Positions 1 through 64,000 of a DNA stretch of 64,000 nt are shown here, piece by piece. The DNA comes from Escherichia coli. Its GTDB lineage: Bacteria; Pseudomonadota; Gammaproteobacteria; Enterobacterales; Enterobacteriaceae. How positions within the stretch are numbered: the stretch's first letter is position 1; every line of letters starts with the position of its first letter. A program made the translations under genes and the position numbers. The notes beneath the pieces are model-generated. The model was not told the origin of the DNA. It was given only the letters and a program-made list of their open reading frames with translations, and ran no database searches. The stretch is taken from the NCBI RefSeq assembly GCF_030013595.1, contig NZ_CP122768.1; one strand, written 5' to 3'.

Positions 1-126
1 CAGCACACCTATTGCTGCCCACTGTGAGGGAGTGACTTTATCGAGCAGCTGTAAAAACCAGTAACCGGCACTACCTGCTGAGGTGCCATAGGCGACTCCA
101 GTTGTTAACTTATCCATGAATTTCAT
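1..126 (-). CDS. Phage holin (lambdoid S/EssD-like), N-terminal part only; ORF runs off window start
   Basis: Reverse-strand translation from ATG at 126: [42 protein letters not shown], holin-like; GAGGTG SD upstream. Confidence 0.6.
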
Positions 127-713
127 AACCCCACCTCGCAGACAAAGCGGGTGTAAATTGAGGGAATACAACGTATCGCAAAAAAGCAGAAACGTAACTG
201 ACTCCGAGTCAGTGAATAACTCAGGTATTGAGTTATCAGCTAATATCGAGACTCAAAAAATGGAAAAACCAGCTCGACGGCGGGTTTAAGCTGTGTGACG
301 AAGTAACCACTCTTAACAGCATAACCAATTTTTTACGTACGTAAACCACTGAATGATATTTATGAGAATGCTACCGAGTGTTCAAAACATCACCACAAAT
401 ACATAAGAAAACCTCAACAAATAACCAATAAATAATTTCCAGTGTTATTTTTAGCCGGTTTAAATTAAACAGACGAATTATAGAACCACCATAAATAACA
501 GCCATTAATATAAATTAGCTAATAGATTTATTTTTGTTCAAATAAGAGCCATAAATAGGTTTCGATAGAAAAAGTTCAGATAAAAATAGAGATCTACTTC
601 ACAAATTAAATGAGAAACTAAAACTTACATCTTGAAATAATCACATTGATTAGATGAATATTTATCGCGCAGTGACATCATTTTTTAATAATAGTTCAAA
701 AAAAGGGCTCACG

Positions 714-1811
714 ATGAAAAAATTAACAGTGGCAATTTCTGCTGTAGCTGCATCAGTACTGATGGCGATGTCTGCTCAGGCAGCTGAAATTTATAATAAA
801 GACAGTAACAAGCTGGATCTGTACGGGAAAGTTAATGCCAAGCACTACTTTTCCTCTAACGATGCAGATGATGGTGATACTACTTATGTTCGTCTGGGCT
901 TCAAAGGCGAAACCCAAATCAACGATCAGCTGACTGGTTTCGGTCAGTGGGAATATGAATTCAAAGGCAACCGCGCTGAATCTCAAGGTTCCTCCAAAGA
1001 CAAAACCCGTCTTGCATTTGCAGGCCTGAAATTCGGTGACTACGGCTCAATCGATTACGGCCGTAACTACGGTGTAGCATACGACATCGGTGCGTGGACT
1101 GACGTTCTGCCAGAATTCGGTGGCGATACCTGGACCCAAACAGATGTGTTCATGACTGGTCGCACCACTGGTGTTGCAACCTATCGTAACAACGACTTCT
1201 TTGGTCTGGTTGATGGTCTGAACTTTGCTGCTCAGTACCAAGGCAAAAACGATCGTAGCGATTTCGATAACTACACCGAAGGTAACGGTGATGGCTTCGG
1301 TTTCTCTGCTACCTATGAATACGAAGGATTCGGTATCGGTGCAACTTATGCGAAATCTGATCGTACCGACACTCAAGTTAATGCAGGGAAAGTTCTTCCT
1401 GAAGTATTTGCTTCCGGTAAAAATGCAGAAGTTTGGGCCGCAGGTCTGAAATATGACGCTAACAACATTTACCTGGCCACTACCTATTCTGAAACCCAGA
1501 ATATGACTGTATTTGCTGATCACTTCGTTGCTAATAAAGCTCAAAACTTCGAAGCTGTTGCACAATATCAGTTCGATTTCGGTCTGCGTCCGTCCGTTGC
1601 TTACCTGCAATCTAAAGGTAAGGATCTTGGAGTATGGGGCGATCAGGACTTAGTCAAATATGTTGATGTAGGTGCAACCTATTACTTCAACAAAAATATG
1701 TCTACTTTCGTTGATTACAAAATCAACCTGCTTGACAAAAATGACTTCACTAAAGCACTCGGTGTAAGCACTGATGACATCGTTGCTGTAGGTCTGGTTT
1801 ACCAGTTCTAA
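714..1811 (+). CDS. nmpC: Outer membrane porin NmpC (OmpD/OmpC family), prophage-encoded, intact 365 aa
   Basis: Signal peptide [23 protein letters not shown], porin motifs, C-terminal ...VGLVYQF; ORF track start at 654 is an upstream in-frame extension. Confidence 0.85.
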
Positions 1812-1948
1812 TCTGATTACGAAAAAGATATGTTGCGGGAGGCGTTGCCTCCCCAACATATAAGTGGCTCCCTCAAGCCACTTCCTTTAGGAGCACAACC
1901 TTGCTTCTAACTATATAAACCTTCTGTTATATATTACCCTTTATTTTT

Positions 1949-1973
1949 GGGGGCGTTGCAACGCCCCATTTTT
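1949..1973 (+). terminator. Rho-independent terminator downstream of nmpC
   Basis: Perfect hairpin ggggcgttgcaacgcccc followed by atttttaat. Confidence 0.55.
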
Positions 1974-2000
1974 AATAACTTTCAGTAAACAATTGGCATA

Positions 2001-2399
2001 TTAATTAGAGTTATTAACAACGATATCCATCTCTAACCGGATATCTAATGCCATTAACATCCCTTCAATTATGCCCTCAGCCTTCTGTAACCTTTTCCCG
2101 ATATAACCATCAGAGCAGCAATGCTTACCTGCCAGTGACATGAATGTCATACCGACTACATAATAATCTACTAATAAATCGTGCAAATCGCTGTTGTTCT
2201 TTTTCAGACGGGCCATGCACCCGCAAATAATCATCGCGTCATCGTCACAACATTGCGGGCGAGATTTTACTTTTGAAGGAATTAATCCCTTAAAACCGGC
2301 GGCAATGGACGACCAGGTCACATCTTCATGATTATTAGCCGCCCACGCTCCCCAACGTTCAAGAACCATCTGAATATCACGCATTAACTTTCTCCACAA
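2001..2399 (-). CDS. quuD: Late-gene antiterminator Q (QuuD-like)
   Basis: 132 aa; sequence matches my recall of DLP12 QuuD; sits directly upstream of the porin/lysis region as in K-12. Confidence 0.75.
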
Positions 2400-2401
2400 A
2401 A

Positions 2402-3397
2402 TCAGGCCAGCACACCAATCGCCAGTGCGCGATCGATAAAACGAAATATCAGCTCCAGCTGGGAGCCATACTTCTCTTCAAATGCCACGGTATCCGCATG
2501 CAGTTCGTCGTGGTGTTTTCTGCACAAAGGCAACACAAAAAGGTCATGCGCTTTTGTACCCATTCCACCCTGACCATGGCCTATCAGATGATGCGGATCA
2601 TCAGCTGGCTTTCCACAACATGCACACGGCTGTGTCTTAACCCAGCGCGTGTACTTTTCATTAACCCAGCGGCGACGTTTTGGGCGTAACATAAAAGACT
2701 CCGGCGACTCCGGATCCACTTTCAGCGCCAGCACCTTTTTCGCCTTATCCTGGATGATGCTGGTGGCAGGAACCGAAGGCACAAGGTCACTTTCCCGGGT
2801 AACAGACGGCACAACAGGCTTCGGTAATCTCAGTGCCTTACGGGCTGCACTTTCCGGTAAGGCATCCGCCAGATCATTACGAATCAGCCACCAGCACAGT
2901 TCCGGCATTGTCACAACGTGACTGTCATCAAAACCGAGATCCCGACGCACAACAGACAACACCCAGCGGGCACAGTTATCCGTTGCCATTGATTCCAGCC
3001 GTTCCGTGAACTGATCGCGCAGCTGGTTATCGCAGTGCCAGCACAGACGGATTGCACCCGGAGCGTGTCGCATTGTGGTCATGTTCTCGCTGTGCCAGTC
3101 GGAATGAGGCCACTGGCAGCCTTTTTCACGAAGTAACCAGCTTTCAAGACATTCCACGCCACCAGCACGACGGATCACTGCCTCATTGCGGAACACGGCC
3201 CGAACGGCAGGATCATCCGCCAGCGGTTGTGATGCCGCCGGAACGGCACCACTGGCGAAAGATGAATAACGCTCCGGCTCAGGCTCCAGCAGGACACGCC
3301 CCTGCATAAACAGGGGCATCAGCTCTGAACCTGGCCTGAACAATACGATCCCCATACGCGGGGCAATTTCAGGGGTCAGTAGTGCTCTCACGGTCAC
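2402..3397 (-). CDS. DUF968 family phage protein (YdfU-like) with C-terminal Cys/His HNH-like motif
   Basis: 331 aa; C-terminus CACCGKP...HHLIGHG...[10 protein letters not shown]; nin-region position. Confidence 0.55.
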
Positions 3398-3398
3398 C

Positions 3399-4241
3399 TC
3401 AATGAACGGTATCGAGCAGCTTTAACAGCTCAGGGAATCGGGATTCGAAGAAATGCGGCTGTGTCTCGCGCGGATTTGCGGGACTGGTGATGTTCTTGCC
3501 GAACATGCAACCTTTCGCTGTCAGCGACCAGAATTTTTTGATGTTGTTAATCGCTGTACGGCTGTATCGTTCGCGCTGCTCGACGATCCCCAGTTTCACC
3601 ATCTGGTGATATGCCTGATTAGCCGTCAGGCGTATACCATACTGTTTCAGCAGTGCACTCAGTGACAGTGTCGGGCGACTTGAGCCATCGTGTGCATCAG
3701 CAGGAGCATCAATGGCATAGCGCGGTGCCAGATTCGGTAAGCCAACAGCCTCCTGGAGTTTCTGACAGGCACCAAGCACTGAAGAGTTAGACAGGTTTAA
3801 CTCCCGGCGCATAAAGTCCAGCAGGATCACGCCAGCCTGCATCTTGTCAGCAGCCTGTCCGGATAATTTTTCCGGTGCGCTGGTTACCATATCGAAAGTA
3901 CGGATCACCTTCAGATGGAATGACGGGCTGATCCACATTGCATAGGCATACACCAGTTCCTTGCAGACATACGTTCCCCGTTCATTTCCCCCATGAATCA
4001 CACTCACCGGGTCAACACCCAAATTCTGGGTGTTGGTCAATTCATGAACAAGCTCAACAGTTTGTTGGCTGGAAAGAAACTTTCCCGGCTCCTTGGTTCT
4101 GGCATTTGCACCAGATGCTACTGCTGCGCGATGCAGATCGTTCAGGCTGTAACGCCCATAAGCATCACGACGAACTTCAATACCATCAATGACCATCAGA
4201 TTATTCATACTTCGTTTCTCCTCTTGATCAGGCGGCTGCAC
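3399..4241 (-). CDS. KilA-N domain protein / putative phage antirepressor
   Basis: 280 aa; N-terminal KilA-N-like segment MVIDGIEVRRDAYGRYSLNDLHRAA; start may be the internal Met at 4208. Confidence 0.5.
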   Translation of the reverse strand: MQPPDQEEKRSMNNLMVIDGIEVRRDAYGRYSLNDLHRAAVASGANARTKEPGKFLSSQQTVELVHELTNTQNLGVDPVSVIHGGNERGTYVCKELVYAYAMWISPSFHLKVIRTFDMVTSAPEKLSGQAADKMQAGVILLDFMRRELNLSNSSVLGACQKLQEAVGLPNLAPRYAIDAPADAHDGSSRPTLSLSALLKQYGIRLTANQAYHQMVKLGIVEQRERYSRTAINNIKKFWSLTAKGCMFGKNITSPANPRETQPHFFESRFPELLKLLDTVH

Positions 4242-4617
4242 CCGCCGTTTTCTCGTACTTACTGATAGTGATCTCGACCTTCCCTTTCGGGATAACCGGT
4301 CCCCACTCCACCAGCATTCTTTTCACCTGACTGTCGTCTTCCCACACACCCGCATGGGTCAGGGCGTCAAACAGCGCCTTGTTATAGTTGTCCAGATCGC
4401 GGATCCGGTTATCCGGAGGAAACAACACGATCTCCACTGAAGCAGGTGCCGACGTTGGTTTCGGCAGACGACGTAACTGCTCAACTATTGCTGCGCACGC
4501 CGCGCTCTGGAATTTGCGCCCCGCTGCGCTTATCAGACTCTTACCAGCAAACGCCCCTTTGTTGGGGTGTCGCCAGTACGTGTTCACGCTGGGCGGGAAA
4601 GGCAAGATCAGCTTCAT
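4228..4617 (-). CDS. rusA: Holliday junction resolvase RusA family
   Basis: 129 aa; ...RDLDNYNKALFDALTHAGVWEDDSQV... matches RusA catalytic-region pattern. Confidence 0.75.
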   Translation of the reverse strand: MKLILPFPPSVNTYWRHPNKGAFAGKSLISAAGRKFQSAACAAIVEQLRRLPKPTSAPASVEIVLFPPDNRIRDLDNYNKALFDALTHAGVWEDDSQVKRMLVEWGPVIPKGKVEITISKYEKTAGAAA

Positions 4618-4940
4618 ACTTTCAGGCCCCTCTCATGTAACCAGTGGGCTGCACGCAGCCTGGCGTTTTCCTCACCGGCAAGCAGTGCGCGGATAATCCC
4701 GACCGCCTCGCTGTCGTCGTCCTTCACCGCGGTATGAAGAGTTATCCCCCGGGCCACGCCACGCTTTATCGTGATGACGCCTTTTTTCTCCAGTGCGCGA
4801 AGATGCTCCACCGCTGCATTCACCGAACGGTATCCCAGCATGGTTGCCACCTCCTGATTGGTTGGCGGAAAGCCACGTTCTTGCTGGTAAGAAATCAGCA
4901 TATCCAGCACCTGCTGCTGGCATTGAGTTAACGTCGTCAT
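4614..4940 (-). CDS. LexA-type N-terminal DNA-binding domain protein, no peptidase domain
   Basis: 108 aa; LTQCQQQVLDMLISYQQERGFPPTNQEVATMLGYRSVNAAVEHLRALEKKGVI resembles the LexA winged-helix domain; 4-nt overlap with flanking genes. Confidence 0.5.
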   Translation of the reverse strand: MTTLTQCQQQVLDMLISYQQERGFPPTNQEVATMLGYRSVNAAVEHLRALEKKGVITIKRGVARGITLHTAVKDDDSEAVGIIRALLAGEENARLRAAHWLHERGLKV

Positions 4941-5590
4941 GCCGCCATCTCCCTGACCAGTTTTTCCGCCTGCTGGCGAACCTGCGCCAGAAAGGCCTCA
5001 CCACATGCCTCAAGTTCATCGCGCCCGATGTAGCTGATTGCCGGTCCCTTCCAGGTCTTGTCGAAAACAGCAATAGCACCAGCGAAGAAAGCGCCTGTCG
5101 GCACCTGCTTCTCGTCCTTCGGGATAAACCAGGCTGGCAGTTCAAAACCAATACGCCCGCGAATAAAAGCAATATGGTCTGCATCTTCCGGCCACCACAC
5201 TTCGCTGGTGGCAGCTTTGATCAGGAAAACATAGCGCCCGCCTTTATCACGCATGGCACTGGCATGCTTCATGATGTAACGCATGCCGGTGATGTATTGC
5301 CCCTCATGCTGACTGGCGCGGCTGTACGGGGGATTACCAAAGGCAGCACCTTTAAGCTCCGCAAGACGTTCTGACCAGTCATGCGCCAGCGCGTTGTCTT
5401 CCGCAGTGTAATACGCGGCGCATTTGGCGTTATCACCATCAGTAAACAGATCCAGAACAAACGGGCCAAACAGGGTGTTAATTCCCCAGAAAATGTTGTC
5501 CGGCGTGCGCCACTGATCGCCCACTTCCTTCAGTTCATGGGCTGGTTTGTTCCGCAGCTCCACCAGCGCCTGGCAATATTTATTACTCAT
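4937..5590 (-). CDS. Phage DNA N6-adenine methyltransferase (Dam-like)
   Basis: NPPY motif (GNPPYSR); start placed at Met giving TAATG coupling with the upstream gene; ORF track extends to 5623. Confidence 0.7.
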   Translation of the reverse strand: MSNKYCQALVELRNKPAHELKEVGDQWRTPDNIFWGINTLFGPFVLDLFTDGDNAKCAAYYTAEDNALAHDWSERLAELKGAAFGNPPYSRASQHEGQYITGMRYIMKHASAMRDKGGRYVFLIKAATSEVWWPEDADHIAFIRGRIGFELPAWFIPKDEKQVPTGAFFAGAIAVFDKTWKGPAISYIGRDELEACGEAFLAQVRQQAEKLVREMAA

Positions 5591-6084
5591 TAAGCCCCCA
5601 CGTAATTCCCTGACAGATACCACTCTTCACCCGATGCAGCGCGCTTGCTGCTTTTCCGTAAACACCGCTCACGACGCGCAAGAAAATTGTTTCGCTCTTG
5701 CTGGGAGTGGCTTTCACGGAATGCCGCCATCCACACCGTTGCAGCACGACGGTATAAGCCCCTGGACTCCAGTTCTTCCGCCTGGCGGGTCAGGCACAAA
5801 ATAACCCGGGGATCGTTAGTGCCGACATAGAAATTGCGCACAGGTCTGGATTCACGAACTGGTTGCGGTTCCGGCTCCTGCGGTATCTCAGTCAGCCGCG
5901 GGAAATGTCTGCGTGTATCCCCTTCACAACGGTGAGCCACACGCCCACTCTGACGTAACTTGCTTGCTGACTGCAGAACGCGCTGTCGTGAGTAACCTGC
6001 AAAAGCATCCGCAATGTCTCCGGAAGTACACCCCGGATGGGCTTCAATGAATTTCTGAACGTCATTCAAAAGACTCATGATCAC
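5590..6084 (-). CDS. Hypothetical phage protein in replication module
   Basis: 164 aa, translationally coupled to the replication gene upstream and the methyltransferase downstream. Confidence 0.45.
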   Translation of the reverse strand: MIMSLLNDVQKFIEAHPGCTSGDIADAFAGYSRQRVLQSASKLRQSGRVAHRCEGDTRRHFPRLTEIPQEPEPQPVRESRPVRNFYVGTNDPRVILCLTRQAEELESRGLYRRAATVWMAAFRESHSQQERNNFLARRERCLRKSSKRAASGEEWYLSGNYVGA

Positions 6085-7022
6085 CCCCTGAATCCTGCCG
6101 GGATCTGGCTGTAGTCCACGTTGTCGTAACTGGCTTTGAAGTACGGGTCTTCGCGTTTTTCGGTGTACGTGCTGACGGACGGCGATAAGCGCAGGGAAAG
6201 CTCATCCCATTTTTCCCGCAGCTTCGACGGGCTGAGCACGTTACGGCACCAGAACGGATCGCGACTGACGCGGCTGTACATCTCGCAGATTTGTTTATGA
6301 GTACGACCATCCTGCACACACATCAGGCGAATTTCGTTTGCCCAGGCTGTCCAGTTCGGTTCTTTGGGACGAACCACCTCGCCGTCACATTCGGCGGCAT
6401 GCTCGTACAGGGCGATGATTTTTTTCCAGAGCCACTGTGCGCAGGTCAAATCATCCTGCGTCCCCCACTGGCGCTTTTTAGGGCTGAATACAACCGCATC
6501 AGGATGGCGAGTTAAAAAATCCTGTTCAGCCGTCTGCGTGTCCGGTTGCGAAGAGTCCGGACGAGAAGGTTTTTTATCTGACGGATCATGTTTTGATTTT
6601 ACTGACGGATCCCCGCCAGATTCTGACGGGTGAAAACCCGCTTTTTTGCCAGATTTCGACGCATCAAATTTTGACGGGTCAGATTTTGATGCGTCAGATT
6701 TTGACGGGTCAGAATCTGACAGTTGAGAAAATGCCGCTGCCTGAAGCTTCGCAACGTTAAGCTGATAAACATTCGACGCATTGCGGTTACCCTGGCGACG
6801 CGCCTTACGCGTTAACCAGCCTTCTGCTTCCAGCCGTGCGATAGCCGTTCTGACGGTACTCATCCCCGCGCCAATCTGGCGGGCAATGGTTTCAATCGAT
6901 GGCCAGCACACACCTTCGTCATTACTGAAATCAGCCAGGCGGGCCATAATTGCCACGCTGGATAATTTCATGCCTGACGCTGCGCAACCATCCCATACAT
7001 AGCCGGTTAATTTAGTGCTCAT
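6081..7022 (-). CDS. Putative phage replication initiation protein (N-terminal wHTH, O-like role)
   Basis: 313 aa; HTH segment CWPSIETIARQIGAGMSTVRTAIARLEAEGWL; repetitive SDPSKSDASK linker encoded by internal iterons. Confidence 0.55.
   Translation of the reverse strand: MSTKLTGYVWDGCAASGMKLSSVAIMARLADFSNDEGVCWPSIETIARQIGAGMSTVRTAIARLEAEGWLTRKARRQGNRNASNVYQLNVAKLQAAAFSQLSDSDPSKSDASKSDPSKFDASKSGKKAGFHPSESGGDPSVKSKHDPSDKKPSRPDSSQPDTQTAEQDFLTRHPDAVVFSPKKRQWGTQDDLTCAQWLWKKIIALYEHAAECDGEVVRPKEPNWTAWANEIRLMCVQDGRTHKQICEMYSRVSRDPFWCRNVLSPSKLREKWDELSLRLSPSVSTYTEKREDPYFKASYDNVDYSQIPAGFRG
6575..6730. repeat. Iteron array (putative prophage ori) inside the replication gene
   Basis: About 8 tandem copies of a TGACGG(A/G)TC-like unit (tctgacggatc, actgacggatc, tctgacgggtg, ttgacgggtc x2, ttgatgcgtc) followed by an A/T-rich stretch. 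Confidence 0.55.
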
Positions 7023-7031
7023 GACCGACCT

Positions 7032-7370
7032 CTATTTCCCTGAATTTACGACGAAACTGTTCGAGCGGACTGAAGCACTCATGCTCATAGCCTTCGCGGA
7101 GGTAGATAACCCGTTGTGTTTCCGGTTCCCAACGAATGACTCTGACGGGCACTCCGTAGTGATCTTTGAACCAGCGGTTAACTTGTCGCAAAGGACTGTC
7201 TCCTTCTGCCGGTTGAAATCCCCCACAGCCCACTCTGCAAAGCTGTGGGTTACAATTTCCCTGTCACCTGGTACATTCACTGCATAGCAATATTCCACCT
7301 TCGCTTTTCCACCCGGTACAGGAAGCGCAATCAGTTGCGAGCGACGGTAGTGTGTTGTTAAACTGTTCAT
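7032..7370 (-). CDS. YmfM-like e14-type phage protein
   Basis: 112 aa; 4-nt overlap with the upstream CII-like gene; C-terminal half overlaps an alternative-frame ORF (7012..7233). Confidence 0.45.
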
Positions 7371-7936
7371 GCGTTAGTTTCTCCACAACCAGAAGCAATC
7401 GACGCCACGACGCCCGGAGCTGCACACTCGCGGGCGTCATTACTTTCTGAAATGCAAAAGATTTTGTAGACCAGTGCTGCATGCTCCTGCAGCTTCGAAA
7501 TTGAGAGATACAGCTCGTCGTTAATTGCTGTCTTCTCATGCGGTTCCACTACACCGTCTTCGATTGCTGAACGAATCTGTTTTGAATAACTGCCGATCTG
7601 TTCAATGACTTCCAGCAGACGCTGGTTAATATCGGCGTTGTCCACATCCTCGACGTCAGGAAGCGACACAAAGACGCCATTTGCAGACTGCGCCACAGCA
7701 TCAGCAATGAAGTGAGTGCCACCAGCACGCTGTAAAACCATTGCCCATCCCAGCGGGAAAATCTGATCGCCATCTGCACGAAGGCGGTTGAATAAAGCGT
7801 TTTCTGTTACATCGAGCCAGTCAGCCGCTTCAGCGTAACCACCCGGCAACGCCGCGATAGTTTTTCTGACAGCTTTCACGTACCACTCAGGCTGTTTTTC
7901 TATTTTCCAGTGATGCTTACCCACGATTAGCCTCAT
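7367..7936 (-). CDS. YmfL-like / CII-type phage regulatory protein
   Basis: 189 aa, directly downstream of cro in the rightward operon. Confidence 0.55.
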
Positions 7937-7967
7937 CGTTCTGTGGTTAAAAATTGAAAGTGTTCTG

Positions 7968-8168
7968 CTAATCTTTCGGATAGATATCCGGTCTTAAGTC
8001 AGATTTCGTAATTGCACCTGACGTGCATTGCTCAAGTTTTTTAGCCAGCACAAAACTGGCTTTTTTATAGCCATTGAAAACCAGCCGTAAGTAGCCAGGA
8101 GTTGAGCCAACTTTTCCGGCCAACTCGCCCTGCTGTTCTTTGGTTAAAGAGTCCCAATACGCTTTCAT
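7968..8168 (-). CDS. Cro-like repressor
   Basis: 66 aa MKAYWDSLTKEQQGELAGKVGSTPGYLRLVFNGYKKASF... with HTH; GGAG SD; divergent from cI; ORF track's 167 aa is an upstream extension. Confidence 0.65.
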   Translation of the reverse strand: MKAYWDSLTKEQQGELAGKVGSTPGYLRLVFNGYKKASFVLAKKLEQCTSGAITKSDLRPDIYPKD

Positions 8169-8222
8169 ACAATATGTACCTCCGGTGTACATATTACATG
8201 ATTGAAATGAACCTTCAAGACA

Positions 8223-8243
8223 CTTGTACCTTAACGGTACAAG
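8223..8243. promoter_or_regulatory. Putative OR operator palindrome between cro and cI
   Basis: cttgtacc-ttaa-cggtacaag inverted repeat; further TGTAC half-sites at 8175 and 8186. Confidence 0.45.
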
Positions 8244-8258
8244 GGTTTTAATTTCGTT

Positions 8259-8933
8259 ATGAAAACAATCCATGACATCCGGCGGTCTAACGCCCGAAAA
8301 CTGAGAGATGGTGTTGGAGGGAATTCTTCCTTTGCCACTATGATTGATCGCGAGCCAACCCAGACCAGCAGGTTTATGGGAGATGGTGCTACTAAAAATA
8401 TCGGTGACAGCATGGCACGACACATCGAAAAATGTTTCGACCTGCCTGTCGGATGGCTCGATCAAGAACACCAGACAACGAACATCACAAAAAAACCTGA
8501 TGTTTCAATCACTAATAAACAAATCACATTAGTCCCTGTCATATCATGGGTACAGGCCGGAGCATGGAAAGAAGTTGGATATTCTGAGGTTGATTTGAGC
8601 ACAGCAGAAACGTATCCCTGCCCTGTACCCTGTGGGGAAATGACTTATATCTTGCGGGTGATAGGTGATTCAATGATTGATGAGTACCGCCCGGGAGACA
8701 TGATTTTTGTCGATCCTGAAGTACCTGCCTGCCACGGTGACGACGTTATTGCATTGATGCACGATACAGGTGAAACCACCTTCAAAAGGTTGATAGAAGA
8801 TGGGACACAGCGTTATCTCAAAGCGTTAAACCCAAACTGGCCTGAGCCTTACATTAAGATCAACGGTAATTGCTCTATAATTGGAACTGTGATTTTCTCA
8901 GGAAAACCAAGAAGATACAAAATCAAAGCCTAA
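8259..8933 (+). CDS. CI-like prophage repressor (HTH plus S24 LexA-like peptidase), CohE-like
   Basis: 224 aa; C-terminal S24 region ...VIGDSMIDEYRPGDMIFVDPEV...; divergent from cro. Confidence 0.8.
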   Translation: MKTIHDIRRSNARKLRDGVGGNSSFATMIDREPTQTSRFMGDGATKNIGDSMARHIEKCFDLPVGWLDQEHQTTNITKKPDVSITNKQITLVPVISWVQAGAWKEVGYSEVDLSTAETYPCPVPCGEMTYILRVIGDSMIDEYRPGDMIFVDPEVPACHGDDVIALMHDTGETTFKRLIEDGTQRYLKALNPNWPEPYIKINGNCSIIGTVIFSGKPRRYKIKA

Positions 8934-8946
8934 TCAATGTTTATGA

Positions 8947-8968
8947 ACCTGCTTCGGCAGGTTTTTTT
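8947..8968 (+). terminator. Rho-independent terminator after the cI-like gene
   Basis: acctgc-ttcg-gcaggt hairpin followed by tttttt. Confidence 0.6.
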
Positions 8969-8972
8969 ATAC

Positions 8973-9000
8973 TTGACAATGTACCCACGAGATACATAAT
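8973..9000 (+). promoter_or_regulatory. Putative pL-like sigma70 promoter with operator repeats
   Basis: TTGACA (8973-8978), 16-bp spacer, CATAAT (8995-9000); direct repeats atgtacccacgaga / atgtacccaagaga share the TGTACC operator half-site. Confidence 0.45.
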
Positions 9001-9081
9001 GTACCCAAGAGAAACAACAAACAGGCAGGACGCCCACGAAGTAGCCGCCTGGGGCATATGAAGTCCAGGATGATTCGTTAG

Positions 9082-9110
9082 CAACAAAAAAGCGCCCTAC
9101 AGGACGCTTA
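9082..9110 (-). terminator. Rho-independent terminator for the minus-strand moron
   Basis: On the minus strand: agcgtcc-tgta-gggcgct hairpin followed by tttttgttg, 38 nt past the stop at 9148. Confidence 0.45.
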
Positions 9111-9147
9111 GCTCTTTAACAATCTGGATATCCACAACAGTAGTAAT

Positions 9148-9639
9148 CTACAGATTGCCGTTAAGTTTTCTGGACAACTCCTCAATGGATGGAGGCGATA
9201 CGTAATCCGGATTTTTATTCATCAGAAACTTATTTTCACAGTGGAGGCACCTGCTTTTATGAAAAAGCTCATCTTCGCTAACCGGGAATGGTTGAAGTAT
9301 CGATACTATCTTTTGTCCAAAACATTTTGGGCAAAGATGCATGGTTATGCTGCCACCGTTCACGATTACCTCCTTCGAGTATACAAAAGTACCCGACTCA
9401 AGTTGGTTAAGGATATAGCCTTCCGTCTGAGCCTCAAAGTTTTCGAATTCTGCAATTTTAGCTTTGAGAGAAGCATTTATTTCTTGATAAGAGCCCACCA
9501 GTTCAACGAGAGACACGCATTCGCGCTGAATAGACGCAAGCTTTGAGTTCAGCTCACCAATAGCCGCATTTACTTCAGCTTGAGTTTTTGCCTCGTTCAT
9601 TAGTTTTGCAATCTGGGCTGTTTCACGAATAGCCGTCAT
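9148..9639 (-). CDS. Hypothetical coiled-coil / C4 zinc-ribbon protein (moron between cI and early-left operon)
   Basis: 163 aa from Met at 9639; N-terminal coiled-coil-like region, C-terminal CPKC...(26)...CLHC; opposite to pL transcription; AT-rich; ORF track extends implausibly to 9927. Confidence 0.5.
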   Translation of the reverse strand: MTAIRETAQIAKLMNEAKTQAEVNAAIGELNSKLASIQRECVSLVELVGSYQEINASLKAKIAEFENFEAQTEGYILNQLESGTFVYSKEVIVNGGSITMHLCPKCFGQKIVSILQPFPVSEDELFHKSRCLHCENKFLMNKNPDYVSPPSIEELSRKLNGNL

Positions 9640-9949
9640 TGCTGCCGTTAATTCAGCGATCACATTGAATACTCTTATTGTTGTTGGGGATATCCAGATT
9701 AACCGAATCCTTGTTGTTGGGGAATAACCAGGTCCACCTCGCCTGATGTGGCTAAAAGCAGGCACATAACAGCTAAGTATTTTCAACCAGAGAGAATCCT
9801 TAGCGTTGTGGTGAATGCGGCTCAGCGCACGCGGGTTAAGGTTGAGGCTGACAGTCGACCTTCTGTGGATACCCACCCGCCTGGTGTGCAACCTTCGCCA
9901 GGCACCGGGAGGCACCCGGCACCACAACTTTATGCTGTGTGTAGTCCTG

Positions 9950-9996
9950 GCGGTACCAGTTTGTACCCTTGCTTCCGGCTGGTACCGTCCTTTTTT
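9950..9996 (+). terminator. Rho-independent terminator in GC-rich non-coding region
   Basis: cggtaccag ... ctggtaccg 9-bp stem followed by tcctttttt. Confidence 0.5.
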
Positions 9997-9997
9997 G

Positions 9998-10084
9998 CAA
10001 AACAGAGAAGAGCATCACCGGACGACGGGCTCATAACCCAATCCATCCGGGCGGCTGCCACCGCAGGTGTTCTTCTCTGTTTTG
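9998..10084. repeat. Long imperfect inverted repeat / RNA stem
   Basis: caaaacagagaagagca and tgttcttctctgttttg (17 bp, one mismatch) flanking ~53 bp of GC-rich sequence. Confidence 0.4.
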
Positions 10085-10133
10085 TGGAGAAACCAACCGA
10101 CCTTGCAGGGTCGATATGATGAGGAGCAGCAAA

Positions 10134-10496
10134 ATGGCTAGCGAACGCAGTACTGATGTGCAGGCATTTATCGGGGAGCTGGACGGCGGCGTATTTGAAA
10201 CCAAAATCGGCGCAGTTCTCAGTGAGGTCGCTTCCGGTGTGATGAACACGAAAACCAAAGGGAAGGTCTCACTCAATCTGGAAATCGAACCGTTTGATGA
10301 GAACCGTGTGAAAATCAAACACAAACTCTCATATGTTCGCCCAACTAACCGCGGGAAAATTTCCGAAGAAGACACCACCGAAACGCCGATGTATGTCAAT
10401 CGCGGTGGTCGCCTGACTATTCTGCAGGAAGACCAGGGACAATTACTGACTCTTGCCGGTGAACCTGACGGAAAACTCCGCGCAGCAGGTCGTTAA
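10134..10496 (+). CDS. YfdP-like prophage protein
   Basis: 120 aa; GAGGAG SD 7 nt upstream of ATG; first gene of the early-left operon, gene order as in CPS-53 yfdPQRST. Confidence 0.6.
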   Translation: MASERSTDVQAFIGELDGGVFETKIGAVLSEVASGVMNTKTKGKVSLNLEIEPFDENRVKIKHKLSYVRPTNRGKISEEDTTETPMYVNRGGRLTILQEDQGQLLTLAGEPDGKLRAAGR

Positions 10497-10561
10497 TATC
10501 GTTCGTAATAAACTGATTATTTATCTCATCACTGAATATCTTTATATAGTGAGGACTTATT

Positions 10562-11386
10562 ATGTCTCAGAACTTAGACGCAACCGCAATTAATCAAATC
10601 CATGCCCTTATTTCTGCTCAGAGTGTTAATGAAATTATCAGTAAGATTGGTGCCGATGCTGTGGCATTGCCTGAGAATTTCCGCATTCATGATCTGGAAA
10701 AATTTAATTTAAATCGCTTCCGTTTCCGTGGTGCACTTTCCACTGCCAGCATCGATGATTTTACCCGTTATTCTAAAGATCTTGCAGATGAAGGCACCCG
10801 CTGCTTTATCGATGCCGATAATATGCGTGCCGTCAGTGTGCTTAACCTGGGTACTATTGATGAGCCAGGTCACGCAGATAACACTGCCACTCTCAAACTG
10901 AAAAAGACAGCACCGTTCTCTGCTCTGTTGTCTGTTAACGGCGAGCGTAACTCCCAGAAGTCACTGGCAGAATGGATCGAAGACTGGGCCGACTACCTTG
11001 TGGGCTTTGATGCTAATGGTGACGCCATTCAAGCAACAAAAGCGGCTGCGGCAGTCCGTAAAATCACGATTGAAGCAAACCATACCGCTGATTTTGAAGA
11101 TAATGACTTCAGCGGCAAACGCTCCCTGATGGAGTCTGTCGAAGCGAAGACCAAAGACATTATGCCAGTGGCATTTGAATTTAAATGCGTTCCGTTTGAA
11201 GGTCTGAAAGAACGTCCGTTTAAATTACGCCTCAGCATTATCACTGGCGATCGTCCTGTACTGGTTCTGCGCATTATTCAGCTGGAAGCGGTGCAGGAAG
11301 AAATGGCTAACGAATTTCGTGATCTGCTTGTTGAGAAATTCAAAGACAGCAAAGTAGAAACCTTTATTGGTACTTTCACCGCCTGA
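10562..11386 (+). CDS. yfdQ: YfdQ family protein (DUF2303)
   Basis: 274 aa, same length and position as CPS-53 YfdQ; TGAGGA SD. Confidence 0.7.
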
Positions 11387-11397
11387 TTTCATTACTG

Positions 11398-11420
11398 CAA
11401 ATGCCCCTGCGGGGGCATTT
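11398..11420 (+). terminator. Stable stem-loop between yfdQ and yfdR (possible attenuator)
   Basis: aatgcccc-tgcg-ggggcatt perfect 8-bp stem; weak T tract. Confidence 0.35.
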
Positions 11421-11513
11421 ATGGAAACGTAATTAACTCAATAATCACCGGATGGTGAGGGCTTCCTTTTACCAGAATTCAGCGCGGTGCAGTGCATATA
11501 CGTGGAGAACAAA

Positions 11514-12050
11514 ATGTCATTTATTAAAACTTTTTCCGGGAAGCATTTTTATTATGACAAGATAAATAAAGACGACATCGATATTAACGATATCGCGGTT
11601 TCCCTTTCAAATATCTGTCGCTTTGCCGGTCATCTTTCGCACTTCTACAGCGTCGCCCAACATGCGGTTCTTTGCAGCCAGCTGGTGCCGCAGGAATTTG
11701 CTTTTGAAGCGTTAATGCATGATGCAACAGAAGCGTATTGCCAGGACATTCCCGCACCACTGAAACGCCTTCTTCCTGACTATAAACGGATGGAAGAAAA
11801 AATAGACGCCGTAATCCGTGAGAAATACGGGTTACCCCCAGTTATGAGTACACCCGTGAAATATGCCGATCTCATCATGCTGGCAACCGAACGCCGCGAT
11901 CTCGGGCTTGATGATGGCTCTTTCTGGCCTGTACTGGAAGGCATCCCGGCAACAGAGATGTTCAACGTGATTCCACTGGCACCGGGTCATGCCTACGGGA
12001 TGTTTATGGAACGTTTTAACGATTTATCGGAGTTACGCAAATGCGCATGA
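11514..12050 (+). CDS. yfdR: HD-domain 5'-deoxynucleotidase YfdR-like
   Basis: 178 aa from MSFIKTF; HD-family residues (...QHAVLCSQ..., ...HDATEAY...); ORF track start at 11487 is an upstream extension. Confidence 0.7.
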   Translation: MSFIKTFSGKHFYYDKINKDDIDINDIAVSLSNICRFAGHLSHFYSVAQHAVLCSQLVPQEFAFEALMHDATEAYCQDIPAPLKRLLPDYKRMEEKIDAVIREKYGLPPVMSTPVKYADLIMLATERRDLGLDDGSFWPVLEGIPATEMFNVIPLAPGHAYGMFMERFNDLSELRKCA

Positions 12051-12403
12051 ATGTTTTCGAAATGGAAGGGTTTCTTCGCGGGAAATGTGTACCGCGAGAT
12101 CTGAAAGTGAACGAAACAAATGCTGAGTACCTGTTACGTAAATTCGACGCGCTTGAAGCTAAATGTGCGGCACTGGAAAACAAAATAATACCAGTGTCAG
12201 CTGAACTGCCACCAGCAAATGAAAGTGTTCTGTTATTTGATGCTAACGGAGAAGGCTGGCTGATTGGCTGGCGTTCTCTCTGGTACACCTGGGGACAAAA
12301 AGAAACCGGAGAATGGCAGTGGACATTTCAGGTCGGGGACCTTGAAAACGTCAATATCACTCACTGGGCAGTAATGCCAAAAGCACCGGAGGCTGGAGCA
12401 TAA
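12041..12403 (+). CDS. yfdS: YfdS-like prophage protein (DUF551)
   Basis: 120 aa, follows yfdR as in CPS-53. Confidence 0.65.
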   Translation: MRMNVFEMEGFLRGKCVPRDLKVNETNAEYLLRKFDALEAKCAALENKIIPVSAELPPANESVLLFDANGEGWLIGWRSLWYTWGQKETGEWQWTFQVGDLENVNITHWAVMPKAPEAGA

Positions 12404-12708
12404 TGACCACATTTACCAATAAAGAACTGATTAAAGAAATCAAAGAACGAATCAGCAGCCTAGAGGTTCGAGACGATATTGAGCGCCGTGCTTATGAAAT
12501 CGCACTCGTATCTCTGGAAGTAGAGCCAGATGAACGCGAAGCCTATGAATTATTCATGGAAAAGCGTTTCGGTGACTTAGTAGATCGTCGGAGAGTAAAA
12601 AACGGCGATAACGAATACATGGCATGGGATATGACTCTCGGTTGGATCGTCTGGCAGCAACGAGCTGGTATCCATTTTTCAACAATGACACAGCAAGAGG
12701 TGAAATAA
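12403..12708 (+). CDS. yfdT: YfdT-like prophage protein
   Basis: 101 aa, coupled to yfdS (ATGA-type overlap). Confidence 0.65.
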   Translation: MTTFTNKELIKEIKERISSLEVRDDIERRAYEIALVSLEVEPDEREAYELFMEKRFGDLVDRRRVKNGDNEYMAWDMTLGWIVWQQRAGIHFSTMTQQEVK

Positions 12709-13079
12709 TGGAGCCATACAGCCTCACACTCGATGAGGCCTGTCAGTTTCTTAAGATATCCAGACCAACCGCCACCAACTGGATACGAACAGGCCGCCTA
12801 CAGGCAACACGTAAAGATCCAACCAAGCCAAAATCTCCTTACCTCACAACACGGCAAGCTTGCATTGCGGCGCTTCAGTCTCCGCTGCATACTGTCCAGG
12901 TGAGCGCGGGTGATGGCATAACAGAGGAAAGAAAATGTCACTCTTCCGCAGAAATGAAATATGGTATGCCTCGTATTCGCTCCCGGGCGGGAAACGAATT
13001 AAGGAATCTCTTGGCACAAAGGACAAGCGGCAAGCTCAGGAGTTGCACGACAAGCGAAAAGCAGAACTCTGGCGAGTAG
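12708..13079 (+). CDS. Putative excisionase (AlpA/Xis-like HTH); 3' end uncertain, frame overlaps int
   Basis: Starts TAATG-coupled to yfdT; N-terminal HTH-like segment [28 protein letters not shown]; frame stays open to 13079. Confidence 0.45.
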
Positions 13080-14098
13080 AAAAGCTAGGGGATTTACCTG
13101 ATGTCACTTTTGAAGAGGCCTGCCTAAGATGGCTTGAGGAAAAAGCTGATAAAAAATCTCTCGATTCAGATAAAAGCCGGATTGAGTTCTGGCTTGAACA
13201 TTTTGAGGGTATAAGGCTTAAAGATATCTCGGAGGCAAAGATTTACTCTGCTGTAAGCAGAATGCATAACAGAAAGACGAAAGAAATATGGAAACAGAAA
13301 GTTCAGGCCGCCATCAGGAAAGGTAAAGAACCGCCTGTTTATGAACCAAAGCCAGTATCAACTCAGACAAAGGCAAAGCATCTTGCCATGATAAAGGCCA
13401 TTCTCCGTGCTGCAGAACGCGACTGGAAGTGGCTGGAAAAAGCGCCTGTCATCAAGATACCAGCGGTCAGAAACAAGCGAGTCAGATGGCTGGAAAAGGA
13501 GGAAGCAAAACGCCTTATTGATGAGTGCCCCGAACCACTGAAATCTGTCGTCAAGTTTGCGCTGGCAACTGGTCTGAGAAAGTCGAACATCATAAATCTG
13601 GAATGGCAACAAATCGACATGCAGCGACGAGTTGCCTGGGTGAATCCAGAAGAGAGCAAATCAAACCGCGCCATTGGTGTGGCGCTGAACGATACCGCCT
13701 GTAAAGTGTTGCGTGATCAAATAGGCAAGCATCACAAATGGGTGTTTGTACATACCAAGGCGGCTAAGCGAGCAGATGGAACATCAACGCCTGCGGTCAG
13801 GAAGATGCGCATCGACAGCAAGACATCATGGCTATCAGCTTGTCGTCGTGCAGGAATTGAAGATTTCCGTTTCCATGACCTCAGACACACCTGGGCAAGC
13901 TGGCTGATCCAGTCAGGCGTCCCATTATCTGTGCTTCAGGAAATGGGCGGATGGGAGTCCATAGAAATGGTTCGTAGGTATGCTCACCTTGCGCCTAATC
14001 ATTTGACAGAGCATGCAAGGAAAATAGACGACATTTTTGGTGATAATGTCCCAAATATGTCCCACTGTGGAATTATGGAGGATATAAAGAAGGCGTAA
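12935..14098 (+). CDS. intD: Tyrosine integrase (IntD-like), adjacent to argU
   Basis: 387 aa; C-terminal catalytic region ...[17 protein letters not shown]...VRRYAHL; ends 16 bp from the tRNA 3' end. Confidence 0.85.
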
Positions 14099-14113
14099 CT
14101 GATTGAATTGTAA

Positions 14114-14190
14114 TGGCGCGCCCTGCAGGATTCGAACCTGCGGCCCACGACTTAGAAGGTCGTTGCTCTATCCAACTGAGCTAAGGGCGC
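14114..14190 (-). tRNA. argU: tRNA-Arg (anticodon UCU), argU
   Basis: Reverse complement GCGCCCTTAGCTCAGTTGGATAGAGCAACGACCTTCTAAGTCGTGGGCCGCAGGTTCGAATCCTGCAGGGCGCGCCA, 77 nt, cloverleaf-compatible. Confidence 0.95.
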
Positions 14191-14432
14191 GTTGATACCG
14201 CAATGCGGTGTAATCGCGTGAATTATACGGTCAACCCTTGCTGAGTCAATGGCTTTTGATCTGGTTGCTGAACAAGTGAACGACCGCGTCTGATTTTCTG
14301 ATTTATTTCGCTATAGCGGCAAACAAACGTACATCGCTGCGCGTCTGAATCAAGAAAACTCGTATTTTCATGTATCAAAGTACAATTTCCCGCCCTAACG
14401 GAAAATTGTCCGATCCAATGAGACTGGTAACT

Positions 14433-15065
14433 ATGAAACCAACGTCGGTGATCATTATGGATACTCATCCTATCATCAGAATGTCTATTGAAGTTCTGTT
14501 GCAAAAAAACAATGAATTGCAAATTGTCCTGAAAACGGATGATTATCGCATAACCATCGATTATCTCCGAACCCGTCCTGTTGATTTAATCATTATGGAT
14601 ATAGACTTGCCCGGAACAGACGGTTTTACCTTCCTGAAAAGGATCAAACAAATCCAGAGCACAGTGAAAGTATTATTTTTATCATCGAAATCAGAATGCT
14701 TTTATGCTGGCAGAGCGATACAAGCTGGTGCTAACGGTTTTGTCAGTAAATGCAATGATCAGAATGATATTTTTCACGCCGTTCAGATGATCCTCTCCGG
14801 ATACACTTTTTTTCCCAGCGAAACGCTCAACTATATAAAAAGCAATAAATGCAGTACGAATAGTTCAACGGTCACGGTGCTATCTAATCGTGAAGTGACC
14901 ATATTACGTTATCTGGTTAGCGGATTATCCAATAAAGAAATTGCCGATAAGTTATTACTTAGCAATAAAACAGTTAGTGCGCATAAATCTAATATTTATG
15001 GCAAGCTAGGTTTGCATTCAATTGTAGAGCTTATCGACTACGCCAAATTATATGAATTAATATAA
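14433..15065 (+). CDS. fimZ: Fimbrial response regulator FimZ (LuxR-type)
   Basis: 210 aa from MKPTSVIIMDTHPI; receiver domain plus C-terminal LuxR HTH. Confidence 0.9.
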   Translation: MKPTSVIIMDTHPIIRMSIEVLLQKNNELQIVLKTDDYRITIDYLRTRPVDLIIMDIDLPGTDGFTFLKRIKQIQSTVKVLFLSSKSECFYAGRAIQAGANGFVSKCNDQNDIFHAVQMILSGYTFFPSETLNYIKSNKCSTNSSTVTVLSNREVTILRYLVSGLSNKEIADKLLLSNKTVSAHKSNIYGKLGLHSIVELIDYAKLYELI

Positions 15066-15067
15066 TA

Positions 15068-15583
15068 TTAATTGTAATTGATCATAAATATCGCATCCGC
15101 TTTCGCCACACCTGGCTGAACACCGCTGGCTAACGCTCGATAATTGGCAAAAAAGTTTAGTGTGACATTGCCATTTGCATCTACTTCCTCAGTCGGACTC
15201 GCCTCCCCCAGTGCGAGCCGGGAGCGATCGCTATTACGTAATTCGATGGCGACGGTTTGTGCCATTGCGGGATCATCCAGAGCCAGCAGGTTGGCATCAG
15301 ATGCCGGCGTTCCCGTAAATAAAATCGCAACTGAACCCGGAGGACATCCCTCCAGCCGCAGGCTAAAAGGGACGAGTGCCGTGGTATCGCCAGCGCTCAG
15401 TAATTGTGTCGTAGGCCATCTGCCTAAATCTACCGTCTTATCCTTATCCGCTGTGTTTACGGTACAGGAGAAATCAACAACGTTACCGTGCAAATTGATA
15501 TTAATCGTTCCTAAAGGGTCAACTGCCCATCCACTGGAACTCCACAGTAGCCCGCAGAAACAGCTAAAGAGTACTCTTCTCAT
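15068..15583 (-). CDS. sfmF: Fimbrial minor subunit SfmF
   Basis: 171 aa from MRRVLFSCF; fimbrial subunit fold; ORF track upstream extension ignored. Confidence 0.85.
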   Translation of the reverse strand: MRRVLFSCFCGLLWSSSGWAVDPLGTININLHGNVVDFSCTVNTADKDKTVDLGRWPTTQLLSAGDTTALVPFSLRLEGCPPGSVAILFTGTPASDANLLALDDPAMAQTVAIELRNSDRSRLALGEASPTEEVDANGNVTLNFFANYRALASGVQPGVAKADAIFMINYN

Positions 15584-15593
15584 TCTCCGTACC

Positions 15594-16601
15594 TCATTGA
15601 TAATCGACGCGTAAATACCCCAGCGCGCTAAACGGCCCTTCGGTCGGTTTTTGACCGGTAATACTGATAGGCCAGGCGCGAAGTGTGACATTGGCTGCCG
15701 CAGCTGCATCCAGACGGAAAGGAATAACGCTATTGAGATCGTTAGGCGTGATCGGCGTATCGTTCTGATCGGCCACAATAAAACCTAAATCCTGATTGTC
15801 CGACACCATCGCCTGACCAGAAACGGCACTGGCTTCCAGACGCATTGTTAAATAAGCCTGCGCAGCAACATTCGTACATTTGATCGCAATGCTCTTGGTT
15901 TGCGGCATGACACCAGCTGGTCGATTCCCCGGCCCTGCCGCACTAAATAACGATGCGCCGATATCACCAAAATCAAATTCAACAATTTGCCCGGCATTTA
16001 ATTCGCAGTTTTGCGGTACTTCAACCCGGCCACCAAAACTAATGGTATAAACAGGTGTAACCAACGGATCGTTAGGCGTTGATGTCACATACACGGTAAA
16101 CATCACCTGTCTGGGGATCTCCACCATGTTAATAAAGGGACGAATAACCTTTAAACGAAATATCAAACGAGAATCCATCACCCCGAACGGAAGGTTTTGC
16201 GAAACGTTAGGATCTGTTCCCATACGGATATAATTTTGCGGGGGAAACTGAATATCCATCACGCTATCAACCAGACTCATCGCACCTAATAGATAATCAT
16301 TTAATTGCATATATTTATAATTATCGATAGTTTCCTGAACAATAAAGTTGGTGACATAACTACGGTATGTATAATTCACCAGCGTGCCGGGTGGACAAAT
16401 TGCTGACACACCTACCCAGCCGGATTTTTCCGGTAAAACAACAATCTGGCCTGGCTGGTTATTGGTGCTATTAAAGACATTTGAGAGATCATAGTGTTCA
16501 TCTTCTGCTACGCCAGTACTATTTGCACAAACAGTAGCCCAGGATATGTTTGCCAGACACAAACATGCCATTGCCAATAATAATCTGCAGATTATCTTCA
16601 T
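15594..16601 (-). CDS. sfmH: Fimbrial adhesin-like subunit SfmH
   Basis: FimH-like two-domain protein with signal peptide; start may be the Met 10 codons downstream. Confidence 0.8.
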   Translation of the reverse strand: MKIICRLLLAMACLCLANISWATVCANSTGVAEDEHYDLSNVFNSTNNQPGQIVVLPEKSGWVGVSAICPPGTLVNYTYRSYVTNFIVQETIDNYKYMQLNDYLLGAMSLVDSVMDIQFPPQNYIRMGTDPNVSQNLPFGVMDSRLIFRLKVIRPFINMVEIPRQVMFTVYVTSTPNDPLVTPVYTISFGGRVEVPQNCELNAGQIVEFDFGDIGASLFSAAGPGNRPAGVMPQTKSIAIKCTNVAAQAYLTMRLEASAVSGQAMVSDNQDLGFIVADQNDTPITPNDLNSVIPFRLDAAAAANVTLRAWPISITGQKPTEGPFSALGYLRVDYQ

Positions 16602-16613
16602 TGATAATTTCCT

Positions 16614-19223
16614 TTATGAGCCAGAATGTGTGCAAACTGCCGAAATAACAGTGACGGCTTGCTGTAAGCTTTGCTTCGGCAATACATAGTGCGCAATGCA
16701 GCGTGAGTTCGCGCCGTCTCCCCACTGAACCAGTAATTCACCAGACAATGGCGCACCACTTAAATAAACTTGCCCGTCATCACCCACCATACTGGTTATT
16801 CCGGTACTGTTTTCCCGTACCAGTGATCCAAACGGCACCGGTTTTCCGCCCTGGGTAACGGTAATGAGCGCCCGCACGCCTATGCGGGTATCAAAATTGG
16901 CACGAACCAACGCGCCTTGCGTCGGCACAACACTGCTAATATTTTTTTCAACATCGATGGAATTCCCCATCGTATTGGTATCAAGCGCGATACGGTTATA
17001 CCGATAAACCGTGGCATACGGCATCACCGCATAGCCGCGCCAGTCGGTTAAAATGCCAGTTTGATTTTCAATGCGTACACCGCCTGCGCCAGGCGCTTTA
17101 ATCAAAACATTGGTATCCCCTAAAGGCTGGCTCAGCGTTATGCCATTTTCATGTCCGACCACACCGCCAGACAGCTGCCAGTTAACGTCATGTTGATCGC
17201 GGTCGTAGTTATACCCGACCCCCAGCGTACCGTAAGCGGCCTGCCAGTTTGCCGTAGCGCTGCCCGTATACCCATTATTCGAGGTATCGCCCTGGCTTAC
17301 GTGATAACTCAGGTTGTGGCCTTCCAGTAAGGTCCCACCTACACCTGCCAGCCAGCTATTTTGCCCGTTGCTGTTACGGTTGGCGTTAAAGGAGGCATAA
17401 GCGCGGTCGAGCGCATTTTCCCGGGTGTAGCGACGTTTGGTCAAAACATTGAAAGGCACTGAAACATTAAGTCCGACAATACGTTCGTTATCGGGGATCC
17501 CTACAGATTCATTCCACGAAAATGAGAGCGAATAACTGATGCCAACCCAGCTGCTGGTATACCCCACCTGATACCACGTATCTGAATCCGAAGTATTCCA
17601 GTATTTTTGATGGGTACCAGAAATATAAAGCGAGCCAAAGTCATTAAGTGATTGTGAAATATTTAACTGCAAACGGTCTTTACGGCTAAAGCGTAAATTG
17701 TGGTAATTCACGATTATCGGTTCATCGCGATACTCACCGTCATAATCGTAATCATATTCGTACCCCTCCATACGACGATACGCAACATCATCAAGGGTAT
17801 AAAAACCTTGTGTCGAATAGCGGTAACCCATTAACTGAAAATTGGTGCCGAAAGTGTTCATTGATTTCGCATAGAGGAAGCGAATAGAATCCCCCTCATG
17901 ACGACTATCGTCGGCTAACTGACTGCGCGCATGGGTCACATCCAGAGATACCGCCCCCCAGTTTCCGAGATTGCGCCCCAGCCCTAATAAAAAGGCGGTG
18001 TAATTGGCAGATAATTGCGTCCCGCCGTAGGCAGTAAATTCCTGTGGTAAACCGCCGAGTGCCGTGCCCTGAAAAAAGAAAGGTGATGATTGCTGACTAT
18101 TACCGCTACGAAAATCGCCCGCCGTCAGGTCAAATTTGAAACGCCCTTCGCGTTGTAAAATTGGCACTGTTGAATACGGAATCGTGTAATTCTGCTGATT
18201 GCCATCGCGCTCGTCGATGGTGACATCCAGATCGCCATTTGAAGATGTCGGGTGCAAATCTGTAATTTCAAAAGCGCCGGGGGAAACATAGCTTTGATAG
18301 ATAATAAAACCATTTTGCCGAATCGTTAGCTGGGCCGCCGTACGGGCAATCCCACGTACCGTTGGGGCAAACCCTTGCTGGCTATCAGGATACATATTAT
18401 CGGAAGAATAAAGCCGTACACCTCGAAATCCGACGCCATCGAAAATATCACTCCCTGTATTACCGTCTCCCATTACCAGTTCACTTTTCAGCGGAATAAT
18501 GGCGCGCTGTACCCAGGTGCCAATATTATTCCACTGTTCTGAATGATATCCATTTCCGCGAAAATAGTTCCAGGAACCATTGTTGCGTAAACGCCACGGG
18601 CCAATATTAATCCCGCTGAGTTCACTAAAAAAATAGCTATCGTTACCATTACCTCTGTTACCGGTGAAATTATAGTTCAGGAGTAAAGCAGGAATACCTT
18701 CATCCCACTCTTCAGGCGGAATGTAACCGTGAGCGCTACTCAACAACGCTATCTGAGGAATAGTGATGTTCAGGCGCATCGCTGCAAAATCAAAGTTAAT
18801 TGTGGCATCAGGTACAGCTTTCAGTAAATTGATGCATTTATTATTTTGCTGCTGGGCTAACTCAGGGAATGCACTGCTATTAAGGCCAATTCGTTCAAGG
18901 AGTGCCTGGTTAAAACAAGGCATTAACCCACCTGATTTATCACCTGTATTTACTGTCGTCGATTCAAATACGATATCCTGTGAACCAATGAACTCATCAT
19001 TACGCCAGAGATCCACCCGATACACGCCCGCAGGTTGATGATTACCTCTCTCAAAGCGCGATAAATCAGCAACGGATGTGCCATTCTCTAATAAAAATGC
19101 CGGGTTGAAATAACTTTCCGCATAGCTTAAAAAGGAGGGTAAAATGGCAAGAGATGAATAACAAATTCCGGCCAGACACCAGGTATACCTCTGCGGAATA
19201 TCCGTAGTAGTGGGTATTTTCAT
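16614..19223 (-). CDS. sfmD: Fimbrial usher SfmD
   Basis: 869 aa usher family outer membrane protein. Confidence 0.9.
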
Positions 19224-19253
19224 AATTAGCTCTGATATTGTCAGATGATTCGG

Positions 19254-19946
19254 TTAGTTTAAGTTCACTTCTCTGACCGGGGTTACTGAACCATAATCAT
19301 TAACGGTCTGAAATTTCAGCTTTCCCTGCACTCCTGAGGGTAAGGGAATTTGTGAATTAACTCTGGGTGCAGCCATAGCATTCCCCAGTTTTTGGCTGCC
19401 CACTTGCAAGTTAACCAGGGTGACATAAAAAGGTGATGGATTATGAACATTGATATAGTTAGCGGATCGCGAAAACTTGAGTGTGTCCGGCGCTTCTGCG
19501 GGTAATTCTTGTAATTGAATTGGACGGAGAAATAATTTCATGCGCGATAAAATCGCCAGTTGCAAAACATTCCTGCCGTTCAATGCATTTTTATCTACCG
19601 AAGGGATCGTCTTAACATTCATCCAGAACAGAGACTCACGATCTGCCGCCAGCGGTGGACCGGTGTAAATAATACGCAAAGTATTTTCGCTTTTGGGTTC
19701 ACTAACAAACAGTGGCGGTGTAATGATGAATGACTTTTCTTTTACACCGCTGCTGTTTTCAATCCATGAATTGACCAGAAAGCGCTCATTGGTATGGCTA
19801 TTTCTAATCCATACCGCAGTCTGTTTAGCATCAGCGGGATAAATAATACGCGTGGCACCTAATGCGATCCCTCCGGCAGCATGGGCGCTGGTCGAAATGA
19901 TTAAATAAAATATAATGAGCATCAATAACTTTATTTTAGTCATCAT
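19254..19946 (-). CDS. sfmC: Fimbrial periplasmic chaperone SfmC
   Basis: 230 aa PapD-like chaperone with signal peptide. Confidence 0.9.
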
Positions 19947-20164
19947 AGTTAATACGCCTTGTGTATTCCTGACGGCAAAAATAAGGAGTATAAAGAAATG
20001 ATTGCTTTGGTTTCTTACAACACATCATTCCCTTTTCATTTAATAAAGCGGCATGATACAAAGTGAGCGTGATTTCGATTACATTGACACCATACCGCTT
20101 CAGACAACCGGTACATTACTTCGTTATAAGACGTGATATATAATTCAAAACTACGTAGTTTTGA

Positions 20165-20707
20165 TTATTCGTATCTCATAATAAAAGTCGCGTCAGCATT
20201 TGCTTGCCCTGCTGATGCACTTGTACCGGTGCCTTTATAACGTGCAGAAAAATGAAGAACGTTGGTCCCGGGGATCAAGTTCTGGTTGGTTGAGAAGCTA
20301 TTCCCATCAGGTTTGAGAATTGCGGATGTATTATCAAGTATTTCAATACCGACACCCGTTGCTGTTGTTGTATTAGTACTGGATGCAATGGCCAATAAAT
20401 TATCATTGATTGCATCCGCCTGACCAGAAAATGCAACGGCAGCATTAGCGGCAACGACAGGATCGCAGTCGTTCAACTGTATAGTGAATGGAATTAATGC
20501 AGAGGTATTACCAACAGCATTGAAAATATCGGTACGATATTGACCGAGTGTGACAACCTGGTCTGCCGAGTCAGTATTCACTGAACAGGCAGCATTCACC
20601 AGTTCGCCTTCAAAGTGAATTGTACCGCCATCTACAACGGCAGCATAACTACCCGTAGCGGCGAATAGTGCGGCGGCCAGCGCAGACGAAATAAATCTTA
20701 ATTTCAT
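20165..20707 (-). CDS. sfmA: Fimbrial major subunit SfmA
   Basis: 180 aa from [22 protein letters not shown]; AGGAA SD. Confidence 0.85.
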
Positions 20708-21177
20708 ATATATTCCTTCAATCTCATTTATCGACTCCACATCCGTATATAACCGATTACTTTATTTAAGACACTGATAGTAGTAAATTCCTTTTTATCC
20801 TCTAAGAATGTCTTAATTGAAAATATGCACTCTATTCTAAAAAATAGAGAGCCCCGTTAGATGAATACTTCCGCGCAAAATATATTCAACACAAATATAG
20901 ACCTGAAGCGGTAAATTACCAGGCTGAAAATTCTTTTTATATTGTCAGGTATTTCTTAAATTATCTTAATCCTTTGACAAGGAAATAAGTCAGTTCCAGA
21001 TTTACAACGCCATCATGGACGAAAAATGAAGCTTTCAATCTCAGCGACAGTGCGCCTCACCTTCGCACGAGGTCGCTTCACGCGATAAATCTGAAACGAA
21101 ACCTGACAGCGCGCCCCGCTTCTGACAAAATAGGCGCATCCCCTTCGACCTACGTAACAGATGGAATCCTCTCTCTG

Positions 21178-22044
21178 ATGGCAGCAAAGATTATTGACGG
21201 TAAAACGATTGCGCAGCAGGTGCGCTCTGAAGTTGCTCAAAAAGTTCAGGCGCGTATTGCAGCCGGACTGCGGGCACCAGGACTGGCCGTTGTGCTGGTG
21301 GGTAGTAACCCTGCATCGCAAATTTATGTCGCAAGCAAACGCAAGGCTTGTGAAGAAGTCGGGTTCGTCTCCCGCTCTTACGACCTCCCGGAAACCACCA
21401 GCGAAGCGGAGCTGCTGGAGCTTATCGATACGCTGAATGCCGACAACACCATCGATGGCATTCTGGTTCAACTGCCGTTACCGGCGGGTATTGATAACGT
21501 CAAAGTGCTGGAACGAATTCACCCGGACAAAGACGTAGACGGTTTCCATCCTTATAACGTCGGTCGCCTGTGCCAGCGCGCGCCGCGTCTGCGTCCCTGC
21601 ACCCCGCGCGGTATTGTCACGCTGCTTGAGCGTTACAACATTGATACCTTCGGCCTCAACGCCGTGGTGATTGGCGCATCGAATATCGTTGGCCGCCCGA
21701 TGAGCATGGAACTGCTACTGGCAGGTTGCACCACCACCGTGACTCACCGTTTCACTAAAAATCTGCGTCACCACGTAGAAAATGCCGATCTATTGATCGT
21801 TGCCGTCGGTAAGCCAGGCTTTATTCCCGGTGACTGGATCAAAGAAGGCGCAATTGTGATTGATGTCGGCATCAACCGTCTGGAAAATGGCAAGGTTGTG
21901 GGCGACGTCGTGTTTGAAGACGCGGCTAAACGCGCCTCATACATTACGCCTGTTCCCGGCGGCGTTGGCCCGATGACGGTTGCCACGCTGATTGAAAACA
22001 CGCTACAGGCGTGCGTTGAATATCATGATCCACAGGGTGAGTAA
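21178..22044 (+). CDS. folD: Bifunctional methylenetetrahydrofolate dehydrogenase/cyclohydrolase FolD
   Basis: 288 aa, [19 protein letters not shown]... Confidence 0.95.
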
Positions 22045-22045
22045 C

Positions 22046-22258
22046 ATGGCGACATTTTCTTTAGGTAAACATCCGCACGTTGAGCTGTGCGACTTGCTGA
22101 AACTGGAAGGCTGGAGCGAAAGCGGCGCGCAGGCGAAAATCGCGATTGCCGAAGGCCAGGTGAAAGTCGACGGTGCGGTTGAAACGCGCAAACGCTGCAA
22201 AATCGTTGCCGGGCAGACAGTGAGTTTTGCAGGTCACAGCGTACAGGTTGTTGCCTGA
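22046..22258 (+). CDS. ybcJ: Ribosome-associated S4-like protein YbcJ
   Basis: 70 aa MATFSLGKHPHVELCDLLK...; starts 2 nt after folD stop. Confidence 0.85.
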   Translation: MATFSLGKHPHVELCDLLKLEGWSESGAQAKIAIAEGQVKVDGAVETRKRCKIVAGQTVSFAGHSVQVVA

Positions 22259-22365
22259 TCCCTTTCCCGGCCTGTAACAACAGGCCGGTTCTCTTTTCAG
22301 ACTTTTGCCCTCTACGCCCCGTTCATCCATGCTGATAGCATCGACATTTTGCCGAAGCGACCATC

Positions 22366-22887
22366 ATGCCAACCGTTATTACGCACGCCGCCGTTCCCCT
22401 TTGCATTGGTTTAGGGTTGGGTTCGAAAGTCATCCCTCCGCGCCTGTTATTTGCCGGAATCATCCTGGCGATGCTGCCCGATGCCGACGTCTTGTCGTTT
22501 AAATTTGGCGTTGCTTACGGCAATGTTTTTGGTCATCGCGGGTTTACCCATTCGCTGGTGTTTGCGTTTGTTGTCCCGCTGTTATGTGTGCTGATTGGAC
22601 GTCGATGGTTCAGGGCTGGGCTGATTCGCTGCTGGCTGTTTTTAACCGTCTCGTTGTTATCGCACAGCTTGCTGGATTCGGTAACCACTGGCGGTAAAGG
22701 GGTTGGCTGGCTGTGGCCGTGGTCAGATGAACGCTTTTTCGCTCCCTGGCAGGTGATTAAAGTCGCGCCGTTTGCATTGTCTCGTTACAGCACACCGTAC
22801 GGGCATCAGGTGATAATTTCTGAATTGATGTGGGTGTGGTTGCCGGGGATGCTACTGATAGGAATGTTGTGGTGGCTCAGACGATAA
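22366..22887 (+). CDS. ybcI: Inner membrane protein YbcI (DUF457)
   Basis: 173 aa multi-pass membrane protein. Confidence 0.85.
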   Translation: MPTVITHAAVPLCIGLGLGSKVIPPRLLFAGIILAMLPDADVLSFKFGVAYGNVFGHRGFTHSLVFAFVVPLLCVLIGRRWFRAGLIRCWLFLTVSLLSHSLLDSVTTGGKGVGWLWPWSDERFFAPWQVIKVAPFALSRYSTPYGHQVIISELMWVWLPGMLLIGMLWWLRR

Positions 22888-22922
22888 CCGGATGCGAAAA
22901 CTCGCATCCGGCAATAGCGCAA

Positions 22923-24308
22923 TTACTTACGACGCCAGGTGGTCCCTTGCGGGCCATCTTCCAGCACGATCCCCATCTCGTTAAGACGGTCACGCGCCGC
23001 ATCTGCCGCCGCCCAGTCTTTCGCTTTACGGGCATCCAGACGCTGTTGAATTAACGCTTCAATCTCAGCCACTTCGCTGTCGTCTGCCTGCGCGCCGCTT
23101 TGCAGGAACGCTTCCGGTTCTTGCTCCAGCAGGCCCAATACGGCGGAAAGTTTACGCAGATGAGACGCCATCGCGTTTGCCGCTGCCATATCTTCTGCTT
23201 TCAGACGGTTTACTTCACGCGCCATATCAAACAGTACGGAATAGGCTTCCGGGGTGTTGAAATCGTCGTCCATCGCTTCAATAAAGCGCGCTTCAAACGC
23301 TTCGCCACCCGCAGGCGCAACGGTTTTATCTGTGCCGCGCAGCGCAGTGTAGAGACGCTCCAGCGCCGCACGCGCCTGCTTCAGGTTCTCTTCGCTGTAG
23401 TTCAGCTGGCTGCGATAGTGGCCCGACATCAGGAAATAACGCACGGTTTCCGCGTCGTAGTATTTCAGCACATCGCGCACGGTAAAGAAGTTACCCAGCG
23501 ATTTGGACATCTTCTCGCGGTCAACCATCACCATTCCGGAATGCATCCAGTAGTTCACATACTGACCATCATGGGCACAGGTGGACTGAGCGATTTCGTT
23601 TTCGTGGTGTGGGAACATCAGGTCAGAACCGCCGCCGTGGATATCAAAGTGGTTACCCAGCTGCTTGCAGTTCATTGCCGAACATTCAATGTGCCAGCCT
23701 GGACGGCCCGGGCCCCACGGCGACGGCCAGCTCGGTTCGCCCTCTTTCGACATCTTCCACAGAACGAAATCCATCGGGTTGCGTTTGTCGTCGACCACGT
23801 CAACGCGCGCGCCTGCCTGCAGCTGGTCGAGATCCTGACGCGACAGCACGCCATATGTCGGATCGGTCGGTACGTCAAACATCACGTCGCCGTTGTCCGC
23901 CACATAAGCGTGACCTTTGGCGATCAGTTGTTCAGTGAGTTCAATAATTTCTGCGATATGGTGCGTCGCGCGCGGCTCCATATCCGGGCGCAGAATGTTC
24001 AAAGCATCAAAATCTTTGTGCATTTCGGCGATCATGCGATCCACCAGCGCCACAAAGCTTTCGCCATTTTCATTGGCGCGTTTGATGATTTTGTCGTCGA
24101 TATCAGTAATGTTGCGCACATACTTCAGCTTATAGCCGAGGAAACGCAGATAGCGCGCAACCACGTCAAAGGCAACAAAGGTACGCCCGTGACCGATATG
24201 ACAGAGATCGTAAACGGTGATTCCACACACGTACATGCCGACTTCCCCGGCGTGAATAGGCTTAAATTCCTCTTTTTGGCGTGTCAGAGTATTGAAGATT
24301 TTTAGCAT
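22923..24308 (-). CDS. cysS: Cysteine--tRNA ligase
   Basis: 461 aa with HIGH (CHIGHGR) and KMSKS motifs. Confidence 0.95.
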
Positions 24309-24481
24309 CGAAGATTCCGTTTAGACATGTGTGGGTAATTGAGTTGCGTATAATACCCATATTTCCCGCGCGAATCAGCATACATTGCGTGATGATCCGA
24401 TCGTGCGGTTATGCTATAACACCACCCTATGTATGACCCGAACCGGGTTGAAGCACCAATCAAACGGAACAGGATGCAAAA

Positions 24482-24976
24482 ATGGTTACTTTCCACACCA
24501 ATCACGGCGATATTGTCATCAAAACTTTTGACGATAAAGCACCTGAAACAGTTAAAAACTTCCTGGACTACTGCCGCGAAGGTTTTTACAACAACACCAT
24601 TTTCCACCGTGTAATCAACGGCTTTATGATTCAGGGCGGCGGTTTTGAGCCGGGCATGAAGCAAAAAACCACCAAAGACCCGATCAAAAACGAAGCCAAC
24701 AACGGTCTGAAAAATACCCGTGGTACGCTGGCAATGGCCCGTACTCAGGCACCGCACTCTGCAACTGCACAGTTCTTCATCAACGTGGTTGATAACGACT
24801 TCCTGAACTTCTCTGGCGAAAGCCTGCAAGGTTGGGGTTACTGCGTGTTTGCTGAAGTGGTTGAAGGCATGGACGTGGTAGACAAAATCAAAGGTGTTGC
24901 AACCGGTCGTAGCGGTATGCACCAGGACGTGCCAAAAGAAGACGTTATCATTGAAAGCGTGACCGTTAGCGAGTAA
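24482..24976 (+). CDS. ppiB: Peptidyl-prolyl cis-trans isomerase B
   Basis: 164 aa cyclophilin, [16 protein letters not shown]... Confidence 0.95.
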
Positions 24977-24978
24977 TC

Positions 24979-25701
24979 GTGGCGACACTCTTTATTGCAG
25001 ATCTTCATCTCTGCGCGGAAGAACCGGCGATCACCGCCGGTTTTCTGCGTTTTTTAGCGGGGGAAGCCCGCAAGGCCGACGCGCTGTATATTCTTGGCGA
25101 TCTGTTTGAAGCGTGGATTGGCGACGACGATCCCAACCCACTCCATCGCCAGATGGCGGCAGCGATCAAAGCGGTGTCCGATTCCGGTGTTCCCTGTTAT
25201 TTCATTCATGGCAACCGTGATTTTCTGCTCGGCAAACGCTTTGCCCGTGAAAGCGGCATGACGTTATTGCCGGAAGAAAAGGTGCTCGAACTGTATGGTC
25301 GCCGGGTGTTGATTATGCATGGCGACACGCTGTGCACCGATGACGCCGGTTATCAGGCTTTTCGCGCCAAAGTCCACAAACCCTGGCTGCAAACGCTATT
25401 CCTCGCCCTGCCGTTGTTTGTGCGCAAACGCATTGCCGCGCGAATGCGAGCGAACAGCAAAGAAGCCAACAGCAGTAAATCGCTGGCGATCATGGCCGTT
25501 AACCAAAACGCGGTGGTCAGTGCGATGGAAAAACATCAGGTGCAATGGCTGATTCACGGGCATACCCATCGCCCGGCAGTACATGAACTTATCGCCAATC
25601 AGCAACCTGCTTTCCGCGTCGTGCTGGGTGCCTGGCATACTGAAGGTTCAATGGTGAAAGTCACGGCAGATGACGTTGAGCTGATTCATTTTCCGTTTTA
25701 A
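24979..25701 (+). CDS. lpxH: UDP-2,3-diacylglucosamine hydrolase LpxH
   Basis: 240 aa calcineurin-like phosphoesterase, [11 protein letters not shown]... Confidence 0.95.
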
Positions 25702-25817
25702 ATACCCGCAACTTTGCTGATTTCACAGCCACGCAACCGTTTTCCTTGCTCTCTTTCCGTGCTATTCTCTGTGCCCTCTAAAGCCGAGAGTTGTGCACCA
25801 CAGGAGTTTTAAGACGC

Positions 25818-26327
25818 ATGTCTTCCCGCAATAATCCGGCGCGTGTCGCCATCGTGATGGGGTCCAAAAGCGACTGGGCTACCATGCAGTTCGCCGCCGA
25901 AATCTTCGAAATCCTGAATGTCCCACACCACGTTGAAGTGGTTTCTGCTCACCGCACCCCCGATAAACTGTTCAGCTTCGCCGAAAGTGCCGAAGAGAAC
26001 GGTTATCAGGTGATTATTGCGGGCGCAGGCGGCGCAGCGCACCTGCCAGGCATGATTGCCGCCAAAACGCTGGTGCCAGTGCTGGGCGTGCCAGTACAGA
26101 GCGCCGCACTGAGCGGTGTCGATAGCCTCTACTCCATCGTACAAATGCCGCGCGGCATTCCGGTGGGTACGCTGGCGATTGGTAAAGCTGGCGCGGCAAA
26201 CGCGGCGTTACTGGCAGCACAAATTCTTGCGACTCATGATAAAGAACTGCACCAGCGTCTGAATGACTGGCGCAAAGCCCAGACTGACGAAGTGCTGGAA
26301 AACCCAGACCCGCGAGGTGCGGCATGA
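25818..26327 (+). CDS. purE: N5-carboxyaminoimidazole ribonucleotide mutase PurE
   Basis: 169 aa from [20 protein letters not shown]. Confidence 0.95.
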
Positions 26328-27391
26328 AACAGGTTTGCGTCCTCGGTAACGGGCAGTTAGGCCGTATGCTGCGCCAGGCAGGCGAACCGTTAGGCATTGC
26401 TGTCTGGCCAGTCGGGCTGGACGCTGAACCGGCGGCGGTGCCTTTTCAACAAAGCGTGATTACCGCTGAGATCGAACGCTGGCCGGAAACCGCATTAACC
26501 CGCGAGCTGGCGCGCCATCCGGCCTTTGTGAACCGCGATGTATTCCCGATTATTGCTGACCGTCTGACTCAGAAGCAGCTTTTCGACAAGCTTCACCTAC
26601 CGACCGCACCGTGGCAGTTACTTGCCGATCGCAGCGAGTGGCCTGCGGTGTTTGATCGTTTAGGTGAGCTGGCGATTGTTAAGCGTCGCACTGGTGGCTA
26701 TGACGGACGCGGTCAATGGCGTTTACGCGCCGATGAAACCGAACAGTTACCGGCTGAATCCTACGGCGAATGTATTGTCGAGCAGGGCATAAACTTCTCT
26801 GGTGAAGTGTCGCTGGTTGGCGCGCGCGGCTTTGATGGCAGCACCGTGTTTTATCCGCTGACGCATAACCTGCATCAGGACGGTATTTTACGCACCAGCG
26901 TCGCTTTCCCGCAGGCCAACGCGCAGCAACAGGCACAAGCTGAAGAGATGTTGTCGGCGATTATGCAGGAGCTGGGCTATGTGGGCGTGATGGCGATGGA
27001 GTGTTTTGTCACCCCGCAAGGTCTGCTGATCAACGAACTGGCTCCGCGTGTGCATAACAGCGGTCACTGGACACAAAACGGTGCCAGCATCAGCCAGTTT
27101 GAGCTGCATCTGCGGGCGATTACCGATCTGCCGTTACCGCAACCGGTAGTGAATAGCCCGTCGGTGATGATCAACCTGATTGGTAGCGATGTGAATTATG
27201 ACTGGCTGAAACTGCCGCTGGTGCATCTGCACTGGTACGACAAAGAAGTCCGTCCGGGCCGTAAAGTGGGGCATCTGAATTTAACCGACAGCGACACATC
27301 GCGTCTGACCGCGACGCTGGAAGCCTTAATCCCGCTGCTGCCGCCGGAGTATGCCAGTGGCGTGATTTGGGCGCAGAGTAAGTTCAGTTAA
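26324..27391 (+). CDS. purK: N5-carboxyaminoimidazole ribonucleotide synthase PurK
   Basis: 355 aa ATP-grasp; 4-nt overlap with purE. Confidence 0.95.
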
Positions 27392-27409
27392 CCTGGTGCT
27401 CATATTCTT

Positions 27410-27520
27410 GCCGGATTCGGCGTGAACGCCTTATCCGGCTTACCGCTCCGGTACCCATTGTAGGCCTGATAAGACGCGTCAAGCGTCGCATCAGGCATGG
27501 TGCGCCGATTGCCGGATGCT
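27410..27520. repeat. REP/BIME palindromic elements
   Basis: gccggattcggcgtgaacgccttatccggc and aggcctgataagacgcg...cgtcgcatcaggc motifs. Confidence 0.6.
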
Positions 27521-27527
27521 CTCATCA

Positions 27528-28421
27528 CTACAGCGAAATACAGGTCCCCGCTTCGCCCGCCAGCGTCTCTTCAATCCGCGATAACGCCCCAATCCACGCA
27601 GGTTTGCCACGGCTTCTGACATAGCCACTCACCGCCATTACCTTCGGCCCCATCGAACCATCGGCTTTGGCAAATGGCGCTAACTCATCCGGTGTGGCAT
27701 GGCGAATGGCACGTTGCTGCGGCGTTCCCCAGTTTTCATATACCGCATCAGCATCGGTGAGGATCACCAGCCCATCGGCATTAATCTGCTCGGCGAGCAA
27801 CGCAGCGGCGAGATCTTTATCAATCACTGCTTCACTCCCTGCTCCGTCATCCGTCACAGGCACACCGCCGCCGCCACTGCAAATCACCACATGCCCCTCT
27901 TTGAGCAACAACTCGATGGCTTCGCTGTCGAGAATTTTACGCGGTTGCGGAGACGCCACCACCCGGCGCAAATATTTACCATCACGTTTCATCTGCCAGC
28001 CGTAAGCCGCTTCCAGTGCCTTTTGTTCTTCTGGCTGATAAACCGGACCGATAAACTTCTCTGGCTGCAAAAACGCCGGATCATCAGGCGAAACCTCAAT
28101 GCGCGTCAGCACCGTCGTCACGGGCGGCATCTGCGGCTGTGCGCTCAAGCTCTGCGCCAGCATATAGCCAATCATCCCCTGGCTTTCCGCCACCAGCACA
28201 TCCAGCGGATACGGTTCTACCTCTTTCCACGCCAGATTCTGTAACGCCAGCAGCCCCACCTGCGGCCCGTTGCCGTGAACAATCGCCAGCCGATAAGAAC
28301 GGGCCAGGCGCGCCAGCGCAGGTACAGCGCTGGCGATATTGCGATATTGATTTTCTGCCGTCAGCGCCTCACCGCGCTGAAGCAAGGCATTGCCCCCAAG
28401 AGCCACAACCAGTGTTTTCAT
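27528..28421 (-). CDS. arcC: Carbamate kinase-like protein YbcF/ArcC (allantoin pathway)
   Basis: 297 aa amino-acid kinase family, [18 protein letters not shown]... Confidence 0.9.
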
Positions 28422-29233
28422 GGTTTTCCTTGTAATAATTGTTGACCAAGCCAGAACCCCAGCAGCGTATCTGCCCCTGACGTATGCCCCAGCGCCAGCA
28501 GCGAATCAATCGCAACAGCGGTACGTTTCGGGCAACTCAGAGCATGGACAAAGTGCAGGAGTGGCGAGGCGAAATATCCTTGCGCGGCATAACGTAAATA
28601 ACTGACGCTCACCGCTGTGGTAACGAGTTGAAGATTGTCGGAACAGGCAAAAAACTGGCGACCGGAGCGCGTATCTAAAGCGCCATAATACCAGGCCGCC
28701 AGCAGCATTCCGCTCAGCGTGTCATCATGACTTGGCGTTAATCCCGGACCTTTACCCAGCCAGTGCCGCCAGTCGGTCTTAACGCCATTGAGCGCGGCCT
28801 GAAAACAGTGACGAAACTGGCGTAATTCAGCAGGAAGCGGATCGCCTGCCGCCAACGCCAGTGGCCCGAAAAGCCCGGTTTCCTCCGCGCGTTGCATCCA
28901 TGCCGCTGCAAGCGGTTGAGGATGCGCAGGCGGCGTAATACGCAGCAAACAATAACGCTGTGGCTGTTTAACCGTGAAACGTCCGAGGCGAATCCCTTGA
29001 GCCACAACCTGTGGTCGTTCATTGCCGCATAATCCACCGCATAACGCATCGAATTGCGCGCGGCGAAGCACCCATCCTCCGGGGCCGAAACCACTACCCT
29101 GACGATGCAGCGTTAACAGTTCGCCGCTTTCCGTCATCAGGTTAATCGCCCGCCGCCACACTCCCGCTAACCGCCAGGACTGGCGATAATTCGGTGCGCT
29201 ACTACTGGCAAGCAGAGGATGGATGATCGTCAT
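28418..29233 (-). CDS. ylbF: YlbF (putative oxamate carbamoyltransferase subunit)
   Basis: 271 aa from MTIIHPLL; ORF track upstream extension ignored. Confidence 0.8.
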
Positions 29234-29243
29234 TGCGCGTTCC

Positions 29244-30503
29244 TCAACCAATCCCCATGCTTTCAGCCAGTGCTTCCAGCGCCTGTTCAAAGCACGCCAG
29301 CGGTGCCCGCACAGTGCCTGCGCCAATCTGCCCGATCCCCGCCTCTTTATGGGCGATACCGGTATTGATGAGTGGCGTAATGCCGGTTTCTACCACGCGA
29401 CGAATATCCAGCCCCAGGCACGCGCCCTGAAAATCCCAGCTTGGGATCTGCAACTGCATATTGCGTTCAAGGTAAATTTCCGCCATCTCTTCAGATACCG
29501 CTCTGGCCGCTTCCATGCCACCCGCACCGACAAAGCGCGTTACGCCAGGCGCTGCGATCATTGCCGCACCTCCGATACCAAAGGTTTCGGTAATTGCGCT
29601 ATCGCCCATATCCGGGTTCGCCTGCTCCTGCGAGAAGCCGGTGAAAAACAGACCTTGGGGAGTGTTTACAGGCGCAGTAAACCAGCGTTCGCCCAGCCCG
29701 CTGACCCGAATCCCGAACATATTGCCGTTGCGGGTCATAGCCGTGACGATGCTGCCTGCGCGGATCATCGCACCAGCATCCATCGCCGCCTTGCAGTAAG
29801 CCATCGCGAGGTTGAGGAAGAACTGATCGGTCACGCTGAGGAAATCCATCACTTCCGCGATGTGCTGTTTATCATGATCGAGGCGAGCAATTTGTGGGGC
29901 CAGCGCACGCATTAACAGTGCTGAGGAAGCAATATTGCGTTGATGGAACTCATCGCCCATGGTAATGCCCTGCGCCATCATCGCGGTAAGATCGATACCG
30001 TGCTCCATGCGCCCCAGCGCCGCGCTTAATACTGGCATTAACACATCGCGCATCCAGCGATGGCGAGTCAGGACATCTTCGCCGTAAGCGCCAAAACGCA
30101 TCACTTTGCCGATACCTTCGTTGAGGTTGCAGTACGCCCGGTTGCCGTCGGTCACGTTCTCGACCACCAGCATCGGCATACTGGCAGAAGTAATGCCGCC
30201 CATTGGCCCGACAGCATTCACATGGTGACAAGGAATGAAGTTCACTTCCCCCTGCTCCAGCATTGCCAGCGCCTGCGCTTCATCTTTCGCCCAGCCTTCA
30301 AACAGACATGCGCCCACACATGCCCCTTTCATGGGTCCGGTCATCTCCTGCCAGCGCATTGGCGGCCCGGCGTGAAGCAGTGTTTTGCCCTCGTTTAGTT
30401 CGCTGATAAGTGAAGAAGCCGGTTGCACATCCAGCCAGTGTGGACGAGCGCGACGAATTTGTTCGATAACCGCAGCATTGGCTTGCGCCACTGATGTAAA
30501 CAT
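29244..30503 (-). CDS. ylbE: YlbE (DUF1116), intact
   Basis: 419 aa continuous ORF. Confidence 0.8.
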
Positions 30504-30512
30504 GGGAACCCC

Positions 30513-32180
30513 TTATTGCAAACGTTCTAATAAACGAGCCAGTTTTTTATTGCCGCCGGCGACTGGCGACCATTGGTAATGCACTACCGGTTTGCTGGCG
30601 CTTTGTAGCTCCAGCGCAAAGCTGCGTAATCCAATGTTAATCACGGCGACGTTTTCCAGTAATGACGGTGTATGTGGCTGTGCGGCAGGCGAGAGCGGAT
30701 GAATTAACGCTGCCGCCAGCAAGGTGGCTTCCGGTAGCGAACTCACGACCACAATCCCCGCATCTTCCAGCGTGGCGATTTGCTGCGAGCGGCATTGCGG
30801 GTCACGTTCGGTACCTGTCACCGTGGCAATGGCGTACAGCGGTTGGCTGTCTGAACGCGCGGCACAGGCTTTTTGCCAGGCGCTCACCAGCGAGGCAGCA
30901 GGATCGGCGGTCGCGCCGAAGCCAATCACGACATCAAGCAGCAACACGCGCACTTGCGGTTTAGCGCCGAGATCGGCAATTAACTGGTTGCGTAAGGTTG
31001 GGTCGATCATCGGATGGGGACGCCCGACGGTGTAGAAATCATCGCCGAGGTCAATGATCTGGTGACCATCGGCGTCCAGCATCATGCCGTGATGATGGGT
31101 ATCGTCGGCTTCCACGCCAAGGTGTCCGGCAAGTAATCCCGCCGCTTCGGCAGCCAGCGTACCGCCGGTATACAAACCGCAAATAAATCCGCTGCTGGCA
31201 GGCGTTATCGCGTTACGTCGCGCCGAGACGCGTGAAAGCAGGCAAGCCAGGCGTGCGGCCTCATCCAGCGAGGAGGCAAACCAGACATTCTCGTCGCGGG
31301 CCACCGCCGGGGTATAACCTAAAAACAGCGCCACCGTCGGTTTGCCAGTTGCTTTCATGGCATTAACAATTTTCAGACGCACAGCTTCGGCAGGTGGTTT
31401 TGAAACAAATGCCAGCACTTCGCTTTTCGCGTCGGCGCTTAACATTTCCAGCGCCGTTAGCGCACTGATGCCGCCCACTTCACGGCTGAGGTCGCGCCCG
31501 CCAAGACCAATCGCGTGAGTAATTCCCTCCTCTGCCAGCGCAATCTGTGAGCACAGCTCCTGAATCCCGGTACCGGAAGCGCCAATGACGCCAATGTTGC
31601 CTTCCGGCATCACGTTAGCAAAAGCCAGCGGCGTGGCGGCAATCATCGACGTACCGCAGTCCGGCCCCATCACCAGCAAGCCTTTATCGCGTGCGCGGGT
31701 TTTGAGTTGGATTTCATCTTCCAGCGTGACGTTATCGGAGAACATCATCACGTTGAGGTTGCGATCCAGCGCCTGATTCGCCAGCTCCGCCGCATACTCG
31801 CCAGCCACTGAAATCAGCGCCAGACTGGCATCGGGTAATTTCTGACAGGCACTGTCCCAGCGACGCACCTGCGTCAACGCCTGGCTGCTGCCTGAACCCT
31901 GCGCCAGTTGTTTTAGCGCCTCTTCAAGCTGTTGCATAATCGCCTGCGCGATCCCCGCATCCGCCGCTTCGCTACGAATTGCCACGCAAATATCGTTCGG
32001 CGTGGCGTTATTAAAATCGTCATGCCAGAAACCTGTCGTCTCTAATAACGCTTTATTGGCGGGCGTACCCATCATTACGGAAACATCATCAACATTTTCT
32101 GATTCGCTTAGTTTTCGTGAAATAATCATTAAACTGACCGAATCCTGAAAACACCCTTTTTTAATAAAGGCGTGGATCAT
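30513..32180 (-). CDS. fdrA: FdrA (CoA-binding, succinyl-CoA synthetase-like)
   Basis: 555 aa. Confidence 0.85.
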   Translation of the reverse strand: MIHAFIKKGCFQDSVSLMIISRKLSESENVDDVSVMMGTPANKALLETTGFWHDDFNNATPNDICVAIRSEAADAGIAQAIMQQLEEALKQLAQGSGSSQALTQVRRWDSACQKLPDASLALISVAGEYAAELANQALDRNLNVMMFSDNVTLEDEIQLKTRARDKGLLVMGPDCGTSMIAATPLAFANVMPEGNIGVIGASGTGIQELCSQIALAEEGITHAIGLGGRDLSREVGGISALTALEMLSADAKSEVLAFVSKPPAEAVRLKIVNAMKATGKPTVALFLGYTPAVARDENVWFASSLDEAARLACLLSRVSARRNAITPASSGFICGLYTGGTLAAEAAGLLAGHLGVEADDTHHHGMMLDADGHQIIDLGDDFYTVGRPHPMIDPTLRNQLIADLGAKPQVRVLLLDVVIGFGATADPAASLVSAWQKACAARSDSQPLYAIATVTGTERDPQCRSQQIATLEDAGIVVVSSLPEATLLAAALIHPLSPAAQPHTPSLLENVAVINIGLRSFALELQSASKPVVHYQWSPVAGGNKKLARLLERLQ

Positions 32181-32497
32181 AACAACTCCTTAAAAATTGC
32201 ACCCATGGCAATTGCACGAGCAGTGTTAATGTGGCGATTACGGTATCGATGACAACGAGTAAATAAGGTGATGAATATCACACAGGGATTATTAACAAAA
32301 GAATTCAAATAACCGCCAGGCTATTACGTGTTATTTTTTTAATAAGCGTGGTTGTTTTAAAAACCAGGTTAAAAGCGAGCGGATTATCAAATAAATTCTA
32401 ACTATATTTTTTTGCCTGTCTGGATCACATAATCCAGATATTTTCCCTGTATGTTAATTGCAGTCATGCTTCACACCGTCGTTAAAAAGGAAGACAG

Positions 32498-33547
32498 ATG
32501 AAAATCAGTCGGGAAACACTCCACCAGCTAATCGAGAATAAACTCTGCCAGGCTGGGTTAAAACGTGAGCACGCTGCAACCGTGGCTGAAGTATTGGTTT
32601 ACGCCGATGCCAGAGGGATCCACTCTCATGGCGCGGTGCGCGTGGAATACTACGCGGAACGCATTTCAAAAGGCGGCACCAACCGCGAACCGGAGTTTCG
32701 TCTTGAGGAAACCGGGCCGTGTTCGGCAATTTTACATGCCGACAATGCTGCCGGACAGGTCGCGGCGAAAATGGGTATGGAACATGCCATCAAAACCGCC
32801 CAGCAAAAAGGCGTTGCGGTGGTCGGTATCAGCCGGATGGGTCACAGCGGCGCAATCTCTTATTTTGTACAGCAGGCAGCTCGCGCCGGGTTAATTGGCA
32901 TTTCGATGTGCCAGTCCGATCCAATGGTGGTGCCGTTTGGCGGCGCGGAAATTTACTACGGTACTAACCCACTGGCCTTTGCCGCGCCGGGAGAAGGCGA
33001 CGAGATCCTTACCTTTGATATGGCGACTACCGTACAGGCATGGGGAAAAGTGCTCGACGCCCGCTCGCGTAATATGTCTATCCCGGATACCTGGGCGGTC
33101 GATAAAAACGGTGCACCAACAACCGATCCATTTGCAGTTAACGCCCTGCTCCCTGCCGCCGGACCGAAAGGGTATGGCCTGATGATGATGATTGACGTCC
33201 TCTCAGGCGTCTTACTCGGCTTACCGTTCGGGCGACAGGTTAGTTCGATGTATGACGATTTACACGCCGGGCGTAATTTGGGGCAATTACATATCGTTAT
33301 TAACCCGAACTTTTTCTCCTCCAGCGAACTATTCCGTCAACATCTTAGCCAGACCATGCGCGAATTAAATGCCATAACCCCCGCGCCCGGTTTTAACCAG
33401 GTTTATTATCCCGGACAGGATCAGGATATTAAACAACGCAAAGCCGCCGTCGAAGGCATCGAAATTGTTGATGATATTTACCAGTATTTAATTTCTGACG
33501 CGCTTTATAACACGTCATACGAAACGAAAAATCCCTTTGCGCAATAA
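32498..33547 (+). CDS. allD: Ureidoglycolate dehydrogenase AllD
   Basis: 349 aa Ldh_2 family. Confidence 0.9.
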   Translation: MKISRETLHQLIENKLCQAGLKREHAATVAEVLVYADARGIHSHGAVRVEYYAERISKGGTNREPEFRLEETGPCSAILHADNAAGQVAAKMGMEHAIKTAQQKGVAVVGISRMGHSGAISYFVQQAARAGLIGISMCQSDPMVVPFGGAEIYYGTNPLAFAAPGEGDEILTFDMATTVQAWGKVLDARSRNMSIPDTWAVDKNGAPTTDPFAVNALLPAAGPKGYGLMMMIDVLSGVLLGLPFGRQVSSMYDDLHAGRNLGQLHIVINPNFFSSSELFRQHLSQTMRELNAITPAPGFNQVYYPGQDQDIKQRKAAVEGIEIVDDIYQYLISDALYNTSYETKNPFAQ

Positions 33548-33568
33548 TTATTGAGACAGGACTTTCTT

Positions 33569-34804
33569 ATGATTACACATTTCCGTCAAGCCATAGAAGA
33601 AACGCTGCCCTGGCTTTCCTCTTTTGGCGCTGACCCAACGGGTGGGATGACCCGTTTACTTTATTCGCCGGAATGGCTGGAAACTCAGCAGCAATTTAAA
33701 AAAAGAATGGCAGCAAGCGGGCTGGAAACACGTTTCGATGAAGTGGGGAATTTATATGGTCGCCTGAGTGGCACCGAATATCCACAAGAAGTGGTTCTGA
33801 GCGGTTCGCATATCGATACCGTGGTTAACGGCGGTAACCTCGACGGGCAATTCGGCGCGCTGGCGGCGTGGCTGGCAATTGACTGGCTGAAAACGCAATA
33901 CGGCGCGCCGTTACGTACGGTCGAAGTGGTGGCGATGGCAGAAGAAGAAGGCAGCCGCTTCCCGTATGTCTTCTGGGGCAGTAAAAATATCTTTGGGCTG
34001 GCGAATCCTGACGACGTGCGGAATATCTGTGATGCCAAAGGAAATAGTTTTGTCGATGCGATGAAGGCTTGCGGATTTACTCTGCCGAACGCCCCACTAA
34101 CTCCGCGTCAGGATATTAAAGCCTTTGTTGAACTGCATATTGAACAGGGCTGTGTGCTGGAAAGCAATGGGCAGTCAATTGGCGTGGTGAATGCAATTGT
34201 CGGGCAGCGTCGTTATACGGTGACGCTGAACGGCGAATCAAACCATGCAGGCACCACGCCGATGGGTTATCGTCGTGATACGGTTTACGCTTTCAGTCGC
34301 ATTTGCCATCAGTCTGTCGAAAAAGCGAAAAAGATGGGCGATCCGCTGGTTCTGACCTTTGGCAAAGTAGAGCCGCGCCCGAATACGGTGAATGTGGTGC
34401 CGGGTAAAACCACGTTCACCATTGATTGTCGCCATACCGATGCTGCCGTGCTGCGCGATTTCACCCAACAGTTAGAAAACGACATGCGGGCGATTTGCGA
34501 TGAAATGGACATTGGTATTGATATCGATTTATGGATGGACGAAGAACCCGTGCCGATGAACAAGGAACTGGTCGCCACCCTGACAGAATTGTGTGAACGC
34601 GAAAAACTGAATTACCGGGTGATGCACAGTGGTGCCGGGCACGACGCACAAATTTTCGCGCCGCGCGTGCCGACCTGCATGATTTTTATCCCCAGCATCA
34701 ACGGGATCAGCCATAACCCGGCAGAACGCACCAATATTACCGACCTTGCCGAAGGGGTCAAAACGTTGGCACTCATGCTTTATCAACTTGCCTGGCAGAA
34801 ATAA
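33569..34804 (+). CDS. allC: Allantoate amidohydrolase AllC
   Basis: 411 aa from MITHFRQAIEE; M20 peptidase family. Confidence 0.9.
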   Translation: MITHFRQAIEETLPWLSSFGADPTGGMTRLLYSPEWLETQQQFKKRMAASGLETRFDEVGNLYGRLSGTEYPQEVVLSGSHIDTVVNGGNLDGQFGALAAWLAIDWLKTQYGAPLRTVEVVAMAEEEGSRFPYVFWGSKNIFGLANPDDVRNICDAKGNSFVDAMKACGFTLPNAPLTPRQDIKAFVELHIEQGCVLESNGQSIGVVNAIVGQRRYTVTLNGESNHAGTTPMGYRRDTVYAFSRICHQSVEKAKKMGDPLVLTFGKVEPRPNTVNVVPGKTTFTIDCRHTDAAVLRDFTQQLENDMRAICDEMDIGIDIDLWMDEEPVPMNKELVATLTELCEREKLNYRVMHSGAGHDAQIFAPRVPTCMIFIPSINGISHNPAERTNITDLAEGVKTLALMLYQLAWQK

Positions 34805-34814
34805 GGAGTTATAA

Positions 34815-35600
34815 ATGGGATATTTAAATAACGTCACCGGTTACCGCGATGATTTACTGGCTAACCGTGCGATTGTGAAACACGGTAATTTCGCGCTGCT
34901 AACCCCGGACGGTCTGGTAAAAAATATTATTCCGGGCTTTGAAAATTGTGACGCGACAATCCTCTCCACGCCAAAGCTGGGTGCCTCTTTTGTTGATTAT
35001 CTGGTCACACTGCATCAAAACGGTGGCAACCAACAGGGCTTCGGGGGCGAAGGCATTGAAACGTTCCTGTATGTGATCTCTGGAAATATCACTGCCAAAG
35101 CCGAAGGTAAAACATTTGCCTTAAGCGAAGGTGGCTATCTTTATTGCCCACTAGGCTCCTTAATGACGTTTGTTAACGCCCAGGCCGAAGACAGCCAAAT
35201 CTTTTTATATAAGCGTCGCTATGTTCCGGTAGAAGGTCATGCGCCGTGGCTGGTTTCTGGCAATGCCAGCGAACTCGAACGCATTCATTATGAAGGCATG
35301 GACGATGTTATTCTGCTGGATTTTCTGCCCAAAGAGTTAGGTTTTGATATGAACATGCATATCCTCTCTTTTGCGCCAGGTGCCAGCCACGGTTATATCG
35401 AAACTCACGTCCAGGAACACGGTGCCTATATTCTTTCCGGTCAGGGGGTTTATAACCTCGACAATAACTGGATCCCGGTGAAAAAAGGCGATTACATCTT
35501 TATGGGCGCTTATTCCTTACAGGCCGGTTATGGCGTAGGGCGTGGTGAAGCGTTTAGTTATATTTACTCAAAAGATTGCAACCGCGACGTAGAGATTTAA
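34815..35600 (+). CDS. allE: (S)-ureidoglycine aminohydrolase AllE (cupin)
   Basis: 261 aa. Confidence 0.9.
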   Translation: MGYLNNVTGYRDDLLANRAIVKHGNFALLTPDGLVKNIIPGFENCDATILSTPKLGASFVDYLVTLHQNGGNQQGFGGEGIETFLYVISGNITAKAEGKTFALSEGGYLYCPLGSLMTFVNAQAEDSQIFLYKRRYVPVEGHAPWLVSGNASELERIHYEGMDDVILLDFLPKELGFDMNMHILSFAPGASHGYIETHVQEHGAYILSGQGVYNLDNNWIPVKKGDYIFMGAYSLQAGYGVGRGEAFSYIYSKDCNRDVEI

Positions 35601-35642
35601 GTCATACCACTCGCCTGATTATTTTTAGCTATGTTGGATTTT

Positions 35643-35669
35643 GCCACGGTTTATACCGTGGCTTTTTTT
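35643..35669 (+). terminator. Rho-independent terminator after allE
   Basis: gccacggt-ttat-accgtggc followed by ttttttt. Confidence 0.6.
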
Positions 35670-35684
35670 GCGGTAAATTCAGGT

Positions 35685-35714
35685 AAAAAACGGATGCGGG
35701 ATAAAATGCATCCG
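35685..35714 (-). terminator. Rho-independent terminator after glxK
   Basis: cggatgc...gcatccg hairpin with U-run on the minus strand. Confidence 0.5.
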
Positions 35715-35729
35715 CTCTAATGGCAAGAG

Positions 35730-36875
35730 TCAGTTTTTAATTCCCTGACCTATTTTAATGGCGCAGGCAATATTTCGTGCGCTGTTGAAGAGATTGGTTT
35801 CACCGCTGGCGAGCACTTCGGCTAAAGGTGCCAGACGTGGCAAAATGCTGAACACCGCGTCAATGCCGTACTGGTGCACCACTTCCACGCCATCACCCAA
35901 TACGCCAGCAATCCCAATCACCGGGACATTAAACTGCTTCGCCACCGACGCCACGCCCAGCGGCGCTTTACCACCTGCCGTTTGCGAGTCGATGCGCCCT
36001 TCCCCGGTGATCACCAGCGCTGCACCCTGCACCGCCTGCTCCAGGTTGACTGCCCGCAGTACAATCTCAATACCCGGTTTAATATCCGCATTGAGGAATA
36101 CCGCCGCCGCAATACCCATCCCGCCCGCCGCGCCGCCGCCCGTCATCTGGCAGACGTTGATTTCAGTTTGCTGTTGTAAAACACGGGCGTAATTTTGCAG
36201 CCCCTGCTCCAGCTCTTCGACCATTTCCGGCGTTGCCCCTTTTTGCGGGCCGAACACCGCCGCCGCGCCGCGTGCCCCTACCAGCGGGTTATCAACGTCA
36301 CATGCCACTTCAATACGGCTGTTCGCCAGACGCGGATCGCATTCATCCATCTCAATGCTTGCCACGCGCACTAAATTGCCGCCGTTAGCCACCAGCACCT
36401 GACCGTCGGCATCAAGGAAACGCACACCAAGCGCCTGCGCCATGCCCATACCACCGTCGACCGTCGCACTGCCGCCTATGCCGAGAATAATATGGCGAAT
36501 GCCGTTATCCAGCGCATGACGAATTAACTCCCCCGTACCAAAACTGGAGGCCAGCAACGGATTACGCTTTTCAGGCGCGACCAGCATCAGACCACTTGCT
36601 GCCGCCATCTCAATCACTGCCGTTTTCCCGTCGCCGGTAAGGCCATAAAAAGCATTCACTTTTTCGCCCATCGGTCCACAGACTTCAAGCTTCACGATGT
36701 TACCGTCCGTCGCGGCAACCATCGCCTCCACCGTCCCTTCGCCGCCATCCGCTATCGGCAAACAGATATAGTGCGCATCGGGAAATATGGTCGAAAACCC
36801 GGCTTTAATTGCCTGACAACATTTTTCTGCACTTAAGCTCTCTTTAAAAGAGTCTGGCGCAATGACAATCTTCAT
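35730..36875 (-). CDS. glxK: Glycerate 2-kinase GlxK
   Basis: 381 aa from [16 protein letters not shown]. Confidence 0.9.
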
Positions 36876-36896
36876 TATCAATCCTTTTTCAACAAA

Positions 36897-38204
36897 TTAT
36901 TCGATGCGTTCCCACGGAATAAGATTATCCATAAGAACAGCCAGTAAAATTCCGACCAGTAAGCCGTTACTGAGCAGAGGACGAAGCGTTAATGGAAGGT
37001 CTTGCAGATACACAGGCGGTAATGCCATTAAAAATATGCCGACAAATAACGGCAATGCGAGTCGATAAATATTGCGAGCGGTAAACGTTATTTGCTGGCT
37101 AAACACCAGCGCAGAAAAGAGTAAAGGCAGATAAGAAACCAGCATGACCGCGCTACTCACTGGTAAAGGGATACTGCAAAACAGTCGCGTGAGTGCCGGA
37201 ACCAGTGCCACCAGCAGGCAAATAACGCTGCCATAAATAAACGAACGCCGCGTGTAATCGCCTGTCTGGGTTAATAAACCAATGGATGAAACAAACGGTG
37301 AAAATGGAATTACTGCCAGCGGCACGGTTATCAGTGTCATAAATCCGGTCGCCACAAAGCTACGACGATAACGCGTATTCCCCGCCCCCTGCTGCGGATA
37401 AAAAACATCCGTGCCCCGAATCGCACCGTAGGTATTGCTGATATTTACCAGACCTGTAATCACCGCCGTCAGAATAATCCCCGGCGACAAAGCACCGCCA
37501 CTGCCGAGCGGGAACCACTGCCAGTGCAACTCACCGGAGAGCGAATGCGAAGAAGGAAAGCAAAAGTACCACAACAACCAGCCAGTTATCGTGCCGACCA
37601 GCAGGCCGTAACGGGCAAAACGTTGTGGCAGGAAAATAATCATCGCCAGTACCAGGCACATCACCGCCACCGAGAGCGCGAACGGCGGTAACTGAATCTT
37701 AAAATTCGGGTCGGCTATGCCAAACGGCAGCCCGAGCATACCTTTGAAAAAGATAGTGGTCAGTTGCGCGCCCAGCATCAACATAAACAAAACCATCACC
37801 GACGGCGTAAATAACCGCGCCAGGCGATGGCCTAATCCGCTAAAACCAATCAACATCGTCAGCACGCCAGAGAGCGCAATCCCCACCGACAGGCTGGTAG
37901 CGATATCGTTGATCGGTGTCCCGCGCGATGCTTCGCCAAGGGTGATAGTAAGGATGGTTCCCCACCACAGGCCACCCGGCCCTTCCATAATAGCGCGGCG
38001 ATGACCGCAGAACGCCTGAGCGAAGCAGGCCAGTGCGGTAGCAAGAAAAGCATATTGCGTGAGCGTAAGCAGGCTACTTTGCGGCAACTGAAAAGCAGAA
38101 AGTAGCGTAGGAGGAACCACAACAGTGTTGCAAAAAATAAAGAAAAACCACTGAAACCCAGATAACAGGCTTTCGCGGCTCACTGCAAAATTGAACATAA
38201 ACAC
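36897..38204 (-). CDS. ybbY: Putative purine permease YbbY (NCS2 family)
   Basis: Multi-pass membrane protein, about 433 aa. Confidence 0.85.
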   Translation of the reverse strand: MFMFNFAVSRESLLSGFQWFFFIFCNTVVVPPTLLSAFQLPQSSLLTLTQYAFLATALACFAQAFCGHRRAIMEGPGGLWWGTILTITLGEASRGTPINDIATSLSVGIALSGVLTMLIGFSGLGHRLARLFTPSVMVLFMLMLGAQLTTIFFKGMLGLPFGIADPNFKIQLPPFALSVAVMCLVLAMIIFLPQRFARYGLLVGTITGWLLWYFCFPSSHSLSGELHWQWFPLGSGGALSPGIILTAVITGLVNISNTYGAIRGTDVFYPQQGAGNTRYRRSFVATGFMTLITVPLAVIPFSPFVSSIGLLTQTGDYTRRSFIYGSVICLLVALVPALTRLFCSIPLPVSSAVMLVSYLPLLFSALVFSQQITFTARNIYRLALPLFVGIFLMALPPVYLQDLPLTLRPLLSNGLLVGILLAVLMDNLIPWERIE

Positions 38205-38254
38205 ACCTTAACCGGAGAATGCCCGCCACAAGGACGGGCATTGCAGGGGCCAGA

Positions 38255-39616
38255 TTACTGCTGATGTTTAAGGATAAATTGACCTTTCGGCGCAACAGGG
38301 AAGCCCTGTTCGATGTCGTAAATCACATCACCACGTAAGATGGTTTTCGTGATACGCGCGCCAATGGTACGGCCAACATACGGGCTGACTTTGTGGCGAT
38401 ATTCCAGATCGTCATTGGTAAGAACATAGCTGCTATTCGGCTGAATGAAGACGAAGTCGGCATCTTTTCCTGGGGCGATACGGCCTTTTTGCTGCAGACC
38501 GAAAATATCCGCCGCGTTGGTGGCCATTAGTTTGCCAAACATCGGCAAAGACATACCGCGTTTCTGTACCGCTTCATCGAACATCACGTCCATGCAGCTT
38601 TGCAGACCAGCGATACCGCCCCATGCTTCCATGATGTTGCCTGCTTTCATTTCAGGCGGGCATGGAGAGTGGTCGGAAACCAGGCAGTCAATTTCACCGT
38701 TAAACAGTTTTTCCCACATGCCTTTCTGGTTTTCCAGATCGCGGATCGGCGGTGAACACTTCGCCAGGGTGCCAATTTTTTCGAACTGATCGGTATCCAG
38801 CACAAAATAATGTGGGCAGGATTCACAGGTAACATCCTGACCTTCCTGACGTGCACGAGTGACTTCCTCAACACCTTCCGGGCTGCTGACGTGGCAAACG
38901 TGCAGACGGCAACCAGCGACTTTCGCCAGGTACAGCACGCGGCGAATCGCTTCCACTTCGGTAAATACCGGGCGCGAAGCCACATAGTCATGAGCGGTTA
39001 CGCGACCTTCACGCTTCGCTTCTTCGCCCAGTGCGTCACAGATCAGCGCGTTTTCGCAGTGCACCAACACCGGCTGGCCTAGTTCACCCAGCTTCTGCGC
39101 ACCTTTGAAGAATTGCCAGTCATTGACGTCACGGAAGTCGTTGTCGATACCGCGATCGCCACAGGTCGCAACGAAGCATTTGAAGCCGACAACGCCCACT
39201 TCATCCAGCTCATGCAGACGGTCAATGTTGTAAGACACCAGGCCACCGAGTTGTGCCGCATCGATAGTCAGCTTGCCTTTAGCGGCATCGAACTTCAGTT
39301 CAATTGAAGCGCGGTCAACCGTTGCAGGCAACTGGTTGAGCGGCATTTCGATCATGGTGGTGATACCGCCTTTTGCCGCTGCGCGAGTACCGGTTTCATA
39401 ACCTTCCCAGTGGCTACGACCTGGCTCAGAAATATGGGTATGCGCATCGACCATGCCCGGCGAAACCACCAGACCAGACGCATCCATAACGTCTTTTGCA
39501 TCGCCCAGATCCTGACCGATAGCAGCAATTTTTCCGCCTTTAACGGCGATATCTACAACGCGAGCTTCGTTTTCTAAAATAACGGTGCCGTTTTTAATGA
39601 TTAAATCAAAAGACAT
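38255..39616 (-). CDS. allB: Allantoinase AllB
   Basis: 453 aa cyclic amidohydrolase, [17 protein letters not shown]... Confidence 0.95.
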
Positions 39617-39675
39617 AACAAACTCCTTGTAAAATACAGATTGGTTTTTAACTCAATGTTCAATATCGTGATTAA

Positions 39676-41130
39676 TTAACCTATGGTTTTTTGTTCTCCT
39701 GTTTTTTCTGCTGTTGTACGTTTCTTTAATAAGGCGTAGGCCGCAAAGGCGACGATGACGCCGACAAACCATGAAACACGCGATAACGGTTCCATAAAGG
39801 GAATAAACTTACCGCCAAGAGATAAAATAACGGCCACCAGAGTTACTGAGAACGCTGTGAGGTTAAAGCCGTTATCGTAATATTTAAAATCACCTGGTGC
39901 AGTGTACAGCTCGTCAAGATTAATTTGCCCACGCATCACCACAAAATAATGCGCCATCATCACACCAATTACCGGACCAAGCATTCCGCCAATAATATCG
40001 AGGAACAGATAAATACTGTCCTGATTTTCCATTAATTTCCACGGGCAGATCAGCAGGCTGATAATACTGGCAATCAGTACGCCGTTTTTATAGGTCAGTT
40101 TCGTCGGTGCAATAGCGGCAATCTGATAACCGGCCGGAATAATATTACCGGTGGCGTTAGTGGAAATGGTCGTCATCAGAATAACCAGTACCGCAAAGAA
40201 CGAGGCGAACAGACTGTCCCAACGCTGAACAATATCCAGCACGTTCCAGGTATCTGCGCCGTAATGAATACTGGCTCCGGCAATAATACATACCCCGGCG
40301 ACCGCAAACAGAATATAGGCCACAACTAAACCCAGCGTTTGCCCCAGCGCCTGCTCACGAAACGAGTGGGCGTTTTGCGTAAAGTCGGATGCGCTCACCG
40401 CCGGTGCCGCCCAGACCGCAACCACCGCGTTTATCACCACCAGAAACAGGAAGCCACTGTTTTCTGCTTTCTGAATACCGCTCGGGATATAGTCAAAGAT
40501 TGGACCGATCCCAACCAGCGAAACCGCCCAAATCGCCATGCCGCCGAAGACGATATAGATGCACGGGTTAAGAATGGCGGTGAATTTATTTAAAACTTTG
40601 CCGCCGCCAAAACCAATACCAACGTTTACCAGCCAGAAGAGTAAGAAAGTAATTAAGCCCGGTAGAGAAAGGCCTAACAGGGTGAAATCGCCACCGAGAG
40701 TCAAAAATCCCGGCCAGATTTTGCCAATCAGAATCAAGCAGGCCAGTGACCCCGCGTAACATTGCAGGCCAAACCACATAATGGCAGCAATTCCGCCCCT
40801 TAATAATCCGGGAAACAGTGCACCACGTACGCCGTAAGAAGCACGCAGGATCATGGAAAATGGTACGCCGTATTTACTGCCCGCAGCACCGTTTAATACC
40901 ATTACCGCGGCAATGAAAAAGGCACTGAGGATAATTGCCAGCATAATACTAAAGGTAGACAAGCCGAGAATAAAAAAGCCGCCAACCATCACATAATGGG
41001 GAACGTTATGAACCGAACCCATCCATAAGGTAAAATAGTTAAATGTTTTCCAGGTCCGCTGGCTTTGCGTTTTCGGCAATAGATCTTCGCTATAGCCGCG
41101 TTGCTGGAATAGTTTTCTCTGATGTTCCAT
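39676..41130 (-). CDS. ybbW: Allantoin permease YbbW (NCS1 family)
   Basis: 484 aa multi-pass membrane protein. Confidence 0.9.
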   Translation of the reverse strand: MEHQRKLFQQRGYSEDLLPKTQSQRTWKTFNYFTLWMGSVHNVPHYVMVGGFFILGLSTFSIMLAIILSAFFIAAVMVLNGAAGSKYGVPFSMILRASYGVRGALFPGLLRGGIAAIMWFGLQCYAGSLACLILIGKIWPGFLTLGGDFTLLGLSLPGLITFLLFWLVNVGIGFGGGKVLNKFTAILNPCIYIVFGGMAIWAVSLVGIGPIFDYIPSGIQKAENSGFLFLVVINAVVAVWAAPAVSASDFTQNAHSFREQALGQTLGLVVAYILFAVAGVCIIAGASIHYGADTWNVLDIVQRWDSLFASFFAVLVILMTTISTNATGNIIPAGYQIAAIAPTKLTYKNGVLIASIISLLICPWKLMENQDSIYLFLDIIGGMLGPVIGVMMAHYFVVMRGQINLDELYTAPGDFKYYDNGFNLTAFSVTLVAVILSLGGKFIPFMEPLSRVSWFVGVIVAFAAYALLKKRTTAEKTGEQKTIG

Positions 41131-41399
41131 AAATCCCTCTTAATTTCACGTATCGAATAACGTTGTTTTAATCTAGCTATGAGGAACAAATAAAATAAAA
41201 AATATTATTTTTAATGCTGAAGCAACATCTTTGGCTGCTTTCTTTTTTTAATATTGCTGGCCGATTCATTTTCTGATATCGGCCATTTTTATTGCGGGTA
41301 TCAGGCCAGTTTATGGTTAGCCATTAATTCCAGCGCCTGCACTAACGCAGAGTGATCCAACTGGCTGCCACCGTTTGCCGCACAGGTATTAAATAACTC

Positions 41400-42179
41400 C
41401 TAGCAGGTCGCAGTGTTTGGCAGGTTCAGCGCAAGTGCTTTCGCACTTTGCAGTGCCAGGTTGAGATCTTTCTGGTGCAGCGCAATTTTAAAACCTGGAT
41501 TAAAGGTGCGTTTAATCATGCGCTCACCGTGAACTTCCAGAATACGTGAGGAAGCAAAGCCGCCCATCAGCGCCTGGCGCACACGTACCGGATCCGCTCC
41601 GGCTTTTGAAGCAAATAGCAGGGCTTCAGAAACCGCTTCAATATTGAGCGCCACGATAATCTGATTTGCCACTTTGCAGGTTTGACCGTCGCCGTTACCG
41701 CCCACGAGGGTGATATTTTTACCGAGCAGTTCAAACAGCGGTTTAACACGTTCAAATACCGCTTCGTCGCCGCCAACCATAATCGACAACGTCCCTTCAC
41801 GCGCGCCGATTTCACCGCCGGAGACGGGCGCATCGAGATAATCGCCGCACAGTTCATTCACCTGACGAGCGAAACGTTTAGTTTCGATCGGGGAAATGGA
41901 GCTCATATCAACAATGGTTTTGCCCTTCAGCGAGGTTTTGGTACAACCATTTTCACCAAACAGAACTTCTTCAACCTGTGGCGTATCCGGCACCATAATA
42001 AAAATGATGTCCGATGCTTCCGTTACCTGGCGCGCAGTTTCAACACTGACGGCACCCAGTGACAGTAATTCATCAGCAACCGGACCAATGGTTGTGACAT
42101 GCAGTTGATGACCGGCACGCGCCAGATTAATGGCCATCGGTGTACCCATAATGCCTAAGCCAATAAATCCCAGTTTCAT
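41400..42179 (-). CDS. glxR: Tartronate semialdehyde reductase GlxR, C-terminally truncated by an in-frame TAG (259 aa vs 292 aa full length); possible pseudogene
   Basis: Stop at 41400-41402; the same frame continues with ELFNTCAANGGSQLDHSALVQALELMANHKLA to TGA at 41301-41303. Confidence 0.85.
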   Translation of the reverse strand: MKLGFIGLGIMGTPMAINLARAGHQLHVTTIGPVADELLSLGAVSVETARQVTEASDIIFIMVPDTPQVEEVLFGENGCTKTSLKGKTIVDMSSISPIETKRFARQVNELCGDYLDAPVSGGEIGAREGTLSIMVGGDEAVFERVKPLFELLGKNITLVGGNGDGQTCKVANQIIVALNIEAVSEALLFASKAGADPVRVRQALMGGFASSRILEVHGERMIKRTFNPGFKIALHQKDLNLALQSAKALALNLPNTATC

Positions 42180-42278
42180 AATTAACCTCTTTTAAATTTC
42201 GCTTTTCCTGAATTCAGACAACACGATCCCCTGCCGACTTAGCGACCTAAAAAAGCATTGTCTGAATAGCGTTACGTT

Positions 42279-43055
42279 TTAACGGTACGGATCCATCCAG
42301 CGTAAACCGGCTTCCGTGGTGGTTTGGGGTTTATATTCACACCCAACCCAACCGTTGTAGTCAGAATTTTCAATTACCGTAAAGAGATATTCGTAATTAA
42401 TTTCTCCGGTTCCCGGTTCGCCGCGATGCGGATTATCGGCAATTTGCAGGTGACCAATTTTATCCGCCCATTGAGTCATAGTGTTGGTTAATTCACCTTC
42501 CATCCGCTGCATGTGATAAATGTCATACTGAATTTTCAAATTGCAGCAACCAACATCATCAATCAGTTTCAGCGCCTGCCGAGTTCCGGTGAGATGGAAA
42601 CCAGGAATATCAAAATGGTTGATAGGTTCAATCAGTAATAAAATATCTTCTTTCATCAGCATATTCGCGGCATAACGCAGGTTTTCTACAAGCGTTGTGT
42701 GAATCTGTTCACTGCTGAAACCAGCCGGCGTTTTACCAACCAGACAGTTAATTTTTTTATTACCCAGCGCACGAGCATAACGAATCGCTGCTGCTACGCC
42801 ATCCCGAAACTCTTCTTCACGACCAGGAATACAAGCAATACCCCGCTCGCCCGCCGCCCAGTCACCTGCCGGTAAATTGTGCAACGTATGTTCGAGTTTA
42901 TTACTCGCCAGCACCTGTTTTAATTCTTCAATGTCATAGTCATAAGGGAACATAAATTCAACGCCGCGAAAACCACACTGCGCAGCTTTCTCAAAACGGG
43001 CGAGAAAATCATATTCACCAAATAACATCGATAAATTAGCAGAGAAACGTAACAT
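42279..43055 (-). CDS. hyi: Hydroxypyruvate isomerase Hyi
   Basis: 258 aa TIM-barrel. Confidence 0.9.
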   Translation of the reverse strand: MLRFSANLSMLFGEYDFLARFEKAAQCGFRGVEFMFPYDYDIEELKQVLASNKLEHTLHNLPAGDWAAGERGIACIPGREEEFRDGVAAAIRYARALGNKKINCLVGKTPAGFSSEQIHTTLVENLRYAANMLMKEDILLLIEPINHFDIPGFHLTGTRQALKLIDDVGCCNLKIQYDIYHMQRMEGELTNTMTQWADKIGHLQIADNPHRGEPGTGEINYEYLFTVIENSDYNGWVGCEYKPQTTTEAGLRWMDPYR

Positions 43056-43067
43056 TATTTATCTCCC

Positions 43068-44849
43068 TTATTCATAGTGCATGAAGCAGGTTTCAGTCGG
43101 TGCGTCCACTGCGTTATCGGCGATATCTTCAAATTCCATGACGTTATCCAGTTCGCTGCCCATCGAAATATTGGTCACACGCTCGAGAATAACTTCCACG
43201 ACTACCGGTACCCGATATTGCGCCATTAAGGCTTTCGCCTGTTCAAAGGCTGGTGCAATATCTTCCGGTTTGAAAACGCGAATCGCTTTACAACCTAAAC
43301 CTTCCGCTACTTTTACGTGGTCGACGCCGTAACCGTTCACTTCACTGGAGTTAATATTTTCGAACGCGAGCTGTACGCAGTAATCCATATCAAACGCGCG
43401 CTGCGACTGGCGAATCAGCCCCAGATAGGCGTTATTGACCAGTACATGGATGTACGGAATGTTGAACTGTGCGCCAACGGCTAATTCTTCAATCAGGAAC
43501 TGGAAGTCGAAGTCACCGGAAATCGCCACCACATTGCGCTCTGGATCAGCGGCACACACGCCCAGCGCCGCCGGAATGGTCCAGCCCAACGGGCCTGCCT
43601 GCCCACAGTTGATCCAGTGGCGGTCTTTAAAGACATGCAGCATTTGTGCCGCAGCGATTTGTGACAGACCAATGGTGGTGACATAACAAACATCGCGACC
43701 AAAGGCTTTGTTCATCTCTTCATACACGCGCTGCGGTTTCACCGGCACATTGTCGAAGTGGGTTTTGCGCAGCAAAGTGCGTTTGCGCTGCTGGCAGTCG
43801 GCGACCCATTCTTTACGACACGGCAGACGACCCGCTTTTTGCATCTCCTGCGCCACTTCAACCAGCAGTGTCAGCGCCGCTTTAGCATCAGAGACAATGC
43901 CGAGATCCGGACACAGCACGCGGCCAATTTGCGTCGGCTCAATATCGATATGAACGATTTTGCGCCCTTCGGTGTATTTCTCTACCGAACCGGTATGACG
44001 GTTCGCAAAACGGTTACCGATACCAAACACCATGTCGGACGCCAGTAGCGTTGCGTTACCGTAACGATGCGCGGTTTGCAGACCCACCATCCCGGCCATC
44101 AGTTCGTGGTCATCCGGGATACAGCCCCAGCCCATCAGCGTTGGGATCACCGGAACGCTGGTCAGTTCAGCAAACTGTTGTAGCAGTGCAGCTGCGTCAG
44201 CATTGATTACCCCGCCCCCGGCAACAATCACCGGACGTTCGGCCTGAATTAACATTTCTACCGCTTTTTCGATCTGCATACGGCTGGCAGCAGGTTTGTA
44301 GACCGGCAGCGGTTCGTACATGTCAGGATCAAACTCGATTTCCGCAACCTGAACGTCGAACGGTAAATCCACCAGTACCGGACCCGGACGACCAGAACGC
44401 ATCAGGTGAAACGCCTGTTGCAGCACGCGAGGCACCAGCGCCGCTTCACGAACTGTAACCGCCATTTTGCTGACCGGTTTAGCAATTGCTTCAATATCTA
44501 CGGCCTGAAAATCTTCTTTATGCAGACGGGCGCGCGGTGCCTGGCCGGTAATGCACAGAATAGGAATGGAATCAGCAGAAGCGGAATAGAGCGCGGTGAT
44601 CATGTCCGTGCCCGCAGGACCGGAAGTCCCCAGACATACGCCGATATTCCCTGCCGTTGCGCGGGTATAACCTTCCGCCATGTGCGAAGCACCTTCCACA
44701 TGACGCGCCAGAATGTGACGAATACCGCCGTGCTTACGCATCGCTGAGTAGAACGGATTGATTGCAGCTCCCGGAACGCCGAAGGCGGTGGTGATACCTT
44801 CTTTCTCCAGCACATACATTGCCGCGTCAACGGCTCTCATTTTTGCCAT
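43068..44849 (-). CDS. gcl: Glyoxylate carboligase Gcl
   Basis: 593 aa from [18 protein letters not shown]; ThDP enzyme; AGGAAT SD; ORF track upstream extension ignored. Confidence 0.95.
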
Positions 44850-44869
44850 TTTATTCCTACCTCTATTAA

Positions 44870-44886
44870 TTGGAAAAATTTTCCAA
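44870..44886. promoter_or_regulatory. Putative AllR operator in gcl promoter
   Basis: Perfect palindrome TTGGAAAAATTTTCCAA about 20 bp upstream of the gcl start. Confidence 0.5.
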
Positions 44887-44901
44887 CTTTCAAATTTTGT
44901 C

Positions 44902-44926
44902 AAAAAAACCCGCTCCGCAGAGCGGG
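44902..44926 (-). terminator. Rho-independent terminator after allR
   Basis: cccgct...agcggg hairpin with U-run on the minus strand. Confidence 0.5.
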
Positions 44927-44938
44927 ATGCGACAGACA

Positions 44939-45754
44939 CTATGGATGTGCTTTCAGTCCCAACGCCGTGCTGATATCGCGGGCGGTGTCTCTGACCAGCT
45001 CACCCTGACTGACAAAACGATCTTCTGTCAGTCTTGATGAAGGCCCGGAGATGGAGATAGCGGCAACAACGCTACCTACATCATCGTAAATTGCTGAAGC
45101 TATGCAATTCAGACCGACAACATGCTCTTCTTTATCTACGGTATAGCCCAGTTCACGCGCTTGTTCCAGGTCCTTCAGCAAGGTGGGCATATCCACAAGC
45201 GTCGTTGGCGTAAACTGCTGCAAACCGGTTTGCAGAATGATGCTCATCAACTCCTCTTCCGCCAGCGGATAAAGCAGCGCCTTGCCCGCACCGGAAGCAT
45301 GCAGCGGCAGACGACTGCCCAGCGGCGCACACATCCTGACCATCGATTTACACTCCAACTGACCAATTAATACTGCTTCATTGCCGTTACGAATCGCGAC
45401 ATTGACCGTTTCGCCGGAAAGTAACATCAGGCGGCGCATAAACGGCCCGGCGACGGAGAGGACATCGCGGTTATGGATGTACGCCGCACCGACGTTAAAA
45501 ACACCTAATCCTATATGCCACCAGCCTAACTGACTGTCCTGGTAGACAAAATCCGCTGCCTGTAAAACCTTCAGCAAGCGAAAGGTCGTGGAGAGCGGCA
45601 AATCCAGATTGAGAGAAATATCGCTAACCGACGAACTCCCCCCACTTTTTTCCAGATATTGCAGAATCGCAATTCCCCGCTCTAACGCCTGTGCGCCCTT
45701 CTGTGCCACAGGCTCCGCCTGTCCTGGCCTGCCGCGCCGTCTAACTTCCGTCAT
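44939..45754 (-). CDS. allR: IclR-family repressor AllR
   Basis: 271 aa. Confidence 0.9.
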
Positions 45755-45831
45755 ACCTACGTTAACTCCGACCTACAAGTGAGCATAAACAATGAACAAT
45801 TAGTTTATCTTATGCAAGTCGGTTGCAGGCG

Positions 45832-46314
45832 TCACGCAAAACAGAGTTCCTGTTCAGGAATACTTTCAACATCACAGTTGTCACTGCCGCCGCGATCGAT
45901 GGTCAGAAAATCGGTGACGCGCTGCCAGGCGAAAAGTGGGTGATGCCAGACGTTACGATGGTAATTCACTCCCTGTTCGCCGTTGGTAATAAACGCCCGC
46001 AGAGTTGACAGGTCTGGTTTGTCGTCACCTAACGCCACGACCACCACAAACACTTCACCTTTCATCGGGATAAAGGCCTGAGTACCCAGCGGATGACGTT
46101 CGAGTTCGTGAATGGTCAGCGGCAGATTCGCCGGTTGCGCGCGGTTAATGCTGATAAGCGTACGGTCTTGCTCAAGAATCTCAACCAGCGCCAAATCGTG
46201 GTAACGCTCCACCAGGCCATTGTTAATATGGAAAAAATCCCGTTGCTGCGTTTCGATTACATCGCCATAAGCACTAAAGGCTTCCTGACTTAACGGTAAT
46301 ACCTGAAGTTTCAT
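45832..46314 (-). CDS. allA: Ureidoglycolate lyase AllA
   Basis: 160 aa, [21 protein letters not shown]... Confidence 0.9.
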
Positions 46315-46419
46315 CTTTTTGTCCTTGTAACATAATTCCGTTCAACCACCGCCGACCGGTCAGCTTGGTTTCAATAACAGGCAATCTAAAACCTTAAGAG
46401 AACAACATCAACACAAAAG

Positions 46420-46436
46420 TTGGAATATTTTTCCAA
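46420..46436. promoter_or_regulatory. Putative AllR operator in allA-allS intergenic region
   Basis: Palindrome TTGGAATATTTTTCCAA. Confidence 0.5.
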
Positions 46437-46543
46437 AACTAGATTTAGTCCACAAATTGAACAGGGTTATCATGTAAAAATACTGATAAATCAGAGGATA
46501 AGAAAATCACGCAACTTGCGGATTTAAAAGGGGATACCTGAAG

Positions 46544-47470
46544 ATGTTCGATCCAGAAACCTTGCGGACTTTCATTGCGGTTGCTGAAACAGGAAGTTTT
46601 TCAAAAGCGGCAGAACGATTATGTAAAACCACGGCGACGATCAGTTATCGCATTAAACTTCTGGAAGAGAATACCGGAGTAGCGCTGTTTTTCCGCACGA
46701 CTCGCAGCGTGACATTGACAGCGGCTGGCGAGCATCTACTTTCTCAGGCCAGAGACTGGCTGAGCTGGCTGGAAAGTATGCCAAGCGAGCTGCAACAGGT
46801 GAATGATGGCGTGGAACGCCAGGTGAATATTGTCATCAACAACCTGCTCTATAATCCCCAGGCCGTCGCCCAGTTGCTGGCGTGGCTGAATGAGCGTTAC
46901 CCCTTTACCCAGTTTCACATCTCCCGACAAATCTATATGGGCGTCTGGGACTCGCTATTGTACGAAGGTTTTTCGCTGGCTATCGGCGTCACGGGAACTG
47001 AGGCGCTGGCAAATACCTTTAGTCTTGATCCCTTAGGATCGGTGCAATGGCGCTTTGTCATGGCGGCGGATCATCCGCTGGCGAACGTTGAAGAGCCGCT
47101 AACAGAAGCTCAGTTGCGTCGCTTTCCGGCGGTCAATATTGAAGACAGCGCCCGCACCTTAACCAAACGCGTCGCCTGGCGATTGCCAGGGCAAAAAGAG
47201 ATTATTGTTCCTGATATGGAAACGAAAATCGCCGCCCATCTGGCGGGCGTTGGCATTGGTTTTTTGCCAAAATCACTTTGCCAGTCAATGATCGATAATC
47301 AACAACTGGTCAGCCGGGTAATCCCAACGATGCGCCCGCCTTCGCCATTGAGTCTGGCATGGCGCAAATTTGGCAGCGGCAAAGCGGTAGAAGATATTGT
47401 GACCTTGTTTACCCAGCGCAGGCCGGAAATCAGCGGATTTTTAGAAATTTTCGGCAACCCACGCAGTTAA
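46544..47470 (+). CDS. allS: LysR-family activator AllS
   Basis: 308 aa with N-terminal HTH. Confidence 0.9.
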
Positions 47471-47523
47471 AAATCAAGTTTCCTTGCGCGTTGGCGCGTA
47501 AAATAGCGTGCAAGCTGATTTGA

Positions 47524-48633
<1,110 letters not shown>

Positions 48634-48695
48634 TGGGCGGTATTCTGAAACGGCGATTGTCGTGAGAACAAAATGGTTGCACCAGAATACAGATA

Positions 48696-48733
48696 TAAAA
48701 AAACCGACATGACAGTCGGTTTTTTTATTTTTT
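48696..48733 (+). terminator. Rho-independent terminator after mnmH
   Basis: aaaaaaaccgacatgacagtcggtttttttatttttt; a degenerate second copy lies at 49174-49203. Confidence 0.6.
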
Positions 48734-49044
48734 CCGCCCAAGACTTGGTGGTTCCGGGCAGAAATGAAACAGTCCTCATCTAGCAAGTGAATTATAAGTC
48801 AGGATGCCTACATATTCAAACAGCTATGTTGGCGATACAATCCCGACGCTAGTAGTGATACTGCCTCAAGGGATTACCGCAGTGCGGAAAAGTACTTTTA
48901 AGTCCTGGTCAGGATACAGGTGGTGCTGATTCTGGTGCTCTAATTTGGAGAGAGGCAGTCCTCATCTAGCACATGAAGAAAATCATAGTTACAGGCAACG
49001 TAAGGGTAAGCTGTGATTGTCTTTCTCCCTTAAGGGAGCAACGG

Positions 49045-49128
49045 ATGAAAACTTTTCTCGATAAAGTTCTCATCGTTCTTAAGGCGCTAATCGCGCTGCT
49101 GGAACTGATCCGTCAGTTTATTGAATAA
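49045..49128 (+). CDS. Candidate small protein, 27 aa amphipathic peptide (MKTFLDKVLIVLKALIALLELIRQFIE)
   Basis: AAGGGAG SD 6 nt upstream; SD lies in the palindrome ctccc-ttaa-gggag; strong hairpin aaggccgaagg...ccttcggcctt downstream; not in the ORF track because it is under 60 aa. Confidence 0.35.
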   Translation: MKTFLDKVLIVLKALIALLELIRQFIE

Positions 49129-49231
49129 CTGAGGAAACGTAGCTAAGGCCGAAGGTTTACCACCTTCGGCCTTTAAAAAAACCGACATGACAGTTGGTTT
49201 CATATTTATTGCCAAAATGCACACTGTTCAT

Positions 49232-49330
49232 GCCAGATGCGGCGTAAACGCCTTATCCGGCCTACACAATCTTGCAAAATCAATATATTGCACGCTCTTC
49301 GTAGGCCTGATAAGCGTAGCGCATCAGGCA
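49232..49330. repeat. REP/BIME palindromic elements
   Basis: gccagatgcggcgtaaacgccttatccggcc and aggcctgataagcgtagcgcatcaggc. Confidence 0.55.
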
Positions 49331-49345
49331 ATCTAACACCTGTCA

Positions 49346-51694
49346 TCACCCCGCAAACTGCCTGAACAGCGCCTTACCCTTAACCAGTCGCGCGCCCAGC
49401 CAGCCGCCGCAAAGCGACAGCAGCAGCGCACCGCTGCACGGCAGAACAATCCACAATCGCCAGTCTGGCTCCCACGGAAAATCAAACACTTTCGCCTGCA
49501 ACACTGCCAGCGCCGTTTCCGCACCAATTGCGGCCACCAGGCCAGAAACAAACCCGAGCATGGCGAACTCACACCACAACGTGGTACGCAGCAGTTTTTT
49601 CCCCGCACCGAGTGTGCGCCACACCACCAGCTCCTGATGACGCTGACGCATTCCCACCTGCACCTGTGCCAGCAACAGCAACATACCGCAGGCGGTGACC
49701 AGCACCACCATCACCTCCAGCGCCCGACTTACCTGCTCCAGCACCTGACCGACCTGTTTTAAAATCGCGCCAATGTCTAACAGGCTAATGGTAGGGAACT
49801 GGCGGTTGAGTTGCGTCAACATGCCGTTGCCATTCTCCCAGCGGAAACTGGTAAGCCAGCTCTGCGGTTGCCCGTCTAATGCCCCTTCCGGGAAAATAAA
49901 ATAGAAATTAGGCCGCAGACTTTCCCAGTCCACTTTGCGCAGGCTGGTCACTTTAGCGCGGAACTCCTGGGTATCGCCCATAAAGGTGACTGTATCGCCG
50001 AGGCCAACGTTTAAGCGTTTCGCCAGCCCCTCTTCCATCGACACTTCATCGGCTTTTGGCGGCCAGTTACCGGCGACAATCGGATTATGATCGGGCCGCG
50101 TATTTTGCCAGGTAAGATTAAGTTCGCGATTGAGCGCCTCATCTTCATTGCCTTCTGTCGGCTTGCCGTTAATCGCCGTCAGTCTCGCCCGCACCACCGG
50201 ATAAAATGATTCCGGGACTATCTGATGTTCCGCGAGGAACGCTTTTAGCGGTGCTACCTGTTCTGTGGCGATGTTGATTAAAAAGTAGTTCGGGCTTTCT
50301 GGCGGTAGCTGCTGTTGCCAGCGGTCGAGCAGATCGCCACGCAATACCAGCAACAGCGCCAGCAGCATAAAGGAGAGCGAAAATGCCGAAAGCTGGCTTA
50401 ACGTTGACCACGGCTGACGTAACAGGCGGCTAACCGCCAGGCGCAGAGGCAGCGATTTCAGCGTCATGCGGCGAAGTACATTCAGCAGCATGCTGCCACC
50501 CATTAATCCGGCGAGCAGCACCACAACCACCACACTGACAATCGGCAGATAAAACTTCAGCGGCCAGACGTTCGCTACCACATCATTACGTAATACGCGT
50601 AAAGGCTGCGTTGCCAGCAACAAGCGGTATGGTCGTAGCCCCACCAGCAGCGAGATAACCGTCATGGTGCCCAGCGCCCATAGCCACGGCCAGAGGCTGG
50701 CTGGCGGTAGTGCAGCAGGCAGAACGGGCTTGAGCAGCACCATCAACACGTTTTCGAACAACAGGCCTATCGCCCCGCCGGTAACGGCTGAAAGCGCCAG
50801 CACCATCAACCACTGACCGACGATTAGCTTACGCAGTTGCGCTCGCCCTGCCCCCAGCGTTTTGAGGATCGCCACCAGATCGTAGCGACTGCGACAGTAA
50901 TGATTCATCGCCACCGCCACCGCTGCCACTGCCAGCAGCAAGGTCAGAAGCGCCGAAAGCAGCAGGAACTGTTGCGAGCGTTCCATCGAGCGCCCCAGCG
51001 CGCCTTCGTCCTGTTCCAGACCGTACCAGCGTTGTTCGGGTTTAAGCTGGGGTAACAACCATTTCTCATAGCCGTCGAGCTGGTTCTCGTTGCCGCCGAA
51101 TTTATAGCGCCAGGTGACCCGACTTCCCGGCTGCACGGCTCCGGTTTTATCGACATCCGCCAGATTCATCATCAGACGCGGAGCCATCTGGAAGGGGTTA
51201 AAACCGGAATCCGGTTCCTGAATCACTTCTCCGGCAATCCGCAAGGTGGCATCACCCACGTCGATGGTGTCGCCTGTTTTCAGGTTAAGCAGTGCCATCA
51301 GGCGTGGGGCCAGCAATACGCTGCCCGCCTGCGGTTTCAGGCCAGGGGGATTAGTTTGCAGATCGCCATACATCGGGTAGATATCATCCACCGCTTTGAC
51401 GTTCGCCAGCTGCGGTGTGTCGCCTGCAAATGTCATGGTGGCGAAAGTCAGCTGCTTGCCGACTTTCAGGCCGCGCTTTTGCGCTTCCTCCAGCCACGCT
51501 TGCGGCACTTCGCGCGAACTGCGCAACGCCCGATCGCCCGCCATAAACTCCCGGCTTTGCTGGCTTAAGCCCTTCTCCATGCGATCGCTGATATTGCCCA
51601 GCGCCAGCACGCAGGCCACCGCCAGGCTTAGCGCCAGCCAGACAATTAATAGCGACGGCGAGCGCCATTCGCGCCAGAACCAACGTGCAATCAT
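49346..51694 (-). CDS. ybbP: ABC transporter permease YbbP (FtsX-like)
   Basis: 782 aa multi-pass membrane protein; 4-nt overlap with ybbA. Confidence 0.9.
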   Translation of the reverse strand: MIARWFWREWRSPSLLIVWLALSLAVACVLALGNISDRMEKGLSQQSREFMAGDRALRSSREVPQAWLEEAQKRGLKVGKQLTFATMTFAGDTPQLANVKAVDDIYPMYGDLQTNPPGLKPQAGSVLLAPRLMALLNLKTGDTIDVGDATLRIAGEVIQEPDSGFNPFQMAPRLMMNLADVDKTGAVQPGSRVTWRYKFGGNENQLDGYEKWLLPQLKPEQRWYGLEQDEGALGRSMERSQQFLLLSALLTLLLAVAAVAVAMNHYCRSRYDLVAILKTLGAGRAQLRKLIVGQWLMVLALSAVTGGAIGLLFENVLMVLLKPVLPAALPPASLWPWLWALGTMTVISLLVGLRPYRLLLATQPLRVLRNDVVANVWPLKFYLPIVSVVVVVLLAGLMGGSMLLNVLRRMTLKSLPLRLAVSRLLRQPWSTLSQLSAFSLSFMLLALLLVLRGDLLDRWQQQLPPESPNYFLINIATEQVAPLKAFLAEHQIVPESFYPVVRARLTAINGKPTEGNEDEALNRELNLTWQNTRPDHNPIVAGNWPPKADEVSMEEGLAKRLNVGLGDTVTFMGDTQEFRAKVTSLRKVDWESLRPNFYFIFPEGALDGQPQSWLTSFRWENGNGMLTQLNRQFPTISLLDIGAILKQVGQVLEQVSRALEVMVVLVTACGMLLLLAQVQVGMRQRHQELVVWRTLGAGKKLLRTTLWCEFAMLGFVSGLVAAIGAETALAVLQAKVFDFPWEPDWRLWIVLPCSGALLLSLCGGWLGARLVKGKALFRQFAG

Positions 51695-52377
51695 GCTTCC
51701 TCCTGCAACTGCCCGTTCATCAGCCGTAAGCAGCGGTCGCAGCGTGCCGCCAGTTGCAGGTCGTGGGTCACCATAATCAACGTGGTGCCATGTTCACGGT
51801 TGAGGGAAAACAGCAGGTCGGCAATTTTATCGCCCGTCTGGCGGTCAAGGTTGCCGGTGGGTTCGTCGGCAAACAGCACATCAGGCCGACCATTAAAGGC
51901 TCGCGCCAGCGCCACTCGTTGCTGTTCGCCGCCGGAAAGCTGTGCCGGAAGATGATCAAGACGTTTACCCAGCCCTAACTGTTCGAGCAACGCTTTCGCT
52001 CCGTTACGACTTTCCGCGCTACTCTCACCGCGCAGCAGCGCCGGAAGCTCGACGTTTTCCAGCGCGTTAAGGGTAGGAATTAACATAAATGACTGAAAAA
52101 CAAAGCCGACGTGCTTCGCGCGCAACTTTGCCCGCGCTTCTTCGTCCATATTATGTAGCGGTTGTCCCACCAGACTCACTTCGCCACTGCTGCCGTCATC
52201 CAGCCCGGCGAGGATCGCCAGCAAGGTTGACTTACCCGATCCCGACTCGCCCACCAGTGCGATGGTCTCGCCACGTTTGACAACCAGCTCAACTCCGGTG
52301 AGGATGGAGAGTTCATGCTCCCCCTGACCGACGGACTTCTTAAGATGATGAACTTCAACAATGTTTTCCGCTGGCAT
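51691..52377 (-). CDS. ybbA: ABC transporter ATP-binding protein YbbA
   Basis: 228 aa; Walker A GESGSGKST, signature LSGGEQQR. Confidence 0.9.
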   Translation of the reverse strand: MPAENIVEVHHLKKSVGQGEHELSILTGVELVVKRGETIALVGESGSGKSTLLAILAGLDDGSSGEVSLVGQPLHNMDEEARAKLRAKHVGFVFQSFMLIPTLNALENVELPALLRGESSAESRNGAKALLEQLGLGKRLDHLPAQLSGGEQQRVALARAFNGRPDVLFADEPTGNLDRQTGDKIADLLFSLNREHGTTLIMVTHDLQLAARCDRCLRLMNGQLQEEA

Positions 52378-52971
52378 TTGCCCTTCCTGTTCCTGGTCCT
52401 GTTAACCTTCCGTGCCGCCGCAGCGGACACGTTATTGATTCTGGGTGATAGCCTGAGCGCCGGGTATCGAATGTCTGCCAGCGCGGCCTGGCCTGCCTTG
52501 TTGAATGATAAGTGGCAGAGTAAAACGTCGGTAGTCAATGCCAGCATCAGCGGCGACACCTCGCAACAAGGGCTGGCGCGCCTTCCGGCTCTGCTGAAAC
52601 AGCATCAGCCGCGCTGGGTGCTGGTAGAACTGGGCGGCAATGACGGTTTGCGTGGTTTTCAGCCACAGCAAACCGAGCAAACGCTGCGCCAGATTTTGCA
52701 GGATGTCAAAGCCGCCAACGCTGAACCATTGTTAATGCAAATACGTCTGCCTGCAAACTATGGTCGCCGTTATAATGAAGCCTTTAGCGCCATTTACCCC
52801 AAACTCGCCAAAGAGTTTGATGTTCCGCTGCTGCCCTTTTTTATGGAAGAGGTCTATCTCAAACCACAATGGATGCAGGATGACGGTATTCATCCCAACC
52901 GCGACGCCCAGCCGTTTATTGCCGACTGGATGGCGAAGCAGTTGCAGCCTTTAGTAAATCATGACTCATAA
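52345..52971 (+). CDS. tesA: Thioesterase I / lysophospholipase L1 TesA
   Basis: 208 aa from MMNFNNVF; SGNH hydrolase GDSLS motif. Confidence 0.9.
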   Translation: MMNFNNVFRWHLPFLFLVLLTFRAAAADTLLILGDSLSAGYRMSASAAWPALLNDKWQSKTSVVNASISGDTSQQGLARLPALLKQHQPRWVLVELGGNDGLRGFQPQQTEQTLRQILQDVKAANAEPLLMQIRLPANYGRRYNEAFSAIYPKLAKEFDVPLLPFFMEEVYLKPQWMQDDGIHPNRDAQPFIADWMAKQLQPLVNHDS

Positions 52972-53770
52972 AGCAACGGAGATCCTGACAGGTAAAGTTA
53001 TGCAAAAATCGGTCTTAATTACCGGATGTTCCAGTGGAATTGGCCTGGAAAGCGCGCTCGAATTAAAACGCCAGGGTTTTCATGTGCTGGCAGGTTGCCG
53101 GAAACCGGATGATGTTGAGCGCATGAACAGCATGGGATTTACCGGCGTGTTGATCGATCTGGATTCGCCAGAAAGTGTTGATCGCGCAGCCGACGAAGTG
53201 ATCGCCCTGACCGATAATTGTCTGTATGGGATCTTTAACAATGCCGGATTCGGCATGTATGGCCCCCTTTCCACCATCAGCCGTGCGCAGATGGAACAGC
53301 AGTTTTCCGCCAACTTTTTCGGCGCACACCAGCTCACCATGCGCCTGTTACCCGCGATGTTACCGCACGGTGAAGGGCGTATTGTGATGACCTCATCGGT
53401 GATGGGATTAATCTCCACGCCGGGTCGCGGCGCTTACGCAGCCAGTAAATATGCGCTGGAGGCGTGGTCGGATGCGCTGCGCATGGAGCTGCGCCACAGC
53501 GGAATTAAAGTTAGCCTGATCGAACCCGGTCCCATTCGTACTCGCTTCACCGACAACGTCAACCAGACGCAAAGTGATAAACCTGTCGAAAATCCCGGCA
53601 TCGCCGCCCGCTTTACGTTGGGGCCGGAAGCGGTGGTCGACAAAGTGCGCCATGCTTTTATTAGCGAGAAACCGAAGATGCGCTATCCGGTAACGCTGGT
53701 GACCTGGGCAGTAATGGTGCTTAAGCGCCTGCTGCCGGGGCGCGTGATGGACAAAATATTGCAGGGGTGA
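52961..53770 (+). CDS. ybbO: Short-chain dehydrogenase/reductase YbbO
   Basis: 269 aa; glycine-rich TGCSSGIG. Confidence 0.9.
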   Translation: MTHKATEILTGKVMQKSVLITGCSSGIGLESALELKRQGFHVLAGCRKPDDVERMNSMGFTGVLIDLDSPESVDRAADEVIALTDNCLYGIFNNAGFGMYGPLSTISRAQMEQQFSANFFGAHQLTMRLLPAMLPHGEGRIVMTSSVMGLISTPGRGAYAASKYALEAWSDALRMELRHSGIKVSLIEPGPIRTRFTDNVNQTQSDKPVENPGIAARFTLGPEAVVDKVRHAFISEKPKMRYPVTLVTWAVMVLKRLLPGRVMDKILQG

Positions 53771-53788
53771 GTTGAAGCGCGCGCTTAA

Positions 53789-54685
<897 letters not shown>

Positions 54686-54747
54686 GTTTCCGTTGATCGG
54701 CACATGAACCACAACGCCGGATGCGATGCTGCGCATCCGGCATTGCA

Positions 54748-55527
54748 TCATTTCTTCTTCAATTGCGTCACCACCAACTGGTGGCGCGAATTGTAAAACT
54801 TACGATAGGTTAAATAGCAGGCAATAATGGTCGACAGGCTGGCGGTTGAGAGCAGCATAAAGGTCACCATAATCTGATATTTAATCGCCTTCACCGGATC
54901 AATCCCGGCAAATATCAGCCCGGACATCATTCCTGGTAAACTCACTAAGCCAACCGTTTTTGCTGAATCGACCGTCGGAATTAAAGCCGCGCGAATACTG
55001 TCGCGAATCAATATCGCTGAAGCCTGTTTCGGCGTCGCGCCAAGACTCAGTTTCTCCTGAATCTGTTGCTGTTCGCTAATGACCCGTTGCCCTAAATTGT
55101 TGTAACACAACCCCACCGCTACCATGGCGTTACCGGCTATCATCCCGGCGATAGGGATCACCTGCATCGGGATAAATTCAATCGACCCGGAGAGAATCAG
55201 CACCGCCAGGGTAATTCCCGCACCAACCGTAATGGCAATAAACGATGAGATAAAAGCTTTAGCAATATATTTACTGCGTTTTTGCGCGTTCCACGCCGCA
55301 TTAAAGCAGATAAATAACACCATCAATAATGTCAGGCTGGCATCATCCACGCTGAAAATATACTTCAGCACATAGCCGACAATAATCAGCTGAATTATCG
55401 CGCGCCCGACGCTCCAGAGAATATCTTTCTCCAGCGCCAGTTTTTCTTTATGGCTAATTAAGATTGCCACCACCACCAGCATTAATGCCAGTGCCAATGA
55501 TTCGTTAGTAATATTATGCGAGTTCAT
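54748..55527 (-). CDS. fetB: Iron export ABC permease FetB (YbbM)
   Basis: 259 aa from MNSHNITNESL. Confidence 0.85.
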   Translation of the reverse strand: MNSHNITNESLALALMLVVVAILISHKEKLALEKDILWSVGRAIIQLIIVGYVLKYIFSVDDASLTLLMVLFICFNAAWNAQKRSKYIAKAFISSFIAITVGAGITLAVLILSGSIEFIPMQVIPIAGMIAGNAMVAVGLCYNNLGQRVISEQQQIQEKLSLGATPKQASAILIRDSIRAALIPTVDSAKTVGLVSLPGMMSGLIFAGIDPVKAIKYQIMVTFMLLSTASLSTIIACYLTYRKFYNSRHQLVVTQLKKK

Positions 55528-56191
55528 AGCGTGCTTCCTGCATTTCTCCGGCATGCGGTTGCAGTGTAATCACTTTATCCGCATGATTAATTTCGTCTTT
55601 ATCGTGTGTCACCCACAGCACGGCAATATTTTGCTCGCGCACATAGCGATGGATCATCTCATTAACGTTATGTTTATTACTTTCATCCAGCGCACTGGTT
55701 ATTTCATCCAGCAATAAAACTTTCGGCATAAATTGCAGGTTACGAATCAATGAGATGCGTTGTTTTTCACCACCAGATAGCTCGGCGATATTCTTCGTCA
55801 AAATGCTGTCCGGCAAAGCGAAGCGTTCGAGAAAATCGAGAAAAATGGCCGGGTCAGGCTGCTGGTTACGGATCTGCCAGGGAAAAATCAGGTTATCGTA
55901 TACCGTATCGCCAAACAGCGTCGGCGTCTGGGCGCAGTAAGACACTTGCTGGCGGTAGATTTCTGGCTTTAGTGTGCTGACATCCTCACCTTCAAACAGT
56001 AACGTTCCGCTGGTTGGGCTGATCAATGAAGCAACTATTTTTAGCAGCGTACTTTTGCCACAACCAGAAGGACCGGTAATTAACTTAAATTCGCCAGCAC
56101 GCAGCGAAAAATTGATGTTATTAAGAATCTTCGCATCACCCACCAGATATCCTACGTTTTGTAGCTGAACCAAAGGACTATTTTCCTGCAT
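55514..56191 (-). CDS. fetA: Iron export ABC ATPase FetA (YbbL)
   Basis: 225 aa; Walker A GPSGCGKST. Confidence 0.9.
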   Translation of the reverse strand: MQENSPLVQLQNVGYLVGDAKILNNINFSLRAGEFKLITGPSGCGKSTLLKIVASLISPTSGTLLFEGEDVSTLKPEIYRQQVSYCAQTPTLFGDTVYDNLIFPWQIRNQQPDPAIFLDFLERFALPDSILTKNIAELSGGEKQRISLIRNLQFMPKVLLLDEITSALDESNKHNVNEMIHRYVREQNIAVLWVTHDKDEINHADKVITLQPHAGEMQEARYELA

Positions 56192-56336
56192 CGCTGTTCC
56201 CTTTTTCTGATTTTTACTAAAAACAGTTTATCCTTCGCAGGAATAAGGGGGAACTCTCTTTCAGTAATCAGGTATAATTTGTTTAATCAAGCAGCAATTT
56301 TGCTGATTATGGACGGTACAACAGGAGGTTTTTCCG

Positions 56337-57254
56337 ATGCTTATCTTTATCCCGATTCTCATTTTTGTCGCGCTGGTCATTGTCGGCGCGGGCGTCAAAA
56401 TCGTGCCGCAGGGCTATCAATGGACGGTAGAACGTTTTGGTCGCTATACCAAAACGTTACAGCCGGGGCTCAGTCTGGTGGTGCCGTTTATGGATCGCAT
56501 TGGTCGCAAGATCAATATGATGGAGCAAGTGCTCGATATCCCTTCCCAGGAAGTTATCTCGAAAGATAACGCCAACGTTACCATCGACGCCGTGTGCTTT
56601 ATTCAGGTGATTGACGCGCCACGCGCTGCCTATGAAGTCAGCAATCTGGAGCTGGCGATCATCAACCTGACCATGACTAACATCCGTACCGTGTTGGGTT
56701 CAATGGAACTTGATGAAATGCTCTCTCAGCGCGACAGCATCAACTCACGCCTGCTGCGTATTGTCGATGAGGCCACCAACCCGTGGGGGATTAAAGTCAC
56801 CCGTATTGAAATTCGCGACGTGCGCCCACCGGCAGAGCTTATCTCTTCAATGAACGCGCAGATGAAAGCGGAACGTACCAAACGCGCTTACATCCTTGAA
56901 GCGGAAGGGATCCGTCAGGCGGAAATCCTCAAAGCCGAAGGTGAAAAACAGTCGCAAATCCTGAAAGCGGAAGGTGAACGTCAGTCGGCATTCTTACAGG
57001 CTGAAGCGCGTGAACGTTCCGCTGAAGCAGAAGCCCGCGCCACCAAAATGGTGTCTGAAGCCATCGCCTCCGGTGATATTCAGGCGGTGAACTACTTCGT
57101 CGCACAGAAATACACCGAAGCGTTACAGCAGATCGGTTCGTCCAGTAACAGCAAAGTAGTGATGATGCCATTAGAGGCCAGCAGCCTGATGGGGTCGATT
57201 GCCGGGATTGCCGAGCTGGTGAAAGACAGCGCCAACAAACGGACTCAGCCATGA
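56337..57254 (+). CDS. qmcA: SPFH/band-7 protein QmcA (YbbK)
   Basis: 305 aa stomatin-like. Confidence 0.9.
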
Positions 57255-57709
57255 TGGAGTTAATGGTCGTTCATCCACATATTTTCTGGCTCAGTCTCGG
57301 CGGGTTGCTGCTGGCAGCCGAGATGCTGGGCGGAAATGGTTATCTGTTGTGGAGCGGCGTGGCAGCGGTGATTACCGGCCTGGTGGTCTGGCTGTTGCCG
57401 CTGGGTTGGGAGTGGCAAGGGGTGATGTTTGCCGTCCTGACGCTGCTCGCCGCCTGGCTGTGGTGGAAATGGTTGTCGCGGCGGGTGCGCGAACAAAAGC
57501 ACAGCGACAGTCATTTAAACCAGCGCGGGCAGCAGCTGATTGGCCGACGTTTTGTGCTGGAATCTCCGCTGGTCAACGGGCGCGGTCATATGCGCGTCGG
57601 TGACAGTTCATGGCCTGTCAGCGCCAGCGAGGATCTCGGCGCAGGTACGCATGTTGAAGTCATTGCGATAGAAGGGATAACGCTGATCATCCGTGCGGTC
57701 ATCGCCTGA
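57251..57709 (+). CDS. ybbJ: NfeD-like membrane protein YbbJ
   Basis: 152 aa, coupled to qmcA. Confidence 0.85.
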
Positions 57710-57711
57710 TG

Positions 57712-57792
57712 CGACGCTGACGCGTCTTATCATGCCTACAAAATATGCCCGAATCGTAGGCCGGATAAGGCGCTTGCGCCGCATCCGGCATA
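57712..57792. repeat. REP palindromic elements
   Basis: gcgacgctgacgcgtc...aggccggataaggcgcttgcgccgcatccggc. Confidence 0.5.
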
Positions 57793-57811
57793 TAGCCGAG
57801 TAGAGGCAAAA

Positions 57812-58174
57812 TTACTCTTCCCGGCCTTTACCCATACTTTTTTGGTCTTCATCCGGATAGTGTTTTTTTAGATATTCCAGGACGTTTTTATTGACCTTGT
57901 GTTGGGTATACACCCACCCTTTCCAGTAATCAGGTTGGTCCAGGTAAACTTCTGGCGGAATGGTGAAATCAGAAAGCGTTAACCATTCGGCTAACAGATC
58001 GGGGTTTCGTTTCTGGATTAACTGCAACAGCATAATCAGTGACATAGCTGAGGCAGGAGCCGTACTATCGCCACTTAAATATTTCCACACTGTTGACCGG
58101 TTCGAACGAAAAAGGATCGGTAGCAATGCCCGGTCCAGATTCATTTCATTAAAAATCTTCTCAAATTCATTCAT
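57812..58174 (-). CDS. Hypothetical small protein, possible DNA-binding regulator, divergent from adhesin operon
   Basis: 120 aa; HTH-like segment NRSTVWKYLSGDSTAPASAMSL. Confidence 0.45.
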   Translation of the reverse strand: MNEFEKIFNEMNLDRALLPILFRSNRSTVWKYLSGDSTAPASAMSLIMLLQLIQKRNPDLLAEWLTLSDFTIPPEVYLDQPDYWKGWVYTQHKVNKNVLEYLKKHYPDEDQKSMGKGREE

Positions 58175-58358
58175 TTAAATTTTCCTGCCTGGCGTAAACC
58201 TCTTAAAAATTGAGATTTATCAAAGAAACGCATTTTAGCACACATCAGGAACCGCTTCACGTTTAGTCCAGAAACAGAATTTATTTCGCTTATCAAAACA
58301 AGTCTTTACTCTTTTTTACATTGAAAGAGCACAAAATGATTTTCGATTTTATTTATAT

Positions 58359-58379
58359 AAGAAACATTTTTTGTTTCTT
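58359..58379. promoter_or_regulatory. Palindromic operator-like site (aagaaaca-N5-tgtttctt)
   Basis: 21-bp palindrome in the divergent promoter region. Confidence 0.35.
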
Positions 58380-58490
58380 ATTGGTGGTGTTTACGCTTAC
58401 ACCAGACAAAAATGCGCTTTACATCACACAAATGGCGGCGTAGATTTCGATTAAATTGCAACGCAGTTTATTTCTTAAAACAATATTATT

Positions 58491-58507
58491 TGTTTCTTAT
58501 AGAAACA
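58491..58507. promoter_or_regulatory. Palindromic operator-like site (tgtttct-tat-agaaaca)
   Basis: Same half-site as 58359-58379 in opposite arrangement, about 35 bp upstream of the adhesin ATG. Confidence 0.35.
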
Positions 58508-58540
58508 TTAATGCGACTTGTTTTGAACAAGAGAAAATGA

Positions 58541-59557
58541 ATGAAAACTGTAAACGTAGCTTTACTGGCACTCATAATTTCAGCAACATCCAGCCCTGTT
58601 GTTTTAGCTGGTGATACCATTGAAGCGGCGGCAACAGAGCTTTCAGCCATTAACTCTGGCATGTCGCAATCGGAGATTGAGCAGAAGATTACCCGCTTTT
58701 TAGAACGCACAGACAACAGCCCCGCTGCGTATACCTATTTGACTGAACATCACTACATCCCTTCTGAAACACCTGATACCACTCAGACTCCCCCTGTCCA
58801 GACAGATCCTGACGCAGGACAAAAAACCGTTGCCGCTACAGGTGATGTACAGACAACCGCCCGTTATCAGAGCATGATCAACGCCCGACAGTCTGCGGTA
58901 ACTGATGCCCAGCAAACGCAAATTACAGAGCAACAGGCGCAGATCGTAGCCACACAAAAAACGCTCGCCGCGACTGGAGATACGCAAAATACCGCGCATT
59001 ATCAGGAGATGATTAATGCCAGGCTGGCGGCTCAAAATGAGGCTAATCAGCGCACTACCACGGAACAAGGGCAGAAAATGAATGCACTGACAACCGATGT
59101 GGCAGCACAACAGCAAAAAGAAAGGGCTCAATACGATAAACAAATGCAAAGTCTGGCGCAGAAGTCTGTCCAGGCACATGAGCAAATTGAAAGTCTGAGA
59201 CAAGATTCCGCACAAACGCAGCAACAGTTAACCAACACGCAAAAACGGGTCGCAGATAACAGCCAACAAATTAACACGCTCAATAACCATTTCGATTCTC
59301 TGAAAAACGAAGTTGAGGACAATCGTAAAGAAGCCAATGCGGGAACTGCATCAGCCATCGCTATCGCCTCACAACCACAGGTGAAAACCGGTGACTTGAT
59401 GATGGTGTCAGCGGGAGCGGGAACCTTCAACGGTGAATCTGCGGTGTCTGTAGGAACATCTTTTAATGCCGGAACGCATACGGTACTTAAAGCAGGTATT
59501 TCTGCGGATACACAATCTGATTTCGGTGCGGGTGTCGGCGTGGGATATTCGTTCTAA
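58541..59557 (+). CDS. Short trimeric autotransporter adhesin (YadA-like C-terminal anchor)
   Basis: 338 aa; signal peptide; repeated stalk motif AATGD(V/T)Q(T/N)TA(R/H)YQ(S/E)MINAR; anchor ...GDLMMVSAGAGTFNGESAVSVGTSFNAG...GVGVGYSF ending in aromatic residue. Confidence 0.7.
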   Translation: MKTVNVALLALIISATSSPVVLAGDTIEAAATELSAINSGMSQSEIEQKITRFLERTDNSPAAYTYLTEHHYIPSETPDTTQTPPVQTDPDAGQKTVAATGDVQTTARYQSMINARQSAVTDAQQTQITEQQAQIVATQKTLAATGDTQNTAHYQEMINARLAAQNEANQRTTTEQGQKMNALTTDVAAQQQKERAQYDKQMQSLAQKSVQAHEQIESLRQDSAQTQQQLTNTQKRVADNSQQINTLNNHFDSLKNEVEDNRKEANAGTASAIAIASQPQVKTGDLMMVSAGAGTFNGESAVSVGTSFNAGTHTVLKAGISADTQSDFGAGVGVGYSF

Positions 59558-59610
59558 TTTTAACAGCAATTTCTTATTCGCAATTTTCCGTACATTATTT
59601 AAGGTTAACA

Positions 59611-60033
59611 ATGATGAATAGCTCCATTAAATCGTTTTCCCTGCTGGCGGTTATATTACTGGCTGGCTGTAGTTCACCCACTTCCCGCATCGCAGATTGC
59701 CAGGCGCAGGGCGTCAGCCATGACACCTGTTATCTCGCAGAACAACAGCGTCAGACGGCTATTTTAAGTGCATCCGAAGCGCAGGCATTTAAAAATGCAG
59801 AAGCCGCACAACATGCCCAGGCGGCAAAGAAAGCCATTTATAAAGGATTTGGCATGACCTTTAGAATGAGCAGTAAAAACTTTGCTTATCTCAATGATTC
59901 ATTATGTGCAATTGATGAAGACAATAAAGATGCCACTGTTTATCAGTCAGGTCTGTATAACGTCATTGTTTATCATCACACAGGAAAAGTCGCCTTAATG
60001 AAAGAAGGTCAGTTTGTGGGTTATTTAAAATGA
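59611..60033 (+). CDS. Lipoprotein (lipobox LLAGC)
   Basis: 140 aa; signal peptide with LAGC lipobox; AAGG SD. Confidence 0.6.
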   Translation: MMNSSIKSFSLLAVILLAGCSSPTSRIADCQAQGVSHDTCYLAEQQRQTAILSASEAQAFKNAEAAQHAQAAKKAIYKGFGMTFRMSSKNFAYLNDSLCAIDEDNKDATVYQSGLYNVIVYHHTGKVALMKEGQFVGYLK

Positions 60034-60233
60034 AGGAGCAAAGGAAAATCCCCCTGACGCATATTATGATTATCGGTGCGTTTATTTTTGCCTTCTTGCA
60101 AGTGGTGTTATTAGCCTCCCTGGTTCACGCTGTGAATGTTAACAACGAAATCCAGGAAGGCTTATTTCAATCGGGGCGCATAATGGTAGAAAGTTTGCAG
60201 CATATTCTTTCGGTGCAAACGGGGATTAACTGA
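60030..60233 (+). CDS. Small single-pass membrane protein
   Basis: 67 aa; TM segment IMIIGAFIFAFLQVVLLASLV; ATGA-type coupling to the lipoprotein gene. Confidence 0.5.
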   Translation: MKEQRKIPLTHIMIIGAFIFAFLQVVLLASLVHAVNVNNEIQEGLFQSGRIMVESLQHILSVQTGIN

Positions 60234-60236
60234 TTT

Positions 60237-60644
60237 TCACCCCGCCCGATGATGACAGCAGCCGGAGAGATTTTCGATAATCGGGCAGTCGGCGCTGTCA
60301 TCACCAGGGCAGGCATTCGCCAGCGCCAGTAGCTGGTCGCGCATGGATTGCAGCTCCTCAATGTGCCGTTCGATCTCCGCTACCTTCTCCAGCGTGCGCC
60401 GTTTTACATCGGCGCTGTGACGCTGTGGGTCGTTAAACAGATTCACCAGTTCGCCGCTCTCTTCCAGGTTAAAGCCCACCTGGCGCGCCTGGCGCAGTAA
60501 GGTCAGTTCGTTGAGATGCTGCTGCGTGTAGGTTCGATAACCATTTTCGCTGCGCATCGGCGGCGTCACCAGCCCCTTCTCTTCATAGAAGCGAATGGCT
60601 TTGCTGGTCAGGCCGGTAATTTTTGCTACATCGCTAATGTTCAT
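60237..60644 (-). CDS. cueR: Copper-responsive MerR-family regulator CueR
   Basis: 135 aa [26 protein letters not shown]... with C-terminal Cys pair. Confidence 0.95.
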
Positions 60645-61816
60645 CGTTCGCGCAACGCCTCCTGTGCTTTATTAAAGGGTTTCAACAGATAATCCAGCAC
60701 GCTTTTTTTGCCGGTGCGGATATCGACCGTCGCCACCATGCCGGGAAATATCGGAAACTGCTGTTTATGTTTATTTTCCAGATGGTTGCTGAAAGTGCGA
60801 ATGTACACCCGATAGTAATAAACATCGCGCCGCACTTCATCCTGCACGGTGTCTGGTGATATCACCGCCACTTCTCCCGGCAGGCCGCCGTAGATGGAGT
60901 AATCGTAGGCAGTTATTTTCACCAGCGATTTTTGCCCCGGGTGGATAAACGCCACATCGCGCGGGGAGATTTTTGCCTCAATCAGCAGTTGCTCATCCAG
61001 CGGCACGATGGTCATCAGTTTACCACCGGGGGCAATGACGCCGCCAACCGTGGTGACGTCAATGTCCTGAACAATGCCACGTACCGGCGCGGTAAAGTTG
61101 AGCCGGGTGAGAGAATCTTCCCGCCCGCGGATCACCGAACGCTGGGTTTCCACTTCCGCATTGGCTTTCGCTAACTCTTCGCGCGCCTGAACGTAATATT
61201 GCGTGCGCACGTCGCTGAGTTTGTTTTCCAGTTCATTGGCCTGGCGTTGCAGGCGCAGCACTTCAACGCTGCTCGCCGCCCCCTGTTTTACCAGCGGCAG
61301 GGTCATCGCCAGTTCGCGGTTGACCAGGCTAATCCCCTGCGTCAGCCCGGTGGTGGCTTTGTTCAACCCGTCGCGGCGAGTGTTGTACAACGCCGTTTCC
61401 GACTCGATAAGTTCGGGGAATTTATTCAGTTCGTCAGGGAAGACCAGCGGTTTATTACTCACTTCCGCCCGCAGCCGCGCCGAGGTTGCCAGCGCCGCGT
61501 ACAGCCGCGACATTGCTTCCTGGACGTCGGATTCCGTTTTGGTGCGGTTAAGCTGCGCCAGCGGCTGGCCCTGTTCAACAATATCGCCAACCTTGACGTC
61601 GAGATGATACAGAATTCCGCCTTCCAGCGACTGCACCACCTGTTCGCGCCCGGAAGGTTCTACCGTGCCGCTGCCGGTGGTGACTTCATCAAGCTGGAAG
61701 TACCACGCCCAGCCGAGAAAACAGAGCAGCATCACAGCGGTAACGCGTACCGCCAGCGCCGAACGCGGCAGGCGGGGTTCAGTCAGGCCACGGTTGTATT
61801 GCAGTTGTCCATTCAT
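60641..61816 (-). CDS. Type I secretion membrane fusion protein (HlyD family)
   Basis: 391 aa; N-terminal TM, long coiled-coil, C-terminal beta domain. Confidence 0.85.
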
Positions 61817-64000
61817 GCGGCAGACCCCTTATTCTTCTCCTGCAACACCACCCGTCGCGTCGTGGGTTCGCTCTGTTCACGCAAAATGGCCTCTTTCGCT
61901 CCATCCATCACAATCCGCCCCTGATCCATCACGATGATCCTGTCCACCAGTTGCAGCATCGCCGTGCGGTGAGTAGCGATGACCAGCGTGCGATGCCCAA
62001 CCCATTGTTTTAGTTGTTCAATTAAATACGCTTCTGCCATTTCGTCCAGCGAGGCGCTGGGTTCATCGAGCAGCACGATATTGGGTTGAGAGATGAGTAG
62101 CCGCGCCAGCAGCAGCGTTTGCCGCTGACCGCCAGAAAGACCAAATCCCCCTTCCTGAATCATGTAGTTGAGGCCGTTTTTCTGCTTCTGCACAAAGGGC
62201 AGCGCCCCGCTGAGCGTTAACGCGCGTTCGATATCTTCATCGCTGGCTTCCGGCATCCCCATGGTGAGGTTTTCCCGCAGTGAACCGAAAAATAGTCGCC
62301 CGGTCTGGCTGAGTAGCCCCATGTCGCGGCGCAGATCCGCCGGATCAAGCTGACCGATGCTGATGTTATCCAGCAGCACCTGCCCCTGCTGGGCGATACG
62401 CATTCCGGCGAGCATTTGCAGTAGCGTTGATTTACCCGCGCCGTTGCGCCCAAGAATGGCGATTTTCTCTCCGGCCTGAATGTTGAGTTTGCCAATCGCC
62501 ACATCGGCAATTTTCTCTTCTTCGTCGTAATAAAAGATAGCGTTGCTGAACTGATAATTGCCGTGCAGTACCGCTTTATGCACCAGCTTGCCGTGTTCCG
62601 GCTGATCCACCGGGCGCTTCATCAGTTCATCAAGGCCGTTGCGTGCCACTTTCGCCTGCTGCCAGCGCGAGAGTACGCCGGAAATCTGCGACAGCGGCGC
62701 AATAGTACGCGAAGCCAGGATCGTCGTTCCCACCAGTGCGCCGGTGGTCATGTCGCCGTTCATCACCATAAAGCAGCCCACCAACAGCACCACGACGTAG
62801 ACGATGGATTGCACTTCCTGAGTCCAGGTGAGCAGTAGCCCGGTGAGAAAACGTTGCTTCATACTGATGGACGAGGCCACGTCGTTGGTGTGGTTCCACT
62901 GATTCTGAAAACGCTGTTCAGCACGCAGCAGTTTAATATCTTCAATCGACTGCACGGCTTCCACCAGCGTAGCGTTGCGTACCGCTGACTCGCGCATTCC
63001 TTCGTTCGCCAGCCGCGCCAGCGGGCGTTGCACCAGCAGGCCAGGGATCACTAATAACGGCAGTGCCAGCAAAACCACCAGCACCAGCCAACCGCCGATC
63101 ATCCACAAAATAAAGACAAACAGCAGGAAGAACGGCAGATCCGCCACTGCACCAATGGTGGTGGAGGTGATCAGCTCCCGCACCGATTCCAGTTCGCGGA
63201 TCTGCGAGATAAACGATCCGGTGGATTTCGATCGCACGTTATTTTTCAGCCGTAATGCGTGACCAAAAACGCGATCCGAAATGCGCAGATCCGCCCGCTT
63301 GCCGATCACATCCGAAAGATGTGTGCGCACCATACGCATACAGAATTCAAACAGGATCGCCATCATCACCCCGGCGAACAGCACCCACAGCGTCGGGTAG
63401 GACTGCGCCGGAACCACCCGGTCGTAAACCTGCATCGAGAAAATCATCGCCGCCAGCGCCAGCACGTTCGCCACCAGTGACGCCAGCATAATATCGCCAT
63501 AGCGCCGCCAGTCTTTTAGCGAGAGATTCCAGAACCAGTTCGCCTGATACGGGCGAATGTAGTCATCCACCCGCGCGTCAGGGATTGCGCTGAGCGGGCG
63601 CAGTAGCGCCAGTTCAACGATTTTATCCTCAACATCCGCGACGTTAAGCGTAGTTTCCAGCCCTTCGTCACCGCTGAACTGAATGCTGATATTGTCGTGA
63701 TTGTCACGGCGGGTGATTTGCGCCAGCGTGGTCGGAATAGAGGTATCGACCGTCAGGACAAAATCACTGGAGGAGGTGATATTCCCCGCCAAATCCACCA
63801 CTCGCGCGCTGTAGGTGTAGGCACCGCTGACCAGCCCGCTGTCGCTGTAGGTCCAGTTCAGCGCGCCGACCATCGTCACCGCGCCTAACAGCAGGCCGTT
63901 GCGGTAGAGGTAAACCACTTCACCGCTGGCAAGCGGCGCGGAGAGCACGCCGTTCAGCAATGGCGTAGTGTCGTCGGTGGCCTGCGAACTGCTTAATGTC
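61813..64000 (-). CDS. Type I secretion ABC transporter (HlyB/PrtD-like) with in-frame N-terminal Ig-like (Big) adhesin-type repeat; ORF open at window end, 5' partial
   Basis: TMD then NBD with Walker A GRNGAGKST, signature LSGGQRQ, Walker B VLLDEPSASLD; frame has no stop through 64000; ORF track start at 63960 is a TTG. Confidence 0.85.
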   Translation of the reverse strand, partial: TLSSSQATDDTTPLLNGVLSAPLASGEVVYLYRNGLLLGAVTMVGALNWTYSDSGLVSGAYTYSARVVDLAGNITSSSDFVLTVDTSIPTTLAQITRRDNHDNISIQFSGDEGLETTLNVADVEDKIVELALLRPLSAIPDARVDDYIRPYQANWFWNLSLKDWRRYGDIMLASLVANVLALAAMIFSMQVYDRVVPAQSYPTLWVLFAGVMMAILFEFCMRMVRTHLSDVIGKRADLRISDRVFGHALRLKNNVRSKSTGSFISQIRELESVRELITSTTIGAVADLPFFLLFVFILWMIGGWLVLVVLLALPLLVIPGLLVQRPLARLANEGMRESAVRNATLVEAVQSIEDIKLLRAEQRFQNQWNHTNDVASSISMKQRFLTGLLLTWTQEVQSIVYVVVLLVGCFMVMNGDMTTGALVGTTILASRTIAPLSQISGVLSRWQQAKVARNGLDELMKRPVDQPEHGKLVHKAVLHGNYQFSNAIFYYDEEEKIADVAIGKLNIQAGEKIAILGRNGAGKSTLLQMLAGMRIAQQGQVLLDNISIGQLDPADLRRDMGLLSQTGRLFFGSLRENLTMGMPEASDEDIERALTLSGALPFVQKQKNGLNYMIQEGGFGLSGGQRQTLLLARLLISQPNIVLLDEPSASLDEMAEAYLIEQLKQWVGHRTLVIATHRTAMLQLVDRIIVMDQGRIVMDGAKEAILREQSEPTTRRVVLQEKNKGSAA

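Follow-up and report, generated by a model that had tools for sequence, protein, structure and literature searches.

In Escherichia coli, tartronate semialdehyde is reduced by GlxR or by GarR, and an alternative route exists in which Hyi isomerises it and GhrA/GhrB then carry out the reduction (PMC5964204). Loss of glxR is therefore a lesion for which the cell has substitutes. The kind of lesion considered here also has a described counterpart. Amber hotspots occur at the second C of CCAGG and are ascribed to the deamination of 5-methylcytosine to thymine (PMC12606429). Very-short-patch repair by Vsr partly counters the change from CCAGG to CTAGG, and correction of CTAGG to CCAGG is reportedly stimulated by Vsr (PMC2715241). 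A literature search found no published work on natural glxR nonsense alleles. Below, we describe one such allele and discuss its context, its recurrence and its likely consequences.

Within the window, the whole 64,000-nucleotide stretch of E. coli DNA analysed here, the glxR reading frame runs on the minus strand from an ATG at 42179 to a TAG at 41402-41400 and encodes 259 amino acids. Reading through this TAG adds 32 codons (ELFNTCAANGGSQLDHSALVQALELMANHKLA) before a TGA at 41303-41301, giving a whole frame of 292 codons plus stop, or 879 nt. An earlier note on this DNA had given these coordinates, the same residue string and a loss of 33 residues, all of which are exact when the frame is re-translated. 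RefSeq annotation of orthologous loci and gcl-hyi-glxR-allW-allB synteny identify the gene as glxR. In an alignment to K-12 glxR (b0509), the reference allele has 879 nt, encodes 292 aa (the length given in that note) and carries CAG (Gln260) at codon 260, with 29 nt differences from the window allele overall. The closest wild-type allele is that of WP4-S18-ESBL-07, which is the same in HCP5S3_I2, ST70 O7:H15 and M114 and differs from the window over all 879 nt solely by C to T at nt 778. The comparisons with K-12 and with this allele bear out the proposal of a single-base CAG to TAG change and the recovery of 292 aa on readthrough. The mutated base is position 41402, which is T on the minus strand and A on the plus strand, where outgroups have G. 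Residues 1-259 of the window product are identical to wild-type WP_024043899.1, and the 3' remnant beyond the stop is undegraded, with the same sequence as wild type; it codes for the remainder of helix 254-271 and for helix 276-287. In this genome, glxR is probably a pseudogene of the internal-stop type. The features under discussion are as follows.

41301-42179, minus strand: full glxR frame (2-hydroxy-3-oxopropionate / tartronate semialdehyde reductase 2), 879 nt with one internal stop
41400-42179, minus strand: truncated glxR open reading frame, 259 codons plus amber stop
41400-41402, minus strand: premature amber TAG at glxR codon 260, CAG throughout in outgroups
41399-41403, minus strand: former Dcm site in glxR, ancestrally CCAGG and now CTAGG, inner C to T
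41301-41399, minus strand: orphaned glxR 3' remnant, 32 sense codons plus the original TGA
43068-44849, minus strand: gcl, upstream in the operon, intact
42279-43055, minus strand: hyi, upstream in the operon, intact
39676-41130, minus strand: allW, downstream of glxR, intact
38255-39616, minus strand: allB, downstream, intact
35152, plus strand: allE P113L, a second Dcm-site C>T in the window lineage, CCAGG>CTAGG

The gene occupies the orthologous slot of the gcl-hyi-glxR-allW-allB operon, in which the coordinates of gcl and hyi were mapped over from a related locus. When 45 genes were compared with their counterparts in the nearest relative, glxR alone proved disrupted, which gives no support to the idea that the allantoin cluster is decaying generally in this genome. 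Neither a minus-strand terminator nor a promoter-like site was found at the glxR-allW junction, and because this junction lacks a terminator, strong polarity of the stop on allW and allB would be unlikely.

The region is ~2.9% diverged from K-12, and its nearest relative is a pig isolate, HCP5S3_I2, which differs from the window by 18 SNPs and one 66-bp indel over 46.7 kb. When the SNPs were polarised with five outgroups, 11 proved private to HCP5S3_I2 and 4 derived in the window lineage, leaving 3 without polarity. The four window-derived changes are lpxH D173A (25496), allE P113L (35152), allW N45H (40998) and glxR Q260*, and all of them alter proteins; three of the four fall in the allantoin/glyoxylate regulon. 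The exact 259-aa product is already recorded as NCBI STE02653.1 (UniRef100_A0A376H5V9) and is found in 33 contigs and 55 index blocks. One assembly, GCA_036246605.1, matches the window at 100% identity across 6,780 bp. The TAG is also present in a second assembly, GCA_002925925.1, and in the read set SRR14510387, there together with the ancestral allW N45 and a few private SNPs. Since these two carriers lack allW N45H, the glxR stop is older than the later diversification of the lineage, and N45H postdates it. The TAG is thus genuine and vertically inherited.

Several further features of the window were recorded in passing. The window is a mosaic, its glxR allele being common to ST70/M114-type strains and its flanks ~2% different, and the closest matches to positions 1-17000 are STEC genomes at 99.6%. 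The sole tRNA gene, argU (tRNA-Arg(UCU), 14114-14190), adjoins a lambdoid prophage remnant with an intD integrase, a porin and a DUF968 gene, as well as fimbrial genes. The ybbP product (putative ABC transporter permease, 49346-51694, minus strand) has 782 aa, whereas HCP5S3_I2 and WP4-S18-ESBL-07 have one of 804 aa. This shortening is a 66-bp in-frame deletion with its junction near 50484-50491, and the flanking short direct repeat AGCAGCAT suggests replication slippage. The alignment with HCP5S3_I2 ends at window position 63717, within a type I secretion permease/ATPase gene, and the adjoining giant siiEA-like adhesin gene is frameshifted in that isolate.

The sequence around the stop points to a specific mutational origin. 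In wild type, codon 260 lies in the context ACC TGC CAG GAG, which contains CCAGG, a Dcm site (CCWGG), and the window carries ACCTGCTAGGAG in place of the wild-type ACCTGCCAGGAG. The changed base is the inner cytosine, which is the base methylated by Dcm, and for this reason spontaneous deamination of 5-methylcytosine is its most likely origin. The dcm-vsr pair is found in 5358 of 5426 complete E. coli genomes; dcm lies outside this window and is likely to be present in the strain. The same signature appears among the neighbouring substitutions. Of the 18 SNPs found against HCP5S3_I2, 3 are C>T changes at Dcm target positions: glxR Q260* and allE P113L arose in the window lineage, and the third, in fetB, is synonymous and arose in the pig isolate. 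As these target positions make up 0.5% of the region, the enrichment is 34-fold (binomial P = 9e-5). Within the window lineage itself, two of the four polarisable changes in ~47 kb are CCAGG>CTAGG.

The same stop is found in other lineages. A 33-mer query in which every 28-base word was forced to include the T, searched against the 5426 complete genomes, recovered Q260* in three of them: STEC 2013C-4830, STEC 2012C-4227 and O157:H7 F8492. PGAP/RefSeq labels glxR in all three as a pseudogene with an 'internal stop', and their glxR backbones show 22 and 39 other nucleotide differences from the window. In a larger public collection, Q260* truncated products occur on two further protein backbones, represented by 125 and 114 contigs. 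Altogether, Q260* is seen on at least 10 distinct glxR nucleotide haplotypes, indicating independent recurrence.

How far this recurrence reflects the Dcm site was examined by comparison with other glutamine codons. There are 12 Gln codons in glxR that lie one C>T from a stop, three of them within CCAGG (Q51, Q202 and Q260). All ten of the truncation products looked up are present in public data, and the mere presence of a product is consequently uninformative. Raw contig counts were dropped as a measure of hotspot strength since they mix contig-end artefacts and clonal expansion with independent events. Contig-end run-offs pose as truncations in 5/10 cases for Q281* and 8/10 for Q244*, and because many proteins end before Q244 or Q281 at contig ends, counts of exact truncated proteins overstate nonsense alleles. 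The 50-aa product of Q51*, for instance, occurs in at least 1000 contigs and at least 1690 index blocks, a count inflated by a short N-terminal peptide common to many backbones; the number of nucleotide haplotypes behind it is at least 5. The comparison instead used stops confirmed in the DNA and the number of different haplotypes carrying them, each site being sampled alike (24 contigs read and at most 10 places per site). At the Dcm sites, 7/8 stops were real for Q51* (at least 5 haplotypes in the sample), 10/10 for Q202* (at least 9) and 10/10 for Q260* (at least 7, plus 3 on other protein backbones). At the non-Dcm sites, the corresponding values were 2/10 for Q244* (at least 1 haplotype in the sample), 10/10 for Q273* (at least 5, forming 2-3 groups) and 5/10 for Q281* (at least 4). 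The resulting Dcm excess in haplotype counts is a modest one, about two-fold and in the predicted direction, from samples that are small, capped and non-random and with statistics that ignore phylogeny. Counting against a strong Dcm effect, nonsense alleles recur at non-Dcm Gln codons as well (Q281* and Q273*).

The truncated protein retains its Rossmann domain and active-site residues and loses the end of its helical C-terminal domain. Pfam divides full-length GlxR into NAD_binding_2 (residues 2-160) and NAD_binding_11 (residues 163-283). The Rossmann domain (PF03446) is complete in the window product, residues 2-160 matching profile positions 1-161 of 161 with E = 1.4e-48. PF14833 (NAD_binding_11) is incomplete, the truncated product spanning profile positions 1-98 of 122, so that the stop removes 24 of 122 positions, including the conserved G..DHSA segment, or about 1.7 helices. 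The active-site residues S120, G121, G122, K169, N172 and Q173, which correspond to those named in PMC12694930, are invariant or nearly so and are all retained. An AlphaFold2 model (83 sequences, pLDDT 98) places the C-terminal helices at 164-192, 197-205, 212-223, 232-248, 254-271 and 276-287; in this model the stop interrupts the fifth (254-271) about six residues in and removes the sixth (276-287). Among solved structures the Salmonella GlxR orthologue 1YB4 is the closest, and in all 17 solved relatives the alignment extends through residues 276-291. Across diverged full-length homologues, residues 260-285 are kept in 84 of 90, with conservation in the lost segment of 83% for G270, 78% for D275 and 58-66% for H276/S277/A278. 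Judged from the profile and the model, truncated GlxR is probably unstable, misfolded or inactive. The reduced tartronate semialdehyde reductase activity proposed in the earlier note is plausible on the same grounds, with some residual activity possible because the catalytic residues are retained.

Taken together, these observations suggest the following course of events. A 5-methylcytosine at glxR nt 778 (41402) would have deaminated spontaneously to thymine and evaded very-short-patch repair. The resulting C-to-T transition would have converted the Gln260 codon CAG into an amber codon, pseudogenising glxR in a non-K-12 lineage, and the amber allele would then have been passed on vertically. 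The 259-aa protein would keep the Rossmann domain and the catalytic Ser, Lys and Asn-Gln residues next to an incomplete all-helical C-terminal domain, and would probably be unstable or inactive. Tartronate semialdehyde would then be routed via GarR or via Hyi and GhrA/GhrB, with the rest of the allantoin/glyoxylate cluster intact. Loss of glxR would be tolerated because these enzymes can substitute for it, and its effect on fitness may be close to neutral. We assign a probability of roughly 85% to this reading as a whole, that is, an inherited amber from deamination at a Dcm site, a truncated protein that is probably dead and a loss that is tolerated through back-ups.

Other readings of the stop concern its reality, its spread and the reason for its recurrence. 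A sequencing or assembly error, which the earlier note had kept as an option, would require a change of one base only, and the window glxR has no 100% match in any complete RefSeq genome. This option is refuted by independent assemblies that share the TAG: the exact product is present in GCA_036246605.1, GCA_002925925.1, SRR14510387 and the STE-prefixed NCBI record, one assembly being fully identical over 6.8 kb and two slightly diverged data sets still carrying the stop, so that an error is scarcely credible. A single origin of Q260* followed by spread between lineages through homologous recombination would be in keeping with the visible mosaicism of the locus, where the allele is common to ST70/M114 strains with flanks 2% different, and with the near-invariance across E. 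coli of the last ~180 nt of glxR, in which short conversion tracts leave little trace. Against it, three haplotypes are identical to the window around the TAG for just 14, 47 and 50 nt, and the 237-nt tract found in most other TAG haplotypes is the same in wild-type K-12. For every TAG haplotype checked there is a wild-type counterpart distinguished from it by nt 778 alone (K-12 itself being one such counterpart), and there is a single carrier among many O157:H7 genomes. Spread by recombination was rejected since TAG carriers share no longer a tract with the window at this position than wild-type controls do, and we regard it as highly improbable. An unlikely reading, albeit one with several observations in its favour, is that loss of glxR is positively selected, a convergent adaptive inactivation to which the Dcm site merely supplies the mutation. 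The universal presence of the ten single-step Gln-to-stop products in public data would fit such selection, as would the emergence of five of the six sites examined at the DNA level on several backbones each and the occurrence of Q51* on at least 1000 contigs. The additional breakage of allB in the three complete Q260* genomes and the two further window-derived changes in allE and allW point the same way. With hundreds of thousands of E. coli sequenced, however, a dispensable gene should show every nonsense allele; the rest of the cluster is intact in the window, and Q260* occurs in just 3 of 5426 complete genomes. A more elaborate form of selection would treat the three in-frame CCAGG/CAG sites (Q51, Q202 and Q260) as a selection-maintained, methylation-dependent reversible switch through which glxR is repeatedly turned off and possibly back on. 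If this were true, deamination would create the amber, Vsr-driven correction of CTAGG to CCAGG would bias reversion, and the switch would act on the glycerate branch of glyoxylate/allantoin metabolism. We consider such a switch very improbable.

The remaining alternatives grant the mutation and question its effect. The 259-aa GlxR might still be a working reductase and the allele a neutral length polymorphism, given that the Rossmann domain and the active-site residues all lie upstream of the stop, that the allele has persisted while the lineage gained further SNPs and that the 3' remnant is undegraded. In the AlphaFold2 model, however, helix 254-271 is cut and helix 276-287 deleted; the lost segment contains conserved positions and is kept by 84 of 90 homologues and by every solved structure, and PGAP calls the same allele a pseudogene. 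A functional truncated enzyme is therefore unlikely. Full-length GlxR might alternatively be made, as the earlier note also allowed, if the amber were read through by a suppressor tRNA of the supE/supF type or by high basal readthrough. The 32 downstream codons are intact and in frame, and suppression in laboratory E. coli affects amber more often than the other stops. Suppressor alleles are nevertheless rare in natural isolates, and the ~2.9% divergence from K-12 means that the strain is no K-12 laboratory (supE) derivative. A recent origin of the stop explains the intact remnant equally well. No suppressor tRNA with a CUA anticodon was found within the 64-kb window, where argU is the only tRNA gene. 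Amber suppression in this strain is unlikely, and readthrough as the explanation of the locus is more improbable still than a working truncated enzyme.

The finding that glxR carries Q260* is correct and biologically ordinary, the allele and the mechanism both being already on record. To what the earlier note held, the analysis adds the Dcm-methylated base, the recurrence across lineages and the functional back-ups of GlxR. In practical terms, the glxR annotation of this genome should read pseudogene (internal stop), and metabolic reconstructions of the lineage should route tartronate semialdehyde via GarR or Hyi/GhrA/GhrB. The allele also serves as a clear example, from natural populations, of the textbook deamination hotspot at Dcm sites, and it illustrates that when nonsense alleles recur across E. 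coli population genomes and look 'convergent', some of them may reflect mutation bias and not selection.

Compared with wild-type GlxR (K-12 b0509, the solved 1YB4 and the paralogue GarR, 1VPD), the window product shares the two-domain beta-hydroxyacid dehydrogenase architecture, the active site and the operon context. Wild-type GlxR has residues 260-292, whereas the window product lacks them and its C-terminal domain is incomplete. STEC 2013C-4830, STEC 2012C-4227 and O157:H7 F8492 resemble the window in having the same TAG at codon 260 in the same operon position. In those genomes, however, allB (allantoinase) is also a pseudogene, with lesions that are frameshifts or internal stops, which suggests a broader pathway decay in the three complete Q260* lineages; no such decay is seen in the window, where allB and every cluster gene besides glxR are intact. 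The closest precedent for the mutation itself is the set of lacI amber hotspots (Coulondre, Miller, Farabaugh & Gilbert 1978; via PMC12606429), which share with glxR Q260* the GC-to-AT change at the second C, the conversion of CAG to TAG and independent recurrence at a site normally countered by very-short-patch repair (PMC2715241). The lacI hotspots come from a laboratory mutant collection, whereas glxR Q260* affects a metabolic gene in natural populations, and its methylation and deamination are deduced from the sequence context. A roughly 10-fold excess is reported for the lacI hotspots, compared with ~2-fold by haplotype counts for Dcm over non-Dcm sites in glxR.

Follow-up and report, generated by a model that had tools for sequence, protein, structure and literature searches.

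We detected two palindromes, one at the promoter of gcl and one between the divergent genes allS and allA of Escherichia coli, which are very probably the operators of AllR, the repressor encoded between them. Both sites have already been published, comparative genomics included, and they are intact in the strain studied here, in a DNA stretch of 64 kb (hereafter the window). The AllR/AllS circuit for the use of allantoin and glyoxylate is thus intact and K-12-like in this strain, a finding that matters little beyond annotation. The analysis also documents the dense packing of the allR terminator, the gcl promoter and its operator.

The allantoin locus of the window

The window contains the E. 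coli allantoin locus in the orientation opposite to that in K-12 (Table 1). The proteins encoded by gcl, allR, allA and allS all scored above their NCBIfam equivalog cut-offs (4/4), and the same four gene names are given, with identical coordinates, in an annotated genome that is 99.96% identical over positions 14332-50491. The gene gcl leads the operon gcl-hyi-glxR-allW-allB-ybbY-glxK, and the spacer between allS and allA measures 229 bp. AllR is identical to its K-12 counterpart in 271/271 residues, AllS is likewise 100% identical to that of K-12. Of 5426 complete E. coli genomes, 5404 contain the 2-kb stretch of this locus.

Table 1. Genes, predicted operators and other predicted or candidate elements of the allantoin locus, in window coordinates (arrows give the direction of reading on the minus strand).
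Feature	Position	Strand or reading	Basis
gcl (glyoxylate carboligase)	43068-44849	-	TIGR01504, 1282 bits
AllR operator at gcl promoter (predicted)	44870-44886	plus-strand reading TTGGAAAAATTTTCCAA	exact match
Candidate gcl -10, AATTTT	44875-44880	-	putative; 17 nt after TTGACA, in operator centre
Candidate gcl -35, TTGACA	44898-44903	-	putative; inside the equivalent of the 82-bp fragment of PMC13300388
allR intrinsic terminator (predicted)	44902-44926	-	CCCGCUC-UGCG-GAGCGGG 44926->44909, U7 44908->44902
Equivalent of sRNA AllZ (K-12 b4831): 3' part of allR plus terminator	44902-45136	-	K-12 annotation, coordinates transferred via alignment
allR (IclR-family repressor, 271 aa)	44939-45754	-	NCBIfam NF007548 equivalog, 619 bits vs cut-off 406
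allA (ureidoglycolate lyase)	45832-46314	-	NCBIfam equivalog
Candidate allA promoter, TTGATG, 17 nt, TAGATT	46411->46406, 46388->46383	-	inferred from sequence and conservation (22-sequence alignment)
AllR operator common to divergent allS/allA (predicted)	46420-46436	plus-strand reading TTGGAATATTTTTCCAA	exact match
Candidate allS extended -10, TGtAAAAAT	46473-46481	+	putative, low confidence; in conserved block TGATTTATAAGTATTTTTGCAT (allA sense)
allS (LysR-type activator of allD and allF)	46544-47470	+	NCBIfam equivalog

Sequence and position of the two palindromes

The preliminary description of this DNA had noted near-perfect palindromes at gcl and at allA/allS, and both could be located. 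The site at gcl is a perfect palindrome (8+1+8) that reads TTGGAAAATTTTTCCAA in the sense of gcl and has its centre at -29 nt from the gcl ATG. The site between allS and allA reads TTGGAAAAATATTCCAA in the sense of allA and contains a single non-complementary pair (positions 7 and 11); the distance from its centre to the start codon is 114 nt for allA and 116 nt for allS. Both sites fit 12/12 arm positions of the published AllR motif KTTGGAAWAWTWTTCCAAC, plus the W/A/T pattern at its centre. When the 64-kb window was searched for TTGGAA-N5-TTCCAA at 0, 1 or 2 mismatches, only these two palindromes were recovered, and the number of exact sites was 2 where 0.0036 were expected from base composition. 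The full 17-mer searched with 3 mismatches led to the same two loci only, a count reached by 0 of 100 shuffles.

The allS-allA operator has one asymmetric position, which is an A (position 11) when read in the sense of allA. Of the 22 aligned sequences (the window and 21 related loci), 18 keep this orientation. The asymmetry of the operator itself thus looks conserved, and an overlapping promoter element may be its cause. Only two other perfect 8+1+8 palindromes occur in the window, ACTGACTCCGAGTCAGT at 197-213 and ATTAATATAATATTAAT at 15056-15072, the latter at the convergent ends of fimZ and sfmF.

Comparison with published AllR sites and with K-12

The AllR motif is credited to Rintoul et al. 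2002 in a survey of the IclR family (PMC8222616 Table 1). The supplement of that survey lists K-12 AllR sites at allS (-124, gTTGGAAtATTTTTCCAAA), allA (-124, TTTGGAAAAATaTTCCAAc) and gcl (-39, gTTGGAAAAATTTTCCAAt), and gives equivalent sites for Salmonella, Shigella and Klebsiella, the centres of the orthologous sites in Shigella and Salmonella falling at -30 and at -113 to -115. The placement that the preliminary description had called the expected one for AllR operators therefore matches both the published motif and the K-12 sites. The published K-12 offsets (-39/-124/-124) are the starts of 19-mers and those of the window (-29/-114/-116) are site centres, and the two sets agree within a one-base counting convention. 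For K-12, AllR binding was reportedly described, with footprints, by Rintoul (2002) and Hasegawa (2008), as related in papers citing them.

Other studies assign the same sites to AllR. A 37-mer centred on the allS-allA palindrome was used as 'the AllR recognition site' (PMC13300388); it maps to window positions 46410-46446 with one SNP in a flank. In the same study an 82-bp K-12 fragment, reaching from the terminator to the Shine-Dalgarno sequence, drove a lux reporter as the gcl promoter under repression by AllR, and its equivalent in the window is 44938-44857. AllR has also been described to bind the allS-allA control region and the promoter of the gcl operon (PMC12535856). That study names glyoxylate the inducer and allantoin the corepressor, and it found allD-allF to have no AllR site. 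Relief of AllR binding by glyoxylate is stated in two papers (PMC12535856, PMC10163214).

The K-12 AllR operators concern the same genes, offsets and repressor as those of the window. The allS-allA operator of K-12 is identical to that of the window, whereas at gcl the K-12 operator TTGGAAAAATTTTCCAA and the window operator TTGGAAAATTTTTCCAA, both in the sense of gcl, have identical arms and differ in the central base (A in K-12, T in the window), so that the plus-strand reading of the window site coincides with the K-12 sequence in the sense of gcl. This change leaves the dyad perfect. The gcl region of K-12 differs by one more SNP, 2 nt downstream of the operator (CCAATTAAT in the window and CCAATAAAT in K-12). 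Among 5426 complete E. coli genomes, the 96-base allR-gcl spacer allele of the window occurs in 1396 and that of K-12 in 1974, and Shigella flexneri has the same gcl operator core with a central T (PMC8222616 supplement). The sole difference from K-12 within the operators is hence a common, symmetry-neutral polymorphism. With AllR, AllS and the allS-allA operator equal to those of K-12, the earlier statement that the wiring of the regulon is conserved in this strain stands.

Conservation of the operators across genera

Species-representative genomes were scanned with AllR, which yielded 22 orthologous loci from nine genera (Escherichia, Superficieibacter, Klebsiella, Raoultella, Citrobacter, Buttiauxella, Izhakiella, Atlantibacter and Providencia), in which AllR identity falls to as low as 66%. 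Exactly one TTGGAA-N5-TTCCAA (0-1 mismatch) was found in the allR-gcl region of 21/21 related loci that include it, and the same holds for the allS-allA spacer, again in 21/21 loci. In alignments anchored on the sites, for which the two window sites were joined by 42 from the related loci (n=44), the 12 arm positions reached 1.98 and 1.93 bits (maximum 2), compared with 0.66-1.08 bits for the 35-nt flanks. This cross-genus comparison provides independent support, at the level of sequence, for the published operators.

A scan with an AllR weight matrix, which the preliminary description had proposed, was carried out with a matrix built from 40 orthologous sites of non-Escherichia loci only. The gcl site scored 31.8 bits and the allS-allA site 31.4 bits out of a maximum of 32.9, while the next-best position of the window reached 7.1 bits and the best among 30 shuffles 14.8 bits. 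The scan thus indicates that the window has exactly two AllR-type sites. It returned no AllR-type site in the allA-allR spacer or in the fdrA-allD spacer, a result in agreement with PMC12535856.

Other operators of the IclR family, such as those of KdgR and of the tetramer-bound TtgV, are likewise A+T-rich palindromes near a start codon, and relative to the gene start most site centres in the family lie between -20 and -80 nt, most commonly at -22 (PMC8222616). The window operators differ in that a search of their surroundings recovered no second site in tandem at 18-22 bp. Two candidate auxiliary tetramer sites with 3 mismatches, at 44843-44859 and 46325-46341, fall within the regulatory regions but were rejected as noise, with matrix scores of 2.2 and -6.9 bits.

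One of the related records, CACSKA010000001.1, labelled 'Chryseobacterium sp. 18061', has an enterobacterial allS-allA-allR-gcl locus with proteins 72-93% identical to their E. coli counterparts, and its allS-allA operator equals that of a contig of Citrobacter sp. 18056. The record is probably mislabelled or contaminated.

Alternative explanations for the palindromes

The paralogue IclR recognizes a box, TGGAAATNATTTCCA, at the aceBAK and iclR promoters that has the same TGGAAA...TTTCCA dyad around a single central base. IclR belongs to the same regulator family, and its glyoxylate effector chemistry is as for AllR, while its target genes differ. Only two centre-flanking positions tell the IclR motif from the AllR dyad (PMC8222616 Table 1), and AllR itself obtained 248 bits against the IclR family model, a score under the cut-off of that model. 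Even so, it is very improbable that the two sites are operators of IclR or are common to both repressors. The two discriminating positions, which flank the centre, read T..A in IclR boxes but A..T in the window sites. Of the 44 aligned sites, 41 have AllR-type bases there (A-8, T-10), the two of the window among them. All of the sites lie next to allR and to genes of allantoin or glyoxylate metabolism, published work attributes them to AllR (PMC8222616, PMC12535856), and the 64-kb window contains no iclR.

Two further readings dispense with AllR, and we give both of them next to no weight. The palindromes might function not as DNA operators but as hairpins in the leader RNAs of gcl or allS/allA, as each of them, if transcribed, can fold a hairpin of 6-9 bp. 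These folds are weak, however (-4.4 to -7.1 kcal/mol, z -0.9 to -1.6), an Rfam search returned no match to a relevant family, and the gcl palindrome probably lies mostly upstream of the transcription start. The arms are moreover invariant, without covariation, over the 44 sites, which is the mark of sequence-specific protein contact and not of structure. Alternatively, A+T-rich palindromes could have arisen by chance, or plain promoter elements without a regulator could be mistaken for operators, considering that the intergenic DNA is A+T-rich and that a -10 element may extend into the centre of the palindrome. Against this, the exact sites far exceed the number expected, both lie where predicted, and they are conserved in nine genera amid diverged flanks.

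The allR terminator and AllZ

In the preliminary description the gcl operator adjoined the terminator hairpin of allR, and we recovered there a hairpin followed by seven U residues, with a gap of 15 bases between the U-run and the operator. The stem, which starts 13 nt past the allR stop codon, consists of 7 bp (6 of them G-C) closed by a 4-nt loop, and the predicted fold has -18.8 kcal/mol (z = -3.4). In folds of single sequences, hairpin and U-run are kept in 21/21 related loci that include the region, and three genera, Buttiauxella, Atlantibacter and Providencia, have stems of a different sequence. Hairpins this divergent fail to align column by column, and RNAalifold therefore yielded no consensus structure for the aligned terminators.

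According to the K-12 annotation, the 3' end of the sRNA AllZ is the last U of the allR terminator run. AllZ has been detected by RIL-seq and northern blot, with grcA as partner, and may have a promoter of its own (PMC8175672).

Promoter geometry and proposed mechanism

The first two T's of the candidate gcl -35 element are the last two of the U/T-run of the terminator. Most related loci have a TTGnnn hexamer 10-11 nt before the palindrome, and a few have TTAGAC, TTCACA or TGGGCT there. The candidate -10 element is a weak match to the consensus and is missing from the hits of a consensus promoter scan. The only match of that scan near gcl, TTTCCA-17-TAAAAT, was rejected as the AllR-controlled promoter because its -10, which overlaps the ATG, lies outside the 82-bp fragment of PMC13300388. 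The proposed hexamers, in contrast, are in keeping with the promoter activity of that fragment. Nine genera share the order of terminator hairpin, U-run leading into the -35 and, after another 10-11 nt, operator, all packed into about 60 bp.

According to the cited literature, the N-terminal helix-turn-helix domains of AllR contact each TTGGAAAA-N-TTTTCCAA dyad when inducer is absent, and bound AllR keeps gcl-hyi-glxR-allW-allB-ybbY-glxK, allA and allS off. Glyoxylate frees AllR and allantoin tightens repression, and de-repressed allS supplies the activator for allD and allF. At gcl, the sequence suggests that the operator covers the likely -10 element and the transcription start of a very compact promoter. 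Since the -35 element of this promoter would also start in the terminator U-run, repression of gcl most likely occurs by occlusion of RNA polymerase.

The close spacing at gcl leads to a further reading, namely that terminator, -35 element and operator form one integrated module in which AllR, bound 15 nt past the terminator, would act as a roadblock to allR read-through and influence the formation of the AllZ 3' end. We regard this as unlikely; the compact layout may just reflect the short spacer. If the module reading were true, the output of allR and AllZ would be coupled to the repression of gcl.

Between allS and allA, a single operator halfway along the spacer would serve both promoters, and it is probably located upstream of both core promoters, in a geometry that is uncertain. 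The candidate allA promoter, which stayed below the threshold of the promoter scan, would put the centre of the operator near -52. That this operator would lie about 50-60 nt ahead of the allA and allS transcription starts alike is the least certain element of this scheme, and an operator near -52 to -60 would be unusual for plain steric repression of allA and allS. The block TGATTTATAAGTATTTTTGCAT (allA sense, 46450-46500), between the operator and allS, shows cross-genus conservation that nearly equals that of the operator flanks; it could be the promoter of allS or a binding site for a different regulator.

Other features of the window

Outside the allantoin locus, the window includes a segment (1229-14233) with a prophage and integrase, an adjoining tRNA-Arg gene and a truncated porin gene. 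The complete genome most similar to the window, NZ_CM149870.1, has this segment in the opposite orientation, with a copy of the IS4-like ISVsa5 at the junction, and the order in the window (prophage, integrase, tRNA-Arg, fimZ) is K-12-like.

Downstream of allS, the gene ybbP (49346-51694, minus strand) has 782 codons compared with 804 in NZ_CM149870.1. The difference is an in-frame gap of 66 bp with a junction near 50484-50491, where about 8 bases match on both sides. The interval from mnmH (selU) to ybbP, 48634-49345, is only about 700 bp long, and we take the corresponding interval of K-12 to hold the RhsD element. In the near-identical genome, a small gene for a DinQ-type type I toxin is annotated within the mnmH-ybbP interval, at 49045-49128.

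Follow-up and report, generated by a model that had tools for sequence, protein, structure and literature searches.

The 712-bp spacer between mnmH and ybbP in the window (the whole 64,000-nucleotide stretch of DNA analysed) is best explained, with a probability of about 0.7, as a chromosomal paralogue of dinQ/agrB (a dql module), which lies on a 570-bp insert at the rhsD site, works by the mechanism proposed below and has spread by recombination. The cassette is an ordinary element of an already known kind; its toxin gene is already annotated as 'dinQ' by RefSeq, and the partner sRNA is annotated in none of the RefSeq records examined. The parts of the module are the following.

48695–48728, both strands: bidirectional terminator hairpin, a perfect 14-bp palindrome with A and T runs that includes the first copy of repeat D1 (48696–48722); homologous to the agrA/agrB terminators of K-12
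48695–48783, minus strand (48783→48695): AgrB-like antitoxin sRNA gene; Rfam RF02891, 53.6 bits (gathering cut-off 40), full-length match 1–84
48754–48784, minus strand: antisense segment at the sRNA 5′ end, including the first copy of repeat D2 (48770–48791 on the plus strand); pairs with 48940–48970
48791–48819, minus strand: sRNA promoter, −35 TTGAAT (48819–48814), 17-bp spacer, −10 TATAAT (48796–48791); 10/12 matches
48834–48862, plus strand: candidate toxin promoter, −35 GATACA (48834–48839), 17-bp spacer, −10 GATACT (48857–48862); suggested by positional homology to the dinQ promoter in the K-12 alignment
48940–48971, plus strand: sRNA target site in the toxin mRNA 5′ UTR, identified by complementarity (second D2 copy, 48956–48977)
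49025–49038, plus strand: hairpin CTCCC-TTAA-GGGAG sequestering the Shine-Dalgarno sequence (SD, 49033–49038, 6 nt before the ATG); closed in minimum-energy folds
49045–49128, plus strand: toxin ORF of 27 amino acids, MKTFLDKVLIVLKALIALLELIRQFIE (DinQ-like, Dql); NCBIfam NF041472 toxin_DinQ, 40.9 bits (cut-off 30)
49145–49173, plus strand: toxin mRNA terminator hairpin with perfect 12-nt arms and compensatory changes across the family
49174–49200, plus strand: second D1 copy, a slightly degenerate sRNA-terminator hairpin abutting the toxin terminator; found by repeat search and assessed with shuffles

The minus-strand gene fits both an alignment of 13 AgrB-type sRNAs and their consensus fold: an antisense segment at the 5′ end, a stem-loop in the middle with CCACCAA in the loop, and the terminator. 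Its promoter was the sole promoter-like match in a scan of the region and lies 7 nt upstream of the start of the Rfam match, which implies a transcription start at about position 48784. OrzO-P, STnc370 and other sub-threshold Rfam matches on the terminator were judged to be terminator-driven noise, OrzO-P, on the wrong strand, scoring 25.3 bits where the gathering threshold is 60.

On the plus strand, the small ORF already seen in the spacer by the first-pass annotation is the toxin gene, whose product is identical on more than 1,000 contigs. The hydrophobic peptide bears the DinQ signature, and its NF041472 match covers residues 5–26 and all 22 profile positions, whereas the NCBIfam DqlB model scores 24.5 bits, under its cut-off of 35. 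An alternative ORF from an upstream ATG would span 48973–49128 (51 amino acids). With 3/6 and 4/6 consensus matches, the candidate toxin promoter is a weak one, under the threshold of the promoter scan. Compared with the family, the SD hairpin has changed in a compensatory way (CTCCAT/ATGGAG to CTCCCT/AGGGAG), and the three mRNA helices that include this hairpin were paired in 86.8% of the cells across 10 homologous mRNAs, against 78.8% in shuffles; 13 of the 28 pairs were changed on both sides, a level that none of 500 shuffles reached, and slid controls gave 37–59%. In predicted folds of the cassette mRNA the pairings 3:4 and 2:3 are formed, and the SD is still paired in 5′-truncated forms. 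A possible 5′ partner, ACUGCCUC (48860–48867), overlaps the putative −10 box, and element 1 of the dinQ 5′ UTR is deleted in the cassette; folding of the cassette mRNA gave no convincing reproduction of the dinQ +1/+44 structural switch.

Two direct repeats connect these genes. D1 (TAAAAAAACCGACATGACAGT[C/T]GGTTT) occurs at 48696–48722 and 49174–49200, with an offset of 478 bp and an identity of 26/27; an ungapped 40-nt extension, of which the additional 13 nt are T-rich, is 83% identical, and no D1-like match appeared in 100 shuffles of the window. D2 (CAGTCCTCATCTAGCA) starts at 48770 and 48956 (offset 186 bp), with 16 nt exact and 20/22 identical when extended, and by our own estimate a 712-bp sequence would contain about 6e−5 such pairs by chance. 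A chance origin of the repeats was rejected from the shuffles and from how long the exact match is. The first reading of D1, as the mnmH terminator followed 470 bp on by a degenerate copy, holds for the existence and spacing of the two copies, but the first of them is primarily the terminator of the minus-strand sRNA gene; it may also terminate mnmH, since a perfect 14-bp palindrome stands between an A-run and a T-run. Likewise, the repeat described as '(gg)'-prefixed and about 185 bp apart is present twice, with the 'gg' on the second copy only, and D2 in fact consists of the antisense segment of the sRNA and the stretch of toxin 5′ UTR that it targets. A repeat serving as pairing site in this way has been described for dinQ/agrAB (PMC3567139). 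An equivalent of the second D1 copy after the toxin terminator is absent from the Serratia, Pantoea and K-12 homologues. Within 5,426 complete E. coli genomes the hairpin is confined to those bearing the cassette and occurs in at most two places per genome, both in the mnmH-ybbP locus, so that the suggested search for further genomic copies returned none and a dispersed repeat or MITE family was rejected.

Over 31 nt, the predicted sRNA/mRNA duplex comprises 20 Watson-Crick and 6 G·U pairs, 15–16 nt of them contiguous, and has an energy of −47.0 kcal/mol compared with −22.5 ± 2.6 in 500 shuffles, the best of which reached −34.0. The target site aligns with the AgrB-binding region of dinQ published in PMC5066626. 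In terms of complementarity the cassette sRNA (26/31 with wobble pairs, −47) ranks below AgrB (30/31, −58.2), which is functional toward dinQ, and above AgrA (25/31, −42.7), which is non-functional (PMC3567139). With only 20 of 31 positions in Watson-Crick pairs this intermediate complementarity means that effective repression is not assured. Little cross-pairing is predicted between K-12 AgrB and the cassette mRNA (−27.2 kcal/mol, near the shuffled background); for the cassette sRNA with canonical dinQ the predicted energy is −35.5 kcal/mol.

In the mechanism we propose, a constitutive sigma-70 promoter would drive an AgrB-like sRNA of about 90 nt from the minus strand, and the plus strand would give an mRNA of about 300 nt in which a long, structured 5′ UTR, with the SD sequestered in a hairpin, precedes a 27-codon ORF, the product of which is predicted to be a membrane peptide with a single helix. 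By analogy with AgrB/dinQ and agrB/dqlB, the 5′ end of the sRNA would pair with the 5′ UTR at 48940–48971, and the resulting block of translation and RNase III cleavage would keep a presumably toxic peptide silent. Both peptide toxicity with sRNA neutralisation and the dependence of antitoxin function on base pairing have been established experimentally for dinQ/agrB (PMC3567139) and for dqlB/agrB of pOXA-48 (PMC12365149).

The cassette is colinear with the K-12 arsR-gor segment through the agrA sRNA, promoter, 5′ UTR, dinQ ORF and terminator. In both loci the sRNA gene lies upstream, on the opposite strand and without overlapping the toxin gene, and encodes an AgrB-type sRNA made up of an antisense segment at the 5′ end, a hairpin with a CCACCAA loop and a AAAAAACCGAC...GTCGGTTTTTT terminator; the long 5′ UTRs share the conserved blocks AAGTCCTGG, GGTGGTGC and GTGACAGGCA, followed by an SD-sequestering hairpin, a 27-amino-acid peptide with the core IVLxALIALLELIR and homologous terminators. 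At about 65% DNA identity, and located between mnmH and ybbP instead of arsR and gor, the cassette is therefore a paralogue of dinQ. It differs from the K-12 locus in having one sRNA gene instead of two and an ATG instead of a GTG start codon, and its peptide is two residues longer at the N-terminus and three shorter near the C-terminus (…ELIRQFIE vs. …ELIRFLLQLLN). The type I toxin-antitoxin identity of the cassette had been overlooked by the first-pass annotation. A canonical dinQ-type match was present in 5,415 of the 5,426 genomes, in most cases at the annotated dinQ gene; the nine cassette genomes listed have two dinQ-type places each, and Escherichia sp. E1V33 has both loci.

A further difference concerns regulation. 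The K-12 dinQ locus has a LexA operator, while the spacer contains neither CTGT-N8-ACAG at one mismatch or fewer nor CTG-N10-CAG, and the K-12 LexA box TACTGTATGATTATCCAGTTA aligns with CTAGTAGTGATACT plus a 7-nt gap in the cassette. The label "damage-inducible" is thus unsupported here, and in the lack of the dinQ operator the module is probably not SOS-induced, so that we infer from sequence its independence of LexA. As a correction to annotation, the gene called 'damage-inducible DinQ' by RefSeq is a paralogue with no LexA box, and a second, probably non-SOS DinQ-like toxin in roughly a quarter of E. coli could matter for work on persistence or membrane stress that assumes the K-12 genes.

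In Kristiansen et al. 2016 (PMC5066626), dql genes, in the groups dqlA and dqlB, are described from chromosomes and plasmids of Enterobacteriaceae, sometimes beside dinQ, and 14 Dql sequences are listed. They resemble the cassette as dinQ homologues away from arsR-gor that co-occur with dinQ in one genome; like it, dql genes have their own sigma-70 promoter, SD and terminator, with an AgrB-like sRNA complementary to the 5′ UTR. Salmonella plasmid DqlB peptides have an insertion of about 7 residues that is missing from the cassette peptide, which passes the DinQ and not the DqlB cut-off. Among the loci retrieved the closest relatives are on large Serratia contigs (76% DNA identity, toxin VKTLIDKVLIVLKALVALLELIRQFID), where the sRNA-mRNA complementarity is near-perfect over about 33 nt. 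Relatives with an AgrB-like sRNA were found on 1,669 plasmids, and scanning genome contigs with GCGCTGCTGGAACTGATCCG gave 70 matches, most of them chance matches in GC-rich genomes and only about 10 true family members. The zorO-orzO, shoB-ohsC and tisB-istR1 systems share with the cassette a small hydrophobic toxin and an sRNA, encoded divergently and without overlap, that base-pairs to the long 5′ UTR of the toxin mRNA, but their peptide families are different and gave no sequence-family match; strain-variable copy number is a further common trait (PMC5066626, PMC11264685).

An inert, decaying relic, in which the toxin is unexpressed or non-toxic, the sRNA is an orphan and the cassette persists only through its recent arrival, is an unlikely but still serious reading. 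It could draw on the sRNA-mRNA complementarity, which is lower than in the Serratia relatives, on the weak toxin promoter and on IS elements inserted within or next to the module. In addition, about 190 genomes have lost the target site, SD and start codon through a 108-bp deletion and have kept the sRNA, indicating that the toxin is dispensable and that the module may be decaying. Yet the retention of the sRNA in this toxin-null allele is also what would be expected if prior loss of the antitoxin were harmful, and the ORF, SD hairpin, terminator and sRNA promoter of the window are all intact. The compensatory double change in the SD hairpin speaks against decay as well, and so do the three ORF substitutions with a checkable coding effect (E2348/69, E1V33), all at third codon positions; the E2348/69 toxin is WP_001308457.1, the same accession as at loci with no ORF substitution. 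An allele with the toxin start deleted and the sRNA retained is thus a common one.

The placement of the paralogue was examined through the surrounding locus, for which four further features are needed.

47539–48633, plus strand: mnmH (tRNA 2-selenouridine synthase), left flanking core gene; ORF, annotated mnmH in the identical strain HCP5S3_I2
48647–49217, no strand: accessory insert of 570 bp (ends ±1 nt), missing from empty-site alleles; alignment with the 140-, 240- and 58-bp spacer alleles
49226–49330, no strand: REP/BIME palindromic units; sub-threshold Rfam matches to the REP-derived naRNA4 and ES036, allele alignment
49346–51694, minus strand: ybbP (ABC transporter permease), right flanking core gene; ORF and annotation

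By the ORF calls mnmH ends at 48633 and ybbP at 49346, which bears out the earlier observation that the two genes are only about 710 bp apart with rhsD absent: no rhsD-flank sequence was found in the spacer. Inspection of the K-12 locus also confirmed that the rhsD island lies there between ybbP and selU/mnmH. This island (about 7.3 kb, with rhsD, ybbC, pseudogenes and the IS-like ylbG) occupies the same interval, and its left junction falls 1–3 nt from that of the cassette. The proposed comparison with the rhsD flanks of K-12 yielded no homology, neither the insert nor the REP spacer matching anything in the K-12 locus. A leftover of an rhsD deletion was rejected, as homology to the K-12 island and flanks ends about 12–17 nt past the mnmH stop. 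A BLAST search of the K-12 IS (ylbG) against the IS of E2348/69 found no similarity, with IS coordinates that were slightly mis-set and covered most of the element.

The spacer exists in alleles of 712, 604, 240, 140 and 58 bp, the last three being empty sites, so that both the occupied and the empty alleles sought in E. coli genomes were found. The cassette core is present in 1,326 of the 5,426 complete genomes (approximately 24%) and is absent from 76% and from K-12; it occurs at a median of one place per genome, in all cases chromosomal and at the mnmH-ybbP site, and is never found beside a K-12-type rhsD island, the two being mutually exclusive in this data set. The segment is thus not the intergenic sequence conserved in most E. 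coli, rhsD carriers included, that had been considered as the alternative. The insert holds the whole toxin-antitoxin module, both copies of the 27-nt hairpin and both D2 copies. The empty-site junction is TGATGGGGGATTCT joined to GTGCACGCTGTTCATG; empty alleles read TGATGGGGGATTCT followed directly by GTGCACGCTG, with no copy of D1 or D2, and the insert junctions have neither target duplication nor microhomology. The REP/BIME stretch is ancestral spacer, kept in the 140- and 240-bp alleles and as a fragment only in the 58-bp allele. The suspected integration or recombination footprint is therefore real as a 570-bp insertion polymorphism, but the repeats do not bracket it: with both hairpin copies internal to the insert and none at the empty site, they are not a target-site duplication.

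These data leave practically no probability to ordinary intergenic DNA, that is, a spacer left by an rhsD deletion with repeats owing to chance or low-complexity terminator similarity. Terminator hairpins with A/T runs are common and REP elements do fill the right part of the spacer, but both repeats are far beyond chance, both genes score above the thresholds of curated family models, the K-12 rhsD flanks have no homology to the spacer and most genomes lack the segment altogether.

Among nine carriers, the mean pairwise difference was 0.57% in the insert compared with 3.6% in mnmH and 3.0% in ybbP, i.e., the insert is 5–6 times less diverse. In E2348/69 the insert is 99.5% identical to that of the window, whereas its flanks have 0–8 differences from empty-site strains and 20–23 from the window. 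At least three flank haplotypes and a separate species-level Escherichia lineage have the insert at exactly the same site, and on the mnmH side the tract of low divergence ends 21–187 bp from the insert, varying by lineage. The low diversity of the insert and the varying edges of the shared tract together point to a recent spread by homologous recombination. The insert has passed between diverged flank haplotypes, and the cassette arrived in Escherichia later than the divergence of the haplotypes around it; its movement between lineages would have relied on homologous recombination within the mnmH and ybbP flanks. An identical plasmid copy as donor was rejected, because the plasmid-database matches at ≥ 99% were only mislabelled chromosomes of 1.2–4.9 Mb, and true plasmids are about 70% identical to the cassette, in the toxin-mRNA half only.

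Could the module instead have come in as a mobile element, site-specific or hairpin-mediated (IS200/IS605- or REP/RAYT-type), with the 27-nt hairpins as recognition structures? Near-identical direct hairpins close to both ends of the insert (49 nt away on the left, 17 nt on the right) would suit such an element, as would the identical site across haplotypes and lineages, the clean junctions and the nearly coincident left junction of the K-12 island. We consider it very improbable, because the left hairpin is the conserved AgrB-family terminator present in every homologue, the hairpin is found nowhere else in the E. coli genomes searched and the cassette always occupies one site; the variable tract ends in mnmH are expected of homologous recombination and not of precise insertion, and the spacer has no recombinase ORF, transposase or terminal inverted repeat. 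It is likewise improbable that the cassette is a recent LexA-independent Dql import spreading at an rhsD hot spot with the duplicated hairpin as the scar of hairpin-templated (copy-choice or single-strand) capture; if true, such capture would be a transposase-free route to portable type I toxin-antitoxin modules. On the preferred reading, a dql paralogue spread by recombination, the rhsD site is a hot spot with three states: empty, toxin-antitoxin cassette or Rhs island. Next to it, the ybbP gene of the window has an in-frame deletion of 66 bp.

The mnmH–ybbP spacer measures 712 bp in the window, in agreement with the ~710-bp gap of the first-pass annotation, and is 100% identical to that of strain HCP5S3_I2. 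The absence of rhsD was likewise borne out (the K-12 interval carries rhsD, ybbC, ylbH, ybbD, ylbI and ylbG), and both repeat pairs and the small ORF were recovered:

Features of the mnmH–ybbP region (window positions)
47539-48633, plus strand: mnmH
48696-48722 and 49174-49200: D1, 27-nt hairpin repeat TAAAAAAACCGACATGACAGT[C/T]GGTTT, copies 26/27 identical and 478 bp apart
48770 and 48956: D2, repeat CAGTCCTCATCTAGCA, copies 186 bp apart, 20/22 identical on extension
48819-48814 (-35 TTGAAT) and 48796-48791 (-10 TATAAT), minus strand: sRNA promoter, 17-bp spacer, the sole promoter-like site in the region
49045-49128: small ORF of 27 aa, or 51 aa (48973-49128) from an upstream ATG
49346-51694, minus strand: ybbP

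Shuffling the window 100 times never produced a D1-like match. An Rfam scan identified full-length AgrB, the antitoxin sRNA of DinQ, on the minus strand (48783→48695; 53.6 bits, gathering score 40), and the predicted sRNA start, ~7 nt past the -10, coincides with the first position of this match. The product of the 27-aa ORF, MKTFLDKVLIVLKALIALLELIRQFIE, matched NCBIfam toxin_DinQ (NF041472; 40.9 bits, cut-off 30) and scored 24.5 with the DqlB model, under its cut-off of 35; RefSeq labels it 'damage-inducible type I toxin DinQ' in HCP5S3_I2 and the other carriers examined, and the exact protein is present in >1,000 contigs. In K-12, the agrA-dinQ portion of the arsR-gor region gives a colinear alignment with the whole stretch bounded by the sRNA and toxin terminators. 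This cassette is thus recognizable as a predicted DinQ-like type I toxin-antitoxin module of a kind already catalogued. It is a real accessory element, to whose known kind we add the sRNA partner (left unannotated in the RefSeq records that were examined), the lack of a LexA box, a three-state hot spot at mnmH–ybbP, a toxin-null deletion allele and evidence of recent recombinational spread. A 41-aa ORF (48804-48929, plus strand) across the divergent promoter region, called 'hypothetical protein' in some RefSeq records, had no NCBIfam match and is probably spurious.

The first-pass annotation had read the repeats as an integration or recombination footprint, which was not upheld. D2 copy 1 lies within the sRNA gene, transcribed from the minus strand, and copy 2 within the 5' UTR of the plus-strand toxin transcript, so that a direct repeat in DNA becomes antisense complementarity in RNA; the 'agrAB repeat' of dinQ has the same arrangement (PMC3567139). 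Across the 31 nt that correspond to the published segment, sRNA and mRNA form 20 Watson-Crick and 6 G·U pairs, with 15-16 contiguous pairs at the sRNA 5' end. For the first 33 nt of the sRNA, the computed duplex with the mRNA reached -47.0 kcal/mol (500 shuffled sRNA segments: mean -22.5±2.6, best -34.0 kcal/mol); for scale, AgrB×dinQ gave -58.2 and AgrA×dinQ -42.7 kcal/mol, pairs that match at 30/31 and 25/31 positions, the former functional and the latter non-functional in vivo (PMC3567139). D1 copy 1 is the predicted sRNA terminator, homologous to those of agrA and agrB; it forms a perfect 14-bp palindrome flanked by A and T runs, a symmetry that could let it work in either direction and perhaps stop mnmH transcription as well. 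D1 copy 2 immediately follows the hairpin of the toxin terminator (49145-49173) and is lacking in the Serratia relatives, compared with which it looks like a 24-nt insertion in the terminator tail (GGCCTTTAA/…/CATATTT in the window cassette vs. GGCCTTTAACATTT). D2 is therefore the predicted working part of the module and D1 a duplicated terminator hairpin, and neither is an integration scar.

The RNA architecture was compared across relatives. Thirteen AgrB-type sRNAs (from the window, K-12, Serratia, Pantoea and plasmids) share a variable 5' segment, a stem-loop with a CCACCAA loop and a terminator, a plan that the window copy fits. Ten toxin mRNAs aligned well across the 5' UTR, and three helices were named and counted on this alignment (5' UTR stem-loop, SD hairpin, terminator): 86.8% of their cells were paired vs. 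78.8% in shuffles, 13 pairs had changed on both sides (reached in 0/500 shuffles), and slid controls gave 37-59% pairing. Both strands of the SD hairpin have changed in a compensatory manner in the window (CTCCCT/AGGGAG vs. CTCCAT/ATGGAG in the family). Element 1, present in dinQ, is deleted from the window cassette; a possible substitute, ACUGCCUC (48860-48867), overlaps a putative -10 (GATACT, 48857-48862), and in 5'-truncated folds, examined for the published +1/+44 switch, the SD was still paired. At 48936-48944 the family-conserved GTGCTCTGG-CCGG has become GTGCTCTAATTTGG in this lineage. The change gives rise to TGcTCTAAT, which resembles an extended -10 and lies ~7 nt before the sRNA target; a second, shorter toxin transcript is therefore conceivable. 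In the alignment, the LexA box of K-12 dinQ falls opposite unrelated sequence and a 7-nt gap in the window cassette. Since no LexA operator was found in the spacer (neither CTGT-N8-ACAG with ≤1 mismatch nor CTG-N10-CAG), the 'damage-inducible' label is not supported for this paralogue.

A canonical dinQ-type match was found in 5,415 of 5,426 E. coli genomes, and the nine cassette genomes listed matched at two places each, hence the cassette is an extra dinQ paralogue. Kristiansen et al. 2016 (PMC5066626) defined the dql (dinQ-like) family on chromosomes and plasmids, at times beside dinQ, and in 2025 a plasmid-borne dqlB/agrB pair was shown to act as an addiction module (PMC12365149). Relatives of dinQ or dqlB with ~70% identity to the toxin half are found on 1,669 PLSDB plasmids, most of them conjugative, and have one to three AgrB-like sRNA genes upstream, at times in tandem arrays. 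One Salmonella IncFII plasmid (L011, 1879-3473) has two dqlB genes in tandem, preceded by two and three such sRNA genes respectively, and sRNA copy number in the family is therefore fluid. One scan of species-representative genomes recovered the same insert at the same site in Escherichia sp. E1V33 (99.3% identity), together with canonical dinQ. Among the loci retrieved, the nearest relatives outside Escherichia were Serratia oryzae (toxin VKTLIDKVLIVLKALVALLELIRQFID) and Serratia sp. H1w, with 75-76% DNA identity and, unlike the window, near-perfect sRNA complementarity over ~33 nt.

A two-flank query (mnmH and ybbP ≤700 bp apart) retrieved 786 genomes, with spacers of 604, 240, 140 and 58 bp. 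Both empty and occupied alleles exist: the allele alignment shows an empty site, TGATGGGGGATTCT/GTGCACGCTGTTCATG, with REP sequence after it, and the insert spans 570 bp (48647/8-49216/7). The D1 and D2 copies all lie inside it, which rules them out as a target-site duplication, and the junctions showed no target-site duplication, microhomology or terminal inverted repeat.

Approximate allele counts among 5,426 E. coli genomes
Cassette core present: 1,326 genomes (24%)
Cassette core with 108-bp deletion: ~190 genomes (1,314 − 1,124)
Empty site: ~600 genomes (786 − 190)
mnmH and ybbP further apart (K-12 type): ~3,500 genomes (remainder)

With its core in only 24% of genomes and an insertion polymorphism at the site, the segment is not conserved intergenic sequence. 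The 27-nt hairpin was confined to genomes with the cassette, with no more than two copies in each. The 604-bp allele reflects a 108-bp deletion (48957-49064) between AGTCCTCATC and AGTTCTCATC (L003, L009) that takes the sRNA target, SD, start codon and first 6-7 codons but spares the sRNA gene; some RefSeq records still call a 25-aa 'dinQ' on it, apparently from an ATT start. Neither the insert nor the REP spacer is represented in K-12. The K-12 rhsD island begins with an IS-like ylbG segment (TGTATTAGTC…; L004 ~11100-11130), and this left junction falls, after ATTCTG, 1-3 nt from that of the insert (48642-48648), thus the three structural alleles have a nearly common breakpoint. In E2348/69 (L002 4907-6001), a 1,095-bp IS481-family IS with a 6-bp target duplication (ACAGCT; window-equivalent 48820-48825) separates the sRNA -35 from the putative toxin promoter and thereby splits the divergent promoters, with both genes undisrupted. 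In LHM10-1 (L088 783-1480), IS1A is annotated at the mnmH 3' end, between mnmH and the cassette.

Diversity in nine cassette-bearing loci
Insert: mean pairwise difference 0.57%, segregating sites 14/573
mnmH: 3.6%, 115/1,095
ybbP (3' 1,055 nt): 3.0%, 92/1,055

Between E2348/69 and the window, the insert differed at 3/573 positions and mnmH at 47/1,095 (Fisher p = 2.6e-6). When the last 470 nt of either flanking gene were compared, E2348/69 showed 0-8 differences from the empty-site strains LI60C3/MS8345 and 20-23 from the window, with which it shares an insert of 99.5% identity. Divergence switched from low to high 21-187 bp from the insert on the left, depending on lineage, and at or just inside the ybbP 3' end on the right. 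These data are most simply read as a recent acquisition of the cassette, which then spread laterally by homologous recombination in the flanking sequence, a route favoured over site-specific insertion. mnmH (47539-48633) and the ybbP 3' half (49346-50400) form unusually deep E. coli haplotypes (3-5% pairwise, vs. L002, L062 and L083-L088), consistent with alleles that have long been maintained next to a hypervariable hot spot. The ybbP of the window also has an in-frame gap of 66 bp (22 codons) at ~50484-50497, between two CAGCAGCAT repeats; HCP5S3_I2, which is otherwise nearly identical, and the other loci compared retain these codons. The window's product therefore has 782 aa, not 804 aa.

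Follow-up and report, generated by a model that had tools for sequence, protein, structure and literature searches.

The 27-codon gene that begins at position 49045 of the window (the whole stretch of 64,000 nt of Escherichia coli DNA that was analysed) very probably belongs to a complete type I toxin–antitoxin module on the chromosome, which is a dinQ-like (dql) member of the DinQ/AgrB family and is present as an accessory second copy. With a gene for a 27-aa toxin and an sRNA gene of its own, the module is a member of an already described and already annotated family, characterised in 2013 and 2016 (PMC3567139, PMC5066626), and does not represent a new kind of system. We found no study in the literature on the dinQ-like copy located on the chromosome between mnmH and ybbP. 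A sequence-only reading of this DNA had singled out the ORF as encoding a type I toxin-like small peptide, the translation of which is gated by a hairpin over the Shine-Dalgarno (SD) sequence; homology supports this proposal, and the peptide passes the DinQ protein model. The same reading did not recognise a named E. coli gene here, but the gene is called DinQ in RefSeq, and the name given in the literature to such copies is dql. The ORF feature goes far beyond chance, as homology to a known family extends over the entire module. The module and its parts are located as follows.

48647–49217, no strand assigned: the whole accessory module, a 571-bp indel relative to strains with an empty site, delimited by alignment with strains N39 and D8
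48695–48728, both strands: 14-bp bidirectional terminator hairpin, serving the sRNA (minus) and mnmH (plus)
48695–48783, minus strand: AgrB-family antisense sRNA gene including its terminator, the predicted antitoxin (Rfam RF02891)
48791–48819, minus strand: sigma-70 promoter of the sRNA, TTGAAT, 17-nt spacer, TATAAT (10 of 12 consensus positions)
48836–48841, plus strand: predicted −10 box of the toxin mRNA, TACAAT, which aligns with the −10 of K-12 dinQ and of nine other modules
48848–49176, plus strand: predicted toxin mRNA, its 5′ end placed by alignment with the +1 of K-12 dinQ and its 3′ end at the hairpin
48848–48867, plus strand: element 1, the 5′ “lock”, predicted to hold element 2 and the sRNA target paired as long as the mRNA is full-length
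48946–48970, plus strand: sRNA target site, complementary to the 5′ end of the sRNA and containing element 2 (48947–48960)
49015–49029, plus strand: element 3, the anti-SD, predicted to pair with element 2 (open) or with the SD (closed)
49032–49038, plus strand: Shine-Dalgarno sequence AAGGGAG, of which GGGAG (49034–49038) is element 4
49045–49128, plus strand: toxin ORF of the DinQ family, dql type, 27 aa and stop (NCBIfam model, RefSeq CDS, pN/pS)
49145–49173, plus strand: 12-bp hairpin with which the toxin mRNA is predicted to end (inverted repeat, fold), conserved in position in 11 of 11 modules
49174–49213, plus strand: degenerate second copy, 83% identical, of the 40 nt with which the sRNA terminator region begins (direct repeat D1, spacing 478 nt)

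A query of 701 nt around the ORF is 100% identical to the genome of E. coli HCP5S3_I2, and in the RefSeq record of that strain a CDS occupies this position between mnmH and ybbP under the description “dinQ: damage-inducible type I toxin DinQ”. The exact 27-aa peptide and a 51-aa extended version of its frame are both filed under the DinQ name in public databases. When compared by lower-stringency blastn with the canonical dinQ locus, for which the copy between arsR and gorA of the K-12 derivative J53 served as the reference, positions 48900–49154 show about 69% DNA identity over some 250 nt, covering the 5′ UTR and the ORF.

The translation of 49045–49128 is MKTFLDKVLIVLKALIALLELIRQFIE. Direct inspection confirmed that the SD sequence lies 6 nt in front of the ATG (49045–49047), with CAACGG as the spacer. 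The peptide scores 40.9 bits against the NCBIfam equivalog model NF041472 (toxin_DinQ; cut-off 30, E = 1.8e-10), residues 5–26 being covered, while it stays below the cut-off of the DqlB model NF041473 (24.5 bits versus 35). Pfam PF28061, listed as DinQ in the gene tables for related loci, is found in P0002, which represents the peptide's cluster at 90%. The amphipathic character earlier ascribed to the peptide is borne out by a helical hydrophobic moment of 0.43, a value matched by 1.7% of shuffles of the same residues. In length and helical amphipathicity, the peptide would suit a small inner-membrane peptide of the DinQ kind; with seven charged residues out of 27, however, and no more than 6 uncharged ones in a row (12 in DinQ), a simple single-pass membrane topology is less obvious. 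By homology with dinQ and plasmid-borne dqlB, its expected action is insertion into the inner membrane or disturbance of it.

Conservation of the reading frame, which the sequence-only reading had put forward as a check on its proposal, is evident: the 27-codon frame gives pN/pS values of 0.16–0.37 in comparison with seven distant homologues, a sign of purifying selection. The column of the start codon (ATG or GTG) is conserved among the modules compared, and the upstream in-frame extension, which is open over 51 aa in the window, runs into a stop after 12–14 codons in each of the seven remaining modules of dql type; upstream of K-12 dinQ, 23 codons of the frame are free of stops. The pN/pS values, the conserved start column and the closure of the extension in the dql-type relatives together identify the 27-aa product as the conserved one. 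Variants of the 51-aa frame within E. coli are 94–98% identical, too alike to reveal the start codon, so that the distant homologues decided the matter.

According to a protein search with the 51-aa extended frame as the query, the closest relatives of the peptide have RQFI[DE] as their C-terminus and come from Salmonella, Yersiniaceae, Enterobacter and Klebsiella; beyond E. coli, the distribution is that of protein matches. For comparison at the nucleotide level, we assembled a set of 11 modules consisting of the window locus, K-12 dinQ, loci of the relatives and two plasmid-borne dqlB loci. Five of these loci (L003, L004, L012, L014 and L015) are situated in transfer regions of conjugative elements or plasmids; two (L007 and L008) occur among uncharacterised genes on contigs of about 36 kb, which may also be mobile elements, and two others (L005 and L006) are on the Yersiniaceae chromosome. 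All relatives align with the window from the sRNA terminator through to the 3′ hairpin, and all 10 other modules examined have an AgrB match above threshold at the same relative position.

In the window, the AgrB family (RF02891) is matched over the full model (1–84); the score of 53.6 bits exceeds the gathering threshold, which is 40 (E = 9.8e-8), and the predicted sRNA folds with −33.9 kcal/mol (z = −4.9). The sRNA gene is divergent from the ORF and does not overlap with it; it is located 260 nt upstream, and its start lies 65 nt from the predicted start of the toxin mRNA. Its promoter is the only sigma-70-like promoter that a promoter scan found in 48600–49350, and 7 nt separate its end from position 1 of the Rfam model, implying a transcription start at around 48783. 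The sequence-only reading had suggested a search for an antisense sRNA on the strand opposite the ORF; there, no promoter was detected on the minus strand within 49045–49350 and no cis-antisense RNA was found. The predicted antitoxin is a trans-acting sRNA of the AgrB type, encoded divergently upstream of the region that had attracted attention at first. This sRNA gene is unannotated in the RefSeq record examined, and the module therefore looks like an orphan toxin there. Further Rfam matches over the A/T-rich terminator (STnc370, RNAI, rimP leader and mir-509) were below threshold and taken as noise.

The sRNA is complementary to the 5′ UTR of the predicted toxin mRNA. Its nucleotides 1–24 pair with 48946–48970 by 23 paired nt at −34.4 kcal/mol, G·U pairs being allowed. 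For a seed of 30 nt, the predicted energy is −39.3 kcal/mol, as compared to −21.5 ± 2.7 for shuffled 30-mers, the best of which reached −31.9; the genuine seed beats all 300 shuffles. At the DNA level, this complementarity leaves a trace in the form of a 22-nt direct repeat (D2; 48770–48791 and 48956–48977). In a matrix of 12 × 11 combinations, the cognate sRNA–mRNA pairing is the best one in each of the 11 modules (−34 to −46 kcal/mol), whereas most of the non-cognate pairings range between −12 and −30 kcal/mol. Between the two E. coli systems, the sRNA from the mnmH–ybbP locus is predicted to pair with dinQ at −28.1 kcal/mol (agrA, which does not repress dinQ experimentally, gives −27.8 with the same target), and K-12 agrB with the toxin mRNA of the mnmH–ybbP locus at −19.5 kcal/mol. 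These two predicted values are much weaker than those for cognate pairing, −34.4 and −40.6 kcal/mol, and such weak predicted cross-pairing suggests that the two DinQ-type systems may be insulated from each other.

The toxin mRNA of K-12 is known to be controlled by a switch of four elements. In full-length dinQ mRNA, element 1 is paired with element 2, and elements 3 and 4 form a hairpin over the SD; when the first 43 nt are lost, element 2 pairs with element 3 and the SD opens, until agrB binds over element 2 and the hairpin closes again (PMC5066626). That hairpin 3:4 blocks translation has been shown experimentally (PMC5066626). To locate the corresponding elements in the window, the +1 of K-12 dinQ was placed at position 1153 of L002 using the published element coordinates, in which the SD GGAG is G184–G187 (PMC5066626).

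The palindrome around the SD was described correctly from the sequence alone: CTCCC (49025–49029), TTAA (49030–49033) and GGGAG (49034–49038) form a perfect 5-bp inverted repeat. Folded in isolation, this hairpin is weak (−7.0 kcal/mol, z = −1.6), with 14 of 200 shuffles folding equally well; unconvincing by itself, it derives its weight from the homology with hairpin 3:4 of dinQ, which it matches column for column. By analogy, the anti-SD half may well occlude the ribosome-binding site, as had been suggested, and the hairpin would be one state, the closed one, of a more extensive switch in the 5′ UTR, predicted to span 48848–49038.

In the predicted fold of the full-length RNA, 48848–48867 is paired with 48952–48970 and the CUCCC/GGGAG hairpin is closed (pairings 1:2 and 3:4). 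The pairs of element 1 in the minimum free energy (MFE) structure are 48848–48852 with 48966–48970, 48855–48858 with 48962–48965 and 48860–48867 with 48952–48959. Once the RNA is truncated at its 5′ side to a start between 48875 and 48945, the MFE structure pairs 48947–48960 with 49015–49028 (2:3). All three mutually exclusive pairings (1:2, 2:3 and 3:4) are present in these folds, a computational kind of evidence. The probability for the SD to be unpaired increases from 0.01 in the full-length RNA to about 0.2 after 5′ truncation, the SD finding other partners in several truncated forms. The same calculation for the experimentally characterised dinQ RNAs of K-12 resulted in probabilities of 0.05 (RNA from +1) and 0.21 (from +44); since these RNAs give the same result, the modest opening of the SD reflects a limitation of the method rather than a difference of the locus.

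Covariation across the 11 modules was counted for the helices that could be aligned by column; element 1 is too variable in length for such a count, and only the 5-bp helix formed by the mRNA 5′ end with the target was included. In helix 2:3, 94.9% of the cells are paired, as compared to 45–67% in shifted registers, and at one position both sides have changed, from UA to CG twice and from UA to AU in the window. The 5-bp end helix is complete in each of the 11 modules (100%); its sole compensatory change, UA to CG, is unique to the window locus (GCUAG/CUAGC versus GUUAG/CUAAC), and the 5′ end of the window sRNA has changed in step (CUAG from UUAG). Hairpin 3:4 and the 5′-end helix taken together are paired for 94.1% across modules. 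The 11 sequences are related, the changes that are independent are few, and the shuffle controls (44/500 and 141/500) were not decisive; the counts are consistent with the published model of the dinQ switch.

By homology with dinQ and the plasmid-borne dqlB, we propose the following working for the mnmH–ybbP module. The toxin mRNA would start near 48848 from an ordinary sigma-70 promoter without a LexA box; this promoter has a good −10 box (TACAAT) but no recognisable −35, and was absent from the output of the promoter scan over 48600–49350. In the full-length transcript, element 1 would lie on 48952–48970 and tie up element 2 and the sRNA target, and element 3 (CUCCC), left free, would close the hairpin over the SD (GGGAG), by which the primary transcript would be translationally silent. 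Upon removal of the 5′ end, element 2 (GGAGAGAGGCAGUC) would become free to pair with element 3 (GAUUGUCUUUCUCC), the SD would open and the 27-aa peptide could be made. The AgrB-like sRNA (from 48783 to 48695) would then pair, through its single-stranded 5′ end, with 48946–48970 and displace element 2, upon which the SD hairpin would form again, the sRNA–mRNA duplex probably being cut by RNase III.

A hairpin with an 11-bp stem had also been reported downstream of the ORF; the hairpin is there, but its stem is 12 bp long (49145–49156 with 49162–49173). It folds with −20.7 kcal/mol (z = −5.6) and none of 200 shuffles is as stable. It has no U-tract: the sequence that comes next is TAAAAAAA. A conserved motif, GGA(A/G)ACGTA, precedes this hairpin and reads GGAAACGTA in 10 of the 11 modules. 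Downstream, a weaker second hairpin with a T-rich tail (49179–49200) occurs; the hairpin of the degenerate terminator copy, at −8.5 kcal/mol, is weak, and this copy at the end of the module is possibly the remnant of a tandem array.

The mnmH–ybbP spacer is devoid of the module in strains N39 and D8, and in the K-12 lineage an rhsD element resides between ybbP and mnmH. The module is present at mnmH–ybbP in about 1317 out of 5426 complete E. coli genomes (approximately 24%), and the canonical dinQ at arsR–gor in 5422 of the same 5426. It always occurs in addition to the core arsR–gor dinQ: every carrier record among those listed in a distant-mode search shows a second match. Near-identical copies of the module were sought on true plasmids and none was found; relatives of 60–90% identity are carried by some 1660 plasmids, most of them conjugative.

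What the module does for its host could be viewed differently, namely that the peptide is a regulated membrane-active one with a physiological role, for instance in tuning membrane potential or nucleoid state, and that the sRNA is its translational repressor. The 2013 study describes DinQ as modulating membrane-dependent activities (PMC3567139); the window peptide is more amphipathic and more charged than DinQ, and in E. coli the module is chromosomal and untied to a mobile element. The close relatives, however, are found in conjugative elements and plasmids, where the related DqlB is an addiction toxin, and we consider a physiological role rather unlikely. It would be compatible with the molecular mechanism proposed above and differs from the toxin–antitoxin reading in the biological role alone.

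It is improbable that the locus is a decaying, non-functional toxin–antitoxin relic, kept in some lineages by mere hitch-hiking. Its accessory status, with some 24% of the genomes carrying it, would agree with decay, as would the toxin promoter without a clear −35 and the degenerate duplicate of the terminator at the 3′ edge. In strain CB6886, moreover, an internal deletion of 110 bp has removed the SD and the start codon, and other records match the module in two pieces with about 80% covered, which may be deletions of the same kind; the loss of the gene start in some strains means that the toxin is dispensable. Against a relic speak the intact state of the ORF, the SD, the sRNA promoter, the sRNA structure and the complementarity, the 1313 records with an identity of 99% or more across the 486 nt of the module, the low pN/pS against distant homologues, and the locus's own compensatory changes by which the RNA pairings are preserved.

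That the module is a dinQ orthologue or duplicate under SOS control, expressed once DNA damage has led to the cleavage of LexA, is suggested by its RefSeq name and by the match to the DinQ equivalog model but is more improbable still, given that no CTGT-N8-ACAG with at most one mismatch occurs anywhere in 48700–49050, that the LexA box of K-12, CTGTATGATTATCCAG, aligns with unrelated sequence in the window and in nine other dql-type modules, that the site is mnmH–ybbP and not arsR–gor, and that the carriers hold the canonical copy as well. For want of a LexA box, the “damage-inducible” label in RefSeq is unsupported and probably wrong for the mnmH–ybbP copy.

The reading that we prefer, a complete toxin–antitoxin module of the dql type next to the core dinQ, could be extended to a second DinQ-type system that is insulated and independent of the SOS response. 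Such a system would have no cross-regulation by sRNA and a promoter input other than LexA; its peptide, with a lysine amid the hydrophobic face, would act on the membrane in another way than the single-pass DinQ, and its site, with three states (empty, module or rhsD), would exchange competing selfish or contact-dependent toxin cassettes. We advance this combination tentatively, as something possible for which the balance is not yet in favour. The known working of the DinQ/AgrB family is unchanged by the mnmH–ybbP copy. As about a quarter of E. coli strains have two DinQ-type systems, work in non-K-12 strains on dinQ phenotypes, among them persistence, membrane depolarisation and recombination, should consider the second copy.

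Type I systems also include zorO–orzO of E. coli O157:H7, in which the mRNA of a small toxin has a long 5′ UTR that is processed and pairs with a divergently encoded, trans-acting sRNA, as is proposed for the mnmH–ybbP module. Membership of the Zor/Orz group was considered in view of a resemblance of the peptide and a weak OrzO-P match, and was rejected on the scores: the match to the OrzO-P model RF02083, which lies over the terminator and on the plus strand, reaches 25.3 bits where the threshold is 60 (E = 0.29). The models that the peptide matches are those of DinQ, not ZorO. One paper reports zor-like 5′ UTR matches upstream of dinQ ORFs on plasmids.

The module has much in common with dinQ–agrA/agrB of K-12. 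Both specify a 27-aa peptide with the shared core DK..IVL.ALIALLELIR, both include a four-element switch with an SD hairpin and a divergent AgrB-type sRNA directed at the 5′ UTR ahead of the ribosome-binding site, and both conserve the GGAAACGTA motif and the 3′ hairpin. K-12 dinQ resides at arsR–gor and has two AgrB matches, agrA and agrB, whereas the mnmH–ybbP module has one sRNA gene. The start codon is ATG in the window and GTG in dinQ, and the SD hairpin is CUCCC/GGGAG (5 bp, loop UUAA) where dinQ has CUCCAU/AUGGAG. In comparison with DinQ, the window peptide is three residues longer at the N-terminus and three shorter at the C-terminus (RQFIE versus RFLLQLLN), has K13 in the place of G10, in the middle of the hydrophobic stretch, and features seven charged residues instead of four and a hydrophobic moment of 0.43 instead of 0.20.

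With dqlB–agrB, found on pOXA-48 and other conjugative plasmids, the module shares its architecture and the proposed repression by base pairing. For that system, genetic work of 2025 demonstrated toxicity and its rescue by agrB and included compensatory mutations (PMC12365149), and the plasmid-borne DqlB acts in post-segregational killing (PMC12365149). DqlB is a peptide of 31 aa with a different N-terminal half (MINLLIIVLRAV...) and is encoded on plasmids; the window locus is chromosomal. Antisense RNAs for dql loci were predicted in T1TAdb in 2021 (PMC8594479). In the 2016 study, dql genes are described as chromosomal and plasmid-borne homologues of dinQ that have sigma-70 promoters and SD sequences, conserve the elements of the 5′ UTR and sometimes co-occur with dinQ in one strain; that study deals with 14 Dql sequences, dqlA and dqlB, in Enterobacteriaceae (PMC5066626). 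The mnmH–ybbP locus fits this description of dql by Kristiansen et al. (2016).

The spacer between mnmH and ybbP, compared here with the loci L009, L010 and L016, occurs in three states in E. coli genomes: empty (140-240 bp), occupied by the 571-bp DinQ-like toxin-antitoxin module, or occupied by rhsD, the K-12-type element of roughly 7.3 kb. Of 45 records taken as a spread sample, about 11 had the module, about 5 an empty spacer and about 28 a split one. The features considered here are as follows, in window coordinates.

48634-49345, mnmH–ybbP spacer
48696-48735 and 49174-49213, 40-nt direct repeat, 83% identical
49131-49139, motif GGAAACGTA, just 3′ of the toxin stop codon
49226-49308, REP-type palindromic elements, between the module and ybbP
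49346-51694, minus strand, ybbP

One E. coli strain, CB6886 (L011), carries the same module with an internal deletion of 110 bp, equivalent to window positions 48957-49066 and lying between AGTCCTCATC and AGTTCTCATC, which are near-repeats of each other. It takes out the sRNA target, the SD sequence, the start codon and the first seven codons of the toxin ORF and leaves the AgrB-like sRNA gene intact (53.6 bits with the Rfam model). With the toxin start removed and the sRNA gene retained, the CB6886 module is, as judged from its sequence, a toxin-dead, antitoxin-only variant. Further records (H34, H120, H121), in which the module was matched as two pieces over some 80% of its length, may have the same deletion.

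The downstream copy of the 40-nt repeat is a degenerate second version of the terminator sequence shared by the sRNA gene and mnmH, located within the indel and directly 3′ of the toxin 3′ hairpin. The repeat may be left over from an earlier tandem arrangement of sRNA and toxin genes, or from the recombination by which the module was inserted. The neighbouring REP-type elements, which are the reason why each genome yields tens of megablast matches, fell short of the Rfam thresholds for naRNA4 (36.6 bits against 59.5) and ES036/CssrF (35.0 bits against 37.6). Beyond them, ybbP specifies 782 amino acids, compared with 804 in strain HCP5S3_I2: 22 codons (around residues 402-423) are missing in frame, and there is a single amino-acid difference besides. 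The absent stretch, MLLWAVLAGAVVLALLCGVLGW, is hydrophobic, and YbbP, a putative ABC permease, may have lost a transmembrane segment.

In the alignment of 11 DinQ-type modules (A5, columns ~350-360), GGAAACGTA is near-invariant amidst variable flanking sequence, the sole exception being GGAGACGTA in the Klebsiella aerogenes locus L015. In predicted folds, positions 49138-49144, near the motif, pair with the SD/spacer region (49037-49043); one possible reading of GGAAACGTA is as a conserved 3′ element in the toxin mRNA.

The closest relatives of the toxin outside E. coli are found in Salmonella and Enterobacter (L003, L004 and L014) and in K. aerogenes (L015), each accompanied by an AgrB-like sRNA of its own. 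All four loci lie inside conjugative transfer regions, either between RAQPRD/DUF3262/DUF2976 and DtrJ-like/TraG genes or adjoining traY–traM, which suggests that the chromosomal E. coli copy derives from a mobile-element addiction module.

Follow-up and report, generated by a model that had tools for sequence, protein, structure and literature searches.

What decides when the adhesin encoded in O-island OI-29 of Escherichia coli is made? The adhesin gene lies in an islet between ybbJ and cueR, and the divergent intergenic region of this islet (58175–58540 of the 64-kb stretch of DNA analyzed here, the window) carries two palindromes. A sequence-only reading had proposed that they are operators of a dedicated regulator, possibly the 120-aa protein encoded on the other side of the region. 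This proposal is supported by the helix-turn-helix (HTH) fold predicted for the protein, by synteny, motif enrichment and a phylogenetic footprint, by the position of the sites on the promoters and by the co-variation of word and protein, and from these we infer binding. We consider it likely that the AGAAAC(A) words in 58175–58540 are operator half-sites of the 120-aa XRE-type HTH protein and that this protein is a dedicated local regulator.

The OI-29 islet and its distribution

The intergenic region was correctly described as an AT-rich, divergent stretch of 366 bp between the 120-aa gene and the adhesin gene. Its GC content is 31%, compared with 51% for the whole window. In an identical strain the gene order is qmcA, ybbJ, the 120-aa gene, the adhesin gene, a 140-aa gene, a 67-aa gene and cueR, and the annotation there calls the 120-aa, 140-aa and 67-aa genes hypothetical. 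The 366-bp region is present once per genome in 1413 of the 5426 complete E. coli genomes (about one quarter), and carriers include O157:H7, EPEC E2348/69 and many ExPEC strains. The longer segment 57000–60500 is matched over at least 80% of its length in 1378 complete genomes.

The module of regulator and adhesin genes is inserted at slightly different points, yet repeatedly near qmcA–ybbJ (L002-L004, L008, L010 and L031 compared with the window). In Escherichia the module separates ybbJ from cueR; in other genera its flanking genes are qmcA and either fetA or cnoX, and in Serratia fonticola it is a neighbor of qmcA. REP-type palindromic elements occupy 57700–57826 at the left end of the E. 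coli islet, where they separate ybbJ from the 3' end of the 120-aa gene; sub-threshold Rfam matches to naRNA4 were found there on both strands, outside the intergenic region. Past cueR, genes for a type I secretion system (HlyD family, ABC permease/ATPase) occupy 60641–63960; this is the RTX-like locus described as syntenic in EAEC 042 and O157:H7 (PMC2808357). Elsewhere in the window, a lambdoid prophage segment at about 8000–16000 (RusA, KilA-N, QuuD antiterminator, Dam-like methylase) is followed by a copy of ISVsa5 and then by the fimZ/sfm fimbrial genes.

The 120-aa protein and its family

The proposed dedicated regulator, z0640 of OI-29, is encoded on the minus strand at 57812..58174. 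Its predicted fold consists of an XRE/Cro-type HTH in the N-terminal ~65 residues and a helical part in the C-terminal ~55 residues. The AF2 fold was obtained from a 23-sequence alignment that included distant members; the 9 close homologues alone gave a pLDDT of 56. The model contains a compact helical DNA-binding domain with the helix-turn-helix in helices 2–3, and on this prediction we assign the protein with confidence to the XRE/Cro-type HTH fold. At the level of sequence profiles, the E. coli protein has no NCBIfam match and no significant Pfam match, the only hit being MqsA_antitoxin with an E value of 0.082 and 13.5 bits (cutoff 30). Some family members reach the MqsA, Xre-like-HTH, HTH_3 and HTH_26 models at E values of 2e-5 to 3e-4, which are sub-threshold. 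Searching the regulator family by sequence against the PDB returned only noise and no relative.

The family comprises 23 representatives among 1.84 billion proteins and is found in 4 of 100,044 species genomes. Homologues with 62–85% identity occur in Pseudocitrobacter, Candidatus Symbiopectobacterium and several metagenomic enterobacteria. In 11 of the 15 lineages examined the regulator gene is divergent from a YadA_anchor gene, at an intergenic distance of ~240–410 bp, and the linkage is kept where the chromosomal context differs. The 11 linked lineages include homologues that are only 21–48% identical (Lelliottia, Hafnia and a Serratia-like group). No toxin gene or toxin family is adjacent to the regulator gene in any examined locus. 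A 2026 survey of trimeric autotransporter neighbourhoods found no specifically adjacent regulator (bioRxiv 10.64898/2026.01.22.700529). As far as we found, this is the first family of regulators with a specific link to genes of trimeric autotransporters.

Two palindromes share one half-site

Palindrome 1 (58357–58381) reads ATAAGAAACA-N5-TGTTTCTTAT and consists of the convergent half-sites C and D; palindrome 2 (58491–58507) reads TGTTTCT-TAT-AGAAACA and consists of the divergent half-sites E and F. Both are present where the sequence-only reading had placed them, with the correction that palindrome 1 is longer than it had claimed: its arms are 10 nt long and 100% complementary. Its view that both are built on one half-site is confirmed, as AGAAACA is common to the two. 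The palindromes are part of a group of at least six AGAAAC words in the region. Between the palindromes the polarity of the half-sites is opposite, and the spacing is different as well. A direct repeat of 34 nt (D1, 58348–58381 and 58467–58500, 79% identical) relates the two palindrome regions.

Over the whole window AGAAACA occurs as often as expected by chance (10 copies versus 8.3 expected). Five of these 10 copies, however, lie inside the 366-bp region, the fifth at 58270. Shuffling this AT-rich region 5000 times with dinucleotides preserved never gave five copies, and two separate palindromes on one half-site arose in only 4 of the 5000 shuffles. One 10-nt inverted repeat at some place in the region, by itself, was present in 625 of 3000 shuffles (21%). 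Because such a lone repeat is not rare, the significance lies in the shared half-site and not in either palindrome alone.

Two other repeats were considered. The gatttcgatt repeats pointed out previously exist as two near-copies, at 58338–58348 (GATTTTCGATT) and at 58443–58452 (GATTTCGATT, which is the -10/start region of the adhesin promoter), but the copies differ by one base (an indel), are at chance level and are not conserved. Exact direct repeats of an 8-mer arise in 97% of shuffles and the first copy is already unconserved in O157:H7 and E2348/69, so that the motif, unconserved within E. coli, was rejected as a feature. The second repeat is a perfect 12-nt inverted repeat, TCAAAACAAGTC / GACTTGTTTTGA, at 58293–58304 and 58515–58526. 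Its copies are 210 bp apart and bracket the adhesin promoter, an arrangement that 53 of 3000 shuffles reproduced. Only the left copy is conserved in other genera; the right one is already unconserved in O157 and E2348/69. As each copy contains AAAAC, a degenerate half-site, the two may be weak additional candidate operators fit for looping.

The half-site is conserved and enriched across genera

In an unbiased k-mer test on nine lineages, AGAAAC was the top word with 41 occurrences observed versus 2.6 expected (z 24). Next came GAAACA and the blocks of both promoters. Each orthologous intergenic region in these lineages contains 4–8 copies of GAAAC, where ~1 is expected. The extended half-site consensus is roughly CCAaTAGAAACA. 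The orthologous regions are ~300–380 bp long and alignable for homologues with 62–85% identity; because they are homologous, part of the shared motif content is inherited and not independently maintained.

A PWM trained on non-Escherichia loci only was used to scan the 64-kb window. The four palindrome arms of E. coli ranked 1 and 2 (palindrome 2) and 3 and 5 (palindrome 1). At 12 bits or more there were 16 matches in the window, 6 of them inside the 366 bp. The motif search elsewhere that the sequence-only reading had suggested, carried out within the 64-kb window, gave no enrichment outside 58175–58540. Scattered PWM matches at 9–14 kb were treated as chance, as they are unclustered and lie in AT-rich DNA inside the lambdoid prophage.

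Within Escherichia, the words AGAAAC/GTTTCT are invariant among variants that are 84–99% identical, while the palindrome spacers and flanks vary. The spacer of palindrome 1, for example, is TTTTT, ATTTT, GATTA or AATTA between fixed arms. Invariant half-sites amid drifting spacers and flanks are, as judged from these alignments, a phylogenetic footprint.

Arrangement of half-sites on the two predicted promoters

On the regulator side, we predict from the sequence an extended -10 element, TGcTAAAAT (58232..58240, minus strand), with a start near 58225. The block ATTTTA[G/C]CA is conserved across genera, and its minus strand would correspond to the extended -10 TGnTAAAAT. A consensus promoter scan, which requires a -35 element, did not recover this -10. 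Half-site A (AGAAAC, 58224..58229, plus strand; PWM 13.2 bits) overlaps the predicted start and is a candidate autoregulatory operator. It is invariant in 11 Escherichia variants, reads CAAAGAAAC in Pseudocitrobacter, Symbiopectobacterium and the metagenomic L008, and is matched by AAGAAAC at the same place in L013. Half-site B (AGAAACA, 58270..58276, plus strand) lies ~45–50 bp upstream of the same predicted start. It is likewise invariant within Escherichia and appears as [C/T]AGAAAC in Pseudocitrobacter, Symbiopectobacterium and L008.

The adhesin operon has a predicted sigma-70 promoter at 58418..58446 on the plus strand (TTTACA, 17-bp spacer, TAGATT) with a predicted start near 58453. In the consensus scan this was the sole promoter-like site on the plus strand within the intergenic region. 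It corresponds to the block GCTTTACATCACA...GGCGTAnATT, the stretch most conserved across genera, and GGCGTA and CTTTAC are among the most enriched 6-mers. The center of palindrome 1 lies ~84 bp upstream of the predicted adhesin start. Its right arm is a positionally conserved site (GTTTCCAATAGAAAC in other genera), and its architecture is repeated in Symbiopectobacterium with GAAAC and in Hafnia with GAACA.

Downstream of the predicted start, three sense-strand sites follow each other. The first (GCAAC, 58458..58462, plus strand), at ~+6, is GAAAC in E. whittamii and other genera. The second (58477..58481, plus strand) is a degenerate AAAAC in this strain and AGAAAC in L008, L010 and L013. 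The third is the right arm of palindrome 2 (58501–58507), an invariant AGAAAC. Measured from the -10 hexamer of the adhesin promoter, the offsets of these phased sites are conserved at ~+16, +38 and +60. Palindrome 2 itself lies at ~+47, in the predicted 5' untranslated region of the adhesin gene, and its left arm is an addition of the Escherichia lineage that reads GTTGCT in several strains.

Across lineages, pairs of GAAAC were seen in convergent (N7), divergent (N1/N5/N7) and direct (22-bp period) orientation. Most often the word recurs as a direct repeat on the sense strand, with a period of 22 bp (5 instances in 4 lineages). With opposite polarity, unequal spacing and a 22-bp direct repeat as the commonest form, the array is unlike the preference of a rigid symmetric dimer. 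On the evidence of sequence comparison, the functional and conserved unit is the half-site (A)GAAAC(A), inverted or directly repeated with 22-bp phasing, and not the palindromes as such.

The word changes with the regulator subfamily

In Lelliottia and one further lineage TAGAAAC is kept. The Hafnia homologues, whose protein is 32% identical, have no GAAAC and instead five GAACA; in the place of palindrome 1 stands AAGAACA-N5-TGTTCTT, with one base fewer per arm. The Hafnia enrichment (5 versus 1) fails correction for all k-mers and comes from two related loci only. In the Serratia-like subfamily the word is AGCTAC/GTAGCT with 11 occurrences observed versus 0.6 expected. The shift from GAAAC to GAACA and AGCTAC by subfamily therefore points to a co-evolving cognate regulator and not to a host-wide factor.

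Alternative explanations

Could the GAAAC words be sites of a host-wide regulator or nucleoid protein such as OmpR, H-NS, IHF or Fis, with the 120-aa protein doing something else? OmpR sites, as in the ompF/ompC operators, have a GxxxC/GAAAC core. A region with 31% GC is typical of H-NS targets, and TCGATTAAATT at 58447–58457 resembles the H-NS high-affinity motif TCGATAAATT. Moreover, z0639, the adhesin gene, responds to temperature and osmolarity (PMC5826968). Nevertheless, the word changes with the regulator subfamily, though the hosts are all Enterobacterales with the same global regulators, and it is not enriched elsewhere in the 64-kb window. The 10-bp tandem phasing of an OmpR array is absent as well: the dinucleotide AC recurs at ±22 (10–12 of 51 sites) and not at ±10 (1–2 of 51). 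We therefore regard a host-wide factor as an improbable reader of these words, although it is the strongest competitor of the dedicated regulator. Silencing by H-NS may well coexist with such a regulator; it leaves a specific 6–7-mer unexplained.

The downstream elements might instead act in the mRNA, with palindrome 2 forming a hairpin and the AGAAAC array being read by an RNA-binding factor, perhaps the HTH protein itself. Aca2 is an HTH protein reported as RNA-binding, which provides a precedent. Against this, the fold of the 5' untranslated region is not unusual (z -0.99), the hairpin of palindrome 2 amounts to only -5 kcal/mol and no Rfam match was found within the intergenic region. In strains with the GTTGCT left arm a stem pair is broken without a compensating change. 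The word also shows the same degree of conservation upstream of the promoter, in either orientation, and over the regulator gene's start. Taken as an explanation of the array, action in RNA is even less probable than a host-wide factor.

That the array is a chance, low-complexity pattern of AT-rich DNA or a functionless relic of the duplication D1 might be argued from the frequency of single 10-nt inverted repeats in shuffles and from the 79% identity of the D1 copies. This explanation is effectively refuted and retains very little probability: two palindromes on the same half-site are rare in shuffles, the cross-genus enrichment has a z of 24, the arms are invariant while the spacers vary, and the E. 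coli sites take top ranks in a scan with the cross-validated PWM.

A promoter switch, either invertible in the manner of fimS by means of the 12-nt repeats (58293–58304/58515–58526) or phase-variable through Dam/GATC, is hardly credible. The perfect repeat does bracket the adhesin promoter, a finding matched by few shuffles, but the islet contains no recombinase gene and the right repeat is unconserved in O157 and E2348/69. With a query that spans both gene starts, 1413 genomes match at 80% coverage or more, and among the matches listed, those spread down the ranking included, all are single collinear pieces and none is an inverted form. Dam-dependent variation of the pap or agn43 type finds no GATC in 58175–58540.

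Just as hard to credit is that the words are bound by the product of z0639 itself, published as the transcription factor GmrA on EMSA and ChIP-qPCR evidence at the fliA promoter (PMC5826968), because this protein carries a Sec signal peptide together with a coiled coil and an outer-membrane anchor of the YadA type, its only Pfam match named for DNA binding is TMF_DNA_bd at an E value of 0.2, and the GAAAC word goes with the small HTH protein, whereas the adhesins differ widely from one lineage to the next.

The adhesin operon and the GmrA assignment

The adhesin gene z0639, published as 'gmrA', lies at 58541..59557 on the plus strand (also L026 2892-3908) and encodes a YadA-family trimeric autotransporter of 338 aa. 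RefSeq annotates it as 'YadA family autotransporter adhesin'. Its translation shows the hallmarks of the class, namely a Sec signal peptide (MKTVNVALLALIISATSSPVVLA|GD), a coiled-coil stalk and a YadA-type 4-strand anchor. The anchor matches PF03895 YadA_anchor at residues 279–338 (E value 7e-12, 45.6 bits, cutoff 22.7), and EmaA and Vomp anchors are matched as well. The TMF_DNA_bd hit mentioned above falls inside the coiled coil.

Yang et al. 2018 gave z0639 the name "GmrA" and presented it as an activator of transcription with binding at the fliA promoter; no motility phenotype was reported for z0638 or z0640 (PMC5826968). Its assignment as a transcription factor recurs in later reviews. In the genome paper on EAEC 042 the orthologue Ec042-0536 is listed as a trimeric autotransporter of unknown function. 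We mapped the published gmrA deletion primers and found that they flank exactly the 338-aa gene, with zero mismatches on an O157:H7 genome. Accordingly, z0639 is the 338-aa autotransporter, z0640 the HTH protein and z0638 the 140-aa lipoprotein. Since the primers map to an autotransporter with signal peptide and outer-membrane anchor, and the HTH protein is z0640, the GmrA transcription-factor assignment in the EHEC literature looks doubtful on sequence grounds.

Two further genes complete the islet. The lipoprotein gene z0638 (59611..60033, plus strand) encodes 140 aa with the lipobox LLAG|C and is annotated as a lipoprotein; the last gene (60030..60233, plus strand) encodes a 67-aa single-pass membrane protein. 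In several homologous loci, too, the adhesin gene is followed by an ORF about as long as the 140-aa gene, and an ORF of 64–68 aa is conserved at the position of the 67-aa gene in Pseudocitrobacter and L010/L011. Compared with solved structures, SadB included, neither protein showed sequence similarity. It is possible that the two are helper proteins of the autotransporter.

The YadA_anchor adhesins vary from 338 to 627 aa across lineages and some have collagen repeats. In the Serratia-like subfamily, the autotransporters at L032 647-2257 and L036 448-2223 combine collagen triple-helix repeats (PF01391) with a YadA anchor. In E. coli variants of the islet (L027-L030, intergenic region 84–94% identical) the annotated YadA gene starts 700–1100 bp downstream of the conserved ATG, which suggests an internal annotated start in genes with a longer or variable passenger domain or with frameshifts.

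Comparison with known regulators

Local regulators of adhesins in E. coli include PapB/PapI and EcpR, and the autotransporter genes upaG/ehaG are silenced by H-NS. With these systems OI-29 shares an AT-rich, horizontally acquired adhesin promoter and a neighboring small regulator gene. PapB/PapI and EcpR belong to a different regulator fold family, however, and GATC/Lrp sites are absent here.

A closer parallel is found in SinR and SlrR of Bacillus subtilis, two proteins of ~110–120 aa in which, as predicted for z0640, an N-terminal XRE HTH is followed by a C-terminal helical domain. They repress biofilm matrix operons, a role similar to the control of surface and adhesion genes proposed for z0640. 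SinR combines an XRE-type HTH with a C-terminal oligomerization domain and recognizes a 7-bp word that is present in multiple copies and orientations at target promoters (PMC3163267). The SinR word GTTCTYT (ARAGAAC on the other strand; PMC3163267) and the AAGAAAC described here are both short, asymmetric and multi-copy, in inverted and tandem arrangement. Such a short asymmetric word in multiple copies and orientations is what we observe at this locus.

Autoregulators of the Aca2/DUF1870 type, HigA2/MqsA antitoxins and C controller proteins are partnered with a toxin, anti-CRISPR or restriction gene, whereas the partner here is a trimeric autotransporter. Matches of z0640-family sequences to models of the Aca2/HigA2/MqsA type are below Pfam thresholds. 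A type II antitoxin has a cognate toxin gene in its operon; here, in 11 of 15 lineages, the gene next to the regulator gene lies on the opposite strand and encodes a YadA anchor. The OI-29/'GmrA' paper deals with the same locus, gives the regulatory role to z0639 and does not describe the intergenic motif or the HTH of z0640 (PMC5826968). Neither the motif nor the HTH nature of z0640 is described in any paper we found.

A model for local control of the adhesin operon

The regulator–operator reading is based on motif enrichment, conservation, synteny, fold and the change of the word with the subfamily; from these we infer binding, oligomeric state, promoter start points and the sign of regulation. 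In the model, z0640 would exert local control over the adhesin operon, which comprises the z0639 autotransporter, the z0638 lipoprotein and the 67-aa membrane protein. One half-site overlaps the predicted start of the regulator's own gene, which suggests autoregulation, and z0640 is probably autoregulated. On the adhesin promoter the protein would encounter the palindrome at ~-84 and three sense sites from ~+6 to +55 that are 22 bp, or two helical turns, apart. In Escherichia, the last of these phased sites has gained an inverted partner, giving rise to palindrome 2.

The protein probably binds as an oligomer by means of its C-terminal helical domain. Similar to SinR, the oligomer may occupy several short sites in varied orientations, possibly bridged by looping. 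Because the sites lie over and downstream of both start points, repression appears to be somewhat the likelier sign of regulation. Deletion of z0640 did not copy the phenotype of the z0639 deletion (PMC5826968), which argues against z0640 as an essential activator.

The proposed mechanism, in which an HTH regulator encoded nearby acts on operators within the divergent promoter region, is conventional, and the general surprise is modest. What is new is an unannotated regulator family together with an intergenic array of its likely operators; the kind of gene switch is ordinary. For OI-29, whose adhesin-like gene has entered the EHEC literature as a flagellar transcription factor, the findings suggest that the published functional assignment needs re-examination. 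Overall, the model of the islet would provide a concrete regulatory account of when the adhesin is made.

Follow-up and report, generated by a model that had tools for sequence, protein, structure and literature searches.

A reading frame shared by an adhesin and its exporter

In the 64,000-nucleotide stretch of Escherichia coli DNA analysed here (the window), the gene for the ABC transporter of a type I secretion system (T1SS) has no evident beginning; its reading frame continues upstream into an adhesin-type Ig-like repeat. This raises the question of whether a giant adhesin has been fused to its own exporter and, if so, whether the fusion is a working protein or the remnant of a broken system. 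The frame extends on the minus strand from 63999 to 61813, giving a translation of 728 codons that is free of stops until the TGA at 61815–61813. Residues 5–86 of this translation match the Pfam family Big_13 (PF19077; E = 3.9e-8), bearing out the initial annotation, which had described a frame open to the window edge through a Big-type repeat. The remainder is an ABC transporter, with an ABC_membrane transmembrane domain (62707–63492, minus strand; residues 170–431, Pfam E = 2.3e-31) followed by an ABC_tran nucleotide-binding domain (62056–62487, minus strand; residues 505–648, Pfam E = 4.3e-27) that carries both the Walker A motif GRNGAGKST and the ABC signature LSGGQRQ.

The initial annotation had also held that the frame has, upstream of its transmembrane domain, neither an ATG nor an alternative start preceded by a Shine-Dalgarno sequence. 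The first half of this statement does not stand, as in-frame ATG codons are present at 63873, within the Ig repeat, and at 63489, at the start of the first transmembrane helix (TM1), together with several GTG and TTG codons. The second half does: no Shine-Dalgarno-like motif lies 4–12 nt before any in-frame ATG, GTG or TTG that precedes the transmembrane domain or coincides with its start, and there is no excess of promoter-like sites from which the ABC part might be expressed independently. We therefore rejected a PrtD-like ABC transporter made from Met171 by way of an internal promoter and start. The TTG at 63960, listed as the start of the open reading frame, is merely the first start-type codon past the window edge.

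The OI-28 / SiiEA island

The genes that follow identify the locus. An intact HlyD-family membrane fusion protein of 391 residues (60641–61816, minus strand; TIGR01843, 326.7 bits against a cutoff of 208.65) begins with an ATG that overlaps the TGA of the fused frame (ATGA), and its own stop codon is overlapped by the ATG of cueR (60237–60644, minus strand; 135 residues), annotated as such in collinear genomes, which forms the chromosomal flank of the island. The T1SS locus next to cueR with HlyD downstream is thus as first described, and its presumed absence from K-12 is supported by the K-12-like arrangement of strain IH5, in which ybaT directly adjoins cueR, and by the literature on OI-28, which is not found in K-12 (PMC12758282). 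In intact islands the order is ybaT, a tolC-like outer membrane protein gene, the giant adhesin gene siiEA, an hlyB-like ABC transporter gene, an hlyD-like membrane fusion protein gene and cueR; the cueR side is seen in the window, and the ybaT and TolC side, which lies outside it, is taken from collinear relatives. The adhesin is named 'BapA-related adhesin SiiEA' by PGAP, and the precomputed Pfam matches of a sister locus (L005, see below) place Big_6, Big_13 and BapA_N on its 6,735-residue product, Big_13 being the family found in the window itself.

Both the position between ybaT and cueR and the gene order correspond to OI-28 of the enterohaemorrhagic E. coli (EHEC) O157:H7 strain EDL933, with z0608 (tolC28), z0609/z0615 (rtxA28/rtxB28), z0634 (hlyB28) and z0635 (hlyD28) (PMC12758282), and the nucleotide identity to O157 genomes is 94.2% over a stretch that takes in the ABC gene, codon 87 onward, together with the first part of hlyD. 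We conclude that this is the T1SS adhesin island already described as OI-28 / SiiEA. The window allele differs from that of EDL933, in which the genes are separate, in being a single open reading frame that lacks 819 codons at the adhesin's C-terminal end and 86 at the transporter's N-terminal end. Loss of hlyB28 or of the RTX adhesin genes lowers adherence and mouse colonisation, a phenotype shown for intact EHEC islands only (PMC12758282).

A 2727-bp deletion with six bases of microhomology

Three-way comparison of the window with the adhesin and ABC sites of a near-identical E. coli genome, NZ_CM149870.1 (L001), shows that 2727 bp, or 909 codons, are missing. Window positions 64000–63712 run collinear with an internal part of siiEA, positions 63717–61700 with the ABC gene, starting at its codon 87. 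The former segment (63712–64000, minus strand), a Big_13 Ig-like repeat, is the last retained part of a truncated siiEA whose frame continues past the window edge; it matches L001 16991–17283 at 292 of 293 bases (99.66%). The latter contains an HlyB/LssB-type T1SS ABC transporter gene, preserved from codon 87 through its stop (61813–63717, minus strand), 99.95% identical to L001 20001–22018. The two meet at 63712–63717 (minus strand) in ATCACC, a 6-bp microhomology common to both parental sequences, which agree at 9 of 10 positions over ATCACCnGCC. The sequences so joined are unique rather than repeated, and these 6 bp are all that they share.

The lost segment comprises the last 819 codons of siiEA with its TAG stop, an ATA spacer and codons 1–86 of the ABC gene. 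Three intact loci, L001, L003 and L006, have the two genes in one phase, as TAG-ATA-ATG, and since the length of the deletion is a multiple of three the result is one continuous open reading frame. Its junction is marked by the tryptic peptide VVDLAGNITSSSDFVLTVDTSIPTTLAQITR and by the 32-mer GCTGGCGCAAATCACCCGCCGTGACAATCACG. An in-frame fusion of the adhesin to its own exporter, through loss of the adhesin C-terminus with its secretion signal, had been one of the possibilities raised at the outset, and the comparison with NZ_CM149870.1 supports it; the accompanying loss of the ABC gene's start and first 86 codons was unforeseen. Because the deletion took these as well, no start codon can be found for the ABC part, whose native ATG is gone and which has no in-frame start with a Shine-Dalgarno sequence before TM1.

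Illegitimate recombination or replication slippage between the two ATCACC copies very probably removed the 2727 bp. The outcome is one open reading frame of about 6,735 residues, joining adhesin residues 1 to about 6,100 to ABC residues 87–720; its part upstream of 64000 is inferred from sister assemblies, the window's own genome having been seen as far as that position. The allele is a clean natural case of a microhomology-mediated deletion, one in which a secreted substrate and the transporter dedicated to it have become joined.

Predicted consequences for secretion

On the transporter side the deletion falls in the N-terminal C39-like domain (CLD). An intact 720-residue homologue aligns end to end (residues 10–701) with HlyB in the HlyB-HlyD-TolC structures (PDB 7SGR, 8DCK), CLD included, and gives a weak Peptidase_C39 match over residues 12–98; with the loss of residues 1–86 about two-thirds of this domain has been deleted from the window protein, leaving it incomplete. 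The profile of the LssB subfamily, TIGR03375, tells the same story. Both the window ORF (782.7 bits) and the intact relative (833.4 bits) exceed the NCBIfam cutoff of 693.1, but residue 10 of the homologue aligns at profile position 2, whereas alignment of the window ORF begins only at position 79 of 696. The transmembrane domain and the nucleotide-binding domain with its two motifs are retained.

On the adhesin side, the deleted tail bears FG-GAP_3, the RTX nonapeptide repeats (HemolysinCabind) and the T1SS C-terminal target domain TIGR03661 (38.7 bits against a cutoff of 17.6), the last at residues 810–912 of the relative's tail and wholly inside the deleted segment. The window adhesin thus has neither the RTX calcium-binding repeats near its C-terminus nor the type I secretion target domain.

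Comparison with the haemolysin system suggests what these losses may mean. The island resembles it in its HlyD-family membrane fusion protein and in a substrate with RTX repeats and a C-terminal signal. It differs in that the substrate is a 6,900-residue Ig-repeat adhesin rather than a pore-forming toxin, in that the CLD is truncated in the window allele, and in that the transporter belongs to the LssB subfamily (TIGR03375, 833 bits against 693.1) and falls below the HlyB subfamily cutoff (TIGR01846, 388 bits against 725.55). In HlyB the CLD, whose structure is known (3ZUA, cited in PMC11026475), binds the unfolded RTX domain and contacts HlyD through Lys56, Lys58, Lys62, Arg66 and Arg128, and HlyB without it cannot secrete (PMC11026475). 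The ABC part has lost most of the domain on which substrate binding, contact with HlyD and secretion depend in HlyB. The adhesin part lacks its C-terminal signal and RTX region, both needed by T1SS substrates, and would be anchored to a membrane protein on the cytoplasmic side.

The SPI-4 island of Salmonella enterica, with six genes of which two form the siiAB proton-channel pair, differs in this respect from the E. coli island, in which no such pair is annotated. The adhesins, likened here by description, are nevertheless of one type, as SiiE too is a giant non-fimbrial Ig-repeat adhesin with a dedicated T1SS encoded alongside (PMC6272769).

Deprived of the adhesin's secretion signal and of most of the transporter's C39-like domain, the system is predicted to be inactive. 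We consider it very probable that the window ends in a form of the OI-28 / SiiEA island altered by a deletion peculiar to one lineage, a pseudogenising fusion that has broken the system. That the system no longer secretes is the most likely outcome, on an analogy in which the need for the CLD is known from HlyB and not from the LssB-type transporter found here. That the reading frame was kept is best put down to chance, at odds of one in three, and the ORF is best taken for a pseudogene of recent origin. The locus reveals no new mechanism and is most likely a known colonisation system that is broken, not a new kind of protein. Gene-presence screens would score isolates of this lineage as positive for the OI-28 / SiiEA T1SS, and the 6,735-residue ORF, if called as a gene, would represent a misleading giant protein. 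The allele could also act as a natural knock-out for probing what the island does in commensal or animal-associated E. coli.

Across some 20 kb the fused frame remains unbroken in most of the assemblies examined, which counts against a pseudogene, as selection for the product would give the same result. A selected adhesin-ABC chimera, made and functional, might serve as a membrane-tethered cytoplasmic Ig-repeat scaffold, as a dominant plug or modulator on the HlyD/TolC-like channel, or as a CLD-less exporter of another substrate, and would amount to a naturally occurring fusion between a T1SS substrate and its transporter. Its intactness at 6,735 residues in about 20 assemblies fits this proposal, as do the untouched transmembrane and nucleotide-binding domains, HlyD and translational coupling; PrtD-type T1SS ABC transporters, moreover, function without an N-terminal domain, and alignment of the window ORF with the PrtD profile TIGR01842 starts at residue 170, right at the in-frame ATG at 63489. 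We nonetheless regard it as very improbable. This internal start has no Shine-Dalgarno sequence or promoter, the cognate substrate is without its signal, and relatives are losing siiEA by other routes. The differing gene calls in L007 (4,673 residues) and L017 (7,126 residues) suggest secondary lesions or errors; the 7,126-residue call, in JAUANK010000001.1, may stem from a true frameshift or a long-read homopolymer error where the ABC gene meets hlyD. The allele is, furthermore, limited to one near-clonal lineage whose divergence is too small to reveal selection: two sister assemblies, L005 and L007, differ at 5 positions in 21 kb, all nonsynonymous but too few to bear on selection. As the lineage is so young, no decay of the pseudogene is to be expected yet.

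Sister assemblies

The identical junction is present in L005 (GCA_036246605.1) and L007 (GCA_021649245.1), with the 32-mer at the same position. Over 64000–50641 the two are 99.993% and 99.978% identical to the window, and in both no stop interrupts the frame throughout the 10 kb upstream, a single gene being called across the junction. Eighteen further places are listed as similar, putting the carriers of the fusion at no fewer than about 20 contigs and at no more than 79 blocks, the number in which the collection indexes a 782-residue YbbP allele that co-occurs with it. Many draft assemblies made independently of one another share the fusion allele, within a single near-clonal lineage.

Misassembly is frequent in giant, repeat-rich adhesin genes, and an adhesin gene wrongly joined to the ABC gene, where the real genome has two normal genes, would explain why the junction occurs in none of the complete RefSeq genomes and why a 66-bp in-frame ybbP deletion lies in the same window. 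Such an error is highly improbable. The join links unique sequences with just 6 bp in common, and it is repeated exactly in assemblies from different projects (BLCK01, JAJARM01), besides the 18 similar places; an identical junction in independent assemblies is not an assembly artefact, nor do these assemblies contain a stop or frameshift that would separate two normal genes. The ybbP deletion, the second in-frame deletion in the window, likewise recurs in the fusion-bearing assemblies and, independently, in a complete genome of a different background.

Occurrence among genomes

Among complete genomes, 958 contain both halves of the fusion, and in all 958 the halves lie apart, with none spanning the junction; not one of the 5,426 complete RefSeq E. 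coli genomes contains the 40-base junction sequence. Three further searches were negative within their own scope: the 32-base junction has no exact match in a contig collection holding one genome per species, the TolC-like protein of a relative used as query returned no fusion-bearing contig, and a word-based protein search with a 190-residue junction peptide returned short proteins only, none across the junction, a false negative given that L005 and L007 carry it. A separate ABC gene is found in each of the 32 contigs read from a common YadA-like anchor gene (720 residues, 706 in one). The suggestion of an unusual natural fusion must accordingly be rejected, as every intact locus read has separate genes in place of a continuous architecture. 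Plain loss or readthrough of a stop codon between in-phase neighbours, for which a point mutation could suffice where only TAG-ATA intervenes in the three intact loci, can be dismissed together with a conserved single gene, since 2727 bp are gone, and with them the adhesin's stop, its RTX region and 86 codons of the ABC gene, where a single-base change would be expected, and two genes are present in every other locus read.

The nearest complete genomes are ~100% identical to the window over 23.7 kb and yet undeleted, and the deletion is recent. In relatives, siiEA is represented by frameshifted products of 936 and 5997 residues, or by versions of 5347 or 1969 residues, broken and short forms which support the view that constraint on siiEA is relaxed in this clade.

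Structure of the fused reading frame

The frame is open on translation for 728 codons on the minus strand (window 63999..61813), its first stop being the TGA at 61815-61813. A Pfam Big_13 Ig-like domain (E 3.9e-8) occupies the first 86 residues, followed by ABC_membrane at residues 170-431 and ABC_tran at residues 505-648. The adjoining minus-strand gene (61816..60641) encodes an HlyD-family membrane fusion protein (TIGR01843, 326.7 bits against a cutoff of 208.65), and its ATG overlaps the ABC stop as ATGA. The initial annotation described this region accurately apart from the literal statement that the frame has no ATG; in-frame ATGs at 63873 and 63489 fall within the Ig repeat and at the beginning of TM1, respectively. 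No Shine-Dalgarno-like motif lies upstream of these ATGs or of any in-frame GTG or TTG, and the number of promoter-like sites (1) is no higher than expected (1.6). Terminator-like hairpins with a T-run number 11 in window 60500-64000, above shuffled sequences (3.9 ± 2.2); all are weak, with 5-8 bp stems, and lie within coding sequence.

An in-frame deletion joining siiEA to its exporter gene

NZ_CM149870.1 and NZ_CM149862.1, both complete and both from pig faeces, match window 40000-63700 at ∼100% identity. At the locus of the former (L001), siiEA ('BapA-related adhesin SiiEA') ends in a TAG at 19739 and a 720-residue 'type I secretion system permease/ATPase' begins at 19743, followed by HlyD and cueR; siiEA is preceded by a TolC-family gene and ybaT. 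A further intact example, NZ_CP158426.1, encodes a TolC-like outer membrane protein (451 residues), SiiEA (6,924 residues), the ABC protein (720 residues), HlyD and CueR. In BLAST comparisons with L001, window 64000..63708 corresponds to positions 16991-17283, inside siiEA, and window 63717..61700 to positions 20001-22018, beginning at codon 87 of the ABC gene. Base-by-base comparison places the junction at a 6-bp microhomology, ATCACC (window 63717-63712), extending to 9 of 10 positions over ATCACCnGCC. The segment missing relative to L001 is 2727 bp, or 909 codons, and its absence between the siiEA and ABC parts bears out the first interpretation offered in the initial annotation, an in-frame adhesin-exporter fusion by deletion.

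In L001 and two further intact loci (L003 and L006) siiEA and the ABC gene share the same phase, spaced TAG-ATA-ATG. Since the deletion length is also a multiple of three, one open reading frame results, an outcome expected by chance in about 1 in 3 such deletions. The event is of an ordinary kind, a microhomology deletion that probably inactivates an accessory adhesin system, and its unusual look is due only to the two genes being in phase.

Domains lost and relationship to known systems

The deleted adhesin tail, 819 codons and the stop, contains three to four FG-GAP_3 repeats, RTX HemolysinCabind repeats and the TIGR03661 'type I secretion C-terminal target domain' (38.7 bits, cutoff 17.6). 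The intact ABC protein is LssB-type, matching TIGR03375 with 833 bits from profile position 2, and its residues 10-701 align with HlyB of the HlyB-HlyD cryo-EM structures 7SGR and 8DCK; it therefore possesses the HlyB-type N-terminal C39-like domain (CLD). In the window the TIGR03375 alignment begins only at profile position 79, residues 1-86 having been lost together with the native start and about two-thirds of the CLD.

The locus is the OI-28/SiiEA type I secretion adhesin island, with identical insertion site and gene order; nucleotide identity to O157 genomes is 94.2% across a stretch running from ABC codon 87 into the first part of hlyD. The island encodes a CLD-bearing type I ABC transporter of the LssB subfamily, with an HlyB-like build, and an Ig-repeat RTX adhesin of the BapA/SiiE kind. 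In contrast to such transporters, the window frame has neither a complete CLD nor its own start, and unlike the secreted RTX adhesins it lacks RTX repeats and a secretion signal. Because it fails the defining features of both families, a new architecture was rejected, and the frame is best regarded as a chimeric pseudogene that a deletion has produced from a known system. A limited literature search found no published description of the fused allele.

Reality and distribution of the allele

None of 958 complete RefSeq E. coli genomes holding both halves spans the junction, a 40-mer across it had no match in 5,426 complete RefSeq E. coli genomes, and an exact scan of species-representative genomes found none. 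A negative protein search for the fusion was set aside as a false negative: the word-indexed search returned only short proteins, missing 720-residue ABC proteins and a 6,735-residue fusion present in the same collection, and its negatives for giant proteins are not trustworthy. Fusion-bearing contigs were found instead by exact look-up of the window's HlyD sequence.

Two draft assemblies carry the exact 32-base junction. In L005 (GCA_036246605.1, BLCK01000021.1) just one gene is called across the locus, of 6,735 residues, encoding Big_6, Big_13 and BapA_N, then ABC_membrane and ABC_tran; 18 further places are listed as similar. In L007 (GCA_021649245.1) the single called gene has 4,673 residues. 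Both are collinear with window 64000..50641 (99.993% and 99.978% identity, respectively) and the frame stays open over the entire 10 kb upstream. We conclude from the shared junction, collinearity and open frame that the deletion is a true allele of a sequenced lineage rather than a product of misassembly. The called 6,735 residues differ by 2-11 from the 6,737-6,746 predicted from the native adhesin start, the deletion and the ABC end; this places the beginning of the fused frame at, or close to, that of native siiEA.

Only a small fraction of genomes carry the fused allele. The 782-residue YbbP form that the lineage also carries is indexed, as an exact sequence, in 79 blocks; of 24 contigs read for it, 22 resemble the fusion-bearing contig. 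By contrast, 6,100 blocks hold a common neighbouring gene, and in each of the 32 contigs read for that gene the ABC gene stands on its own, with 720 residues in all but one (706).

Predicted consequences for secretion

What is observed directly is where the deletion begins and ends, which domains it removed and how far the allele has spread. Type I substrates are recognised through a C-terminal signal and the RTX region, and as both are deleted we infer that secretion has been lost in the fusion lineage. The remaining adhesin part, ∼6,100 residues, would be tethered inside the cell, at the cytoplasmic N-terminal end of a membrane protein, and would have no way out. In the paradigm HlyB system the CLD binds the unfolded RTX domain and contacts HlyD through K56, K58, K62, R66 and R128, and HlyB without it does not secrete (PMC11026475); the homologous region falls within the 86 lost residues. 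In the homologous OI-28 of EHEC O157:H7, losing any one of hlyB28, hlyD28, tolC28 and the two RTX adhesin genes by deletion lowered Caco-2 adherence and mouse colonisation (PMC12758282), and by this analogy the fused allele probably abolishes that function. That the chimera is expressed and functional is highly improbable.

Decay of siiEA in the clade

Close relatives carry siiEA frameshifted (936+5997 residues), with its 5′ part lost (5,347 residues), or as a 1,969-residue form. Decay appears to strike this gene repeatedly, and the variety of forms is consistent with selection on the system having been relaxed in the clade. The loci compared are L001 (about 1746-1749), L008/L010/L015, L012 and L027; the 5,347-residue call leaves about 4.8 kb of 5′ sequence uncalled. 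Other relatives retain siiEA of 6,925 residues.

L005 and L007 differ at five sites in 21 kb, all five nonsynonymous. Because the lineage is very young, the intact 20-kb fused frame is no argument for selection. The ABC parts of L005 and L007 each carry a private nonsynonymous difference from the window, V136G (L005 locus 8248, window 63569) and S429L (L007 locus 9127, window 62690). In this part T506A is all that separates the window from H1; the site precedes the Walker A motif by three residues, and alanine at 506 is found in NZ_CP158426.1 as well.

The 4,673-residue call of L007 and a 7,126-residue call running into HlyD in L017 may already be secondary lesions, or sequencing errors. In L017 (GCA_030346565.1, JAUANK010000001.1, a 4.6-Mb contig) the call equals 6,735 + 391 residues, the gene ending at locus 1054, and combines the adhesin, the ABC part and HlyD in a single protein. 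The length of the call implies that the frame has shifted at the ATGA overlap, a boundary outside the sequence compared; either decay has genuinely gone further or a long read carries an indel error.

The ybbP and cueR flanks

ybbP (window 49346..51694, minus strand) has a 66-bp, 22-codon in-frame deletion, giving 782 residues compared with 804 in nearly all E. coli; its junction (50484-50491) lies between 8-bp direct repeats, ATGCTGCT. It is found together with the fusion in L005 and L007. Among complete genomes the ybbP junction occurs only in IH5 (NZ_CP168949.1), which has no island, and so arose at least twice.

The K-12-like IH5 retains ∼95 nt of the hlyD 3′ end directly upstream of cueR, 92% identical (12297-12391 of its locus, window 60644-60739) and called by PGAP as a partial frameshifted ORF. 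This remnant suggests that the K-12-type arrangement arose through island deletion. As the hlyD stop overlaps the ATG of cueR, the upstream signals of cueR seem to sit within the hlyD 3′ end.

Between cueR and ybbJ (window 57812-60233) are four extra ORFs absent from IH5 at this position; those of 140, 67 and 120 residues have no Pfam match, and another encodes a 338-residue YadA-anchor trimeric autotransporter-like protein. The module with the YadA-anchor ORF is very common in E. coli, occurring in 6,100 blocks.
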